Assembly (NCBI GenBank): GCA_964482135.1
Contig: CAYZWF010000006.1
Coordinates: 4,438 to 68,437, forward strand
DNA length: 64,000 nt
Origin: an uncultured Rhodospirillaceae bacterium
GTDB taxonomy: Bacteria; Pseudomonadota; Alphaproteobacteria; UBA11136
Reading direction: 5' to 3'
The notes beneath the pieces are model-generated. The model saw nothing but the letters and a program-made list of their open reading frames with translations. It had not been told where the DNA came from and did not search any database. The translations under genes and the position numbers were made by a program. Positions 1-64,000 of this stretch are shown one piece after another (the first letter of the stretch is position 1; the number at the start of each line of letters is the position of its first letter).

Positions 1-343
1 GTCGCTGGACAACCGGGACGTCATTTCCTTCGAGGCTATCTGCGAAAGCATTGATATGTACTACCGCCTCTGTCTCCTGCTGGAGGGCAACCGCGTTTAC
101 CGGAACCAGGTGATGTACGGCGAACCACATTTGAGCAAATATGACCTCTATCCCACGCTCGGAGGAAGTGCCGATGCGTATTTTGAGGTCGGAGACATCC
201 TTTGGCTGATGTCACTGGCCGACGGCAGCCGTGACCTGTTGGCTGTCGCCGAACGCAGTGGATCGAAGTTTGATCGTTTGGCGGAACTTGCCCAACTCTG
301 TGTCGAAGCTGGCCTTCTGAAGGAGGAAGAGGCGAAGCTCTAG
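1..343 (+). CDS. Hypothetical protein, C-terminal fragment (5' end lies outside the window)
   Basis: Open frame runs from the window edge to a stop at 343. The M at 56 is probably internal. No family recognised from the sequence. Confidence 0.35.
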   Translation, partial: SLDNRDVISFEAICESIDMYYRLCLLLEGNRVYRNQVMYGEPHLSKYDLYPTLGGSADAYFEVGDILWLMSLADGSRDLLAVAERSGSKFDRLAELAQLCVEAGLLKEEEAKL

Positions 344-1137
344 GCGTCGCGTAGTTTAATCCGGTAGAGCATTCCTTCGGCTTTTCCAGCCTTGATCACG
401 TCGGCGGTGGCATCAAACAGAAGGCTGGCCTCGATGGTCCGCAACCCGTTTCCTTCTCCCGGGCGGCAGCCTTTATAGAGCCCTGCTTGCCAAAGGTGTT
501 CCTCCATGGGCGTGACATAGGTCTCCACACCTTTGTCGAGATCGCGGACGAAAAGGCCGAAGGTGCGTTCCTCGGAATGTCCCGCCGCATCGGTAAAGGG
601 GCCCGTGAAAGTCTTGTGATAGCGGTAAGGGACGTCAAGGGCCTCTTCCACGTAATGGTGGAAGGTCATGCTGCTTTGATCGGGAAGATCGAGGACAGCG
701 ATCTTGCCGCCGCCACGGTGAAGCAATCCGAACGGGGAATCGGCGCCATAGCCGCTAAAATTGACAACGCCTTCGAATTCCTGCGCACGGGCGCCGATGA
801 CGGCGAAAGAATAAATGGGGTGTCCGGTGCGCACGGCTTCCCGATGCTGCCGACCGGCCTCCGTCAGTGATCCCATATGTGAGGGGGTTGAGCGAATGTC
901 GAAGGGAACGCCCCTTGTAAAATCGAAATTGAAAAGTGGGAGAAGCAGCGTGCCTTCGGGCCCGAGCGCCGAAAGAAAAGATTCCAGAACGGCCGCCGTA
1001 TCAACTTGGGAGTCCTGTTGGTGGTATCGGTGCAGTGTTTTTATCAAGCTGCTGTGCAGCAACACCATGTCCCCGGATTCGATCCCACTATCGTGCCAAC
1101 CGGCAACGAGGGCCTTAATCGATGCGGTCATGGGCAT
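340..1137 (-). CDS. AAC(3)-family (aminoglycoside N3-acetyltransferase-like) N-acetyltransferase, likely sugar N-acetylation
   Basis: 265 aa. Has a 'VLLHSSL' motif and a length typical of the Antibiotic_NAT/AAC(3) fold. It is transcribed divergently from the NeuB-like gene. Confidence 0.55.
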   Translation of the reverse strand: MPMTASIKALVAGWHDSGIESGDMVLLHSSLIKTLHRYHQQDSQVDTAAVLESFLSALGPEGTLLLPLFNFDFTRGVPFDIRSTPSHMGSLTEAGRQHREAVRTGHPIYSFAVIGARAQEFEGVVNFSGYGADSPFGLLHRGGGKIAVLDLPDQSSMTFHHYVEEALDVPYRYHKTFTGPFTDAAGHSEERTFGLFVRDLDKGVETYVTPMEEHLWQAGLYKGCRPGEGNGLRTIEASLLFDATADVIKAGKAEGMLYRIKLRDA

Positions 1138-1398
1138 GTCACCATACCGATGTTATGAGGAGAGAGCGCCTAACTTTCCGGGACAAGCTTGCCATAATTT
1201 GCGGCAACCCGGCGCAGGAAATCATGACTGTGGCGAAAGAAAACATGGATGATGTGTCTCCAGGAAAACTGCGGGAAAGAGTGTTACCTTGGAATCGGGG
1301 TCTCCTCCAATGAAAATAACCATGAGCACGCGGGGAATGGACAGAGATGAATCGATGACATATTGGAAGCTGGTTCGATCTTCCGTGCGCGTGTGGGC

Positions 1399-2481
1399 AT
1401 GAAGTTGGCAGACCTGAACATTGCCGGCCGCCCCATCGGGCCTGCGCACCCGCCTTTCGTGATCGCCGAAATGTCAGGGAACCACAACGGCGATTTGGAG
1501 CGCGCCCTTGCCATCATGGAAGCGGCAAAAAATGCTGGCGCTGATGCCGTCAAGCTCCAGACCTATACCGCCGATACTATCACCATCGACCATGATGGCC
1601 CGGAGTTCCGTATTAAAGGTGGTCCGTGGGACGGACGCAGACTTTACGATCTCTACCAGGAAGCCCACACGCCCTGGGACTGGCATGAGGCTCTTTTTGA
1701 CAAAGGGCGGGAGCTTGGGCTGATCGTCTTCAGCTCTCCCTTTGACGAAACGGCGGTGGATTTTCTGGAAAAATTGGATTGCTCCGCCTACAAGATTGCT
1801 TCCTTCGAAGCGGTGGACCTGCCATTGATCGCCCGTGTCGCGGCGACGGGAAAGCCATTGATCATTTCCACCGGCATGGCGAACCGGGAAGAGATCGATG
1901 CGGCGGTTCGTGGCGCGCGTGAAAATGGCGCCGGCGGACTGGCGCTGTTGCATTGTGTCAGCGCCTATCCGGCGCTGCCGGAAGAAGCCAACCTGCGGAC
2001 GATCCCCCATATGATGTCCAGCTTCGAAACAGTGGTGGGTTTGTCCGATCACACGCCCGGTATTGGCGTTGCCGTGGCCTCGGTTGCATTTGGGGCCTGC
2101 CTCATTGAAAAGCACTTCACCTTGAGCCGTGATGACGGGGGGCCCGATGCGGCGTTTTCCCTGGAACCGCCGGAGTTACAAGCCCTGACACGGGAATGCC
2201 GTGCTGCCTGGGAGGCGCTGGGTGACGTGTGTTACGAACGGACACCCGGCGAAAAAGGCAATATTCTCTTTCGGCGCTCTCTCTATGTGGTGAAGGACAT
2301 TGCACAGGGTGAGGCGTTTACGGAAAAAAATATTCGCTCTATCCGCCCCGGCCACGGACTTCCGCCCAAGCATTACGGAGAGATTCTAGGACGCAAGGCC
2401 AAACATGCGCTTGCAAGGGGCGTGGCCCTGCAATGGCCAGATATTGAAGAAACGGAAACAAAGAATGCGGAAAAACCATGA
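1399..2481 (+). CDS. NeuB/PseI/LegI-family nonulosonic acid (sialic/pseudaminic/legionaminic acid) synthase
   Basis: The N-terminus reads 'LNIAGRPIGPAHPPFVIAEMSGNHNG' (TIM-barrel PEP-condensing motif). The C-terminus is a SAF domain ('IRSIRPGHGLPPKHYGEILGRKA'). Track ORF is 1363..2481; M13 (MKLADL) was taken as the start. Confidence 0.8.
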   Translation: MKLADLNIAGRPIGPAHPPFVIAEMSGNHNGDLERALAIMEAAKNAGADAVKLQTYTADTITIDHDGPEFRIKGGPWDGRRLYDLYQEAHTPWDWHEALFDKGRELGLIVFSSPFDETAVDFLEKLDCSAYKIASFEAVDLPLIARVAATGKPLIISTGMANREEIDAAVRGARENGAGGLALLHCVSAYPALPEEANLRTIPHMMSSFETVVGLSDHTPGIGVAVASVAFGACLIEKHFTLSRDDGGPDAAFSLEPPELQALTRECRAAWEALGDVCYERTPGEKGNILFRRSLYVVKDIAQGEAFTEKNIRSIRPGHGLPPKHYGEILGRKAKHALARGVALQWPDIEETETKNAEKP

Positions 2482-3107
2482 CTGACGACAACGTCCCCAT
2501 TGACGCCTGGAAGGGTAAATTCGGTGACGACTATGCGGCGCGAAACCGCGCCACCGGAGAAGCCGTGGGCAATGTGGCGCGCGCCTTTGCGGAAATTTTT
2601 TCTCATGTGAAGGACAGTCCGCCGACGTCCATTCTCGAAGTGGGTGCCAATATCGGCATCAACCTGAGGGCATTGGCGGGAATCACTGACGCCGAGCTCT
2701 TTGCCGTGGAGCCAAATGCCAGCGCCCGCGAACAGCTTGTGGCCGATAAGGTGCTGCCGCAAGACCGCCTGTTCGACGCCGTGGCCACAAAACTTCCTCT
2801 CGATGACGGGGCCGTGGACCTTATCTTTACTTCCGGTGTTCTGATTCATGTGCCGCCCGAGGATCTTGAAACGGCCTATGGCGAAATCCACCGGGTGGCG
2901 GCGCGTTATATTCTGTCCATCGAATATTTCTCTTCCACGCCGGTGAGCATCCCCTATCGCGGCCATGAGGGCCTGTTGTTCAAACGCGATTTCGGCGGCA
3001 TGTGGCTTGATCTCTTCCCCGCTCTCGAGCCCGTGGCCAACGGCTTCTTCTGGAAGCGAACCGCGGGTCTTGATGACGTCAACTGGTGGCTTTTCAGAAA
3101 ACCTTGA
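2478..3107 (+). CDS. Small class I SAM-dependent methyltransferase (pseudaminic-acid-biosynthesis-associated methylase type, tentative)
   Basis: 209 aa. Motif I-like 'ILEVGANIGINL' and motif 'VDLIFTSGVLIHV'. Its start overlaps the NeuB-like stop (ATGA coupling). Confidence 0.55.
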   Translation: MTDDNVPIDAWKGKFGDDYAARNRATGEAVGNVARAFAEIFSHVKDSPPTSILEVGANIGINLRALAGITDAELFAVEPNASAREQLVADKVLPQDRLFDAVATKLPLDDGAVDLIFTSGVLIHVPPEDLETAYGEIHRVAARYILSIEYFSSTPVSIPYRGHEGLLFKRDFGGMWLDLFPALEPVANGFFWKRTAGLDDVNWWLFRKP

Positions 3108-4237
3108 ATACGTCTCTCTGCCGTATCCTGTTCTTCCTGCCCGATCTCGACGGCGGGGGGTCGCAGCGCACCCTGGTCAATCTGGCCGGGGCCCTTCCGC
3201 GCGACCGTTTTACCGCCACCCTGGCCGCCGGGCGCAGTGACGGTCCGGCGCGAGACTGGCTCGCCGGCCATGTGCCGTTGGTGGATTTGAATGCGCCGCG
3301 CCTGCGCTGGACGCTCACCCCTCTGCGTGGGCGTGTGAAGCGCGAGCGTCCCCATATCCTGTTTTCCTCCATGCCCGACGCCAATGTGGCGGCCTCTCTG
3401 GCGGTGGCGGGCCTGCGGTCGCGTCCCGGGCTTATCCTGCGCGAGACCAATTCACACCGCCATCGTGGTGATCTCAGCTGGCTGCGGCGCAAGCTGATCG
3501 GATGGGCCTACGGGCGGGCTGACGCCGTGGTGGCCCTGTCGGAGGGCGTTCGCGAAGAACTGGTGGAAGATTGCGCCCTCGATCCCGGACGCACGGTCAC
3601 CATCCACAATCCCGTGGACGTGGGAGGCATCGCCGCGGCGACGAGAGCCGTAAAGGACAGTATCCAGGAAGTCCCCCTAAACGGCCCCCTGATTGTGGGC
3701 TGTGGGCGGCTGCACCGGCAGAAGGGCTTCGATCTTCTCATTGAGGCCTTCGCCGATCTTGATGATGCCAGGGCGCGGCTTGTGATTCTCGGCGAGGGGT
3801 CGGAGCGCGAGGCGCTGGAAGCCCTTGCCCGGTCTCGTGGCGTGGCCGACCGGGTGTTGATGCCGGGCTTCGAGAGTCATCCCGAAAAATGGCTCGCCCA
3901 GGCCACTCTTTTTGTCCTGCCGTCGCGCTGGGAAGGGTTTGGTCATGTGTTGGTGGAAGCGCTGGCTGCGGGAGTTCCGGTGGTTTCGGCATGGGCGCCT
4001 CACGGCCCCGCCGATATTCTCGACGACGGCGAGACCGGCCTGATGGTGCCCACAGGGAACGCCGCAGCTTTGGGCGCGGCCATCGACCGTCTTCTTATCG
4101 ATAAGGGGCTGCGGGGGCGCCTGGCCGAGGCCGGGCGCAAGACGGCGGAGCGTTTTTCGCTGCCGGTGATCGCCGAACGTTATGCCGACCTTATTGAGAA
4201 CGTAGCCGCAAAGAACCCAGTCGGGGAAAGTTCCTAG
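3086..4237 (+). CDS. Glycosyltransferase family 4 (GT-B, retaining)
   Basis: N-terminus 'ILFFLPDLDGGGSQRTL'. C-terminus 'EGFGHVLVEALAAGVPVV' (E-X7-E-type GT4 motif). The true start may lie slightly downstream of 3086. Confidence 0.8.
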   Translation: MAFQKTLNTSLCRILFFLPDLDGGGSQRTLVNLAGALPRDRFTATLAAGRSDGPARDWLAGHVPLVDLNAPRLRWTLTPLRGRVKRERPHILFSSMPDANVAASLAVAGLRSRPGLILRETNSHRHRGDLSWLRRKLIGWAYGRADAVVALSEGVREELVEDCALDPGRTVTIHNPVDVGGIAAATRAVKDSIQEVPLNGPLIVGCGRLHRQKGFDLLIEAFADLDDARARLVILGEGSEREALEALARSRGVADRVLMPGFESHPEKWLAQATLFVLPSRWEGFGHVLVEALAAGVPVVSAWAPHGPADILDDGETGLMVPTGNAAALGAAIDRLLIDKGLRGRLAEAGRKTAERFSLPVIAERYADLIENVAAKNPVGESS

Positions 4238-4242
4238 ATTCC

Positions 4243-6054
4243 ATGTGTGGACTCGCCGCCTTGTTCGATCCGGGGCACCGTTTCGATCCTGCTCTTTTGG
4301 CCGGGATGGAAGACGACCTGTTTCATCGCGGCCCCGATTCCGGCGGCATTGTGTCGGAGCCTGGTTTGGCGCTGGTGTTCCGGAGGCTGGCCATTCTCGA
4401 TCCGGGGTCACAGGCCGACCAGCCCATGAGCGATGCTTCGGGTCGCTGCAGCCTGGTCTTCAACGGTGAGATATATAATTACCGTGCCCTGCGCCAGGCT
4501 CTGGAGCAGGAAGGCGTGCGCCTGCGTACCAGCGGCGACACGGAAGCGGTGCTCGAAGGCTATTTGCACTGGGGCGAGGATGTGCTGAACCGGCTGGAGG
4601 GCATGTTCGCCTTCTGTCTTGTGGACCGGGAGCGTGGCGTGGCGCTGGCGGCGCGTGATCCCCTGGGCATCAAGCCGCTTTATATGATGCATAGCGGGAC
4701 CACGGTGGCTTTCGCCAGCGAAATGCGGCCGCTGTTTCGCCTTCGGCCGCCACAGGTGGATGAGGCGGCGCTGGCGGAGCTCGTCACCTTTGGCTGGGCG
4801 GCGGGACGGTTAAGCAATTGCAAAGGCATCGAACACCTTCCCGGCGGCACACTGGTGACGATACCGCTGGCCGGGGGTGTTCCGGCGGAGCGGCGCTATT
4901 GCGACCCCCTGGAGACATTGTGTCGCGATCCCGAGTTGAACCGGGCCGATGCCGAAGAACAGGTGTCTGAGGCACTGGAAGAATCGGTGAAGGCGCATCT
5001 GGCCAGTGACGTGGGCTATGCCATGCAGCTTTCCGGTGGCGTGGATTCGAGTCTGGTGGCGGCCCTGGCCCAGGGCGAAACCGCTGGCAGGCTTACCTCC
5101 TTTGCGGTTTCGCTGGGCGATCACCCTTATGACGAGGGACACTATCGGGACATGGTGGTGCAACGCTATGGTCTCGATCATCACGAAGTTGCGGTTTCCG
5201 CCGCCGATTATGCCCAGGCGCTGCCGCGCGCGGTACGCCACATGGAAGGACCGCTTCCCCACGGCGGCTGTGTCACCCTGATGTTGTTATGTGAACGCAT
5301 CCGCAAGCATACCAAGGTAGTGCTGACCGGCGAGGGGGCCGACGAGATGTTCGGCGGCTATCAACGCTATGGGATATGGAACAAGACCCAGTGGCAGGAA
5401 CGGCTGGGGCGGTTTTTGCCGACGCGGTTTTTGCCGCCTTTGTGGCCGGTAGCGGGAATGCGGCGCATGGGCGGTCTCGATGCTGCAGCTTACGCTTCGG
5501 TCTATCATGATTTCCAGGCGGTCCAGAAGGTGTTCCCCGGCCTGGTGCCGGAACCGGGCGCGCGGGAGGCGGCAAGCCGCCGTTTCTCCGATTTCCGCGA
5601 CCGCCTGTTTGCCGTGGACCAGGCTGCCTATCTCGAATCACTTTTGGTGCGCCAGGACAAGATGAGCATGGCGGCCTCGGTGGAAGCGCGGGTGCCTTTC
5701 GTTCATATGCCGTTGCTGCGCCTCGTCAACAGCCTGCCCCACGCCCTGCGCGCGCCGGGAGGTGATACCAAGCCGTTGCTCAAGCGTATGGCCGAGCGCC
5801 ATCTTCCCCATGATCTTATCCATCGCCGCAAGATCGGCCTGTGGCTGCCCTACGAGGAATGGTTCGCCGACGCCAAAGGTGCGGGGGGGTATCTCGACGA
5901 CCTGACGGGGCCCGACTCGCGGCTGGCGGCCTATGCCGAGAAAGGAAAGTTAACGGCGCTGGTGGACGGGTGCCGTGCCGGCGCCCGTTCTGCGGGGCTG
6001 GTGCTGGAACGGCTTGTGGGCGTGGAGTTATGGTTGCGCTCCCTGGCCGGATAA
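4243..6054 (+). CDS. Asparagine synthetase B-family glutamine amidotransferase (WbpS/PseA-like amidotransferase candidate)
   Basis: 603 aa. N-terminal nucleophile 'MCGLAALFD'. Synthetase-domain PP-loop 'QLSGGVDSS'. Confidence 0.85.
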   Translation: MCGLAALFDPGHRFDPALLAGMEDDLFHRGPDSGGIVSEPGLALVFRRLAILDPGSQADQPMSDASGRCSLVFNGEIYNYRALRQALEQEGVRLRTSGDTEAVLEGYLHWGEDVLNRLEGMFAFCLVDRERGVALAARDPLGIKPLYMMHSGTTVAFASEMRPLFRLRPPQVDEAALAELVTFGWAAGRLSNCKGIEHLPGGTLVTIPLAGGVPAERRYCDPLETLCRDPELNRADAEEQVSEALEESVKAHLASDVGYAMQLSGGVDSSLVAALAQGETAGRLTSFAVSLGDHPYDEGHYRDMVVQRYGLDHHEVAVSAADYAQALPRAVRHMEGPLPHGGCVTLMLLCERIRKHTKVVLTGEGADEMFGGYQRYGIWNKTQWQERLGRFLPTRFLPPLWPVAGMRRMGGLDAAAYASVYHDFQAVQKVFPGLVPEPGAREAASRRFSDFRDRLFAVDQAAYLESLLVRQDKMSMAASVEARVPFVHMPLLRLVNSLPHALRAPGGDTKPLLKRMAERHLPHDLIHRRKIGLWLPYEEWFADAKGAGGYLDDLTGPDSRLAAYAEKGKLTALVDGCRAGARSAGLVLERLVGVELWLRSLAG

Positions 6055-6072
6055 AGGATAGCTTCTCTCACC

Positions 6073-7464
6073 ATGTGGAAAGAAACCCTTTTATCGCCTT
6101 CCCTGTCGTCTTCCCCGGGCTTATTATCCTGGCGGACCATGTTTATCATCTGGGAGGTGGCGGTGGTGGTGCGGATGGTCAACCTGGCCGCCATGCCCAT
6201 GGAGCCGGGGCTTCTTCTGGGCGAGGATGCGTGGCTCTACTGGGCCAATGCCCTTTCCCTGTTGGAACACGGAACTTTCGCGGATACTGCCAGTTCGGGC
6301 CGCATGCCCGGCTATTTTCTGCTATTGGCGGGGCTGATGGGCGTGTTCGGGCCGTCGCTCTTTGCGGTGCTGGCGGTTCAGGCCCTGCTCGATGCCGTCA
6401 CCTGTGTCCTGGTGGGCATGATCGGCGCAAGACTGTCCATGAGCGTGGGGCTGGTGGCGGGGCTATTGGCCGCCCTCTGGCCGAACATGGTGATCATGAG
6501 CGCTTCGGTGCTGACGGACAGTTTCTTCATGCTTCCCTTCACCGCCATGCTTTACGCATTCCTGCGTTTTCTCGAAACCGGATTGACCCGTTGGGCGGGC
6601 TGGGCCGGGCTGTTTCTCGGGGGCGCCATCATGGTGCGGGCGGTTGCCCAGTATTTCCCACTTGCCATGGTGTTTCTGGTTGTGGCCGTGCCCCTGTTTC
6701 GGGAGCGCGACTGGCGCAAGGGCTTTCTCGCGGGGCTTGCCTTTCTTGTGGCTGTGGCCCTGCCCCTGGCGCCGTGGCTACAGCGCAATGTTACGCAGTT
6801 CGATAGCCTGGCCCTGACGTCGCAGGGTGGCGTGCATCTTCTATACTGGGTTGTTCCGGGGGTGCTTTCCCGGACCCAGGGTATCCAACAGGAACAGGCT
6901 GTGAAGGAGCTGCGGGAGGAATTCCAGGCCGAGATGGAATCGCGGGGGCTGGATACATCCAGTATGGATATATTCGCCCGCGACAGGGCCATGAAGGACT
7001 TTTCCCAGGCCCGGCTGGCTGAAATCCCATGGCGGGATATCACTGAATCATGGGGCTCGGGCATGACGGTTAATCTGATATCTCCCGCAATTGCCGCCGA
7101 TCCGCGCGCACGCGCCATGCCCCATCCCAGTTTTATCGGCACCTCCCACCTCGACCTCCTATCGCGAATTACTCTCTATGTACAGGAGGCGTCGCCGGTC
7201 TATCTGGCGGTGGTCGCCGTTGGCATAATCGGCGCCGTTCTGGCTTCCCTGCTCCAGATATACGGTTTTGTCCTGCTTTCCCGGGTCTCGGGATGGGTGG
7301 CGATTCTGAGCGTTGCGGGTATGTTGTATTTTCTGCTTATCAGCGGGCCCATCACCGCGCCTAAATACAGGTTGCCCTTCGAGCCGGTGCTGATCATCCT
7401 TCAGGCCCTGGCACTGGTGGAGTTGTGGCCGCGTTTGCGCCGCATGGCGGGAGGAAGCATATAA
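6073..7464 (+). CDS. ArnT/PMT-like (GT39/GT83-type) polytopic GT-C glycosyltransferase
   Basis: 463 aa with many TM helices. An acidic first-loop motif 'GEDAWLY' follows TM1, as in lipid-linked-sugar-dependent GT-C transferases. Confidence 0.6.
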   Translation: MWKETLLSPSLSSSPGLLSWRTMFIIWEVAVVVRMVNLAAMPMEPGLLLGEDAWLYWANALSLLEHGTFADTASSGRMPGYFLLLAGLMGVFGPSLFAVLAVQALLDAVTCVLVGMIGARLSMSVGLVAGLLAALWPNMVIMSASVLTDSFFMLPFTAMLYAFLRFLETGLTRWAGWAGLFLGGAIMVRAVAQYFPLAMVFLVVAVPLFRERDWRKGFLAGLAFLVAVALPLAPWLQRNVTQFDSLALTSQGGVHLLYWVVPGVLSRTQGIQQEQAVKELREEFQAEMESRGLDTSSMDIFARDRAMKDFSQARLAEIPWRDITESWGSGMTVNLISPAIAADPRARAMPHPSFIGTSHLDLLSRITLYVQEASPVYLAVVAVGIIGAVLASLLQIYGFVLLSRVSGWVAILSVAGMLYFLLISGPITAPKYRLPFEPVLIILQALALVELWPRLRRMAGGSI

Positions 7465-7483
7465 CGGGGGGAAATATCCGGGA

Positions 7484-8005
7484 ATGGTGATCTGGATTAC
7501 CGGACTTTCAGGCGCCGGCAAGACAACGCTGGCTACGGCGCTCTACGAGGCCATGAAGCCTGCCCTGCCCACCCTGGTGCGGATTGATGGTGACGAGGTG
7601 CGGGCGCTTTTCGGCAACTCCCTGGGCTTTGCCGAATCCGACCGCCGCCTTCAGATTCAACGTCTGCAGAGTCTCGCCACTATACTGGACGGCCAGGGTC
7701 TCACCGTGATCGTGGCGGCTCTTTACGCCCATCCCGAATTGCTGGCCTGGAACCGGGATCATTTTTCCGATTATTTCGAGGTCTATCTCGAGGCCTCGCT
7801 GGAGCTGGTGCGCAGCCGCGATCCCAAGGGACTGTACGCCAAGGCGGATTCCGGCGATATGCCTGATGTGGTGGGGGTGGACGTGCCGTGGCACGTGCCG
7901 GACAATCCCCACATGACGGTGACGGCGGGGGACGATCTCGATACGGGCGTGGTGGCGCGCGATATCATGGACCGCCTATCTTCTCTGAGCGGGACCGGGA
8001 AATAA
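7484..8005 (+). CDS. cysC: Adenylyl-sulfate (APS) kinase
   Basis: 173 aa. P-loop 'ITGLSGAGKTTLA'. Length is typical of stand-alone CysC. Confidence 0.85.
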   Translation: MVIWITGLSGAGKTTLATALYEAMKPALPTLVRIDGDEVRALFGNSLGFAESDRRLQIQRLQSLATILDGQGLTVIVAALYAHPELLAWNRDHFSDYFEVYLEASLELVRSRDPKGLYAKADSGDMPDVVGVDVPWHVPDNPHMTVTAGDDLDTGVVARDIMDRLSSLSGTGK

Positions 8006-8015
8006 ACGGGCAGCC

Positions 8016-9098
8016 ATGAGCGAACTCGTCCTCACCCGCCCCCAGTATCTGGAGCTTGAAAAGCTCGGCCTGGGCGCCTTTCGCCCGCTCACCGGCTTCA
8101 TGAACGAAGATGAGTTCCAGGGCTCCGTGGAAACCATGCGGCTTCCCGGTGGCGCGGTCTTCCCCCTGCCCGTGGTGCTGGACGTGGATGGAGAGACGGC
8201 CACACGGCTGGAGGGCCTGCCCCGGGTGGCGCTGGTTTATGACGGCGAACAGGTGGGCGAATTGCGTCCCGAAAGCGTCTTTACCTGCGACAAGGCGGCG
8301 GTGGCCGAAAAGGTCTATGGCACCACCGATCCCGCTCATCCCGGCGTGGCGTTTTTCATGGCCGGTGGCGACCATTTCATGGGCGGTGCGGTGGCGCTGA
8401 CCAAACGCGCCACCTTCGATTTTTCCAGCGATGAACTGGCGCCCGAAGAAACCCGCGCCCTGTTTGCCGAGAAGGGGTGGCAAACCGTTGTCGGATTCCA
8501 GACCCGCAATGTGCCCCACCGCGCTCACGAATATCTGCAACGCATCGCTCTGGAACAGGTGGATGGTCTCTTCATCCAGCCCCTGGTGGGGCGTAAGAAA
8601 AAAGGCGACTACACGCCACAGGCGATCCTGCGCGGCTATCGCACCCTGATCGGGGAGTTCTATCCCGCCGACAAGGTGGCGCTGGGCATTCTCTCCACTT
8701 ATATGCGTTATGCCGGGCCGCGCGAGGCCGTATTTCATGCCCTCGTCAGGCGCAATTACGGCTGTACCCATTTCATCATCGGCCGCGATCATGCCGGGGT
8801 CGGAGATTATTACGGCACCTACGAGGCCCACGAGATGACGCGGCGCTTCGACGGCGATCTCGGGATCGAGATCATGTATCTGCACGGCCCTTATTTCTGC
8901 GGCCGTTGCGATGGCATCGTCACCGAACAGACCTGTCCCCATGAAAAAGACCTGCCCGATTCCGTTACCCATATCAGCGGCACCGACATGCGGGCTATGC
9001 TGCTTGGCGGCAAGGAGCCGGATGCCCATCTCATGCGGCCGGAGGTGATCGCCGCGCTTCAGGGAACCGAGCTGTTTATCGAGGATGACGAAACATGA
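8016..9098 (+). CDS. sat: Sulfate adenylyltransferase (ATP sulfurylase, homo-oligomeric Sat type)
   Basis: 360 aa. Has 'QTRNVPHRAHEYL' and 'IIGRDHAGVGDYYG' motifs. Its stop overlaps the next start (ATGA). Confidence 0.85.
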   Translation: MSELVLTRPQYLELEKLGLGAFRPLTGFMNEDEFQGSVETMRLPGGAVFPLPVVLDVDGETATRLEGLPRVALVYDGEQVGELRPESVFTCDKAAVAEKVYGTTDPAHPGVAFFMAGGDHFMGGAVALTKRATFDFSSDELAPEETRALFAEKGWQTVVGFQTRNVPHRAHEYLQRIALEQVDGLFIQPLVGRKKKGDYTPQAILRGYRTLIGEFYPADKVALGILSTYMRYAGPREAVFHALVRRNYGCTHFIIGRDHAGVGDYYGTYEAHEMTRRFDGDLGIEIMYLHGPYFCGRCDGIVTEQTCPHEKDLPDSVTHISGTDMRAMLLGGKEPDAHLMRPEVIAALQGTELFIEDDET

Positions 9099-10534
9099 GC
9101 GCCACCCGCATCGTCTGTACCATCGGCCCGGTTACCAATAATGAACCGGCGCTACGCGATCTGGCAGCGGCGGGAATGAACGTGGCCCGGCTCAATGGCT
9201 CCCACGGCGATCTTGACTGGCATGCCGCCGCTATCGCCCTGCTGCGCGAGGTGGCGCCCGAGATTCCGATTCTTCTCGATATTCCCGGACGCAAGATTCG
9301 CACCACCGACTTGGCTCACGAGCCCGAATTCGCGCGCGGCGATACGGTAATACTGACCACCGAAGAAGGTCATGACGGTTCCGAAAAAGTGCCCGTCAAC
9401 CGGGCCTCTTTGCATGAAGAGGTGAGCGCGGGCGACGTGATCCTGGCCGATGACGGCACCTTGAAATTCAACGTGGAAAAGGTCACGGGACAAGACATCC
9501 ATCTCCAGGCCGAAGGGCCGGGAAAGCTCAAGAGCCGCAAGGGAATCAACGTTCCCTCGCTCTCCCTGGCGGGTGAGGGGGTGACACAGCGTGACCGTGA
9601 CATGATGGCCTTTGCCCGCGAACACGGCGTTGATTACATCGGTATCAGCTTCGTTGATTCCGCCGAACATGTGAACGCGGTGCGCGAACTGTGCGGCGGT
9701 AACTGGCCGCGTATCGTCTCTAAGGTGGAAAACCAGGGCGGGCTGGATAATCTCGAACAGATCGTGGAGGCCACCGATGCGGTAATGATCGACCGCGGTG
9801 ATTTGTCGGTGGAAACCAATCTCGAAAACCTGGCTTTGTTCCAGAAACACATCCTCGATGTATCCCGCGCCCACGGCAAGCCGGTGATTGTGGCCACGGA
9901 AATGCTCCATACCATGATCGAGAATTCCTTCCCCACCAAGGCCGAGGTTAGCGACATCACCAATGCCGTTCTCGATGGCTGTTCCGCCGCCATGTTGTCG
10001 GGGGAGACGGCGGTGGGCGCCCACGCCACGGAATCGGTGGCGGTCATGCGGCGGGTCGCCGATGCCGCCGAAGCCGATCTTCAGGCGCGGCTCGACGACG
10101 GGCGCGAAGCGGCACGCCGCGGCGACCGGCCCACCAGCGTGCCTCAGGCCATGGAAGATGCGGTGGCCTTGATCTGCCGTTCACTGCCCATCACCAAGAT
10201 CGTCGCCGTGACTATCTCCGGCTATGCCGCCCGCATGACGGCGGCGCGGCGTCCCAGCCAGCCCATCATCGGCGTCAGCAACGACGCCATGGCGGCGCGC
10301 AGCTTCAACCTTTTCTGGGGCGCCCAGGGTGTGCATGTGGACATTCCCTTTTCCAAGACCTCCACCGATCATGTGGTGAAATGCCTTGAGGAACTGTGGC
10401 GGCGCGGCATTCTCGACGACCATGACCTGATTTTGGTGACGGCCTTGGGCTATCCCCGCTCAGGCAACCGCATGAATCTTCTCCAGACCCATGCGGTCTG
10501 TGACCTTGTGGAATCCCTGAGCTGGAAAAAATAA
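9095..10534 (+). CDS. Pyruvate kinase family protein (divergent paralogue)
   Basis: 479 aa. Has 'VCTIGP', 'MNVARLNGSHG', 'SKVENQGG' and 'MIDRGDLS'. Canonical motifs are altered: 'ATEMLHTM' for ATQMLESM, 'SGETAVG' for SGETAKG. It is translationally coupled to sat. Confidence 0.75.
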   Translation: MSATRIVCTIGPVTNNEPALRDLAAAGMNVARLNGSHGDLDWHAAAIALLREVAPEIPILLDIPGRKIRTTDLAHEPEFARGDTVILTTEEGHDGSEKVPVNRASLHEEVSAGDVILADDGTLKFNVEKVTGQDIHLQAEGPGKLKSRKGINVPSLSLAGEGVTQRDRDMMAFAREHGVDYIGISFVDSAEHVNAVRELCGGNWPRIVSKVENQGGLDNLEQIVEATDAVMIDRGDLSVETNLENLALFQKHILDVSRAHGKPVIVATEMLHTMIENSFPTKAEVSDITNAVLDGCSAAMLSGETAVGAHATESVAVMRRVADAAEADLQARLDDGREAARRGDRPTSVPQAMEDAVALICRSLPITKIVAVTISGYAARMTAARRPSQPIIGVSNDAMAARSFNLFWGAQGVHVDIPFSKTSTDHVVKCLEELWRRGILDDHDLILVTALGYPRSGNRMNLLQTHAVCDLVESLSWKK

Positions 10535-10599
10535 GGTCTGGAAAAATAATTAAGCGCAGGAGATACCGGGCGGCTCCGCCGCTCTAGGAAAACGCCCTC

Positions 10600-12546
10600 A
10601 TGTGCGGTTTTGCCGGTTTCATTGACCTCGCCCGGCGTACGCCGGAAGCCGACCTTCTGGCGCGGGCCGAAGGCATGGCCGCGCGACTCTATCATCGTGG
10701 CCCCGACGGCGATGGTGTATGGGCCGATGCGGGCACCGGGCTGGGGCTGGGGCATCGCCGGCTTGCCATCCTCGATCTTTCTCCCGCCGGGCATCAGCCC
10801 ATGGTTTCGGCCGATGGCCGTTATGTGATCGCTTATAACGGCGAGGTCTATAATTTCCCCGAACTGCGCGCCGAGTTGGAGGCTGGGGGCGTGGCCTTTC
10901 GTGGCAGCTGTGATACCGAGGTGGTGGTGGAAGCCATCGCCGCCTGGGGCCTTGAACGCGCGCTGGGGCGCATGGTGGGCATGTTCGCCTTTGCCCTGTG
11001 GGACAAGGCCGAACGCGTTCTTTGCTTGGCGTGTGACCGGCTCGGCATCAAACCGCTCTATTGGGGCCGTTGCGGGGAGCATTTTCTCTTTGCTTCCGAG
11101 ATCAAGGCTCTGCGCGCCCATCCCGCCTGGACGGCAACGGTGGACCGGGACGCGCTGGCGGCGTATTTGCGCTTCGGCTATGTGCCGGCACCACGCAGTA
11201 TCTATGCCGGCATTGCCAAACTTGAGGCGGGCACCTTCCTCACTCTGCGCGAGGGGGGCGAAGCGGAAATCCGGCGCTATTGGGATTTGCGGGAAATCAC
11301 GCTTTCCTCCCGCGCCCGGCTACGGGACCTGGACGATGCGGAAGCCACCGACCGGCTCGACAGCCTTTTACGTGATGCGGTGAAGGGGCGTATGGTGGCC
11401 GACGTGCCGCTGGGGGCGTTTCTCTCCGGCGGCGTGGACAGTTCCACCGTCACCGCCCTGATGCAGGATCAGAGCTCGCGCCCGGTGGAAACTTTTTCCA
11501 TCGGTTTTTCCGAGTCCGCTTTCGACGAATCGAGCGAGGCCGACGCCGTGGCCCGTCATCTCGGCACCGATCATACGGAACTTATGGTTTCGCCCGCCGA
11601 TGCGCGGGCGGTGATTCCCCATCTGCCGCATATCTATGACGAGCCCTTCGCCGATTCCTCCCAGATTCCCACTTATCTGGTGTCACGGCTGGCGCGTCAC
11701 CGGGTGAGCGTGGCGCTGTCGGGGGATGGCGGCGATGAAATGTTCGCGGGCTATAACCGCCATCGTCTGGCGGCGGGGGTGTGGCCACGCCTGGGGCGAG
11801 TTCCCCCGGCGCTGAGGGGGATGGCCGCTTCCTGTCTGCGAACCCTTCCGCCACGGCTGTGGGATATGTTGTTCGCGCCTTCACCGAAACGTCTGCGCCA
11901 TGTGCTTACTGGCGACCGCATGCACAAACTGGCGGCGGTGCTCGCCAGCGCTAATGACGCCGATCTCTACGGGAGGCTGGTAAGCCAGTGGCCCGATCCG
12001 GAATCGCTGGTTGTTGAGGGCGCATGCGAGGGGGAACAAATATGGAATGATCCGGGCCTTGTGCGCGACCTGCCGGATCTCATGGCGCGCATGCGTTACA
12101 TGGACACGGTGGGCTACCTTCCCGGAGATATCCTGACCAAGCTCGATCGTGCCAGCATGGCCGTCAGCCTTGAGGCCCGGGTGCCGCTCATCGACCATCG
12201 GGTGGCGGAATTTGCCGCCGGCGTGCCTCCGCATATGCTGATCCGGGGGCGGCGCGGCAAATGGCTGTTGCGTCAGGTGCTGCACCGTTATGTGCCGGAG
12301 GAACTGGTAACGCGCCCCAAGACCGGCTTCGGTGTGCCTCTTGATTCCTGGTTACGGGGACCGCTGCGCGACTGGGCCGAGGGCCTGTTATCGCGGTCGC
12401 GACTCGAGGAAGAGGGATTCTTCGCACCCGTGCCGGTACGCCGGGTGTGGAAGGAACATCTTTCGGGACGCCGCAATCATCAGCACAAGCTGTGGGCGGT
12501 GCTCATGTTCCAGGCCTGGTACACGGGCGAACATTCCCTGAATTGA
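10600..12546 (+). CDS. Asparagine synthetase B-family glutamine amidotransferase (second copy)
   Basis: 648 aa. 'MCGFAGFID' Ntn nucleophile. 'FLSGGVDSS' PP-loop. Confidence 0.85.
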   Translation: MCGFAGFIDLARRTPEADLLARAEGMAARLYHRGPDGDGVWADAGTGLGLGHRRLAILDLSPAGHQPMVSADGRYVIAYNGEVYNFPELRAELEAGGVAFRGSCDTEVVVEAIAAWGLERALGRMVGMFAFALWDKAERVLCLACDRLGIKPLYWGRCGEHFLFASEIKALRAHPAWTATVDRDALAAYLRFGYVPAPRSIYAGIAKLEAGTFLTLREGGEAEIRRYWDLREITLSSRARLRDLDDAEATDRLDSLLRDAVKGRMVADVPLGAFLSGGVDSSTVTALMQDQSSRPVETFSIGFSESAFDESSEADAVARHLGTDHTELMVSPADARAVIPHLPHIYDEPFADSSQIPTYLVSRLARHRVSVALSGDGGDEMFAGYNRHRLAAGVWPRLGRVPPALRGMAASCLRTLPPRLWDMLFAPSPKRLRHVLTGDRMHKLAAVLASANDADLYGRLVSQWPDPESLVVEGACEGEQIWNDPGLVRDLPDLMARMRYMDTVGYLPGDILTKLDRASMAVSLEARVPLIDHRVAEFAAGVPPHMLIRGRRGKWLLRQVLHRYVPEELVTRPKTGFGVPLDSWLRGPLRDWAEGLLSRSRLEEEGFFAPVPVRRVWKEHLSGRRNHQHKLWAVLMFQAWYTGEHSLN

Positions 12547-12579
12547 CGCTGCGGGACATGGCCTCTCAGTATTGTCTTC

Positions 12580-13422
12580 TCAGCCTGCCGCCGCCCTCTT
12601 ATGGAGAACCGGCATGAGATCGAAATAGGGACGGATCAGCGGCGAGTCCGATGATTCGAATTCCGCGAAGGGACCATCGAAAGACACCAGCCCCTCATGC
12701 AGCATCACGGTGCGCGGCTGGAGGCGGCCCAGCAGATCCTTGTCATGGGTAATGATCACCGTGGTTCGTTCAGGGCCGCCGGTTTTGCGGTCGAAATGGG
12801 TGGCGAGAATCAGATCCTGGATCTGAACCGCGCTGCTGGGGTCGAGTCCGGTGGTGGGTTCGTCGTAGAAGATGACATTCGGGTCCATGGACAGCGCCCG
12901 GGCCACGGCAAGGCGTTTGGCCATGCCGCCGGAAAGGTCGTTGGTGTCGGTGTTGAGAAAATCGTCGTCAGTGGGTAGGGCCACCGCCGTCAATACCGAG
13001 CGCGCGATGGGACGGATGGCGTTGTCACCGAGCTCTCTCACCTCTTCGAGCCAGAGGCTGATATTGTCGTAGACGGTACCCGAGAACAGCGCATTGTTCT
13101 GAAAGACCACACCCCAATGGGTATGGATGGTGTCGAGTTCCGCATCATCAAGGAGCGACGGGTCCACCAGCGCTGCCCCGGGTTGTTCGTGGTCGGCCAC
13201 CAGGATGCGGCCGGCATCGGGGGAAAGCAGGCCCAGGATGTGGTTGAGAAGCACCGTCTTGCCGCAGCCCGACCCGCCGACCACGGCCACCACCTCGCCG
13301 CGGTGTATTTCCAGATCTACCCCGCGCAGCACATGATGGTCGTCGAAGGCCCCCCACAGGCCTTCCACGCAAATCTCCACGGCCTGTACAGCTTCGTTGC
13401 CTGCTTGCCTCTTGTTACCCAT
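12580..13422 (-). CDS. Orphan ABC transporter ATP-binding protein (MlaF-like)
   Basis: 280 aa. Walker A 'GGSGCGKT', signature 'LSGGMAKR', Walker B 'IFYDEPTTGLD'. No permease gene is adjacent. Confidence 0.8.
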   Translation of the reverse strand: MGNKRQAGNEAVQAVEICVEGLWGAFDDHHVLRGVDLEIHRGEVVAVVGGSGCGKTVLLNHILGLLSPDAGRILVADHEQPGAALVDPSLLDDAELDTIHTHWGVVFQNNALFSGTVYDNISLWLEEVRELGDNAIRPIARSVLTAVALPTDDDFLNTDTNDLSGGMAKRLAVARALSMDPNVIFYDEPTTGLDPSSAVQIQDLILATHFDRKTGGPERTTVIITHDKDLLGRLQPRTVMLHEGLVSFDGPFAEFESSDSPLIRPYFDLMPVLHKRAAAG

Positions 13423-13633
13423 GGAGCCAGACTACACGAAGCGTCGCCCCCATACACGTCCCGGGACGAAACGGGGATGGCAAAACGGGGCGGGTTGAAA
13501 ACATTTCCAGACAGCCCCATGTTTAGTGAGCTTCGTCACAGACAATGACAATGGTTGTTGTGGTAATGAAGGCTCTCTGCCTTCGGGCTGAGTTCCCTGG
13601 GCACTTCGCCTGAAAGCCCCGGCAAGAGTAATT

Positions 13634-14032
13634 TTGGAGGAAACCATGACGGATTTTTCCAGTTTGAAAGTTCTGGTGGCGGATGACGACCAGCTTTTTC
13701 TCGATTTTGTTAAAATGGTCCTGAACGATTTGACAATCCGGGATGTGGTTTCCGTGGGTGACGGCGCCGATGCGGTCCGTAAAATTATCGAAACCGAGCA
13801 GGATTTTGATCTTGTGGTCTGCGACTATGAGATGCCCGGTTTCAGCGGCATGGATGTCTTTCGTCTTATCCGCAAGGCGAATATTCCGACAAAATTCGTG
13901 ATGATTACCGCCCGTGACCGTAGCGAGGACGCGGAAACCATCTCCGGCGGCGGCTGTGAAAACTTTATTGCCAAGCCCGTTGAGCCTAAGACGCTTCGTG
14001 ACACGCTGGAGGCTATCCTTCAGGAGAGCTGA
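13634..14032 (+). CDS. Single-domain response regulator (CheY-like receiver)
   Basis: 132 aa. 'VLVADDD', the phospho-Asp context 'LVVCDYEMPGFSG', and conserved T/K ('MITA...KP'). Confidence 0.8.
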   Translation: MEETMTDFSSLKVLVADDDQLFLDFVKMVLNDLTIRDVVSVGDGADAVRKIIETEQDFDLVVCDYEMPGFSGMDVFRLIRKANIPTKFVMITARDRSEDAETISGGGCENFIAKPVEPKTLRDTLEAILQES

Positions 14033-14112
14033 AAAGATTCGTTGCGGGGGGCAAAGAATAAAAACACGGCCTGCCATAGGGCGGACCTGTGGTGTGTTTT
14101 CTTGAGGTTCTC

Positions 14113-14672
14113 TTACGAAGCCCCGTCCAATACCTCGCGCACCCTGAAGGCCAGCTCATCTTTCCGGTAGGGCTTGAGAATCATGGGAAACGTTACGTCC
14201 CCCTTCATTTTTTCCCTTATTTCATCGGGATTATAGCCGGTGCATAAAAGCACCCCTATATCCGGGTCGAGCTTCCGGGCTTTTTTGGCAAGTTCCACCC
14301 CGGACATGCCGCCTGGCATGACTACGTCGGTGAGCAAGAGGTGAATTTTTTTCCCGCCCTGCTGACCTTGACCTCCACGGGAAACACGGTGCCGTCCTTG
14401 CGCTGGTGGGTGCTCTCGAAGCGTTTGGACCGGACCCGGCGCAGCTCTTCCCAGTGCAGGGGCCATCCCTTGTGAGAGGCATTGGGATCAATGTCGGGGA
14501 TGGACATGCCGACGAGCTCTTCCCTGGCATAGCCAAGGTCTTCGCAAGCGGCATTGTTGGCATAAAAAATCCGTGCATCCCGGGTCATGCCGTAATAGGC
14601 GTCCCGGGTATGATCAAGCGAGAACTGAGACAGCTCCAGGGCCTTGTCAGCCTTTTTGAAGTATCTGAACAC
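14113..14672 (-). pseudogene. Decayed sensor gene: a PAS domain joined to the C-terminal two-thirds of a receiver domain across a frameshift. No kinase core is present.
   Basis: ORF 14322..14672 is a PAS domain ('GMTRDARIFYANNAACEDLGY...DGTVFPVEVKVSRAGKK'). ORF 14113..14466 carries only the 'IHLLLTDVVMPGGMSGVEL...' half of a REC domain. The two frames meet at a T7/A7 homopolymer at about 14346-14352. Confidence 0.6.
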
Positions 14673-14941
14673 GGCGAGATCTTCCCCCGTGCGGTATTGT
14701 GCATAAATTCACTGTGCTTTGGTAGAAAAAGCTCACCCGGGCCGGTACGCCGCGGCAGGCGGGACATAACGCGCCGTTTCAATATGGAGAGATGCAAAAA
14801 CTGGGGGTTTACGGGTGTTGTGCGGGGAAGCCAGGCAGCTCTCGTTAACGGTAAATTTCAGGGCGTGGATGGAAATATCCGATACGTCGAACAGCTTCGA
14901 AAGGGCATATTTCTTTAGTAAGAATAAAGCGGAGACAAAGC

Positions 14942-16144
14942 ATGTCCGATAAAGAATTATTACAAAATAAAACGGAAAAAGAGGTTCTTAGAGTCTACCA
15001 AAAAGTAAACCCCTCCACATACCCGATCGAAGAAGACCCCAAGGAATACCGGCGCAGAATGGATTTCATGGAGGACCTGTTTCTCCATCGCCTTAATTTT
15101 CCACCTAAAATGTTCAAGGATGCGACCCTTCTCGACTTCGGAACAGGGACCGGAGAGAACTCGCTGTTTTATCTGGTGGCAGGGGCTTCGTGTACCTTTG
15201 TGGAAATGAACCAGCTGGCCTGCCAGAGAGCCGAAAAATTATTTAAACAATTTTCTTCAGAGTCATCAAAATGGGAAATCGTCAACGAGTCCCTTTTCGA
15301 TTTTAACAGCGACGAATCATACGACATCGTTATTTCTAACGGTGTTATTCACACCACATCGGACAAGGAAAAGGCGATTGAAATAAAGTCCAAGCACTTG
15401 AAAAACGGGGGTTTCCTCGTTCTTGGCATCGCCAATTCCGCGGGCTCATTCCAACGCAACCTGCAACGGGCCATTCTCTATCATTTCGCCACAAGTGACG
15501 AAGATATTGCCTCTCTTGCCGAGGAACTGTTCGCCGACCATTTGGATCGTGCCGAAAAATTCAGTAGCCGGGACAGGAAGGCGATCATATACGATTCTTA
15601 CGTAAATCCTAAACTCGATACTCCGAGCGTATCGGAAATTTTGAATTGGTTTTCAAAGAACGGCCTGGTCATGTATTCGTCATGGCCGCCCATCATCCCG
15701 GCGATTCTTGGTGATCCGGCGGACAGAAAACCGTTGCCGCTCGAAGACTTTCCCAGCCTGATGAGCCTTGCGGAAATTATCTATTTAAGTCATTCCGACG
15801 ATGATGCGATCGTCTTGGCCGAAACCGAAAAAGGAATGGAGCCGGCCATTAAATCGTTTAAGGAGATTGTCGATTTGCTGAGTGATGTGACACCCAATGG
15901 GCGCATCGAAGTTGATGATGCCATTAAAAAAATCGATACATTCCAGGCGGGAGAAAAAAGATTAGATCCGTATCTTCCTCATATGGACAGGCTGACGAAC
16001 GCTCTGGAAGAAACCAAATGTATTATTGAGGCCCTCAAAAAAGATGACATCAATGGTGTCAAAAAATGCATCGAAGATACAAAAGTGCTTTTTAAGGGAA
16101 CACATGGATTGGGAATGAGCTGGTATATCGGGTATAAGCGCTAA
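14942..16144 (+). CDS. SAM-dependent methyltransferase with an uncharacterised ~200-aa C-terminal domain (copy 1)
   Basis: 400 aa. 'LLDFGTGTGENSLF' motif I and 'YDIVISNGVIHT' motif II in the N-terminal half. Only about 42% GC. Confidence 0.75.
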   Translation: MSDKELLQNKTEKEVLRVYQKVNPSTYPIEEDPKEYRRRMDFMEDLFLHRLNFPPKMFKDATLLDFGTGTGENSLFYLVAGASCTFVEMNQLACQRAEKLFKQFSSESSKWEIVNESLFDFNSDESYDIVISNGVIHTTSDKEKAIEIKSKHLKNGGFLVLGIANSAGSFQRNLQRAILYHFATSDEDIASLAEELFADHLDRAEKFSSRDRKAIIYDSYVNPKLDTPSVSEILNWFSKNGLVMYSSWPPIIPAILGDPADRKPLPLEDFPSLMSLAEIIYLSHSDDDAIVLAETEKGMEPAIKSFKEIVDLLSDVTPNGRIEVDDAIKKIDTFQAGEKRLDPYLPHMDRLTNALEETKCIIEALKKDDINGVKKCIEDTKVLFKGTHGLGMSWYIGYKR

Positions 16145-16168
16145 ATAAAAATAAGACGGAGACAAAGC

Positions 16169-17371
16169 ATGTCCGATAAAGAATTATTACAAAATAAAAC
16201 GGAAAAAGAGGTTCTTAGAGTCTACCAAAAAGTAAACCCCTCCACATACCCGATCGAAGAAGACCCCAAGGAATACCGGCGCAGAATGGATTTCATGGAG
16301 GACCTGTTTCTCCATCGCCTTAATTTTCCACCTAAAATGTTCAAGGATGCGACCCTTCTCGACTTCGGAACAGGGACCGGAGAGAACTCGCTGTTTTATC
16401 TGGTGGCAGGGGCTTCGTGTACCTTTGTGGAAATGAACCAGCTGGCCTGCCAGAGAGCCGAAAAATTATTTAAACAATTTTCTTCAGAGTCATCAAAATG
16501 GGAAATCGTCAACGAGTCCCTTTTCGATTTTAACAGCGACGAATCATACGACATCGTTATTTCTAACGGTGTTATTCACACCACATCGGACAAGGAAAAG
16601 GCGATTGAAATAAAGTCCAAGCACTTGAAAAACGGGGGTTTCCTCGTTCTTGGCATCGCCAATTCCGCGGGCTCATTCCAACGCAACCTGCAACGGGCCA
16701 TTCTCTATCATTTCGCCACAAGTGACGAAGATATTGCCTCTCTTGCCGAGGAACTGTTCGCCGACCATTTGGATCGTGCCGAAAAATTCAGTAGCCGGGA
16801 CAGGAAGGCGATCATATACGATTCTTACGTAAATCCTAAACTCGATACTCCGAGCGTATCGGAAATTTTGAATTGGTTTTCAAAGAACGGCCTGGTCATG
16901 TATTCGTCATGGCCGCCCATCATCCCGGCGATTCTTGGTGATCCGGCGGACAGAAAACCGTTGCCGCTCGAAGACTTTCCCAGCCTGATGAGCCTTGCGG
17001 AAATTATCTATTTAAGTCATTCCGACGATGATGCGATCGTCTTGGCCGAAACCGAAAAAGGAATGGAGCCGGCCATTAAATCGTTTAAGGAGATTGTCGA
17101 TTTGCTGAGTGATGTGACACCCAATGGGCGCATCGAAGTTGATGATGCCATTAAAAAAATCGATACATTCCAGGCGGGAGAAAAAAGATTAGATCCGTAT
17201 CTTCCTCATATGGACAGGCTGACGAACGCTCTGGAAGAAACCAAATGTATTATTGAGGCCCTCAAAAAAGATGACATCAATGGTGTCAAAAAATGCATCG
17301 AAGATACAAAAGTGCTTTTTAAGGGCACGCACGGATTGGGAATGAATTGGTATATCGGGTATAAAGCTTGA
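16169..17371 (+). CDS. SAM-dependent methyltransferase with an uncharacterised C-terminal domain (copy 2)
   Basis: 400 aa. Identical to copy 1 except for the last residues (…GMSWYIGYKR versus …GMNWYIGYKA). Confidence 0.75.
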   Translation: MSDKELLQNKTEKEVLRVYQKVNPSTYPIEEDPKEYRRRMDFMEDLFLHRLNFPPKMFKDATLLDFGTGTGENSLFYLVAGASCTFVEMNQLACQRAEKLFKQFSSESSKWEIVNESLFDFNSDESYDIVISNGVIHTTSDKEKAIEIKSKHLKNGGFLVLGIANSAGSFQRNLQRAILYHFATSDEDIASLAEELFADHLDRAEKFSSRDRKAIIYDSYVNPKLDTPSVSEILNWFSKNGLVMYSSWPPIIPAILGDPADRKPLPLEDFPSLMSLAEIIYLSHSDDDAIVLAETEKGMEPAIKSFKEIVDLLSDVTPNGRIEVDDAIKKIDTFQAGEKRLDPYLPHMDRLTNALEETKCIIEALKKDDINGVKKCIEDTKVLFKGTHGLGMNWYIGYKA

Positions 17372-17570
17372 CTGCGTACCAAGAATCTCTAAACCAGGAA
17401 TTCCCGCGCTTGGACAAAATAGGGCGCTGGTCGTTTTCTTCTTTTCTTTCTGTCCATATCACTGTCCATATCAAATAAAAATGTTTGGCGCTTGCCCCCG
17501 GGACTGGATCAAACTGGACGCCAATCAGAATCGGCTAAATTGATTTTATTCTCAGGAGATTTTACCAGGC

Positions 17571-17864
17571 ATGTCAGCTAAATCCGCCCTTGAGATCGTC
17601 CAGACCGCAATTTCTGAAGTAAACGAACAGAACGACGACGGCCAGGCCATCGACGCCGCGCCGGAAACGGTGCTTCTCGGACCCGGCGGCGTCGCCGATT
17701 CATTAATTCTGGTAAATATCGTAGTGGCGGTCGAACAGAACCTGGAGGCCCAGACCGGCACCTACGTGACGCTTATCGAAGACGACACCGTTCTGGGTGA
17801 TGATGGCCCCTTGCGGACGGTTGGAAGTCTCGTCGAATTTGTCGCTGGGAAAATGGGCGGATGA
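17571..17864 (+). CDS. Acyl carrier protein-like (phosphopantetheine attachment 'DSL')
   Basis: 97 aa, acidic. 'GGVADSLILVNIVVAVEQ' matches the ACP helix-2 serine motif. Confidence 0.6.
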   Translation: MSAKSALEIVQTAISEVNEQNDDGQAIDAAPETVLLGPGGVADSLILVNIVVAVEQNLEAQTGTYVTLIEDDTVLGDDGPLRTVGSLVEFVAGKMGG

Positions 17865-17865
17865 T

Positions 17866-18561
17866 GTGTCGCGCACGGTTCTTATAACGGGCGCCAGCCG
17901 GGGAGTCGGCCTCAGGCTGGCCGCCGAAATGGCCGCTCGCGGTGATGTGGTTTTTGGCTGCGGCCGGTCGAAAGCGCCTGCGGATATTTCCTTTCATTAT
18001 ACAGAGGCTGACGTCGGGGATGAAAAATCCGTGAAGGCGCTTTTTAGTGCATTGCGCAAGGAAGCGGACGGATTGGATGTTCTTATAAACAATGCCGGCC
18101 TCGCGGACGCTAAATCGCTTTTGCTCAGCCGAGCCGAAGATTTTTCCAGTATCTTCGCCGCCAATGTAACCGGCGCCGCCATCGTGTCGCGCGAAGCGGC
18201 TAAAATGATGAAGCGGCGCGGCGGGGCTATCATCAATGTTTCCTCCATCCATGTGCCCTTGGCGTCGGTGGGCAGCGGCGCTTACGGGGCTTCCAAGGCG
18301 GCGCTGGAACAGCTTTCCCGCGTCATGGCCCATGAACTGGCAAGCGATTCCATTTCGGTTAACAGCCTCGGACTTTCCTACGTCGAAGGGACCGGTATGG
18401 CGGAGGCACAGAGCGAAAAAGCAGTCGAGGCGGCCTCGGCCCGGCTCGCCCGGCCCGGTCAAATCACCGTCGACGAGGTTCTTCATGCGGTTGATTTCCT
18501 TTCTTCCCCGGCGGCTCGGAATATCACCGGTGAAACCCTTTATTTCGGCGGGCCCCTCTAG
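17866..18561 (+). CDS. Short-chain dehydrogenase/reductase (ketoreductase candidate)
   Basis: 'VLITGASRGVGL' Rossmann motif and 'YGASKAAL' catalytic Y-x3-K. A GTG start at 17866 was chosen just after the ACP stop; the track's ATG at 17797 overlaps the ACP. Confidence 0.7.
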   Translation: MSRTVLITGASRGVGLRLAAEMAARGDVVFGCGRSKAPADISFHYTEADVGDEKSVKALFSALRKEADGLDVLINNAGLADAKSLLLSRAEDFSSIFAANVTGAAIVSREAAKMMKRRGGAIINVSSIHVPLASVGSGAYGASKAALEQLSRVMAHELASDSISVNSLGLSYVEGTGMAEAQSEKAVEAASARLARPGQITVDEVLHAVDFLSSPAARNITGETLYFGGPL

Positions 18562-18577
18562 GTTCCGGTCAGGCACC

Positions 18578-19219
18578 GTGCAGAACAAGGTAAAGCAGAT
18601 CGTCAACGGCCCCTGGCAGCAGAATTGCTACCTGATCGGGGGTAAGGACGACGCCGCGCTTATTCTCGATCCGGGTAGCGACGCGCTATTGATTGAAAAA
18701 AGCATTGAGGATGCCGGCTTCAAACCCATCGCTATCATCAACACCCATGCCCATTACGATCATATTGGCGCGGTGGCGGCGCTGATGAAGCGCTATGCCA
18801 TTCCCTTTTATATGCACAGCAGCGACGCGGATATTCTGAAGCAGGCCAACGTCTATCGGCGGATTTTCGGCTGTTCGATTAAGGTCGAGGTGCCGGAGAT
18901 CACCCATGACCTCGCCACTCTTCCCGCGGAAATCGATATCGGACCCTTCCGGGTATCCTGGCTGGCGACACCGGGCCATACCCCGGGCAGCGTCACCTTT
19001 ACCATCGATGGCGATCTTTTTCCCGGCGACACGCTTTTTTGTGATTCCATCGGCCGCACCGACCTTCCGGGCGGTGACAGGGCGGTGCTCGCTCTGTCGT
19101 TGCGCCGAGTTACGGAACTGCCGCCGCATCTCATGTTGCGACCGGGTCACGGCCCGGCGGCGGTGCTTGGTGACATTATCGCATCCAACAAAACTCTGGC
19201 CGAGGCCATCGCCGCATGA
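18578..19219 (+). CDS. MBL-fold metallo-hydrolase (glyoxalase II/thioesterase-like)
   Basis: 'IINTHAHYDHIG' HxHxDH motif and 'TPGHTPGS'. GTG start at 18578; the long track ORF from 18236 overlaps the SDR gene. Confidence 0.7.
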   Translation: MQNKVKQIVNGPWQQNCYLIGGKDDAALILDPGSDALLIEKSIEDAGFKPIAIINTHAHYDHIGAVAALMKRYAIPFYMHSSDADILKQANVYRRIFGCSIKVEVPEITHDLATLPAEIDIGPFRVSWLATPGHTPGSVTFTIDGDLFPGDTLFCDSIGRTDLPGGDRAVLALSLRRVTELPPHLMLRPGHGPAAVLGDIIASNKTLAEAIAA

Positions 19220-20259
19220 CAGGTCGGGCTGTCGGTATTCTGGCCGTGGCGTCTCATCTGCCGGACAGGCGGGTGAGCAACGAAGAGCTTCAAAACGAAC
19301 ACCCGGACTGGGACATGGCGCAGCTGGCAGAGCGCACCGGTGTTTATGAACGCCCCATCGCGGCGGAAGGCAAAACTGCTTTCGACCTCGGCCTCGCCGC
19401 CTGCCGTAAGTTGATCGAAGCTGGCGATTTCGATCCAGCGGCCATCGGCGCGGTCATTTTCTGCACCCAGACCCCCGATTACATCATGCCGCCCAATGCC
19501 TGCTTGCTCCACGGGGCGCTGGACCTGTCACCGGACGTCCTCGCTTTCGATATCACGTTGGCCTGTTCGGGGTATGTCTACGGCCTGACGCTGGCCGAAA
19601 GCTTGATTGCCGCCGGCCGCGTCGAGAGCGTCCTCCTGGTCACCGCGGATACCTACAGCCACCTCATTCACTCCCAGGACCGGACAACACGGTGTCTTTT
19701 TGGCGACGGCGCGGCGGCGTCGCTCATCGGGCTGGTGGAAGACGGCGAAGGGATCGTTGACATCCGATGTGGCACGGCGGGGGCCTTGGGCGACCGTTTT
19801 ATGGTGCCGGCCGGTGGCGCAAGGTTGAAGAAAGGCCCCGCAACAGCCGAGCCGGAAGCCGACCGGTTCGGCAATGTCCGCACCGCCGAACACATCCACA
19901 TGAATGGCTTTGGCGTCCTCGCCTTTGCCAATGAATATATGCCGGGCACGGTCCGCGACATTCTCGACGCCAACGGACTCGGCGTCGATGATCTGGATAT
20001 GGTCATCTTCCATCAGGCGAGCCGCGTGGCGCTGGACAGCCTTTGCCGCCTGACCGGGGTCAGTTCGGATCGGGATTTCAGAAACCTGGACAATGTCGGC
20101 AATCTGGTTTCCGCCTCCATCCCCGTCGCCCTGGCCGACGCGGTATCCCAGGGTCGCCTCGCGCCGGGATCATTGATCTTGCTCTGCAGTTTTGGTGCTG
20201 GCTTGTCTTGGGGCAATGCGCTGATTCGCATCCCCGCCGCCTTGACCGTAAAAACGTGA
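19216..20259 (+). CDS. 3-oxoacyl-ACP synthase III (FabH-like KAS III)
   Basis: 347 aa. Active-site Cys context 'DITLACSGYVYGL'. C-terminal 'FHQAS' and 'GAGLSWG' motifs. Confidence 0.8.
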   Translation: MTGRAVGILAVASHLPDRRVSNEELQNEHPDWDMAQLAERTGVYERPIAAEGKTAFDLGLAACRKLIEAGDFDPAAIGAVIFCTQTPDYIMPPNACLLHGALDLSPDVLAFDITLACSGYVYGLTLAESLIAAGRVESVLLVTADTYSHLIHSQDRTTRCLFGDGAAASLIGLVEDGEGIVDIRCGTAGALGDRFMVPAGGARLKKGPATAEPEADRFGNVRTAEHIHMNGFGVLAFANEYMPGTVRDILDANGLGVDDLDMVIFHQASRVALDSLCRLTGVSSDRDFRNLDNVGNLVSASIPVALADAVSQGRLAPGSLILLCSFGAGLSWGNALIRIPAALTVKT

Positions 20260-21632
20260 GTAAGAAGGCTGTGAGTGAAATCACCTTCCTCTGTGATGCA
20301 CTTGCCAGCCGCCCCGGCGAGCCCGCCCTGATCTGGCGGGAGTCCGTCGTCACCACTGGCGACATTCTGGAATTGATAGAGGAGGCGGAAAGTCGGCTGG
20401 AAGCGGAAAGCATCAACCCCGGCGATGTGGTGCTGCTGGTGGCCGACTACTCCCCCCGGGCGGCGGCGTATCTTCTGGCCCTGATCAAGCGCCGCGCTAT
20501 TACCGTGCCCTTGACGCCGGGTGTTCTCGCTCGCTCGTCCAGGTATCTTGAAATCGCCGAACCCACCCGAGCAGTCCGTATTTCGGAAGACGACGCCGTC
20601 ACCGTGGAGATTCTTGCGTCCAGCGGTAAGGAAAACAATCTTTACGGTTGCTTGCGCTCCGATGACCGTCCCGGGCTGGTGCTCTTTACCTCCGGCTCGA
20701 CAGGTGAGCCCAAGGGTGTGGTCCACGATTTTTCCCGGCTTCTGGAAAAATTCAAACGGCCCCGCCCGACCATGAGCATGGTTGCTTTTCTGATGTTCGA
20801 TCATTGGGGTGGCCTCAACACTCTACTGCACGGATTTTCAAGCGGCAGCCTGATGGCCTTTCCCGGCGATCGCCAGCCTCATCACGTCTGCGGCCTGATC
20901 GAAAGGCACCGGTTGGAACTTCTCCCCGCCTCGCCGACCTTCCTCAACCTTCTGATTATGAGCGGCGCCCACCGGGAATCCGACCTTTCCAGCCTCAAAC
21001 TCATTACCTACGGCGCGGAACCAATGCCGCCGGCGACATTGGAAGCGGTGCGCCGCGAGTTACCCGAGGTGGAAATGCGCCAGACCTACGGCCTGATTGA
21101 GCTCGGCGTCATGCGGTCGAAATCAAAGTCCAGTGATTCGCTCTGGGTGAAGATCGGCGGTGACGGATACGAGACTCGGATCAAAGGCGGTCTTTTGGAG
21201 ATCAAGGCCGACGCCGCCATGCTTGGCTACCTCAACGCCCCCAGCCCCTTTACCGATGATGGCTGGTTCATGACCGGTGACGCCGTGGAAACCAAGGACG
21301 GCTTTTATCGCATCCTCGGGCGCGCCAGCGAACTCATCAATGTCGGCGGCCAGAAGGTTTACCCGGCGGAGGTGGAAACGGTCCTGCTTGAATGTGCGGC
21401 GGTGAAAGATGCGGTGGTCTACGGCGAACGCAATCCCATCACCGGTAAAATCGTCTGCGCCGATGTGGTGCCCGTCACGCCCGGCGACACGGCGGAACTA
21501 CGCCGGACCATCAAACGCCATTGCCAGGAAAACATGGAAAGTTTCAAGGTGCCGGTCCGTATCAACATTAAGGAAGGTGTCGTCTACGGCGACCGGTTGA
21601 AGCGCAAAAGGCCGGTGGAAAGCAAAACCTAG
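20256..21632 (+). CDS. AMP-dependent synthetase/ligase (acyl-ACP or acyl/aminoacyl-carrier ligase)
   Basis: 'LFTSGSTGEPKGV' AMP-binding motif, 'YGLIE' and 'GWFMTGD'. GTG start at 20256 just after the KAS III stop; the track ORF from 20043 overlaps KAS III. Confidence 0.75.
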   Translation: MSKKAVSEITFLCDALASRPGEPALIWRESVVTTGDILELIEEAESRLEAESINPGDVVLLVADYSPRAAAYLLALIKRRAITVPLTPGVLARSSRYLEIAEPTRAVRISEDDAVTVEILASSGKENNLYGCLRSDDRPGLVLFTSGSTGEPKGVVHDFSRLLEKFKRPRPTMSMVAFLMFDHWGGLNTLLHGFSSGSLMAFPGDRQPHHVCGLIERHRLELLPASPTFLNLLIMSGAHRESDLSSLKLITYGAEPMPPATLEAVRRELPEVEMRQTYGLIELGVMRSKSKSSDSLWVKIGGDGYETRIKGGLLEIKADAAMLGYLNAPSPFTDDGWFMTGDAVETKDGFYRILGRASELINVGGQKVYPAEVETVLLECAAVKDAVVYGERNPITGKIVCADVVPVTPGDTAELRRTIKRHCQENMESFKVPVRINIKEGVVYGDRLKRKRPVESKT

Positions 21633-21662
21633 CCCGCAACTTTAATATGTTGCGGGCTTTTT
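21632..21662. terminator. Bidirectional intrinsic terminator between the convergent ligase and carbamoyltransferase genes
   Basis: The hairpin 'gcccgcaac-tttaatat-gttgcgggc' is followed by 'ttttt'. Confidence 0.6.
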
Positions 21663-21677
21663 GCCGCCTGACCGGTC

Positions 21678-23381
21678 CTATCTCAGCGATACGCGTTGCG
21701 ATTCCACATACAACGCATCAATTGTTCCGGTTAATAAAATTTTTAATGCGTCGTCTACGGCACAGATTATCGGTTCCTCATGAGTATTGAAGGATGTGTT
21801 GATCAACGCATATTCGCCGGTTTTTTCGAACCATTGACTGACCACAGCCCACATGAAGGGATCGTTGTCTTTTCTAATGACATGGGGACGCGCAGTGCCA
21901 TCAACATGAGTTACCGCGGAACACTTGCTGGAGAATTCATCCGTACAATTTACGGTAGATGTCATGAAATTAAATGTTATGTCGGATTCCAGAAACCCTA
22001 TGAAGGCCTTTTTGGCCAGTTCAGTGGTGGTAACGGGAGCAAAAGGCATGAACTCCGTTCTGTGCAATCGCTCGTTAAGCAATTTGTTGCAGGATTGGTC
22101 TGACGTTTTATAAAGAATTGATCTATTGCACAGCGCCCGGGGGCCGAATTCCATCCTTCCTCGAACGAGTCCGACAACCTTGCCAGAGATCAGGTCTTCA
22201 ACCAATTCGCCAACGGTGTTTTCAGGCTGTTCAACCGTTATTTTTTGTAGGACGTCATCTGGCTGTTTGTTGATCTCATCCACGTCTATGGACGGCCCGA
22301 GATATACATGGGTCATGGGAGAGATTTTCAATCCCGCCGAATGTTGAGCATAAGCGGCAGCGCCAAGACAAAGGCCACCGTCACCCATTTGTGGCTGTAT
22401 AAACATCTGTTTTATGTGTGGCAGTTCTTTCAGGGTTTGATTGGCTTTAACATTGCCGAAAATACCGCCCGCGCATACTAGTGGAATGTCCTTGAGCTCA
22501 TATTTTTCACAGACGTGAACGACGATTTTACAGAGCAAATCTTCCAGGTGTTGTTGGGCCGCCGCGGCAATATCCTCTCTTGAATAGCGCGAGATCTCTT
22601 TTTGTAGGGCATCACTGTAGTTCGTATAAAAAGGCCGATATAAGTCACCAAGTTTGGCTTTCAGTTCTCCATCTTCGAAATCGATCATCCCCTGCATGAG
22701 TCCGATGGCATTCTTGGGGTCTCCATGAGCCGCCAGTCCCGTTATTTTTCCCTCATGCCGGCAGGGTTTGAACCCCAGCAGGCCAGTAATGCGCCCATAA
22801 AAAAAGCCCAGACTGTCCGAAGATGTGGAAGCGTATATTTTACGCATAACCGGCTCAGAGGCCGTGTCATAAAGCCAACACGTTAATGACTCGTAATCAC
22901 CCCTTGCATCCGCCGTTAAGACGAGAGCCCTCTGATAAGGGCTCAACAAACAGGCGCTGTAGGCATGTGCCTCATGATGGAAACATGTAATGAGGGGGGG
23001 GTGTCCCTGGGCGGGAAAATGTTCATCGAACCAACCCTTAAATTCATTTTTATTGGCTTCGTCTCTTTCTGTTTCGATGCGTATTCTTTCTGAAAAAATA
23101 TCAAGTGCAGTTTTATCTTCTTCAGCCAACTCAACAGCACGCGCTGCGTAAATCGGAAGCAGCTCTTCCTGGAAGTCTTTCCCCCAGGCATATGCCACCT
23201 GATCGATATCTGTAAGATTTACTCCAGCCTCTCTGAGCACGTATTCAATCGAACGAATGGGAAAGGATTCGTCCATTTTTATTCTAGAAAATCGTTCTTC
23301 GCTCGCAGCGGCTATCAACTCACCATCTTTGAAGCAGCAGGCAGAGGCGGTTTCTGCATTACAGATACCTAATGTTATCAC
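21678..23381 (-). CDS. NodU/CmcH-family carbamoyltransferase
   Basis: N-terminus 'ILGICNAETASACCFKDGELIAAASEERFSRIK' (carbamoyltransferase N domain). C-terminal transferase domain 'VNTSFNTHEEPI'. About 45% GC. The start was moved to the GTG at 23381 (or the TTG at 23396), because the track's start at 23468 overlaps the tRNA. Confidence 0.75.
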   Translation of the reverse strand: MITLGICNAETASACCFKDGELIAAASEERFSRIKMDESFPIRSIEYVLREAGVNLTDIDQVAYAWGKDFQEELLPIYAARAVELAEEDKTALDIFSERIRIETERDEANKNEFKGWFDEHFPAQGHPPLITCFHHEAHAYSACLLSPYQRALVLTADARGDYESLTCWLYDTASEPVMRKIYASTSSDSLGFFYGRITGLLGFKPCRHEGKITGLAAHGDPKNAIGLMQGMIDFEDGELKAKLGDLYRPFYTNYSDALQKEISRYSREDIAAAAQQHLEDLLCKIVVHVCEKYELKDIPLVCAGGIFGNVKANQTLKELPHIKQMFIQPQMGDGGLCLGAAAYAQHSAGLKISPMTHVYLGPSIDVDEINKQPDDVLQKITVEQPENTVGELVEDLISGKVVGLVRGRMEFGPRALCNRSILYKTSDQSCNKLLNERLHRTEFMPFAPVTTTELAKKAFIGFLESDITFNFMTSTVNCTDEFSSKCSAVTHVDGTARPHVIRKDNDPFMWAVVSQWFEKTGEYALINTSFNTHEEPIICAVDDALKILLTGTIDALYVESQRVSLR

Positions 23382-23421
23382 CTGAAAAACCCTCAATCGT
23401 TGATTGTCGATATTTGATAAA

Positions 23422-23511
23422 TGGCGGTGGGGGTGGGATTCGAACCCACGGTACCCGCAAGGGCACAACGGTTTTCGAGACCGCCCCGTTCAACCACTCC
23501 GGCACCCCACC
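23422..23511 (-). tRNA. tRNA-Ser (anticodon CGA)
   Basis: The reverse complement gives GGTGGGG…GGTCTCGAAAACC…GTGGGTTCGAATCCCACCCCCACCGCCA. It has a 7-bp acceptor stem, a long variable arm, a T-loop GGTTCGAATCC and 3' CCA. Length 90 nt. Confidence 0.85.
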
Positions 23512-23607
23512 GACGGTTTTTCCGCTTGCGTAGCGGGGTAATTATACCCCGGTTGCGGCGGCGACCCTAGCCCAAGGCGCACCCCCTCGCAAGACCCCCA
23601 AAAAGCG

Positions 23608-23635
23608 TTGACAAGGGCGGGGTCCGGGGTATAGT
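23608..23635 (+). promoter_or_regulatory. Sigma-70-type promoter upstream of rplU
   Basis: TTGACA, a 16-nt spacer, then TATAGT, about 80 nt upstream of the rplU start. Palindromic leader hairpins follow it. Confidence 0.5.
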
Positions 23636-23712
23636 GCGGCCCGCGTTCGTGCGGGGAAATACCCGCATGCGGGCGTCTCAGTAATTTTTTATTTTTCTGG
23701 AAATTCAGAACC

Positions 23713-24282
23713 ATGTTTGCAGTCATCCGCACCGGCGGAAAACAGTACAGGGTTGCCAAAGACGACATCATCTCCGTGGAGAAACTCGACGGTGGTGAAG
23801 GTGCGTCCGTGACCCTTGATCAGGTGCTCATGATTGGCAGCGGTAAAAACGCCACCATAGGCGCCCCCCTGGTGGCTGGCGCCTCGGTCACGGCAACCGT
23901 GCTTGAACAGGCCCGCGCCGACAAGATCGTCGTCTTCAAGAAGAAACGCCGCAAGGATTACCGCCGCAAGGCCGGCCACCGCCAGAACCTGACGGTTCTG
24001 CGCATCAACGATATCCTCGCCACCGGCGCCAAGGCCGCGCCCAAGAAGGCAGCAGCCGAGAAACCTGCTGCCAAGAAGGCGGATACCAAGAAAACGCCTG
24101 AAAAGAAGACCCCGGCCAAAAAGATAGAAGCTAAAAAGACTGAGGCCAAGAAAGCCGAAGCCAAGAAACCTGCGGCCAAAAAGGAAGAGTCTAAAAAACC
24201 CGCGGCCAAGGCGAAGCCCGCCACGAAAAAGACGCCCGCGAAGAAACCCACGGCCAAGAAAACTCCCAAGAAGGAGAAATAG
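23713..24282 (+). CDS. rplU: 50S ribosomal protein L21 with a Lys/Ala/Pro-rich C-terminal extension
   Basis: '[14 protein letters not shown]' L21 core of about 105 aa. It is followed by an ~85-aa KKxAAKK-type repeat tail. Confidence 0.9.
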
Positions 24283-24284
24283 TT

Positions 24285-26822
<2,538 letters not shown>

Positions 26823-26826
<4 letters not shown>

Positions 26827-28121
26827 TGGAAGGGAAGGCCGGACAAGTGAAAGACAAAACGGACGAAGATATTGCCGCCGTCATGCGATCTCTGGGCGAG
26901 GCCGCCCGGGGCGCGGCTTCGGCTCTGGCGGTGGCGTCTGCCGACATGAAGAACGCGGCTCTTGTGGCTGCCGCCGCGGCCATCCGCGCTCACGGGGCTG
27001 AGATTCTCACCGCCAACGGCAAGGACATGGATGCGGCGCAGGAGCGCGACCTCTCGGTGGCCCTTCTTGACCGGCTTGAACTCGATGATGCCCGCGTCGA
27101 GGGTATGGCCAAGGGTCTTGAGGAAGTGGCGGTGCTGCCCGATCCGGTGGGTGCCGTCATGGCCCAATGGTCGCGCCCCAACGGGCTTGATATCTCCCGC
27201 GTGCGGGTGCCGCTGGGGGTTATCGGGATCATCTACGAATCGCGGCCCAACGTCACCGCGGACGCCGGAGGCCTCTGCCTGAAGTCGGGTAATGCGGCGA
27301 TTTTGCGCGGCGGTTCGGAAAGTTTCCATTCCTCCACCGCCATCGCCGATTGTCTGGCGGAAGGGCTGGAACAGGCGGGCCTGCCCAAGGGCTGTATCCA
27401 GCTGGTGCCCACCCGTGACCGCGCCGCCGTGGGTGAAATGCTGACCATGACCGATTGCATCGATGTCATCATCCCTCGGGGCGGGCGCTCGCTCATCGAA
27501 CGGGTGAGCGCGGAAAGCCGGGTGCCCGTGATCAAGCATCTCGACGGCAACTGTCACGTCTATGTGCATGCGGGCGCCGATCTCGATATGGCACGCAAGG
27601 TGGTGCTCAACGCCAAGATGCGCCGCACCGGCATATGCGGCGCGGCGGAAACCCTGCTTATTGACGAGGCGGTCCTGGAAAGCCATCTGCCGCCCATCCT
27701 TGAGGATCTGGCGGGCGCCGGATGCGAGGTGCGGGGCGACGAAAAGGCGGCGGCCCTGGACGAGCGCATTCGCCCCGCCACCGAGGCCGACTGGGATACG
27801 GAATATCTCGACGCCATTATCGCGGTGCGCGTGGTGAGCGACGTGGCCCAGGCCATCGCCCATATCGACCGCCACGGATCGCACCACACCGATTCCATCA
27901 TCACCGAGGACGCGGCCGCCGCGGCGCTGTTCCTGGGCGAAGTGGACAGCGGCATCGTCATGCACAACGTTTCCACCCAGTTCGCCGATGGCGGCGAATT
28001 CGGCATGGGCGCGGAAATCGGTATTTCCACCGGCAAGCTCCACGCCCGCGGCCCGGTGGGGGCGGAACAGCTCACCAGCTATAAATACATGGTCCGGGGC
28101 ACCGGCCAGGCGCGGCCCTGA
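26823..28121 (+). CDS. proA: Gamma-glutamyl phosphate reductase
   Basis: 432 aa aldehyde-dehydrogenase fold with '[10 protein letters not shown]'. Its start overlaps the proB stop. Confidence 0.9.
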
Positions 28122-28132
28122 CCACCGTTGCC

Positions 28133-28744
28133 ATGGGCAATGTGTCGCCGCGTGCTTCGGGAGTTTCCATGTTCGCCAAGCCGCGAATCGGTCTCTTGGG
28201 GGGCTCCTTCAATCCCGCCCATGAAGGCCATCTGCATATCAGCCTCATGGCCCTGCAGCGGCTGGGCCTCGACGAGGTGTGGTGGCTGGTGTCGCCTTCC
28301 AATCCGCTGAAGGAGGCACGCGATCTGGCGTCCTATGACTCACGCCTGGAGGGCGCACGGGCCATGGCGCGCCATCCCCGCATCAAGGTATCGGATTTCG
28401 AGGCCCGGGCCGGAACCCGCTATACCATCCATACCCTGCGCTCGCTCATGCGCCGTTTTGGCGGGGTGCGTTTCGTATGGATCGCCGGCACCGATATTCT
28501 GACACAGATGCCGCTGTGGCGGGACTGGGAAGCCATTTTCCGGACCGTGCCCATTGCGATCTTTGACCGCCCCACCTATTCTTTAAAGGCGTTGTCGGGC
28601 GTGGCCGCGCAACGTTTCGGCAGGCATCGCCTGTCGCTGCGCCATGCCGCAAAGCTCGCGGAACAGACACCGCCGGCCTGGACCTTTATCCATGGCCGGT
28701 GTAACCCCGCCTCCGCCACAAAGCTGCGGGAAGGCGGAGCATAG
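28133..28744 (+). CDS. nadD: Nicotinate-nucleotide adenylyltransferase
   Basis: 'IGLLGGSFNPAHEGH' HxGH motif. An alternative start at M13 (28169) is possible. Confidence 0.85.
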   Translation: MGNVSPRASGVSMFAKPRIGLLGGSFNPAHEGHLHISLMALQRLGLDEVWWLVSPSNPLKEARDLASYDSRLEGARAMARHPRIKVSDFEARAGTRYTIHTLRSLMRRFGGVRFVWIAGTDILTQMPLWRDWEAIFRTVPIAIFDRPTYSLKALSGVAAQRFGRHRLSLRHAAKLAEQTPPAWTFIHGRCNPASATKLREGGA

Positions 28745-28884
28745 GGGAAAAACAGAGAAAGGAAACGACTTGCAGCAACGAAGAGGACATAGCCATAACC
28801 AACTCTAAAAAGAAGCAAGCCCCAGAGAAGAAGCCAGAGAAGAAGCAGACCCCAGAGAAGAGGCAGACCCCAGACTCATCGCAA

Positions 28885-29244
28885 TTGCTTGAACTGGTTG
28901 AAACCACACTCGATGACGACAAGGCCCAGGATATTGTGGTCATTGATCTTGCCGGCAAGACGAGCCTGGCCGATTTCATGGTTGTCGCTTGCGGCACTTC
29001 CACCCGGCATGTGGCCGGGATGGCCGCAAAAATGCAGGAAAAGCTCAAAAACGCCGGCTGCGGAAAGGTGCCCGTGGAAGGTCTGCCCCAGGCCGACTGG
29101 GTTCTCATAGATGCCGGCGATGTCATTATTCATCTCTTCCGGCCGGAAGTCCGGGCATTCTACAATCTGGAAAAAATGTGGAGTGAATTGGCGCTCGGTG
29201 AGGAGTCGCCCTTCGCCGATGGAGACGGCCAGGCTGCGGGGTAG
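28885..29244 (+). CDS. rsfS: Ribosomal silencing factor RsfS (Iojap family)
   Basis: 'DDKAQDIVVIDLAGKTSLADFMVVACGTS…IHLFRPEVRAFYNLEKMW'. The start is TTG. Confidence 0.85.
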   Translation: MLELVETTLDDDKAQDIVVIDLAGKTSLADFMVVACGTSTRHVAGMAAKMQEKLKNAGCGKVPVEGLPQADWVLIDAGDVIIHLFRPEVRAFYNLEKMWSELALGEESPFADGDGQAAG

Positions 29245-29272
29245 AGCGGGTCAAAAAGGGAGATGTGCCGAG

Positions 29273-29734
29273 GTGCGTCTGTGGATTGCTGCCGTGGGCC
29301 GTGGGGGCCGCGCCGTCAGCAGCGGCGTCTATGAAGACTATGCGCGGCGGCTGAACTGGCCGCTGGAATTGCGCGAGGTGGACCTGCGCCAGACCCTGTC
29401 GCCGGAAAAACGAAAAATCCGTGAGTCCGAAAAGCTGTTGGCCGCGGTGCCCGAAGGGGCGGTGCTGGTGGCCCTGGATGAAAAGGGCAAGGCCCTTTCC
29501 AGCCGCGAGTTTGCGCTAAAGCTGGGGGGCTGGCGCGACGACGGCGTTGCCGATCTTGCCTTTCTCATCGGTGGCGCCGACGGGCTCGACCCAAGCATAA
29601 GAAAAAAGGCGGCGCTGGTGCTGTCCCTCGGCGCCATGACCTGGCCCCATCTTCTGGTGCGGGGCATGCTCGCCGAACAGCTGTACCGGGCGCAGTCCAT
29701 CCTCACCGGCCACCCCTATCACCGTGAGGGATAA
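29273..29734 (+). CDS. rlmH: 23S rRNA (pseudouridine1915-N3)-methyltransferase RlmH
   Basis: 154 aa SPOUT-fold protein with 'VALDEKGKALSSREFA' and 'FLIGGADGL'. GTG start at V55 of the track ORF. Confidence 0.85.
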   Translation: MRLWIAAVGRGGRAVSSGVYEDYARRLNWPLELREVDLRQTLSPEKRKIRESEKLLAAVPEGAVLVALDEKGKALSSREFALKLGGWRDDGVADLAFLIGGADGLDPSIRKKAALVLSLGAMTWPHLLVRGMLAEQLYRAQSILTGHPYHREG

Positions 29735-29752
29735 GGGAGTAAAAAACGGTCC

Positions 29753-30550
29753 ATGAAGCCGGAAATGTTTAGCATACATGCCGATGTGGAAGCCCGGCAC
29801 TGGTGGTTCGAGGCGCGCCGCCGCATCCTGTTTCCCCTCATTCGCCAGGTCATGGCGGGGCAGGAGGGCGAGATCATCGTCGATGTGGGTTGCGGCACGG
29901 GAGGGACCGTCGCCGCCCTCTGTAGAGAATACGATTGTGTGGGTATCGACGATTCGAAGCTGGCCATCGAAACCGCCGAGGCCGCCTATCCCCAGGCCAC
30001 CCATCCCCGGGGCGGCTTTCGCCTTGGCCGTATGCCCGATGACCTTCGCGACCTGGCTCCCCGCACGGGGCTCTATCTGCTCATGGATGTTCTCGAGCAT
30101 GTGGAGGACGACCGCGCCTTTCTTGCCGATCTCATCGCCCTGGCCCGGCCCGGCGCGCATATTCTGATTACGGTTCCCGCCGGCCCGCAGCTGTGGAGCC
30201 GCCACGACATTACCGCCGGGCATCTGCGCCGCTATGAACACGATACCCTTACATCCCTGTGGCGGAACCAAGGCGTTTCGCCGCGTCTGGTGACCTTCTT
30301 CAACAGCCGTCTCTATCCCTTGATCCGGCTGGCTCGATACGCGGGCAACCGCTTTGGGGCCTCCTGCGGACGCGAGGGCAGCGATTTCCATGTGCCGCCA
30401 CCGCCCGTTAATGCGCTTTTGGAGGGCATATTCGCCGGCGAAGGAGGCCGCATCCTCTCCCGCCTCGACCAGCCGGAAACGGCGGCCTATGAACACGGGG
30501 TCAGCCTGTTGGCGCTGATCCGATGTGCGGAATTGAACCGCTCCCCGTGA
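29753..30550 (+). CDS. Class I SAM-dependent methyltransferase
   Basis: 'IVDVGCGTGG' motif I. 265 aa. First gene of the sugar-tailoring cluster. Confidence 0.8.
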   Translation: MKPEMFSIHADVEARHWWFEARRRILFPLIRQVMAGQEGEIIVDVGCGTGGTVAALCREYDCVGIDDSKLAIETAEAAYPQATHPRGGFRLGRMPDDLRDLAPRTGLYLLMDVLEHVEDDRAFLADLIALARPGAHILITVPAGPQLWSRHDITAGHLRRYEHDTLTSLWRNQGVSPRLVTFFNSRLYPLIRLARYAGNRFGASCGREGSDFHVPPPPVNALLEGIFAGEGGRILSRLDQPETAAYEHGVSLLALIRCAELNRSP

Positions 30551-30617
30551 AATGCCATAAAAGACTTCTTGTTTCCCGCCCTCCGTTTCAGAAATTTTTC
30601 CCCATGGATATGAAGAT

Positions 30618-31052
30618 ATGGATGTGAAGATTGATCCGGTAACAGAAGAAGAAAAGGCAAGATGGCCCAAGGAGGTTATCGTCCCCCTGCTGGATCCCTT
30701 TGTGGATGCCCGTGGCGCTATCCAGCCGCTGGTGGACGAGGACATGAAGAGCTGTGTTCTCATTTCCTCCAAGAAAGGCACGGTGCGGGCCAACCACTAT
30801 CACAAGACTGACTGGCATTACTGTTACGTGCTGGTGGGAAAGATCGAATATTACCACCGCCCCACGGGAAGCGACGCGGCGCCAGAGAAAGTGATGGTGG
30901 AGGCGGGGCAGATGTTCTTCACGCCGCCCATGGTGGATCATTCCATGGTCTTTCCCGAGGAAGCGGTCTTCATCACCTGGGGGCGCAATTCCCGCCTTCA
31001 GGAGGTCTATGAAGCCGACGTGGTGCGTATCGATCCCATCGAGCCGTCATGA
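30618..31052 (+). CDS. Small cupin, WxcM/FdtA-like sugar 3,4-ketoisomerase (tentative; an RmlC-type epimerase is not excluded)
   Basis: 144 aa with 'HYHKTDWHYCYVLVGKIEY' cupin motifs. Size and context match NDP-keto-sugar isomerases. Confidence 0.5.
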   Translation: MDVKIDPVTEEEKARWPKEVIVPLLDPFVDARGAIQPLVDEDMKSCVLISSKKGTVRANHYHKTDWHYCYVLVGKIEYYHRPTGSDAAPEKVMVEAGQMFFTPPMVDHSMVFPEEAVFITWGRNSRLQEVYEADVVRIDPIEPS

Positions 31053-32302
31053 ACGATGCCGCCGGCGCTTGCCGCCGTCGCGCCACATGCAGACTGTGCG
31101 ACAGTGGCGACCTCTCCCTTGTCCTGTCTTTAACGCCGACGCCGCCGGCAAACGCCTTCGTCACCGCCGCCGGTCTGGACACGTCCCAGGAATGTTTCCC
31201 GCTCGATCTGCATCTCTGTGGCGAGTGCGGCCATCTCCAGCTTCTCCACGTGGTGGACCCGTCCGTGCTGTTCGCCGATTACGTCTATGTGTCGGGAACC
31301 TCACCTTCCTTCGTCGCCCATTTCGAGAATTATGCCGCAAGCATTATGGAAACCTACCAGCCGCCGCCCGGCGCCCTGGTGGTGGACATCGGCTCCAACG
31401 ACGGCACCCTGCTGCGCTTCTTTCAACAAGCGGGAATGGCCGTTCAGGGCGTCGATCCGGCGCGTGATATTGCGCGTGCCGCGTCGGAGGCGGGAATCGA
31501 GACCCTCAACGCCTTTTTCGATGCCGCTCTGGCCGCGCAAATCCGCGAGGATAAAGGCGCCGCCGCCGTGGTCACGGCCAATAACGTGTTCGCCCATATT
31601 GATGATCTGGCGGGCGTGGTAGCCGGCGTGCGGGTGCTTCTCGACGACGGTGGCGTGTTCGTCTTCGAGGTTTCCTATCTTGCCGACGTGCTGGAGAAGA
31701 CCCTGTTCGACACCATCTATCACGAGCATCTTTCCTATCACGGGGTGGCGCCGCTGGTGTCTTTCTTCGCCGCCAACGGTATGGAACTCATCGCCGCCGA
31801 GCGGGTGGATACCCATGGCGGCAGCCTGCGCGGCGTGGCCCAGCTTGCCGGTGGCGCCCGCCCGGTGGCGGCATCGGTGGCGGCCTGTCTGGATTTGGAG
31901 GATCGCCTTGGTTTGGGGAAGCCTGAGACCTTTCATGAATTTGCGCGGCGCATTGACGCCCTCAAGACATCTTTGCGCGACCTGTTGGCGGGGCTGAAGG
32001 CCGAGGGGCGGTCCATCTCCGGTTACGGCGCGCCGGCCAAGGCCACCACCCTGATGTATCATTTCGGCCTCGGCCCCGATATCATCGACTTCATCGTCGA
32101 TGACAGCCCCTTGAAACAGGGCCTTTATTCACCCGGCCTGCATGTTCCGGTGCTCCCCTCGGGGGCCATAACCGAACACAGGCCCGATTATCTGTTAATC
32201 CTGGCGTGGAATTTTGCCCAACCCATCATGGCCAATAATTCGGCATTTCATGAGGCGGGGGGGCGTTTCATCATTCCCGTTCCCGAACTGGAAGTAGTGT
32301 AA
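31049..32302 (+). CDS. NDP-hexose/pentose C-methyltransferase (TylCIII/NovU-like, with N-terminal zinc ribbon)
   Basis: CxxC…CxxC ('CRLCDSG…CGECGH'), then class I MT motif 'VVDIGSNDG' and C-terminal domain 'YHEHLSYH'. Start overlaps the previous stop (ATGA). Confidence 0.75.
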   Translation: MNDAAGACRRRATCRLCDSGDLSLVLSLTPTPPANAFVTAAGLDTSQECFPLDLHLCGECGHLQLLHVVDPSVLFADYVYVSGTSPSFVAHFENYAASIMETYQPPPGALVVDIGSNDGTLLRFFQQAGMAVQGVDPARDIARAASEAGIETLNAFFDAALAAQIREDKGAAAVVTANNVFAHIDDLAGVVAGVRVLLDDGGVFVFEVSYLADVLEKTLFDTIYHEHLSYHGVAPLVSFFAANGMELIAAERVDTHGGSLRGVAQLAGGARPVAASVAACLDLEDRLGLGKPETFHEFARRIDALKTSLRDLLAGLKAEGRSISGYGAPAKATTLMYHFGLGPDIIDFIVDDSPLKQGLYSPGLHVPVLPSGAITEHRPDYLLILAWNFAQPIMANNSAFHEAGGRFIIPVPELEVV

Positions 32303-32305
32303 AAT

Positions 32306-33364
32306 ATGAAGGGTTCTTATCTCGACAGCGATATCGCGGAAATTGCCGGCCGTCTCGGCGAACGGGCGGACATGCTTGCCGGCAAGACGGTGCTTTTGAC
32401 CGGCGCGCGGGGGTTTCTCGGCCGTTACTTCACCAGGGTTTTCGCCCATCTCAACGAACACAGGCTGGACAAACCCTGTTCCGTGATCGCGCTCGACAAC
32501 CTGATCACCTCCGGCGTGGCCGGGGAAACCATCCCCGATATTCCCAATTTCGAATTTCTCCGCCATGACGTGACCGAACCCTTCACGCCTGATGGCAAGG
32601 TGGATTTCGTGGTTCACGCGGCGGGTATCGCCAGCCCCTTCCATTATCGCGCCCACCCCATGGAAACGCTGGAAGTGGCTATCTGGGGCACCCGCAACAT
32701 GCTGGATGTGGCGCGCCGTGACGACGCCAGCTTTACCTTCTTTTCATCAAGCGAGATTTATGGTGACCCCGATCCCCGCCACGTGCCGTCGCCGGAAAGC
32801 TATCGCGGTAACGTGGCGAGCCAGGGGCCGCGCGCCTGTTACGACGAGAGCAAACGCGTCGGCGAGACCCTGTGCTACATCTATCACGAGTATCACGGGG
32901 TCCATACCAACATCATCCGCCCCTTCAACGTATTTGGCCCCGGCATGCAGAAGACCGACTACCGGGTGTTGCCTAATTTCGCCGCCCATATTCAGGAAGG
33001 CGAGCCCCTTAACGTCTATGGCAGCGGCACCCAGACCCGCACCTTCTGTTACATCACCGACGCCATGGTGGGATTTCTGCTCACCGTTCTCTCCGGCGTG
33101 CCTGGCGAAACCTATAATATCGGTAATCCCAAGCCAGAGATTTCCATGCTCGATCTGGTGGGGCGGGTGACGAACGTTCTCGGGCGCGAGATACCCCACA
33201 ATGTGATCGAGCATCCCGACAGCTATCCCGCCGACGAGCCCAACCGCCGCTGTCCCGATATCCGCAAGGCGGAACTCCAGCTCGACTACACGCCGAAGGT
33301 GGAGCTGGATGACGGCCTGTCGCGTTTTTTCACCTGGGCGGACAAATTTTATGCGGGGCCCTAG
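32306..33364 (+). CDS. NAD-dependent epimerase/dehydratase, UDP-glucuronate decarboxylase (UXS/ArnA-C)-like
   Basis: 'VLLTGARGFLG' and catalytic 'YDESKRVGE' (Y-x3-K). Extended SDR of 352 aa. Confidence 0.8.
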   Translation: MKGSYLDSDIAEIAGRLGERADMLAGKTVLLTGARGFLGRYFTRVFAHLNEHRLDKPCSVIALDNLITSGVAGETIPDIPNFEFLRHDVTEPFTPDGKVDFVVHAAGIASPFHYRAHPMETLEVAIWGTRNMLDVARRDDASFTFFSSSEIYGDPDPRHVPSPESYRGNVASQGPRACYDESKRVGETLCYIYHEYHGVHTNIIRPFNVFGPGMQKTDYRVLPNFAAHIQEGEPLNVYGSGTQTRTFCYITDAMVGFLLTVLSGVPGETYNIGNPKPEISMLDLVGRVTNVLGREIPHNVIEHPDSYPADEPNRRCPDIRKAELQLDYTPKVELDDGLSRFFTWADKFYAGP

Positions 33365-33396
33365 GGGTCACAGAGGCCTGCGGGACGGAGGCAGGG

Positions 33397-34344
33397 ATGC
33401 CTGAGTTGCGGCTTGGCCTGATCGGCGCCGGGCGCTGGGGCCGCGTCTACATGAATACACTGGACGACATGGCGGGTGTGACCTTAAGCGCGCTCGCCAG
33501 TTCCAACCCCCACAGCCGTGATTTGGCGGGCGAAGATGTGGCCGTCCACGAGGACTGGCGGGATCTTATCAAGGCCGGCGGCGTGGACGGGATCATCGTC
33601 GCCACGCCGCCCGCGACCCATGCCGAGATCGTCGGCGCGGCGCTGGAAGCCGGGCTGCCGGTTCTGGTGGAAAAACCGCTGACCCTGGACGTGGACGAGG
33701 CCCGGGCGCTTTGCGATCTGGCCCAAGCAAGGGACGGCCTGGTGATGGTGGATCATATCCATCTCTTCAGCCCCGCCTTTCGTGCCCTGAAACGCGAAGC
33801 AGCCAAGCTGGGCCCGCTGCGCCGCATGGAATCCGAGGCCGGCAGCCAGGGTCCCTTCCGCAAGGCGACGCCGGTTTTGTGGGATTGGGGCGCCCATGAT
33901 ATCTCCATGTGCCTCGATCTCATGGGTGAAGCGCCCTCGGAGATCTCCGCGCGTTGTCTGGAGATGCGGGAAACCGGGGAAGGCTCCGGCGCGGTCTTCG
34001 ATCTGCGCCTTGAATTTGCCGATGAAACAACAGCGGGGATACGCATCGGCAATCTGCTGCCCGGAAAACGACGGCGTTTCTGTGCCGCCTTCGATGCCGG
34101 GATTCTGGTTTATGACGATCTGGCGGCGGACAAGCTGACCTTGGTTCCCACATCCCCCTCTCCAGAGGCCGAAATACGCGCCATCGCCGTGACGCCCGAC
34201 CTGCCCCTGACCTGCGCGGTCAGGGAATTCACGGAAGCTATTACCTCCGGTTCGCGCTCGCGGGAGAGCCTGCAATTGGGACTTTCGGTGGTGGAGACCC
34301 TGGCTAGGTGCGAGGCGGCGCTGGAGGGGTCACAGCCGGAATAA
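33397..34344 (+). CDS. Gfo/Idh/MocA-family NAD(P)-dependent oxidoreductase
   Basis: 'LRLGLIGAGRWGRVY' Rossmann N-terminus and 'EKPLTL' motif. Confidence 0.8.
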   Translation: MPELRLGLIGAGRWGRVYMNTLDDMAGVTLSALASSNPHSRDLAGEDVAVHEDWRDLIKAGGVDGIIVATPPATHAEIVGAALEAGLPVLVEKPLTLDVDEARALCDLAQARDGLVMVDHIHLFSPAFRALKREAAKLGPLRRMESEAGSQGPFRKATPVLWDWGAHDISMCLDLMGEAPSEISARCLEMRETGEGSGAVFDLRLEFADETTAGIRIGNLLPGKRRRFCAAFDAGILVYDDLAADKLTLVPTSPSPEAEIRAIAVTPDLPLTCAVREFTEAITSGSRSRESLQLGLSVVETLARCEAALEGSQPE

Positions 34345-34530
34345 AGGTCAGGGCTATGGCGTTGATATGCCCCGCCGTTTTCCCTAAAGTAGCGGCGCCG
34401 GATCAGGGCTCGATTTAAAGTTTTTTGTGTGGTTTTCAGGCGTTTCCGGACCAATATTCAGATATATTACGGAAGAAACTCAGATCGGGGGCTGTGTCGG
34501 GACCGCCTCCGGAATTTACGAGTAGGGTGC

Positions 34531-35988
34531 ATGAAGGTTCTTCTTATATTCAAGGATTCCGTTGCCGTGGAACGCATGGCGATTTGCTATATCAGCTCAG
34601 CGCTGAAGGCGGCCGGAAATGATGTAAAGCTCTGGATTATGAACGTGAATCCGCCTGAGCGGCTTCACGAATATATGTCGGAATACAGGCCAGATATTGT
34701 CGGCTATTCCTCCATGACCGGGGAACATATCCCGCTGGCGGCCTTGAATCGGGAACTGAAGGAACAATACGATTTCTTCTCCGTATTCGGCGGGCCTCAC
34801 GCCACATTCGTTCCCGATTTCATCGAAGAAGAGGTCTCGGTGGATGCCGCATGCACCGGTGAAGGCGATCTCGTGTTTCCGGAATTATGCCGAAGAATGG
34901 AGGCGGGCGAGGAATACTGGCTGACTCCCACGTTCGACGTTCGCTATGAGGGAAAGATACATAGAAACCTCTTGGGTGATCTGACGCCCACCCTTGAGAC
35001 GCTTGATGATCCCGACCGCCAGATTCTCTATGACGCCGATCCCAGGCTGGGCAAGCTGGGAACCAAGTATTTCATGGCCGCCCGCGGTTGCCCCTACAAA
35101 TGCTCGTACTGTTTCAATGTGAAATACAACGAAAACTACAAGGGCAAGGGAAAGGTGGTGCGTTGCCGCACCCCGCGTCAGGTGATTGATGAAATCAAGT
35201 GGGTCATGGAGCGCTACCCCTTAGACCATGTGTCGTTCCTCGACGATCTGTTCATTCTCAAGCCCAAGGAATGGCTGGTGGAATTTTCGCGGTTGTTCAA
35301 GGAAGAAGTCGGTCTGCAATGGTCTTGCACGGTGCGGGCCAACACCGCCAATCTCGGCGGTGAGACCACCATTTCCATGCTCAGCGATTCGGGGCTTTCC
35401 TGGGTGTGGATGGGCGTGGAATGCGGTGACCAGAAGGTGGCCAATGAAATTCTGGTGAGAGACCTCACCAATGACGAGATCACCCAGGCCACGCAGCTTT
35501 TGCACAAATACAATGTGGGGACCATCGCCCAGAATATTTTAGGCTTGCCGGTTCCCGATCCCATCAAGACGGATTTGGTCACACTGGACTTCAATATCGA
35601 CCTTCGGCCCTCTCTGGGGCATCCGTCCATTCTCTACCCCTATCCGGGATCACCCATCGAGACCTATTCCCGCGAACACGGTTATCTGGAAGGCGAGCCC
35701 GAGTATATGGAAACGACGAAACGTTCTTCCATGCTGAAGTTCTCCTCAGAGAATGACAAACATAAGATCGAGAACCTGCACAAGCTTTTCGGCATTATTG
35801 TCCGCTTCCCCGTCCTTCGGCCCTATACGGAATTCCTGATCAGCCTGCCTCTAACGCCTCTGTACCGGGCTGTTTTCTACCTGTGGTACGGGTATTGTTT
35901 CAAAATCAAACTGGCCAAGATCAAGAGGCTCCATAAGGAAATTCCCTATTTTACGGGCCTCTTTTTCAGGATGCTGGCCAAGTCGTAA
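34531..35988 (+). CDS. B12-binding domain radical SAM enzyme (class B radical SAM methyltransferase-like)
   Basis: N-terminal B12-binding-like fold, then a 'CPYKCSYC' CxxxCxxC cluster. AT-rich, about 50% GC. Start is M35 of the track ORF. Confidence 0.75.
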   Translation: MKVLLIFKDSVAVERMAICYISSALKAAGNDVKLWIMNVNPPERLHEYMSEYRPDIVGYSSMTGEHIPLAALNRELKEQYDFFSVFGGPHATFVPDFIEEEVSVDAACTGEGDLVFPELCRRMEAGEEYWLTPTFDVRYEGKIHRNLLGDLTPTLETLDDPDRQILYDADPRLGKLGTKYFMAARGCPYKCSYCFNVKYNENYKGKGKVVRCRTPRQVIDEIKWVMERYPLDHVSFLDDLFILKPKEWLVEFSRLFKEEVGLQWSCTVRANTANLGGETTISMLSDSGLSWVWMGVECGDQKVANEILVRDLTNDEITQATQLLHKYNVGTIAQNILGLPVPDPIKTDLVTLDFNIDLRPSLGHPSILYPYPGSPIETYSREHGYLEGEPEYMETTKRSSMLKFSSENDKHKIENLHKLFGIIVRFPVLRPYTEFLISLPLTPLYRAVFYLWYGYCFKIKLAKIKRLHKEIPYFTGLFFRMLAKS

Positions 35989-36105
35989 ACGCCTCCCTCT
36001 CCCGGTCTCCCCCATTGGGGCGACGGTGTGGTCCTTGCCCCCCCGCCTGTGATCAGGTACTAATTCTGGCGCACCAGCACCGCCTGAATCAAAGGGCTTT
36101 ACGCC

Positions 36106-37089
36106 ATGCCTTCTTCCTTTGCCGGGAAATCCGTCGTCATCCTTACCGCACAGTATAATGACTGGGTTTCCCTCGGCCATCTGCTTCCCCTCATCGACGA
36201 AAATCTAGCTCCCCTGGGGGTAGAGGCCCGGGTAGTGGTGGTGGATGATGGCTCCATTGATTCCGATGGCAAGGAATTGCTGGGCGGTCTTTCGCTCAAG
36301 GCGATCGAGTCCATCGAGGAAGTGGTGCTGGGGGATAACCAGGGGAATCAGCGGGCCATGGCCATTGGCCTGGCTCATGTGGCGGAGCATTACGACTGTG
36401 ACTATCTGTTGCTCATTGACAGCGATTTTGAAGACAACCCCGAATATATCCCGCAACTGCTCGAGGCCTGCCGTTCCGGTGGGGACAAGGAAATCATGTT
36501 TGCCGAACGCTCCAAGCGCTCGGAAGGGATGCTCTTTCTCTTTTTCTACAAGCTTTACCAGAAAATCTATAAAGCCTTCACCCGGCACAATATCGCCGTG
36601 GGTAATTTCAGCGTAGTGCCGGGGCATCTGATCCGCCGTCTCGCCCATGTGGGGGAGTTGTGGAACCATTTGCCCGCCAGCATCATGCGTTCCGGGCTGC
36701 CGTTTTCTTCCATTCCCACCCTGCGCGGAAAACGCCTCTACGGTAAAAGCAGCATGAATCTGGTGCGGCTGGTGGTCCATGCTTTCAGCGCATTTACCAT
36801 TTTCGCCGATGTATTTGCGGTGCGGTTGATCCTGTGGACGCTGGGGCTGGTATTTTTATTTGTTCTGGGCGGCGTGGTTCTGGTGGGGCTCAAATTCGGC
36901 GCCGGGGTGGCGGCTCTGGGCTGGCCTTCGCAGATGGTGGGACTGCTTCTTGTTATTCTGCTCCAGGTTCTCGGCATGTCCGTGATTCTGTTATTTCTGG
37001 CCTTGTCCATGCGTCTGAAGCCGCCCATGATTCCGGCCCATGATTACGGAAAATTCATCTACGAGGTGAACCGGCTCTACCCGTCATGA
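36106..37089 (+). CDS. GT2 polyprenyl-phosphate sugar synthase (ArnC/GtrB/CsbB/DPM1-like) with C-terminal TM anchor
   Basis: 'VVVVDDGSIDS', 'LLLIDSDFEDNPEYIP' and two C-terminal TM helices. Confidence 0.8.
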   Translation: MPSSFAGKSVVILTAQYNDWVSLGHLLPLIDENLAPLGVEARVVVVDDGSIDSDGKELLGGLSLKAIESIEEVVLGDNQGNQRAMAIGLAHVAEHYDCDYLLLIDSDFEDNPEYIPQLLEACRSGGDKEIMFAERSKRSEGMLFLFFYKLYQKIYKAFTRHNIAVGNFSVVPGHLIRRLAHVGELWNHLPASIMRSGLPFSSIPTLRGKRLYGKSSMNLVRLVVHAFSAFTIFADVFAVRLILWTLGLVFLFVLGGVVLVGLKFGAGVAALGWPSQMVGLLLVILLQVLGMSVILLFLALSMRLKPPMIPAHDYGKFIYEVNRLYPS

Positions 37090-39191
37090 TGACCCTTATT
37101 TCCTCGGCGTGGCGCGGCAATCCGGTTCTGTTTGCCGGTCTTGTCTGGCTTACGGTTGAATTTTTTATTGCCGGCCCCTTTTCCTTTTTTCGTATAGGGG
37201 AAAATGCCGACGCCTATATCCCCCCCTTCATGGCCTATGGGGCGTCTTTCCTTGAGGGCGCCTATTGGTACCCTGCCATGGCGGGGGGCACCGACCGCCT
37301 TGCCCTGGGATTTTTCGGCGGGCTGGACACGTTTCTGTTCTGGCTGTTGCCGGGCTGGCTTGCCGCCCAAATATTCGTGGTGGCCCAGTTCGTTCTGGGC
37401 GGTGGCGCCACCTATCTCATCTGCCGCAAGCATCTCAATCTGGGGATAGAGGCCGCCACCTTCGCGGGGCTGGCCTTCGCTCTGGAGGCGTCTCCGGGAA
37501 TGCACGAACACAACACCGTGATGTTTTTCCCGGTGCTGATCTGGGCCATCAGCCGGGGCCTCGATGAAAGCCTCCCCGTTCTGCGCCGCGCCGCCTGGCT
37601 GGTGGTGGTTCCCCTGGCCTATGGCATGTGCACCCTGGCGGCCTATCTCTATCATTTTCCCATAGTAAGCGTTGTGTTCTGGTTCGCCGTGGTCGCGCCA
37701 CCACGTTCGTTGCGGCGGTGGGGGCTGGTGGCCGGGGCGTGTTTCCTGGCTTTGCTGCCGCGCCTTCAGGACGCCATTGCCCTGGCGCTGCACGCTCCCT
37801 TTTCACATCGTATCCACTGGAACATGGAGATTTTCCAGCCCCCCGATATGGCGGAGTTTTTTGCTCATGTGTTCAACTTTCCCCTGTCCACGGAGTTGAA
37901 TCTTCTGTTGGTGGCTTTGGCATTTTGCGCTTGGACGCTGAGGCGCCATGGAGGAGATTTCAACGATGGCGGATTGTGGCGGGTCTCGGCCGTTTTCCTT
38001 TTTCTCTGGTTGGCGCCGCCGCTTTTGGAATATCTGCGGCCGTTGTTGCTGTTGGTCTTCCCCTTTGCCGAGGCCTTCCAGATCAAACGTATCGCCCTGA
38101 CCATTCCCTTTTTCGCCGCACTCATGGGGGGGCTGGGCCTCGAAGTCCTGAGAGGCGCGCTGAAGGGGCGCTCATTCACGCTGCCGCGGCTGGGCGCCGT
38201 GGGAGCCGGAAAACTGGCCTATGTGGCGGCGCTGGGAGTGCTTGCGGTGCTCTCTCTCGAGGTCAAATACAGTCATGCCCTTGAGTGGGTGAGATATGGG
38301 AACTACGTAAACAACTTCTCCCGGCGCGCCGCAGAGGACTTTGCCGCCGAGCGCCCCGTGGCCGATGATCCCTACCGTATCGCCGCCTACCAGCTCTATC
38401 CCGTCCTTTTTCAGGCCTATGGGCTGGAGACGGCGGGGGGCTATATGAACATGTATTCCCGGCGCTATATGGAATTCTGGAACCGGGTGATTGAAAAACG
38501 GGAGCGCCAGCGAGGCGTGGAAGGGGAGTTTCTGAGTTGGGGCAGCCGCGTCAATCTCAGCGCCGACTTGCACGAGCCCCGCCTCAAGCTGGGCGATCAT
38601 TACAACTTGTCCCTGCTCTCTTTGGCTAATGTGCGCTATCTGTTCGCCCGCGACCAATTGTTGGACCAACAGTTTTCCGCCGTGGTTTCGGCGGACAAGC
38701 CCTGGAACACGATGGATAACCGGGAAAAGGCCATGGTTCATGTGGCTGCCAATTTCGGCGGTGAGAATCCGCTCAATATTTACCGTAACGCGGACGCCTT
38801 CCCCCGCTTCTTCCTGGTTCCCTCTGTGCGGGAATTCGCCGACGAATCCACCCTTCTCGATGCCATGGCCGGGGCCGACACCGGGGCCTTGCGCAAGGAT
38901 GTTTTCGTGGAAAAGGGCTGGCTGAAGGAAGATGTGGCGGCAAATCTGGGTTTTGCCGAGGGTGCCGTGGATCTGGTGTCGTACAAGCCCGACCGTATCG
39001 AGCTTGATCTGCGCGCCGACGGGCCGGCCATTCTCGCCGTCGCCAATTCCTACAGCCCCTACTGGCGGGTTCGCGTGGATGGCGAGGCGGCGGAAATTTT
39101 CCCCGCCTATCACACCTTCTGGGGCGTGGTGGTGGCGGCGGGTGCGCACCATGTCGTATTTGACTATGTTCCCCCCTACCGCCTTTGGTAG
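37086..39191 (+). CDS. YfhO-family polytopic membrane glycosyltransferase
   Basis: 701 aa. The N-terminal half has >10 TM helices. The C-terminal domain ends in the YfhO-typical 'NSYSPYWRVRVDGEAAEIFPAYHTFWGVVVAAGAHHVVFDYVPP'. Start overlaps the GT2 stop. Confidence 0.7.
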   Translation: MMTLISSAWRGNPVLFAGLVWLTVEFFIAGPFSFFRIGENADAYIPPFMAYGASFLEGAYWYPAMAGGTDRLALGFFGGLDTFLFWLLPGWLAAQIFVVAQFVLGGGATYLICRKHLNLGIEAATFAGLAFALEASPGMHEHNTVMFFPVLIWAISRGLDESLPVLRRAAWLVVVPLAYGMCTLAAYLYHFPIVSVVFWFAVVAPPRSLRRWGLVAGACFLALLPRLQDAIALALHAPFSHRIHWNMEIFQPPDMAEFFAHVFNFPLSTELNLLLVALAFCAWTLRRHGGDFNDGGLWRVSAVFLFLWLAPPLLEYLRPLLLLVFPFAEAFQIKRIALTIPFFAALMGGLGLEVLRGALKGRSFTLPRLGAVGAGKLAYVAALGVLAVLSLEVKYSHALEWVRYGNYVNNFSRRAAEDFAAERPVADDPYRIAAYQLYPVLFQAYGLETAGGYMNMYSRRYMEFWNRVIEKRERQRGVEGEFLSWGSRVNLSADLHEPRLKLGDHYNLSLLSLANVRYLFARDQLLDQQFSAVVSADKPWNTMDNREKAMVHVAANFGGENPLNIYRNADAFPRFFLVPSVREFADESTLLDAMAGADTGALRKDVFVEKGWLKEDVAANLGFAEGAVDLVSYKPDRIELDLRADGPAILAVANSYSPYWRVRVDGEAAEIFPAYHTFWGVVVAAGAHHVVFDYVPPYRLW

Positions 39192-39344
39192 AATGGCTGG
39201 GTTCGTTCCCTTAAAGGTGCCCAAGAGGACACGAGGAGTCCAAAAATCTTATCGCGCAAGTGGCTTTGTTCTTATGTGGGAACGAAATTTATGCTCTATA
39301 TAGTGGTTACCCGCCCGTAGGGTCCTCTAGATGTTGATTCAGTA

Positions 39345-40922
39345 ATGAGCGACACAAACCCACCACGTCCCGTGGTTCTCTGCATCCTTGATGGCTGGGG
39401 AGTGCGCGAGGATGCCCAGGACAATGCCGTGGCCCAGGCCAGCACCCCGGTCTGGGACGGTCTCGTGGCAGGCTGCCCCCATGGTACCCTGGAGGCGTCC
39501 GAGGAAAGCGTCGGCCTGCCCCAGGGCCAGTTCGGCAATTCCGAAGTGGGACATATGAATATCGGCGCCGGACGGGTGCTTTATCAGGATTTGCTGCGTA
39601 TTGATGCCGCCTGTGAGGACGGTTCCCTGGGCGATATCCCCACGCTTGTGGGTTTCATCCAGAAACTCAAGGAAAGCGGTGGCGTCTGCCACCTCATGGG
39701 CCTGGCATCTCCCGGCGGGGTGCATGCCCACCAGGCCCATATTGTGGCCCTGGCCCGCGCCGTGACGGAGGCCGGCGTGCCGGTGGCGGTGCATGCCTTT
39801 CTCGATGGCCGCGACACGCCGCCGCTCACCGCCAAGGACTATATCTCGAAGCTGATGGCCGACACCAAGGACTGTCCGGGCCTTCGTTTCGGCACCGTGT
39901 GCGGGCGCTTTTACGCCATGGACCGCGATAACCGCTGGGATCGCGTGGCGGCGGCCTATGAAGCCATGGTGGAGGGCAAGGGCAAACGGGTGACGGACGT
40001 GATTTCCGCCATCACCGCCAGTTACGGCGTGTCGGTGACCGATGAATTCGTGGTGCCCACGGTGATCGGGGACTATGACGGCATGAAGGAGGGCGACGGC
40101 ATCCTGATGGCCAATTACCGCGCCGACCGGGTGCGCGAAATTCTGACGGCGCTGCTCGACCCTTATTTCGAGAGTTTCGAGAGAGCGCGGATGGCGCGTT
40201 TCGCCGCGGCGCTGGGCATGACCGAATATTCTCCGCGCCTCAATAAATATCTCGACGCCATGTTCTCCACCCCCCATTACGAGAACATCATGGCCTGGGT
40301 GGTCTGTTGCGCAGGGCTAAAACAGCTGCGCATCGCCGAGACCGAGAAATACGCCCATGTGACTTATTTCTTCAACGTCAGCAACGAACAGCAGTTCGAG
40401 GGCGAGGACCGTATCCTGGTGCCGTCACCCCGCGTGCCCACCTATGACGTACAGCCGGAAATGGCCGCGCCAGAGGTGACGCGGCAGCTGATCGAGGCCA
40501 TAGAGGGCGGGGAATACGCCTTCATTGTGGTCAATTTCGCCAATCCCGACATGGTTGGCCATACCGGCTCCATGTCCGCGGCCATACGGGCGGTGGAAAC
40601 CATCGATAACTGCCTCGGGCGGCTGGTTTCCGCTCTCGGGAAGGCCGGTGGCGCCATGCTGGTTACCGCCGATCACGGTAATATCGAACTCATGCGAGAC
40701 CCGGAAACGGGCCAGCCCCATACGTCCCATACCTGTAATCCGGTGCCCAGCGTTCTGGTGGGCGCCCCCGATGATGTCACCTCGCTGCGGCATGGCTGTT
40801 TGGCCGATATTGCACCCACATTGCTGGCGCTGATGTGGCTGAAACATCCCGAGGAGATGACGGGTCACTCCCTTCTCGTCACCGCCTCGGAGCGTACCGG
40901 GGCCAAGGCGGCCTCGGCCTGA
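39345..40922 (+). CDS. gpmI: 2,3-bisphosphoglycerate-independent phosphoglycerate mutase
   Basis: 'VVLCILDGWG', 'SEVGHMNIGAGR' and 'TADHGN' motifs. 525 aa. Confidence 0.9.
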   Translation: MSDTNPPRPVVLCILDGWGVREDAQDNAVAQASTPVWDGLVAGCPHGTLEASEESVGLPQGQFGNSEVGHMNIGAGRVLYQDLLRIDAACEDGSLGDIPTLVGFIQKLKESGGVCHLMGLASPGGVHAHQAHIVALARAVTEAGVPVAVHAFLDGRDTPPLTAKDYISKLMADTKDCPGLRFGTVCGRFYAMDRDNRWDRVAAAYEAMVEGKGKRVTDVISAITASYGVSVTDEFVVPTVIGDYDGMKEGDGILMANYRADRVREILTALLDPYFESFERARMARFAAALGMTEYSPRLNKYLDAMFSTPHYENIMAWVVCCAGLKQLRIAETEKYAHVTYFFNVSNEQQFEGEDRILVPSPRVPTYDVQPEMAAPEVTRQLIEAIEGGEYAFIVVNFANPDMVGHTGSMSAAIRAVETIDNCLGRLVSALGKAGGAMLVTADHGNIELMRDPETGQPHTSHTCNPVPSVLVGAPDDVTSLRHGCLADIAPTLLALMWLKHPEEMTGHSLLVTASERTGAKAASA

Positions 40923-40935
40923 AGGCGCGGGGGCC

Positions 40936-42249
40936 ATGACAATCGGTAACTTCCGCTGTGGTTTCCCCCACCGTTATTTGCCCCACCGTTATTTCCTGGG
41001 GGGCTCACCTTATGTCTTGTGCGTTTTTTTTGCAGTTGCCGCATTCGCTTCCCCGGTCTCGGCCGAAGACGGAAAGGCGGCCGCCGACGGGGACAAAGAC
41101 AGGCTCGAGGCGGTTGAGCGCGCGCTCGACCAGGAACGGGGACAGCAACAGGAACTGGCGAACCAAGCGCAGACACTGGCGGGAGAAATTTCGCAAATCA
41201 AAAAGGAATTGGTGACGGCCGCCCATGCCGCACAGGAAAGCGAATCCAGCCTGTCCGAGGTGGAGGATATGCTCGACCAGCTCAATTCCCGTGTCTCGCA
41301 TATCCGGGGCGAGTTGGTGGGCCGCCGCCGCCAGATGACATCGACCCTTGTGGCGCTGGAGAGGGTGGCTCTTCGGCCTCCGGAATCGGTGATCTTCCAG
41401 CCCGGCACGGCGCCCGACGCCGTACGCAGCGCCCTGTTGCTGCGGGCTGTGGTGCCGCCGCTGGAAGCGCGCAGCCGCAGCCTGGGAAAGGATCTCTCCA
41501 CCCTGGCGGGGCTGCGCCGCGAGATCGCCAGCCGCCATGACGAACTGCTTGCCGCCACCCATGAGTTGGAGGACAACCGTGCCCGTCTCGATGGGCTGTT
41601 GCGGCGCAAGTCGCGACTGCACAGCCAGACCAAGCGGGACAGCCACCAAACGGCGGCGCGAATGAGAAAACTGGCGGCGGAGGCACGGTCGCTCCGTGAT
41701 CTGCTGTCGCGGCTGGAAACGGGGAGTCTGCCGGACCGCAACGAAGATGTTCCCGTCAAAGCCGAAAAGCCGGAACTCACGGAGACAGCGGCCCTCTCCC
41801 CGGTGCCGTCCCCGGCGCTGTTGCCATCGGGGGTTCCTTTCAGTAAGGCGCGGGGGAAAATGGTGTTCCCGGTTCGCGGCCGCCTGGTGACGCAGTATGG
41901 TGATTCGGGGGGCGCCACCGGCCTTACCACAAAGGGGGTCACCCTTGCCACGCGGCGCGAGGCCAGCGTGGTGGCGCCCTATGATGGCGAAGTGGTCTTC
42001 GCGGGCCCCTTCCGGGGCTATGGGCAACTCTTGATCATTGCCCATGGCGAAGGCTATCATCTTCTTTTAGCAGGATTATCCCGGATCGACAGCACCGTTG
42101 GACAGACCCTGCTTGCGGGGGAGCCGGTGGGCGTCATGGGGCGTCCGGAGAATGGCGAGCCGAGCTTGTATATGGAGCTTCGCCGCAAGAGCGAACCCAT
42201 CAATCCGCTGCCGTGGCTGGCGGCGACTCACGAAAAGGTAAGTGGCTGA
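40936..42249 (+). CDS. EnvC-like murein hydrolase activator (coiled coil plus M23/LytM domain)
   Basis: Signal peptide, a long coiled-coil region, and a C-terminal LytM domain 'GEGYHLLLAGL…GEPVGVMG'. The true start may lie downstream of 40936. Confidence 0.75.
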   Translation: MTIGNFRCGFPHRYLPHRYFLGGSPYVLCVFFAVAAFASPVSAEDGKAAADGDKDRLEAVERALDQERGQQQELANQAQTLAGEISQIKKELVTAAHAAQESESSLSEVEDMLDQLNSRVSHIRGELVGRRRQMTSTLVALERVALRPPESVIFQPGTAPDAVRSALLLRAVVPPLEARSRSLGKDLSTLAGLRREIASRHDELLAATHELEDNRARLDGLLRRKSRLHSQTKRDSHQTAARMRKLAAEARSLRDLLSRLETGSLPDRNEDVPVKAEKPELTETAALSPVPSPALLPSGVPFSKARGKMVFPVRGRLVTQYGDSGGATGLTTKGVTLATRREASVVAPYDGEVVFAGPFRGYGQLLIIAHGEGYHLLLAGLSRIDSTVGQTLLAGEPVGVMGRPENGEPSLYMELRRKSEPINPLPWLAATHEKVSG

Positions 42250-43541
42250 TGCAAAGATTTCGTTGGGCGGCAGTAATTGGAATACTTCTTGTTTTCTGCC
42301 CCGGAGACCTCCCTGCCCAGGAAAATGATTCCGAAACCTATCGTCAACTCAATCTGTTCGGAGAAGTTTTCGAACGGGTGCGGACGAACTACGTGGAGGA
42401 GGTTTCCGACGGCGATCTCGTGGAATCTGCCATCAATGGCATGCTCACCTCGCTTGACCCCCATTCAAGCTTTCTCAACGAAAAGAGTTTTCGGGACATG
42501 CAGGTGCAGACCAAGGGCGAATTCGGCGGCCTTGGTATCGAAGTCACCATGGATAGCGGCCTGGTCAAGGTGGTTTCGCCCATTGACGACACACCGGCCT
42601 TTCGCGCCGGCATCAAGTCCGGAGACCTGATTTTCCAGCTCGATGGCGAGGCGGTCATGGGGCTGACCCTGGCCGAAGCCGTGGACCGCATGCGTGGCCG
42701 CGTGGGCACCGATATCAGGCTGATGATCCGCCGCGATGGCCAGGAACCCTTTGAAGTGACCATCACACGGGCCATTATCCGTATCCAGTCGGTGCGCTCT
42801 CATCTTGAACAGGATATCGGCTATGTGCGCATCACCACCTTCAACGAACAGGCCGCCGACGGCCTGAAGAAAGCCATGAAGGAATTCAAGGCGGAGCTGG
42901 GGGACAAGCTCAAGGGTATCGTGCTTGATCTGCGTAATAATCCCGGCGGTCTTCTCGACCAGGCGGTGGCGATTTCGGATTCCTTCCTGGAGCGCGGCGA
43001 GATCGTTTCCACCCGCGGCCGTCACGAGGATGATGATCACCGCTATAACGCGCATCCCGGTGACCTCGCCGACGGCCTGCCCATGGTGATTCTCATCAAT
43101 GGCGGTTCGGCCTCGGCATCGGAAATCGTTGCTGGCGCCCTGCAGGATCACCGCCGCGCGGTTATTATGGGCACCCGTTCCTTCGGCAAGGGATCGGTTC
43201 AGACCATCATCCCCATGGGCAGTTTGGGGGCTATCCGCTTGACCACGGCGCTCTATTACACGCCTTCGGGAATTTCCATCCAGGCCAAGGGTATCGAGCC
43301 CGGCATTGTGGTGGAACAGGCCCGCCTCGAGGTCATTGACGGCGGTCAACGCCGCCGCGAGGAAGATCTGCGCGGGGCGCTTGAGAATGGAAACGCAAAG
43401 CCCACGGATAGCAAGGTGGAGTCGCCGGCCGATGCCCCTGCGGATGGGGCGGAGGAAACGTCCTTTGAAGATTATCAATTGGCGCGGGCGCTCGATCTTC
43501 TGCACGGCATTGTACTGTATGAAGATCAAGCCGCCAACTGA
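42249..43541 (+). CDS. ctpA: Carboxy-terminal processing protease (S41)
   Basis: PDZ domain followed by 'GGSASASEI' and 'GKGSVQT' S41 motifs. Start overlaps the envC-like stop. Confidence 0.85.
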   Translation: MQRFRWAAVIGILLVFCPGDLPAQENDSETYRQLNLFGEVFERVRTNYVEEVSDGDLVESAINGMLTSLDPHSSFLNEKSFRDMQVQTKGEFGGLGIEVTMDSGLVKVVSPIDDTPAFRAGIKSGDLIFQLDGEAVMGLTLAEAVDRMRGRVGTDIRLMIRRDGQEPFEVTITRAIIRIQSVRSHLEQDIGYVRITTFNEQAADGLKKAMKEFKAELGDKLKGIVLDLRNNPGGLLDQAVAISDSFLERGEIVSTRGRHEDDDHRYNAHPGDLADGLPMVILINGGSASASEIVAGALQDHRRAVIMGTRSFGKGSVQTIIPMGSLGAIRLTTALYYTPSGISIQAKGIEPGIVVEQARLEVIDGGQRRREEDLRGALENGNAKPTDSKVESPADAPADGAEETSFEDYQLARALDLLHGIVLYEDQAAN

Positions 43542-43595
43542 TCCTTTCATCCGCGCGCCACTGATCGGGAGTCCGGCGCCGCCGGGGCCGACGGA

Positions 43596-45158
43596 GTGAC
43601 TGAATCGGACGACGACATAACCGAAGACGAAGACGCCGCGGAAGACGTTCCTGACGACGACTCTGATAATGACTCCGGTGATGACTCCGGTGATGACTCT
43701 GGGGATGACTCTGGGGATTCCGATGAGGCTGCCTCCGACAACATCACCGATGACATCGACTTCGATGATGTCGACTCCGGGGGTGACGACAGTCCCAGCG
43801 AGGAAGACTTAGAAGAAGATTTCGAAGAAGACTCCGATGAAACAGACGAGACCAATCTCGATCCCTTCGCCGACAAGGAAGATGAGGATCTTTCCTTCCT
43901 CATGGATGAGGCGGACGAAGAAGGGTATATTGATCTCAGTGAAGACGAGGAAGAGGAAGACACGTCCGGCGGAGGGTTCCGGGTCAGCTTTCTTCTCGTG
44001 GCCTATCTTGTGGCGCTGTTGTTCTTCGGCGGGGTTATCGGCTGGCTGCTGATGAGCGGAGAGGAAGAGGCGAGCACCGCAGAGACCACTACGACGACCT
44101 TCACATCATTGCTTCCCCCGGAAATGGAGGAATCTGAGCGCGCCTCGATTTGGGGTGACGATCCGGCGGGCATGGCCGGGCCGGGAGCAGCCTCCGAAAC
44201 GGCCATGGTCAACGGCGATGGCATGACAGACGGGGCGGAGGAAGGAATTCAGTCTCCCGCGCGGCTTCTCCCCCGTGCTTTCCTTGAAAAGGAAATGGCT
44301 CAACTCACCCCAAGCCCCGATCCGGAGCTGGTGGAAGAGATGGCGGATGGCCCGCTGCCAAAAATTGCCGAAGATGGCCGTATGTCGTTCCGGGTTTATG
44401 CCCGGCCTTTCGACCATAACGAGCAGCGTCCGCGCATCGCCGTCATTATCCAGAATATGGGGCTAAGCCACAACGCGACGGAAACCGCAATTCAACAGCT
44501 TCCCGGATCCGTCACCCTGGCTTTCTCGCCTTATGCCGACAATCTTGAGCACTGGACCACCGAAGCGCGCAAGACCGGCCACGAGATATTGCTGGCTATG
44601 CCCATGGAACCGGTGAATTATCCTCTCAACGATCCCGGCCCCTACGCATTGATTACCGGGCTTTCTCCCGAACAGAACGCAAAGCGCCTGCAATGGCTGA
44701 TGAGCCGGTTTACCGGCTACGTGGGCGTGACAAACGAAATGGGCTCGCGCTTTATTACCTCCAACCAGGATATAAGGCCGGTACTGGAAATCTTTCATAA
44801 TCGCGGCCTTATGTTCGTGGACAACCGCGTTACCAGCCGCAGCGTCGCCACCCGGGTGGCTCAGGATGTAGGCCTGCCCTGGGCCGCCGGCGACAGGTCC
44901 ATCGACCGCAATCCCTCACGCCAGTATATCGACGACAAACTGGCCGAGATCCAACGCATTGCTCTCGACAAGGGGAGCGCCGTGGCCATGGCCTTGCCCT
45001 ATCCCGTGACTTTTGAACGTCTTGCCCTATGGCTGCCGAAGCTGGAAGAGGAAGGCTTCGTGGTGGCCCCGGTTTCGGCGGTGATCCACCAGCAGGAACC
45101 CAGGGAAGAAGAAGAGGAAAGCGAAGAAGCAGAGGCAAACGATGAAGGAGAACAGTGA
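43596..45158 (+). CDS. Divergent polysaccharide deacetylase (YibQ/DUF610) with a ~150-aa poly-acidic N-terminal region and one TM helix
   Basis: N-terminus D/E/S-rich with (DSGD)n. TM helix 'FLLVAYLVALLFFGGVIGWLL'. C-terminal 'RIAVIIQNMGLS…VDNRVT' YibQ-type domain. Confidence 0.75.
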   Translation: MTESDDDITEDEDAAEDVPDDDSDNDSGDDSGDDSGDDSGDSDEAASDNITDDIDFDDVDSGGDDSPSEEDLEEDFEEDSDETDETNLDPFADKEDEDLSFLMDEADEEGYIDLSEDEEEEDTSGGGFRVSFLLVAYLVALLFFGGVIGWLLMSGEEEASTAETTTTTFTSLLPPEMEESERASIWGDDPAGMAGPGAASETAMVNGDGMTDGAEEGIQSPARLLPRAFLEKEMAQLTPSPDPELVEEMADGPLPKIAEDGRMSFRVYARPFDHNEQRPRIAVIIQNMGLSHNATETAIQQLPGSVTLAFSPYADNLEHWTTEARKTGHEILLAMPMEPVNYPLNDPGPYALITGLSPEQNAKRLQWLMSRFTGYVGVTNEMGSRFITSNQDIRPVLEIFHNRGLMFVDNRVTSRSVATRVAQDVGLPWAAGDRSIDRNPSRQYIDDKLAEIQRIALDKGSAVAMALPYPVTFERLALWLPKLEEEGFVVAPVSAVIHQQEPREEEEESEEAEANDEGEQ

Positions 45159-45657
45159 AAAGGGGGACAGCCGGGTGAAGGGGCTTTCCTACCGGGATGG
45201 CGCGGGGATCATGCTTTTCAACGGTCTGGGACGTGTCTTCGTGGCGCGCCGCATCGATATGCCCTCGCAAGCCTGGCAGATGCCGCAGGGGGGAATCGAT
45301 GCCGGAGAGACTCCGCGCGAAGCCGCCCTGCGCGAACTGGAGGAGGAGATCGGCACCTCCAAGGCGGAAATCATGGCCGAAAGCCGGGACTGGCTGACCT
45401 ATGAACTGCCTCATTGGTTGGTGCCAAGGGTGTGGGGCGGGTGCTATCGCGGACAGCGCCAGAAATGGTTCGCCATGCGCTTCACAGGCGATGACGCCGA
45501 TATCAACATCGCCACCGAAACCCCGGAATTTCTCGACTGGAAATGGGAGGACATAAACCGCTTGCCGGAACTCATCGTTCCCTTCAAACGCAAACTTTAC
45601 CAGGATCTTATCGCCGAATTCGGTCATCTGGTGCGGCCCCCGGGTGATGCCTGCTGA
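45142..45657 (+). CDS. rppH: RNA pyrophosphohydrolase (Nudix)
   Basis: Nudix box 'GGIDAGETPREAALRELEEEIG'. Conserved position after ctpA and the yibQ-like gene. Confidence 0.85.
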   Translation: MKENSEKGDSRVKGLSYRDGAGIMLFNGLGRVFVARRIDMPSQAWQMPQGGIDAGETPREAALRELEEEIGTSKAEIMAESRDWLTYELPHWLVPRVWGGCYRGQRQKWFAMRFTGDDADINIATETPEFLDWKWEDINRLPELIVPFKRKLYQDLIAEFGHLVRPPGDAC

Positions 45658-46876
45658 CGGCGAAGCCCGCCTGGAGCGGGTCCTGGGGTTGCCGATGCTG
45701 GTTCTCTATGGGCTGGGCACTACCGTCGGCGCCGGCATCTTCGCCCTCGTCGGCAAGGTGGCGGGACGCGCCGGGCTTTATGCGCCGGTCTCCTTCTTCG
45801 CCGCCGCCGTAATCGCCGCCTTTACCGCCCTTTGTCTGGCCGAGCTCTCCGCCCGTTTTCCGAAAAGCGCGGCAGAGGCTGTCTATGTGCGCGAAGGCTT
45901 GCATTCCCATCATCTGGCGCTTGCCGTGGGTCTGCTCGTGGCCGTGGCGGGGATCGTCTCCGCCGCCGCCATCACCAACGGGGCGGTGGGCTATATCCAC
46001 CAATTCCTCGACATCTCCGCGCCGCTCCTGATCCTGATGCTGGTGCTGGTCATAGGAGGCCTCGCCGCCTGGGGCATTGCCGAATCCGTGGGCATCGCTG
46101 CTTTCATCACGCTGGTTGAGCTGGGCACGCTGGTGATGGTGGTCTGGGCCGGTAGTGAAGGACTCTCCGCCATACCTGAACATATGGGAGACTTCGTTCC
46201 GCCCTTTGAGGGCGTCGCCTGGGGCGGGATCATGGCCGGAGCCTTCCTCGCCTTTTACGCTTTCCTCGGATTCGAGGATATGGTCAAGGTGGCCGAGGAA
46301 GTGAAAGACGTCACCCGCACCCTGCCGGCGGCGATCATCCTTACCCTCCTTATCACCACACTGGTTTATGTGGCCGTGGCCCTAGCCGCGGTTTCAACCC
46401 TCGATCCGCAAGAACTCACCGCAAGCGAGGCGCCGCTGGCGCTTATCTTCGAACGGGGTACCGGCGCTTCGTCGGCGGTCATCAGCTTCATCAGCATCTT
46501 CGCCCTTTTGAACGGCGCATTGATCCAGATAATCATGGCCTCGCGGGTTTTCTACGGCCTGGGGGAACAGGGGATGCTTCCGGGTTTTCTTTCCCGGGTC
46601 CATCCCGTGACCCGTACGCCGCTGATTGCCACCGCCCTGGTTACCGGCATTGTGCTGGTGCTGGCCTTGTGGTTTGGGCTCGAGGCCCTGGCCGAGGCCA
46701 CCTCGGCGGTTACGCTGGTGATTTTTTCGCTGGTCAATCTGTCTTTGGTCATGGTCAAGAGACGCACCCCCGCGCCGCCCGGCATCCGCATTTACCCGCT
46801 CTGGGTGCCGGTGGCCGGCTTTGCCTTCAGCGCCGGGTTTCTCTTTATGGAGATGGCTCCCCGCCTTGGCGGATAA
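45644..46876 (+). CDS. APC-superfamily amino acid permease
   Basis: 410 aa with about 12 TM helices. 'LGTTVGAGIFAL' N-terminal motif. Confidence 0.8.
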   Translation: MMPADGEARLERVLGLPMLVLYGLGTTVGAGIFALVGKVAGRAGLYAPVSFFAAAVIAAFTALCLAELSARFPKSAAEAVYVREGLHSHHLALAVGLLVAVAGIVSAAAITNGAVGYIHQFLDISAPLLILMLVLVIGGLAAWGIAESVGIAAFITLVELGTLVMVVWAGSEGLSAIPEHMGDFVPPFEGVAWGGIMAGAFLAFYAFLGFEDMVKVAEEVKDVTRTLPAAIILTLLITTLVYVAVALAAVSTLDPQELTASEAPLALIFERGTGASSAVISFISIFALLNGALIQIIMASRVFYGLGEQGMLPGFLSRVHPVTRTPLIATALVTGIVLVLALWFGLEALAEATSAVTLVIFSLVNLSLVMVKRRTPAPPGIRIYPLWVPVAGFAFSAGFLFMEMAPRLGG

Positions 46877-46903
46877 GAACGCCCACCCTGGCCCCTATGG
46901 GTC

Positions 46904-47320
46904 TTAGCGGGCTGCCGCGGCCGCCGCGGCGTCACGCATGGCCTCGGCCACCATCAGGGCATTCTCCGCGGTCCCGCGGGCGTCATCGCTGGTGCTGGCG
47001 TCGATATCGTCACGCAGGTCGTTGATCTGGGAGTCGATTTCCTTGGCGTCCAGCTCGTCCACCGGCACCGCCTGTTCGGCGAGAACGGTACAGCGTTGCG
47101 GGGTCGCCTCGGCGATGCCGCCGCTGACGAAGATGCGCGTCTCCACCTTGCCTTCATTATGGACCTCGAGGACGCCGGGACGGACCCCGGAAATCAACAG
47201 AGAATGTCCGGGAAGAATGCCGAAATCACCCTCGGCGCCGGGCACAAGCACCATATCCACCTCGGCGGAGATCAGCAGCTTTTCCGGGGATACCAGCTCG
47301 AATGCGACTTTTTCTTCCAT
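46904..47320 (-). CDS. atpC: F0F1 ATP synthase subunit epsilon
   Basis: 'FELVSPEKLLISAEVDMVLVPGAEGDFGILPGH'. Confidence 0.9.
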   Translation of the reverse strand: MEEKVAFELVSPEKLLISAEVDMVLVPGAEGDFGILPGHSLLISGVRPGVLEVHNEGKVETRIFVSGGIAEATPQRCTVLAEQAVPVDELDAKEIDSQINDLRDDIDASTSDDARGTAENALMVAEAMRDAAAAAAAR

Positions 47321-47332
47321 CAGGCTAAATCC

Positions 47333-49692
<2,360 letters not shown>

Positions 49693-49740
49693 GCCGTCGC
49701 TCTACGCAGTTGTGATTTTCTTAAATCCTGGGGGCCGGGG

Positions 49741-51269
<1,529 letters not shown>

Positions 51270-51273
<4 letters not shown>

Positions 51274-51830
51274 CCAATTCCCTTCATGGCGAGCTGTAGG
51301 TTTTGCAGTTTGGTGCGCAGTGAGCTGTCGAGCATGCGCGATCCGATACGAACGATCAGGCCGCCGATAATCGACTCATCCACTGTCTGGTTAACGCTGA
51401 CGTCCTGTCCCACGCCCTTTTTCAGGGCGCTCTTGAGAGACTTCACCTGAGCCTCGCTCAGGGCTTTGGCGGAGGTCACCTCGGCGCTCATCTCGCCGCG
51501 CTTTTCGGCCAACAGGGCGAAAAAAGCGCCGATGATGGCGGACAGGGAGAAAAGACGGTGATTGCTGGCGACCACGGCCACGAAACGCTGGGTCAGGTCG
51601 CTGATTTTGGCTTTGTGGAGAACCGCCGCCAGCGCTTTTCCCTGGTCCTCGCGCGCGAGAACCGGGCTGCGCAACAGGCGGGCAAGGTCATCACAGCCGG
51701 CGATCATGGCCTCGATACTGCGAAGATCATCCTCCACCGCGTCCAGAACCTTGCCCTCTTCGGCAAGATCGAACAGGGCGGCGGCGTAACGCAGGGAAAT
51801 CTGTGATTGACCTGAGGCTCCGGATGACAC
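51270..51830 (-). CDS. atpH: F0F1 ATP synthase subunit delta (OSCP)
   Basis: '[13 protein letters not shown]' OSCP N-terminus. GTG start at 51830 gives 186 aa; the track ORF extends to 51911. Confidence 0.8.
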
Positions 51831-52031
51831 CTGACGTGGTCCCCTTTTCTCCCCCGACACTTCCCTCTGATATTCCCAGGGGTGGAGAGCTAACTCATTG
51901 AATATAAACAAAAATGCCCCATAGCGGGGGAACCCCTTAGGGCAAAGCCAGCGATACCTAACATAGCCTTATTGCCGTTGCAACCGGACTCACGCTCTAA
52001 GGCACAGCGACAGTCTTTTTCGAGGCGACGG

Positions 52032-54278
52032 TTAAAGAAAGCTGTAGGGGTCAATATCGATGCGCACCCGCACATGGGTGGGGATTTTTATGGCTCCCAG
52101 CCAGCTTTTCATCAGCCCCGGCACGTTGCTGCGGCGTGGCGCCTTCAATAACAAACGCCAGCGTGTGCGGCCATGAAGAACGGTCAGCGGCGCCGGTGCG
52201 GGGCCGAGAATTTCCACCTCTTTTATATGCGGTGCGGCGCGGCGCAGATTTCGGGCCGTGGCCTCCACCGCCGCGGCGTTACGGCCGGAAACGATGACCG
52301 CCGCCAGCCGTCCGAAGGGCGGCAGGGCAAAAGATTGTCGTTGTTCCGCCTCGGCTTCGAGAAAGGCGTCACGTTGGCCCGAGACCAGCGCTTCCATGAC
52401 CGGGTGTTCGGGCATATAGGTCTGGAGAAAAACCCTGCCCGGCCGCGATTCCCGCCCCGCGCGCCCCGCCACCTGGTGGAGAAGCTGAAAGGTGCGTTCC
52501 GCGGCGCGCAGGTCACCGCCGGCCAGGCCCAAATCGGCATCCACCACGCCCACCAGGGTCAGCCCCGGAAAATGGTGACCCTTGGCGATGATCTGGGTGC
52601 CGATCAAAAGGTCGATCTCATGATCCCGTACCCGCGAGAGAACCTCCGCCACGGCTTGCGCTCCGCCCGCCATGTCGCTGGCGATGACGGCGAGCCGCTG
52701 GTCCGGGAACAGGCCGCCTGCTTCCTCGGCCAGCCGCTCCACGCCGGGGCCGCAGGTAACCAGGGTGTCTTCGCCGCCGCATTGGGGGCAGGACTCGGGC
52801 GGCGGCAGGCGATAGCCGCAATGGTGACAGATAAGACCCTGCGGCGCGCGGTGGGTGACCAGCCAGGCGGTACAGTTGGGGCAGGAAAAACGATGGCCGC
52901 AGGTGCGGCACAGTGTCAGCGGCGCATAGCCGCGGCGGTTGAGGAACAGCATGGCCTGTTCGCCGCGCGCGAAAACAGCCGCCAGGGCTTCACGCAAGGC
53001 CGGGGACAGCCATTGCCCCGTCTCCGGGCCTTGGCTGCGCATGTCGATGGCCGTCACCTCGGGCATGATGGCGCCGCCGTGGCGGTCGGGAAGGTGGACC
53101 CGCTCATAGCGCCCTTCCTCCACATTGACGGTGGTTTCCAGGGACGGCGTGGCCGACACCAGCACCACCGGGCACGCCGCCTCGCGGCCCCGCACCACGG
53201 CCATGTCACGGGCGTGATAGATGACCCCTTCTTCCTGCTTGTAGGCGGCCTCGTGCTCCTCGTCGACGATGATCAGGCCGAGATCGGCAAAGGGCAGGAA
53301 CAGGGCCGAACGCGCGCCCACCACCACTGCCGCGCCATGGTTGGCCACCGCGCGCCAGGTGGCCCGCCGCTTACCCTGCGCCAGCTCCGAATGCCAGACC
53401 GCTGGGGCGACGCCGAAACGCTCCGTGAAACGTTCCAGCCATTGTCCGGCCAGGGCGATCTCCGGCACCAGAACCAGCACCTGTCGGCCCCGTTTCAGCG
53501 CCGCCGCCACGGCCTCGAAATAAACCTCCGTCTTGCCCGACCCGGTAACGCCGTCCACCAGGGTCACGGAGAACCCGTCCCCGTCCACCTTGGCGCACAG
53601 TTCCCTGGCCGCTCTCTCCTGATCCGCCGAGAGAGACGGTCCCGCCCGCCCGGTATCGGGGGCGGCGAAAGGGGTTGGCGGCGCACAAGCCACCTGGGTC
53701 AGGGCCCCGGCCTTGGCCAGTCCCCGCACCACACCGGCCCCGCTTTCCGCACGCCGCGCCAGCTCCGCCGCGCCCAGCGGTGTATGTTCACTTGCCGCAT
53801 CGAGAACCCGAACGCGCGCCGCCGTCATGCGCAGGTCTTGGGGCGCGGTCTTTGCCCGCACATAGCCCGTCATTCCCGCTGCGGGGTCGAGGGCCTTGGG
53901 CACGCTCATGGCCATGCGCAGCACCGAACCCAGCGGGGCGCAGGTATAAGCGGCGGCCCAGTCGATGAAACCGGCGATATCGGCGGGCAGGGGCGGCGCG
54001 TCGCGGCGGGCGATCACCTGTTTGAGCTTTTTCGCGTCCACCGCTTCGCCCCCGGTCCCCTCTGATGTGGGATCACAGGACCAGACACAGCCGGTGCGTT
54101 CGCGTCCGGCAAAGGGTACGCGCACGAAATCGCCTTCGCTAAGCGGGGGCTCCAGCTCGTCCAGATAATCGTAGGCGCGGTCCAGCGGCAGCGGCAACAG
54201 CACCCGGACCCGGCGCGGCGGCGGGGCCGTGGCGGTCTTTCCGGAGGCGTTAGATGAACTGGAATGGCGTGGCGGCAT
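52032..54278 (-). CDS. priA: Primosomal protein N' (replication restart helicase)
   Basis: 'RVLLPLPLDRAYDY' N-terminus, 'LVDGVTGSGKTEV' Walker A, and the zinc-binding 'CRTCGHRFSCPNC…CHHCG…CPQCG'. Confidence 0.9.
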   Translation of the reverse strand: MPPRHSSSSNASGKTATAPPPRRVRVLLPLPLDRAYDYLDELEPPLSEGDFVRVPFAGRERTGCVWSCDPTSEGTGGEAVDAKKLKQVIARRDAPPLPADIAGFIDWAAAYTCAPLGSVLRMAMSVPKALDPAAGMTGYVRAKTAPQDLRMTAARVRVLDAASEHTPLGAAELARRAESGAGVVRGLAKAGALTQVACAPPTPFAAPDTGRAGPSLSADQERAARELCAKVDGDGFSVTLVDGVTGSGKTEVYFEAVAAALKRGRQVLVLVPEIALAGQWLERFTERFGVAPAVWHSELAQGKRRATWRAVANHGAAVVVGARSALFLPFADLGLIIVDEEHEAAYKQEEGVIYHARDMAVVRGREAACPVVLVSATPSLETTVNVEEGRYERVHLPDRHGGAIMPEVTAIDMRSQGPETGQWLSPALREALAAVFARGEQAMLFLNRRGYAPLTLCRTCGHRFSCPNCTAWLVTHRAPQGLICHHCGYRLPPPESCPQCGGEDTLVTCGPGVERLAEEAGGLFPDQRLAVIASDMAGGAQAVAEVLSRVRDHEIDLLIGTQIIAKGHHFPGLTLVGVVDADLGLAGGDLRAAERTFQLLHQVAGRAGRESRPGRVFLQTYMPEHPVMEALVSGQRDAFLEAEAEQRQSFALPPFGRLAAVIVSGRNAAAVEATARNLRRAAPHIKEVEILGPAPAPLTVLHGRTRWRLLLKAPRRSNVPGLMKSWLGAIKIPTHVRVRIDIDPYSFL

Positions 54279-54366
54279 GGTCTACACTCTATTCAAGAGT
54301 TGCGGCGGGTCAAAGGGGGCCATGCCATGACCGGGACATACAGTCTCACCTATCAGAGAAGGATCA

Positions 54367-55098
54367 ATGGAAAGGCGCAAACAAACGGCCACCAGAAACC
54401 AGACCGGAACTCCCGAGGAGTCCGGTCCGTCACCCGCCACAACAGAGGCCGATGGCATAACCGGGGCCGAGGTGGCCGACTATCTCCGCGCTCATCCTGA
54501 TTTTCTTTCCACTCATTCCGATCTGTTACGCACGCTCACCCCGCCGCCCCGTTACGAGGGCGGCAATGTGGTGGACATGCAGGCCTTCATTATCGAACGT
54601 CTGCGCACCGATCACGACGACATTTTGACCACCAGCCGTGGCAACATGGCCGGCCAGTCGCGGGTGCACGAGGCCGTGCTGGCCTTTCTTTCCGCCCGCA
54701 GCCTCGAACATCTGGTGCATCTCGTCACCACCGACCTTGCGGTGATCCTGGGCCTCGATGTGGTGGTTCTCTGCGTGGAAAGCGCGGAGGCGGAATCCGC
54801 CGCCGGGGTGCGGGTGTTGGCGCCGGGCATCGTCAATCGCCTGCTCGATGGCGGCCACGAGGTGCGCCTCGACGGCGAGACGGAGGCCGATCCCGCGGTA
54901 TATGGCGGCATGGGGTCTCTGGTGCGCTCCCAGGCCCTGATCCGGCTCGAATTCGGCGGCAGGGACTCCACCGGTTTGCTGGCGCTGGGCTCGCGCGAGG
55001 AAGGTAAATTCCACGCCCGCCAGGGTAAGGAACTGCTCACTTTCCTGGCCCGCGTCATCGAATGCAGTGTGCGTTCATGGCTCGGCCGTCTGCAATAG
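54367..55098 (+). CDS. DUF484-family protein (xerC-associated)
   Basis: 'VADYLRAHPDFL' N-terminal motif. It lies directly upstream of, and overlaps, xerC. Confidence 0.7.
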   Translation: MERRKQTATRNQTGTPEESGPSPATTEADGITGAEVADYLRAHPDFLSTHSDLLRTLTPPPRYEGGNVVDMQAFIIERLRTDHDDILTTSRGNMAGQSRVHEAVLAFLSARSLEHLVHLVTTDLAVILGLDVVVLCVESAEAESAAGVRVLAPGIVNRLLDGGHEVRLDGETEADPAVYGGMGSLVRSQALIRLEFGGRDSTGLLALGSREEGKFHARQGKELLTFLARVIECSVRSWLGRLQ

Positions 55099-56045
55099 CC
55101 GGCCCCGATCCCGATCCTCTCCTCGCATCCGATCTGCAAGGCGCCGTCTCGGCGTGGCGGGTCTGGCTTGAAAGTGAACGCCGCGCCTCGCCCCATACCC
55201 TGGCCGCCTATGCTCGGGATTTGAACGGGTTTCTCGGATTCCTCGGCGGCCATCTCGGCGGTGAGGTGGGCCTGGCCCATCTTTCCGATCTGCGTGCCGC
55301 GGATTTCCGGGCCTGGCTGGCACGCCGGGTGACGCGGGGCCTACAGGCTTCCTCCACGGCCCGCGCTTTGTCTGTGGTGCGGGGGTTTTTCCGGTTTCTC
55401 GAGCGCCGCAATATTCTCCACAATCCGGCCATTCATTCCCTGCGTACGCCTAAACTGCCCCATCATGTACCCAAGGCACTTGAGGTCCAGGATGCGGTGG
55501 ATCTGGTGGCGGCCACCGGCGATTCCTACGGGCTTGGTCCGCCCTGGGTGGAGAAGCGCGACCTCGCCTTGTTCACCCTCATCTATGGTTGCGGCCTGCG
55601 TATCGGCGAGGCGCTGGGGCTCGACCGCCGCCATATGCCGCAGAGCGACCGCATGACCATTGACGGCAAGGGCGGTAAACAGCGCGTGGTGCCGGTGCTG
55701 CCCGTGGTGAAAAAGGCGCTGCAGGACTATCTCGCCGCCTGTCCCTTCGAATACGGCCCCGGTGACCCCCTGTTTGTGGGCCTGCGCGGCAAGCGCCTGC
55801 AGGCGGCCATGGCGCAGAAACGCCTGCGCGAGCTGCGGCCCCTGCTGGGCCTACCGGAAACCGCCACCCCCCACGCCCTGCGCCACAGCTTCGCTACCCA
55901 TTTACTGGCCGGGGGCGGAGACTTGCGCGCCATCCAGGAGCTTCTCGGTCATGCCTCGCTCGCCACCACCCAGCGCTATACGGACGTGGATGCCGAACAT
56001 CTGCGCGGCGTCTATCGCGCCGCCCATCCCAGAGCGAGAAATTAA
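55077..56045 (+). CDS. xerC: Tyrosine recombinase XerC
   Basis: 'HALRHSFATHLL…LLGHASLATTQRYTDV' with catalytic R-H-R-Y. Start is M6 of the track ORF. Confidence 0.9.
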   Translation: MARPSAIAGPDPDPLLASDLQGAVSAWRVWLESERRASPHTLAAYARDLNGFLGFLGGHLGGEVGLAHLSDLRAADFRAWLARRVTRGLQASSTARALSVVRGFFRFLERRNILHNPAIHSLRTPKLPHHVPKALEVQDAVDLVAATGDSYGLGPPWVEKRDLALFTLIYGCGLRIGEALGLDRRHMPQSDRMTIDGKGGKQRVVPVLPVVKKALQDYLAACPFEYGPGDPLFVGLRGKRLQAAMAQKRLRELRPLLGLPETATPHALRHSFATHLLAGGGDLRAIQELLGHASLATTQRYTDVDAEHLRGVYRAAHPRARN

Positions 56046-56082
56046 GAGCCGGAAAAGCGAGGAATAAGAAACCGCGCCGCAC

Positions 56083-56340
56083 TCACGATTTGTTGTTGCC
56101 TTCCATCCAGGCCCGGCTTTTTTCTCTGATTTCGGCGATTCTGTGCCCCAGCTTGGGGTGATGTCGTTCCAGCCGCTCCAACAACCTTCCCGCCCAGGGC
56201 TCCTCCACGGCAAGGACGAACAGCCCGAGAAGAATAAACAGGACGCCCTGAAGGATGGGCAGAAACAGGCCCGCCACGCCCAGGGCCAACAGCCCATAGC
56301 CGAGAATTCGCAGCAACAGCCGTCTTAAGTGTTTGCGCAT
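56083..56340 (-). CDS. Small inner-membrane protein, DUF454/YbaN-like
   Basis: 85 aa. Two hydrophobic helices 'LGYGLLALGVAGLFLPILQGVLFILLGLFVLA'. Confidence 0.55.
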   Translation of the reverse strand: MRKHLRRLLLRILGYGLLALGVAGLFLPILQGVLFILLGLFVLAVEEPWAGRLLERLERHHPKLGHRIAEIREKSRAWMEGNNKS

Positions 56341-56386
56341 AATCCCGTTGCTGCGTGTCGGTGAAGCGTATCAGGTGAAAACTGGT

Positions 56387-57856
56387 TCACATATGCAGCG
56401 CCCGGCCGTCCACATCCAGGGCCGCTTCCTTGACCGCCTCGCACAGGGTGGGGTGGCCGTGACAGCTGCGGGCGATATCCTCGGCCGAGCCGCCGAATTC
56501 CATCACCGCCACCGCCTCGTGAATCAGGGTCCCGGCGTCGGGGCCGATGATATGGACGCCCAGCACACGGTCGCTTTTCTTGTCGGCGATGATCTTCACC
56601 AGCCCGTCGCTTTCCCCGGTGCATCGCGCGCGGCTGTTGGCGGAGAAGGGGAACTTGCCCACGTTATAGGCGATTCCTGCTTCTTTGAGTTCTTCCTCGG
56701 TCTTGCCCACGGCGGCCACTTCGGGCCAGGTATAGACGATGCCTGGGATCACGTCGTAATTCACATGGGCGCTCTGCCCGGAGAGGATTTCAGCCACCGC
56801 CACACCCTCATCCTCGGCCTTATGGGCCAGCATGGGCCCGGCGATGACGTCGCCGATGGCGTAGACGCCCTCCACGTTGGTCTTGAAATGGGAATCGGTC
56901 TTGATGCGGCCCTGTTCGTCCAGTTCAACCCCCGCCTCCTCCAGCCCCACGCCCGCGGTGCGCGGCCGCCGCCCGATGGCGGAAAGCACGATATCGGCGG
57001 TGAGTTTCTCGGCCTTGCCCCCTCCTTTTTTTCCAGGGGCTGCGGGCTCCAGGGTCAGATTGATGCCCTTGGCGCTGGTCTTGGCCGCCGTCACCTTGGT
57101 GGAGAGCTTGAAGGTCATGCCCTGTTTTTCGAGTATCTTCTTAAACTGTTTGCCCAGTTCCAGGTCCATCAGGGGCACGATACGGTCGAGGAATTCCACC
57201 ACCGTCACCTTGGCCCCCAGACGCCGCCATACCGAGCCCAGCTCGAGACCAATGGCGCCGCCGCCCACCACCACCAGATGTTTGGGCACGGCTTTCAGTT
57301 CCAGCGCCCCGGTGGAAGAGACGATGCGTTTTTCGTCGATGGCAATGCCGGGAAGGGGCGTCACCTCGGAGCCGGTGGCAACGACGATGTTCTTGGTGGT
57401 CAGAGTCTTGGTTCCGCCGCCGCCGAGGCTCACCTTCACCTTGCCGCCACCACTGACCAGGGTTCCGGTGCCCTTCACATAGGCGATCTTGTTTTTCTTG
57501 AACAGGAACTCGATGCCCTGGGTGAGGTCTTCCACCACCTTGTTCTTGCGCCCCATCATGGCTTTGAGGTCGAGCGCCACCTTACCGGTCTTGATGCCAT
57601 GTCCGCCCAGGCCATGGGCGGCTTCCTCGAACAGCTCCGAAGACTGCAACAGCGCTTTCGACGGGATACAGCCCACGTTGAGACAGGTGCCGCCCAGAGC
57701 GCCCCGGGATTCCACACAGGCCGTCTTGAGGCCCAGCTGGGCGGCGCGGATGGCGCATACATAGCCCCCCGGCCCGCCGCCGATAATTACCAGGTCGAAG
57801 GGGCCGTCGGTTTGCGCGCCGGAATCATCCGGTGCCTTCTTCTTTGCCGTTGCCAT
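56387..57856 (-). CDS. lpdA: Dihydrolipoyl dehydrogenase (E3)
   Basis: 'DLVIIGGGPGGYVCAIRAAQLG' FAD motif and redox 'GTCLNVGCIPSK'. Confidence 0.95.
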   Translation of the reverse strand: MATAKKKAPDDSGAQTDGPFDLVIIGGGPGGYVCAIRAAQLGLKTACVESRGALGGTCLNVGCIPSKALLQSSELFEEAAHGLGGHGIKTGKVALDLKAMMGRKNKVVEDLTQGIEFLFKKNKIAYVKGTGTLVSGGGKVKVSLGGGGTKTLTTKNIVVATGSEVTPLPGIAIDEKRIVSSTGALELKAVPKHLVVVGGGAIGLELGSVWRRLGAKVTVVEFLDRIVPLMDLELGKQFKKILEKQGMTFKLSTKVTAAKTSAKGINLTLEPAAPGKKGGGKAEKLTADIVLSAIGRRPRTAGVGLEEAGVELDEQGRIKTDSHFKTNVEGVYAIGDVIAGPMLAHKAEDEGVAVAEILSGQSAHVNYDVIPGIVYTWPEVAAVGKTEEELKEAGIAYNVGKFPFSANSRARCTGESDGLVKIIADKKSDRVLGVHIIGPDAGTLIHEAVAVMEFGGSAEDIARSCHGHPTLCEAVKEAALDVDGRALHM

Positions 57857-57891
57857 CTGTTTTCTCTTCCCTTATCAGCCGCGTCCGCCGC

Positions 57892-59181
57892 TCACATATC
57901 GAGCAGGATACGTTGCGGGTCTTCGATACATTCCTTGACCCTGACCAGGAAGGTCACGGCCTCGCGTCCGTCGATGATGCGGTGGTCGTAGGACAGCGCC
58001 AGATACATCATGGGACGGATTTCCACTTTGTCGCCCACGGCCACGGGGCGCGGCTGTGTCTTATGCATGCCGAGAATGGCCGATTGCGGGGCGTTGAGGA
58101 TGGGCGTGGACATGAGCGACCCGTAAATGCCGCCATTGGAAATGGTAAAGGTGCCCTCGGAGAGATCATCCATGGAGAGCTTGCCGTCGCGGGCCTTGAG
58201 CGCGAACTCGTAAAGGGCGGCTTCGAATCCGGCAAAGCTGAGACGGTCGGCGTCGCGCACCACCGGCACCACCAGCCCCTGGGGCGAGCCCACGGCGATA
58301 CCGATATTGTAATAGTTCTTATAGATGATTTCGTTGCCGTCGATCTCACCGTTGACGGCGGGAATTTCCTTCAGCCCCACAATGGCCGCCTTGGCAAAAA
58401 ATGACATGAAGCCGAGGCGTGTCCCGTGTTTCTTCTCGAAGTCTTCGCGGTACTGCTTACGCACGGCCAACAGGTTGGTCATGTCCACCTCGTTGAAGGT
58501 GGTGAGCATGGCCGCCGTATTCTGGGCCTCCTTCAGGCGCTCGGCGATGCGCTGACGCAGCCGCGACATACGCACCCGTTCTTCCCTCGGTCCCGCTACC
58601 GCGGGGGCTGCCGCTTCTCCCACGGATTCGGGGGCAGGCGCGGGGGCGGGGGCGGGGGTGGGTTGGGCCGAGGCCGCCTCGCGGTTTTCCAGATAAGCCA
58701 GCACGTCGCCCTTGGTGAGGCGGCCGTCCTTGCCGCTGCCGGTAATGGCCGACGGGTCGACATTGTTCTCCTCCACCAGCTTGCGCACCGCCGGCGACAG
58801 GGCAAGCGCCTCCCCGCCCTTTTCCGCTTCAGGGGTCGGTGCGGGGGCAGGCGCGGGCGCAGGGGCGGCGGTTACGGGGGCGGCCTTGGTTTCCTCGTTG
58901 ACGGGGGCCTTGCCGCCATCCTTCTTGGGTTTGGCGGCGGAGGCATCGCCGTCGATAACGCCCAACACCGCGCCCACCTCCACTTCGGCGCCGGTTTCGG
59001 CGCGGATTTCGCTGAGCACGCCAGAGGTCGGGGCATAGACTTCCAGCGAGACCTTGTCGGTCTCCAGCACCAACAGCGTCTCGTCCGCTTCCACGGCATC
59101 GCCCTGGGACTTGGCCCATTCGGCTACCGTGGCTTCACTTACCGATTCGCCGAGCGTGGGTACCGTGATTTCCGTCGCCAT
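57892..59181 (-). CDS. sucB: 2-oxoglutarate dehydrogenase E2, dihydrolipoyllysine succinyltransferase
   Basis: Lipoyl domain '[12 protein letters not shown]', an Ala/Pro linker, and a catalytic domain with 'DHRIIDG'. Confidence 0.95.
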
Positions 59182-59193
59182 GTTCTTTCCCCC

Positions 59194-62094
<2,901 letters not shown>

Positions 62095-62142
62095 AACGGT
62101 TCTCTTGGCTCTCTGATCTCTTGGCTCTTGGGCGTCTAAGGA

Positions 62143-63021
62143 TCAGCCCTTGATGGCGGCAAGAATGGTGGTGCCGATATCAGCCGGTGATTCCGAGACC
62201 GCCACACCGGCGCTTCTCAGGCATTCGATTTTGTCGTCGGCGCCGCCCTTGCCGCCCGAAATGATGGCTCCGGCGTGGCCCATGCGCCGCCCCGGAGGGG
62301 CGGTGCGGCCGGCGATGAAGCTGGCCACCGGTTTCTTGACCTTGGATGATTTGAGGAACGCGGCGGCGTCTTCTTCCGCCGAGCCGCCGATCTCGCCGAT
62401 CATGACGATGGCTTGCGTGTCCTTATCGCCGAGGAAAAGCTCCAGACAGTCTATGAAATTGGTGCCGTTGATGGGGTCGCCGCCGATGCCGATACAGGTG
62501 GACTGGCCCAGCCCCACGGCGCTGGTCTGGGCCACCGCCTCATAGGTCAGGGTGCCGGAACGCGACACGATGCCCACCTTGCCGGCTTTATGAATATGGC
62601 CCGGCATGATGCCGATCTTGCACTGGTCGGGGGTGATGACGCCGGGACAGTTAGGCCCCACCAGGCGCGAGGTGGAGGTTCCCAGAACCCGTTTCACCCG
62701 CACCATATCGTAAACGGGAATGCCTTCGGTGATACAGACGACAAGCTCGACACCGGCATCGACGGCCTCGAGGATGGCGTCGGCGGCGAAAGGCGGCGGC
62801 ACATAGATGACGCTGGCATTGGCCTTGGTCTTCTTAACCGCTTCGGCCACCGTGTCGAAGACCGGCAGGTCGAGATGGGTGGTGCCGCCCTTGCCCGGCG
62901 TCACCCCGCCCACCATCTTGGTGCCGTACGCAATGGCCTGTTCGGAATGGAAGGTGCCCTGGGAGCCGGTGAAGCCCTGGCAGATCACTTTCGTCTTGGA
63001 ATTAACCAGAACCGCCATCAC
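62143..63021 (-). CDS. sucD: Succinyl-CoA ligase subunit alpha
   Basis: '[25 protein letters not shown]' (phosphohistidine loop). Confidence 0.95.
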
Positions 63022-64000
63022 GACGCCTCCTTCACGGCCTGGACAATCTTCTCGGCGGCATCGGCCATGGTTTCGGCGGGGATGATGGCGAGGCCGGAAT
63101 CGGCGAGAATCTTCTTTCCCAGATCCACATTGGTGCCTTCCAGCCGCACCACCAGCGGCACATGCACGTCCACTTCGCGGGCCGCCGCCACGATACCGTC
63201 GGCGATGGCGTCACAGCGCATGATGCCGCCGAAGATGTTGACCATGACGCCTTCCACATTGGGGTCGGAAAGAATCAGCTTGAAGGCCACGGTGACGCGC
63301 TCGCGGGTGGCGCCGCCGCCCACGTCCAGGAAGTTGGCGGGCTCGCCTCCGGAAAGCTTGATAATGTCCATGGTGGCCATGGCCAGGCCGGCGCCGTTCA
63401 CCATACAGCCGATATTACCGTCGAGATTGATGTAGTTGAGGCTGTGGCGTTCGGCCTCGCGCTCGGCCGGGTCTTCCTCGTCCTCGTCGCGCAGCTCCTC
63501 CACGTCCTTGTGGCGGAACAGGGCGTTGTCGTCGAAATTGATCTTGGCGTCCAGCGCGATGACGGCCTCATCCTTGGTTATCACCAGGGGGTTGATTTCG
63601 ATCTGGCTGCAATCGAGTTCGGTAAAGGCGCGGTACATGGCAAGCAGGAACTTCACCAGCGCGCCGCCGGTCTTAGCCCCGAGGCCCAGCCCTGAGGCAA
63701 TTTTGCGGGCGTAATAGGGCTGCATGCCCACCAGCGGATCAATGGCTACTTTAAGAATCTTCTTCGGCGATTTGCGGGCCACTTCCTCGATTTCCACGCC
63801 GCCTTCGGTGGAGGCGAGAATGGTGACACAGCCGGTCTCGCGGTCGATAAGCATGCCCAGATAAAGCTCCGAGGCGATGGCGCAGCCTTCTTCCACGAAG
63901 ACGCGCTTGACCTCCTTGCCCTTGGGGCCGGTCTGATGGGTCATCAGGGTCTTGCCCAACAGTTCCTTGGCGGTTTTCTCCACATCGCCGAGGGATTTGA
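63018..64000 (-). CDS. sucC: Succinyl-CoA ligase subunit beta, partial (N-terminus lies beyond the window end)
   Basis: C-terminal CoA-ligase domain '[10 protein letters not shown]'. The track's M at 63983 is internal and the ORF continues past the window end. Confidence 0.9.

Follow-up and report, generated by a model that had tools for sequence, protein, structure and literature searches.

The GT2/GT-C gene pair and its operon

In the 64-kb window (the whole stretch of DNA analysed), two overlapping genes on the + strand encode a GT2 glycosyltransferase (36106-37089, 327 aa) and a membrane protein of the GT-C type (37086-39191, 701 aa). The junction of both ORFs reads ...CCGTCATGATGACC..., where the ATG (37086-37088) and the TGA (37087-37089) share the letters ATGA; the GT-C ORF has a further in-frame ATG at 37089. 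ORF coordinates and sequence bear out the ATGA overlap described in an earlier sequence-only reading of this DNA, and the arrangement suggests that GT2 and GT-C are translationally coupled. Both genes are real. GC3 is 0.68 for the GT2 gene and 0.73 for the GT-C gene, the pair and its 4-bp overlap are kept in loci L002 and L003 (where the 701-aa protein is 85% and 72% identical, respectively), and the identical 701-aa protein was found on at least 14 public contigs (23 contigs read). The pair forms the tail of an eight-gene co-directional operon, 29753-39191. Its genes are listed below, with the overlap and a second GT-C gene outside the operon.

29753-30550, + strand: class I SAM methyltransferase, 265 aa, first gene of the cassette, 18 bp after rlmH (gene call of L001, an identical contig; Pfam Methyltransf_23/25/11; kept in L002 and L003)
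30618-31052, + strand: cupin, 144 aa, candidate sugar isomerase or epimerase, 4-bp overlap with the next gene (Pfam Cupin_2, 28 bits)
31049-32302, + strand: predicted NDP-sugar 3-C-methyltransferase, 417 aa, TylC3/MtmC/TcaB9 type (Pfam Methyltransf_13 and Methyltransf_14; PDB)
32306-33364, + strand: extended SDR, predicted UDP-glucuronate decarboxylase (UXS type), 352 aa (PDB human UXS1; YDESKR motif in the translation)
33397-34344, + strand: GFO/IDH/MocA oxidoreductase, 315 aa, candidate sugar keto-reductase or dehydrogenase (Pfam GFO_IDH_MocA; PDB 3c1a, E 2e-72)
34531-35988, + strand: B12-binding radical SAM enzyme, 485 aa, putative accessory tailoring step (Pfam B12-binding and Radical_SAM; start from L001)
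36106-37089, + strand: predicted GT2 polyprenyl-phosphate glycosyltransferase, 327 aa, GtrB/ArnC/CsbB type (DSD 105-107, two C-terminal TM helices, PDB matches)
37086-37089, + strand: ATGA start/stop overlap, the same in L001, L002 and L003
37086-39191, + strand: predicted GT-C glycosyltransferase, 701 aa, DUF6044 family, sister to YfhO (Pfam, AF2 model, hhalign, conserved residues)
6073-7464, + strand: second GT-C, PMT_2/ArnT-like, 463 aa, 8 hydrophobic segments, outside the operon (PF13231 PMT_2, E 2e-13)

The GT2 passes the Pfam cut-off for PF00535 (31.4 bits against 23.3). As had been read from the sequence, it carries the DxD motif DSDFED (residues 105-110) and a C-terminal membrane anchor, seen as two hydrophobic segments at about 242-260 and 268-306; a DD pair lies at 47-48. 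Sequence matches in the PDB were GtrB sll0501 (5ekp, E 5e-14, residues 11-298), ArnC (9hwj, E 2e-12, residues 8-294) and DPMS (5mlz, E 2e-4), and the alignments to GtrB and ArnC are full-length, TM region included. A GT-A domain with DxD is thus followed by C-terminal TM helices, as expected of the GtrB/ArnC/CsbB/DPMS type, and this homology supports a polyprenyl-phosphate glycosyltransferase that would transfer sugar to undecaprenyl phosphate at the cytoplasmic face. The best NCBIfam match was the ArnC equivalog NF007986; at 47.9 bits against a cut-off of 529, an ArnC orthologue was rejected.

The genes upstream of the pair predict, by family-level homology, a C-methyl-branched pentose donor derived from UDP-glucuronate. 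In the PDB, the 417-aa protein matches the D-mycarose 3-C-methyltransferase MtmC (E 3e-99) and TcaB9 (E 3e-76), and the SDR matches human UXS1 (E 1e-61), the next family following at E 1e-27 and ArnA at 1e-16. The GFO oxidoreductase reached E 4.5e-26, below cut-off, with the NCBIfam UDP-GlcNAc 3-dehydrogenase model, and all NCBIfam matches of cassette proteins lie far below the equivalog cut-offs. The cupin gave no sequence match in the PDB; a 67% identical copy sits beside the same C-methyltransferase, SDR and GFO genes in the distant locus L012. For the B12-radical-SAM enzyme (local GC 0.54) only weak matches were obtained, to HpnJ, AprD4 and TokK, and the syntenic operon of L003 lacks its gene. 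A hopanoid link through HpnJ, its best NCBIfam match, was rejected (score 84 against a cut-off of 578), and the GT2 has no HpnI match.

Promoter and terminator counts in the 28-40 kb region were no higher than in shuffles, hence the limits of the operon are drawn from gene spacing and synteny. An Rfam scan of the same region, which would include a cobalamin riboswitch before the B12 enzyme, gave nothing near any gathering score. The genes flanking the operon are housekeeping genes (rlmH, gpmI, M23 peptidase, ctpA). A 425-aa ORF on the minus strand (29516-30793) was discarded because it only shadows rlmH and the gene of the 265-aa methyltransferase.

No flippase of the GtrA, SMR, MATE or Wzx-like kind is encoded in the window. 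Only four of its ORFs have three or more hydrophobic segments (PMT_2, GT2, GT-C and an amino-acid permease), and the operon leaves no space for a further gene. Likewise, no flippase was found among the top 25 Pfam families in a census of 107 neighbour ORFs of distant loci. The GT2 and GT-C are therefore not encoded together with the flippase of a three-component system. The sequence-only reading had missed both the lack of a nearby flippase and the eight-gene operon that predicts the sugar. It had correctly placed an ArnT/PMT-like second GT-C at 6073-7464 in a nonulosonic acid cluster; that gene lies in a cluster with NeuB (1363-2481), within which it has no GT2 partner.

Fold and family of the 701-aa protein

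The structure prediction proposed in the sequence-only reading was carried out. The AlphaFold (AF2) model has a pLDDT of 93.7 and a pTM of 0.92 and adopts a GT-C fold; a final TM helix of the YfhO type is not present. In a Foldseek search against the PDB, the top 15 matches were all GT-C enzymes (AftD, STT3, AglB, ArnT, PglB, EmbC, ALG3). Nine matches with E <= 0.001 had a probability of 1.00 (AftD, STT3, AglB, ArnT), and the first non-GT-C matches appeared at E >= 0.08. The best whole-model match was AftD (E 2e-6, ~13% overall sequence identity).

In the model, a membrane domain (~1-404) is followed by a soluble domain (405-701) ending in a beta-sandwich. The first loop, between helices 13-27 and 90-116, contains position 39, D42 and D70. 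Position 39 is D in 90% of 72 sequences and E here, and D70 is conserved in 94%; the invariant or near-invariant residues D/E39, W61, G68, D70, P89 and W91 cluster in this TM1-TM2 loop, which, judging from the fold, would face the periplasm. The protein thus combines a multi-spanning membrane domain of GT-C fold with conserved acidic residues in its first loop. It is the pairing with a polyprenyl-P-type GT2 that argues for a polyprenyl-phosphate-linked donor. Modelled alone, the periplasmic domain gave a pLDDT of 91. Its last ~75 aa showed weak structural matches (E >= 1e-3), resembling accessory domains of glycoside hydrolases and AftD, and the terminal beta-sandwich superposes on AftD with 1.7 A over about 70 residues. 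Residues 400-620 of this model had no structural match, and therefore the acceptor cannot be read from the fold.

By Pfam, the protein scores 49.6 bits against DUF6044 (PF19510, cut-off 27), residues 18-492 aligning to profile positions 17-493 of 564, and close relatives carry the NCBI label 'DUF6044 family protein'. The sequence-only reading had assigned it to YfhO and named an HMM match of the C-terminal domain as a check. Such a match to YfhO (PF09586) is present, at 31.3 bits and with a narrow margin over the gathering cut-off of 28.5. It is confined to residues 627-698 (~70 of 701 residues; profile positions 755-827 of 835), leaving the membrane domain uncovered. Other family members score 21 to 39 bits, and in seven other DUF6044-type members the match is restricted to the same C-terminal part of the profile. 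In topology the two also differ: YfhO of B. subtilis spans the membrane with 13 TM helices, the last two of them separated by a 389-aa loop (PMC5836110), whereas the 701-aa protein is ~160 aa shorter and has no hydrophobic segment or helix past residue 404, so that no TM helix follows the extracytoplasmic domain.

Nevertheless, when the family profile (72 sequences) was compared by hhalign with four proteins that match YfhO alone in Pfam, environmental YfhO-type proteins and not B. subtilis YfhO itself, the probability was 100% (E 2.4e-42, columns 46-699 against 68-769). Because this profile-profile comparison shows full-length homology to YfhO-type proteins, DUF6044 is, as judged from sequence, a sister family of YfhO, with common ancestry over membrane and soluble domains, yet distinct. 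The earlier YfhO label thus holds as homology but not as family membership. Compared by sequence with all PDB chains, the family profile gave no match even at E 10; the only NCBIfam match of the 701-aa protein was PgfM1, very weak at E 0.075. A full-text literature search for 'DUF6044' found no paper, and the family is not known to have a characterised member.

Distribution of the family and related systems

The DUF6044-type family comprises about 583 clusters at 50% identity. Our genome scan found it in diderm bacteria and in archaea (Methanothrix), and in no Firmicute. The surprise that the sequence-only reading expressed at a Gram-negative host therefore starts from a weak premise: as the sampled genomes with the family are diderm bacteria and Methanothrix, the occurrence is not anomalous. 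Moreover, GT2/GT-C periplasmic glycosylation is commonplace in Gram-negatives (Gtr, Arn, GT136), and multi-component GT-A/flippase/GT-C systems are found in Gram-positive and Gram-negative bacteria alike (PMC8035078, PMC11127046).

Of ~23 distant loci, 14 carry a GT2 gene no more than 5.3 kb away from the family member; at 8 of these 14, three Methanothrix loci and Paramagnetospirillum among them, it encodes a two-TM GT2. At several distant loci the GT2 beside the family member is a soluble one, or there is none. Genetic linkage of a GT-A polyprenyl-P-sugar synthase to the GT-C thus recurs across phyla, and the core of the sequence-only reading, a membrane-anchored polyprenyl-P-sugar GT2 coupled to a GT-C acting outside the inner membrane, is supported. 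Around distant members, most of the neighbouring genes encode enzymes that tailor nucleotide sugars. In L012, a block of GT2, cupin, C-methyltransferase, SDR and GFO genes lies 5 kb away from a family member of 29% identity that adjoins a B12-radical-SAM gene, and TylC3-like C-methyltransferases occur near family members again in L005, L014, L024 and L029.

CsbB/YfhO, with GtcA, adds GlcNAc to lipoteichoic acid in Bacillus subtilis and Staphylococcus aureus and to wall teichoic acid in Listeria. It resembles the present pair in its operonic Und-P-sugar synthase GT2 and GT-C, in the full-length homology of the GT-C at profile level and in the C-terminal beta-sandwich detected by the YfhO Pfam model. 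It differs in its donor, GlcNAc, against a predicted C-methyl pentose here, in the GtcA-type flippase, which is not found nearby, and in the host, a diderm alphaproteobacterium without teichoic acids. The streptococcal pairs GtrB/PgtC2 and PgfS/PgfM1 likewise consist of a GT2 and a YfhO-superfamily GT-C working outside the membrane, but they have Firmicute hosts, Glc or GalNAc donors and Ser/Thr-rich protein tails as acceptors; no such acceptor is linked here. Since these pairs O-glycosylate proteins, the YfhO superfamily is not limited to teichoic acids, and several acceptor types, proteins included, are known for its enzymes (bioRxiv 10.1101/2024.05.05.592596).

The GtrA/GtrB/GtrC system of O-antigen glucosylation in Shigella and Salmonella and the PPPRS/MATE/GT136 pentofuranose system of Citrobacter youngae (PMC11127046) share the diderm host. 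GtrB of the cyanobacterium Synechocystis is the closest solved relative of our GT2, and GT136, like the 701-aa protein, is a GT-C with an extra C-terminal soluble domain, which in GT136 binds the O-polysaccharide acceptor. In contrast, the GT-C family here is unrelated by sequence, the flippase gene lies outside the locus and the donor would come from a dedicated nucleotide-sugar tailoring cassette instead of from UDP-Glc or PRPP. Arn (ArnA/ArnB/ArnC/ArnT, lipid A aminoarabinose) also opens a pentose pathway by UDP-GlcA decarboxylation, followed by an ArnC-like GT2 and a GT-C using Und-P-pentose; here, however, the SDR is UXS-like, C-methylation takes the place of amination and formylation, and the GT-C has no PMT/PMT_2 match. 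AftD, a mycobacterial GT-C arabinofuranosyltransferase with soluble carbohydrate-binding domains, takes its donor, decaprenyl-P-arabinofuranose, from a PRPP route and is twice the length of the 701-aa protein.

Proposed route, acceptor and alternatives

We consider it probable that 29753-39191 is one cassette through which the GT2 and the DUF6044 GT-C add a rare sugar to a surface glycoconjugate in the periplasm. The UXS-type SDR would convert UDP-glucuronate by decarboxylation to a UDP-(4-keto)pentose, which the TylC3/MtmC-type enzyme would C-methylate adjacent to the keto group. Tailoring could be completed by the GFO oxidoreductase, the cupin and the 265-aa methyltransferase, joined in this lineage by the B12-radical-SAM enzyme; the order of these steps, the nucleotide carrier after the first and the radical SAM role are guesses. 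The GT2, anchored by its two C-terminal TM helices, would then load the sugar from its nucleotide onto undecaprenyl phosphate on the cytoplasmic face, and a flippase encoded elsewhere would move the lipid-P-sugar across the membrane. Given the GT-C fold, the conserved residues and the conserved gene pairing, the DUF6044 protein would use E39 and D70 of its first extracytoplasmic loop in transfer to an acceptor, probably held by its large C-terminal soluble domain. That this acceptor is not teichoic acid, as the sequence-only reading had held, is a safe inference. Our first guess is a glycan of the cell surface, for example the O-antigen or core of LPS, and our second a secreted or membrane protein.

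With the same chemistry, DUF6044 could instead O-glycosylate Ser/Thr-rich regions of periplasmic or surface proteins, as streptococcal PgtC2/PgfM1 do. YfhO-family GT-Cs with GtrB or PgfS glycosylate such disordered regions (bioRxiv 10.1101/2024.05.05.592596), the weak PgfM1 match is the sole NCBIfam match of the protein, and, as the family extends to Methanothrix, an archaeon that lacks LPS, proteins would be a natural common acceptor class over the range of the family. However, members of one GT-C family can differ in acceptor type, so that the archaeal ones impose no constraint; the locus, with its housekeeping flanks, has no linked candidate for an acceptor protein; and the terminal beta-sandwich, albeit through weak matches, would fit a glycan acceptor. 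We regard a protein acceptor as rather unlikely.

Less likely still is an Arn-like modification, in which a UDP-GlcA-derived pentose would be added to a phosphate of lipid A or to a sugar of the inner core, altering surface charge or packing, by analogy with ArnA/ArnC/ArnT, FlmF2/FlmK and RgtE/RgtA-D. The logic of UDP-GlcA decarboxylase, ArnC-like GT2 and GT-C is parallel, ArnT is among the structural matches, and genes for UDP-glucose dehydrogenase and DegT aminotransferase turn up repeatedly in the neighbourhood of distant family members. Against this, the SDR is far closer to UXS than to ArnA (1e-61 vs 1e-16), genes for an aminotransferase, a formyltransferase and a deformylase are all missing from the operon, the GT-C does not resemble ArnT/PMT_2 in sequence, and lipid A cannot be the substrate of the archaeal and Chloroflexota members. 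Finally, that GT2 and GT-C are not partners, the GT-C using another donor (a polyprenyl-PP-oligosaccharide, as an oligosaccharyltransferase or polymerase would, or one made elsewhere) and the GT2 feeding, for example, the PMT_2 GT-C at 6073-7464, would agree with STT3, AglB and PglB among the structural matches, with the PMT_2 gene lacking a local GT2, with family members lacking a nearby two-TM GT2 and with one Chloroflexota member within a nonulosonic-acid cluster, but is very improbable given the conserved 4-bp overlap, the recurrence of the GT2 by family members across phyla and in archaea, and an operon without initiating phosphoglycosyltransferase or Wzx.

For the preferred reading, periplasmic decoration with a rare sugar, the mechanism of GT2, lipid carrier and GT-C is textbook, and the advance, if confirmed, would lie in scope and chemistry, not in principle. 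It would give DUF6044 a first function and the YfhO branch of GT-C enzymes, to our knowledge studied so far in Firmicutes only, a large sister family among diderms and archaea. Once characterised, DUF6044 would probably be placed in a CAZy glycosyltransferase family, as GT136 reportedly was in 2024. We further speculate, as a long shot, that DUF6044 is a GT-C family of diderms and archaea specialised in taking rare and in many cases C-branched sugars from polyprenyl-phosphate donors and adding them, after export, to glycoconjugates of the surface, the sugars being made by TylC3-type C-methyltransferases, frequently with an adjacent B12-radical-SAM enzyme. If so, branched sugars poorly handled by cytoplasmic Leloir transferases would have a separate periplasmic route, and the substrate of the radical SAM enzyme might even be the lipid-linked rather than the nucleotide sugar. 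Surface glycan decoration affects recognition by phages and grazers, and a confirmed C-methyl pentose would be an unusual surface-glycan building block for abundant Alphaproteobacteria of oxygen-minimum zones. The family as a whole occurs in methanogens and in bacteria from marine waters, groundwater and soil; the closest genomes to the present locus are marine Alphaproteobacteria MAGs.

A glycosyltransferase pair at the end of a sugar cassette

The sequence-only reading had proposed two open reading frames overlapping by ATGA, and both were borne out: a GT2 gene (36106-37089, plus strand, 327 aa) and a gene for a 701-aa protein (37086-39191, plus strand). At their junction (CCGTCATGATGACC) the four shared bases hold an ATG start at 37086 and a TGA stop that ends at 37089; a further in-frame ATG follows in the 701-aa ORF. 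Third-position GC is high (0.68 for the GT2 gene, 0.73 for the 701-aa ORF), both products match Pfam families above the curated cut-offs, and an identical copy of the 701-aa protein is present on at least 14 public contigs (23 contigs read). The nearest reference genomes are two MAGs of marine Alphaproteobacteria, one recovered from the Black Sea and one from the eastern tropical North Pacific (ETNP); both retain the pair together with its 4-bp overlap, and their 701-aa proteins show 85% and 72% identity. Both are genuine genes, carried by an uncultured marine alphaproteobacterium. In so GC-rich a window a long ORF need not be a gene: a 425-aa minus-strand ORF (29516-30793) has no Pfam match and was rejected as a shadow of plus-strand rlmH and a 265-aa methyltransferase gene.

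The pair forms the tail of eight co-directional genes, which are separated by short gaps or 4-bp overlaps and flanked by rlmH and gpmI. Gene calls were taken from L001, a contig identical to the window.

Genes of the eight-gene run (coordinates, strand, product)
29753-30550, plus: class I SAM methyltransferase, 265 aa
30618-31052, plus: cupin, 144 aa
31049-32302, plus: sugar 3-C-methyltransferase (MtmC, E 3e-99; TcaB9, E 3e-76)
32306-33364, plus: SDR, with human UDP-glucuronate decarboxylase its nearest match by a wide margin (E 1e-61, against 1e-27 for the next family)
33397-34344, plus: oxidoreductase of the GFO/IDH/MocA family
34531-35988, plus: B12-binding radical SAM enzyme
36106-37089, plus: GT2, polyprenyl-phosphate glycosyltransferase
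37086-39191, plus: GT-C, DUF6044 family

Since C-3 methyltransferases of the TylC3/MtmC/TcaB9 type use 4-keto sugars, the simplest reading of the cassette, judged by homology, is that UDP-GlcA would be converted to a UDP-4-keto-pentose and then to a 3-C-methyl pentose, followed by reduction and further tailoring. In the ETNP MAG (L003, 5126-7141) the operon is syntenic except that the radical SAM gene is missing and the GFO gene is directly followed by the GT2 gene; the window's copy of the radical SAM gene occupies a segment of lower GC (0.54). For these two reasons it looks like a lineage-specific add-on, which would change the sugar made.

The GT2 enzyme matches PF00535 and carries the motifs DD (47-48) and DSDFED (105-110) as well as two hydrophobic segments, roughly 242-260 and 268-306. 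Comparison with the PDB identified GtrB of Synechocystis as its closest solved relative (E 5e-14), followed by ArnC (E 2e-12) and, more distantly, dolichol-phosphate mannose synthase, the alignments spanning nearly the whole protein, membrane part included. The best NCBIfam match, ArnC, scores 48 bits against an equivalog cut-off of 529, far too low for an orthologue of a named enzyme. Because the similarity to GtrB and ArnC is full-length and the ArnC score so far below its cut-off, we assign the protein by homology to the polyprenyl-phosphate glycosyltransferases of the GtrB/ArnC/CsbB type and to no named orthologue. A protein that falls into one 90%-identity cluster with this GT2 is encoded on a contig longer than 500 kb.

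DUF6044, a sister family of YfhO

The 701-aa protein had been taken for a YfhO homologue. Of its two Pfam matches above the cut-off, one is DUF6044 (residues 18-492, 49.6 bits); the YfhO match (31.3 vs 28.5 bits) is confined to residues 627-698 and to the last 73 positions of the 835-position model. The same split was seen in seven other scanned family members, and close relatives are labelled 'DUF6044 family protein' at NCBI. When 1.84 billion cluster representatives were searched exhaustively with the family profile, 583 matched at E < 1e-30, and almost all of the best 150 of these are about 700 aa long and align end to end; the surrounding halo is much larger (6245 representatives at E < 1e-10). 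The family profile did not match any PDB chain. A 72-sequence family alignment was then compared, profile against profile, with four proteins assigned by Pfam to YfhO alone. The match (probability 100%, E 2.4e-42) covers columns 46-699, so that homology to YfhO extends over both the membrane and the soluble domain of the family. B. subtilis YfhO has 13 TM helices with a 389-aa loop between the last two (PMC5836110). In contrast to that protein, where a TM helix follows the extracytoplasmic domain, the 701-aa protein has nothing hydrophobic after residue 404 and ends in a beta-sandwich. Hence the superfamily relationship holds, whereas neither coverage of the full YfhO model nor YfhO topology was found. 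By profile similarity the family is best described as a sister of YfhO rather than YfhO proper, and the 701-aa protein should be filed under DUF6044.

From the alignment of 72 sequences, AlphaFold2 gave a model of high confidence (mean pLDDT 93.7, pTM 0.92). The top 15 Foldseek matches in the PDB were GT-C enzymes only (AftD, yeast STT3, AglB, ArnT, PglB, EmbC/EmbB, ALG3), with a probability of 1.00 for nine matches at E <= 0.001; unrelated transporters came next, at E >= 0.08. The hallmark of GT-C catalysis is acidic residues in the first extracytoplasmic loop (PMC5836110, PMC8035078). Conserved residues of the family cluster in the long loop that joins membrane helices 1 and 2, namely position 39 (E in this protein, D in 90% of sequences), W61, G68, D70, P89 and W91; the soluble domain contributes a second group (R431, Y445, E448, R574, D636, W660). 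Loop (residues 28-89) and soluble domain (405-701) are both predicted to face the periplasm. Modelled alone (pLDDT 91), the soluble domain gave weak structural matches, limited to its last ~75 residues. This terminal beta-sandwich superposes on the AftD soluble domain (rmsd 1.7 Å over 70 residues) and also on accessory beta-sandwiches of several glycoside hydrolases, so that the modelled domain would be compatible with a glycan-holding role.

The family and its neighbours in other genomes

A scan of one genome per species, with search patterns derived from DUF6044 itself, located family members in Alphaproteobacteria, including cultured Paramagnetospirillum kuznetsovii and Terasakiella sp. PR1, in Elusimicrobia (three paralogues in one MAG), in Acidobacteria, a Bacteroidetes MAG, Syntrophorhabdus and three Methanothrix genomes. 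None was found in Firmicutes; with such family-derived patterns, absence from any other group is weak evidence. The pair had been regarded as a Firmicute system out of place in a Gram-negative genome; since the sister family occurs in diderms and archaea, there is no such anomaly.

About 23 distant loci were examined with iterated local HMMs. In 14 of them a GT2 gene lies no further than 5.3 kb from the DUF6044 gene, and in eight of those 14 the GT2 has two C-terminal TM helices. Methanothrix and Paramagnetospirillum are among the eight, and there the genes are almost contiguous; P. kuznetsovii LBB-42 (NZ_PGTO01000007.1, L025, 7555-13796) has genes for an SDR, a B12-radical-SAM enzyme, the DUF6044 protein, a GT2 and a two-TM GT2 one after another. 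Locus L012 encodes a family member with just 29% identity; even so, the window's GT2-cupin-C-methyltransferase-SDR-GFO block recurs there at a distance of 5 kb (45-67% identity), and the GT-C gene is overlapped by one for a B12-radical-SAM enzyme. TylC3-type C-methyltransferases recur in four further loci (L005, L014, L024, L029), and B12-radical-SAM genes adjoin the family member in L010, L012, L017 and L025. Among 107 other neighbouring ORFs, nucleotide-sugar enzymes predominate in a Pfam census (DegT aminotransferases, UDP-glucose dehydrogenases, AsnB, 2-epimerases). From this census and the recurring genes, the family thus appears to accompany self-contained cassettes that would both synthesise a rare sugar and attach it to a lipid. 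The association with C-methyl-sugar and B12-radical-SAM tailoring is new.

Paralogues lie side by side in a Thalassospiraceae MAG (L006, 7526-12067) and an Elusimicrobia MAG (L010, 4449-12019), and three copies occur in one Elusimicrobia genome (L013, L014, L016), a pattern typical of decorating enzymes that differ in their specificity for sugar or acceptor. In a Chloroflexota MAG (L030, 4792-12159) a 789-aa DUF6044/YfhO protein sits amid a nonulosonic-acid cluster (two SDRs, DegT, GT-C, CMP-sugar synthetase, NeuB), raising the question of whether some members use nonulosonic acids. The metagenomic protein P0201 (986 aa, annotated 'predicted dehydrogenase') exceeds its 694-aa cluster representative P0020 by about 290 aa, which points to a fusion, or a joint gene call, of a GFO-type dehydrogenase with DUF6044.

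Proposed function and other glycan genes of the window

Our literature search returned no paper mentioning DUF6044 and no published function, and a predicted function for this unstudied GT-C family is new. We consider it likely that the GT2 loads the cassette-made sugar onto polyprenyl phosphate and that the DUF6044 enzyme transfers it outside the inner membrane. The principle is shared with CsbB/YfhO, GtrB/GtrC and ArnC/ArnT, and with the recently described PPPRS/MATE/GT136 system (PMC8035078, PMC11127046). A flippase (GtrA, SMR, MATE or Wzx-like) is not encoded anywhere in the 64 kb, a further new feature of the locus. A first guess at the acceptor is a glycan of the cell surface (LPS O-antigen or core, for example), in view of the diderm host, a window rich in glycan genes and the AftD- and glycoside hydrolase-like terminal domain. 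Protein O-glycosylation by the DUF6044 enzyme is a serious rival, albeit an improbable one: it has been demonstrated for the YfhO-family enzymes PgtC2 and PgfM1 (bioRxiv 10.1101/2024.05.05.592596), and the archaeal family members lend it some support. An Arn-like modification of lipid A is possible but unlikely. The conserved overlap of their genes and the linkage across phyla argue against the GT2 and the GT-C working apart.

A second GT-C enzyme had been proposed at 6073-7464. This ORF has eight hydrophobic segments and a PMT_2 match (E 2e-13), so the window encodes two GT-C enzymes. Its cluster comprises NeuB, GT4, two AsnB-type amidotransferases, APS kinase and ATP sulfurylase, with no polyprenyl-phosphate GT2; the only one in the 64 kb is that at 36106, and both GT-C enzymes might use the one donor it makes. 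The APS kinase and ATP sulfurylase genes (7484-9098) lie inside this nonulosonic-acid/glycosyltransferase cluster, beside the amidotransferases and a pyruvate kinase, which suggests a sulfated and/or amidated surface glycan. At 14919-17372 a 1227-bp unit carrying a gene for a 400-aa class I methyltransferase is tandemly duplicated (14942-16144, 16169-17371). The copies are identical over ~1170 bp, differ at the unit ends only and lie in a low-GC stretch (0.47-0.50 vs ~0.61); a recent duplication, an island or an artefact of assembly might each account for this. Between the two glycan clusters, in the window's low-GC central part, genes for a NodU/CmcH-type carbamoyltransferase (21678-23468, minus strand) and an AMP-binding enzyme (20043-21632) add to the hints of glycan tailoring.
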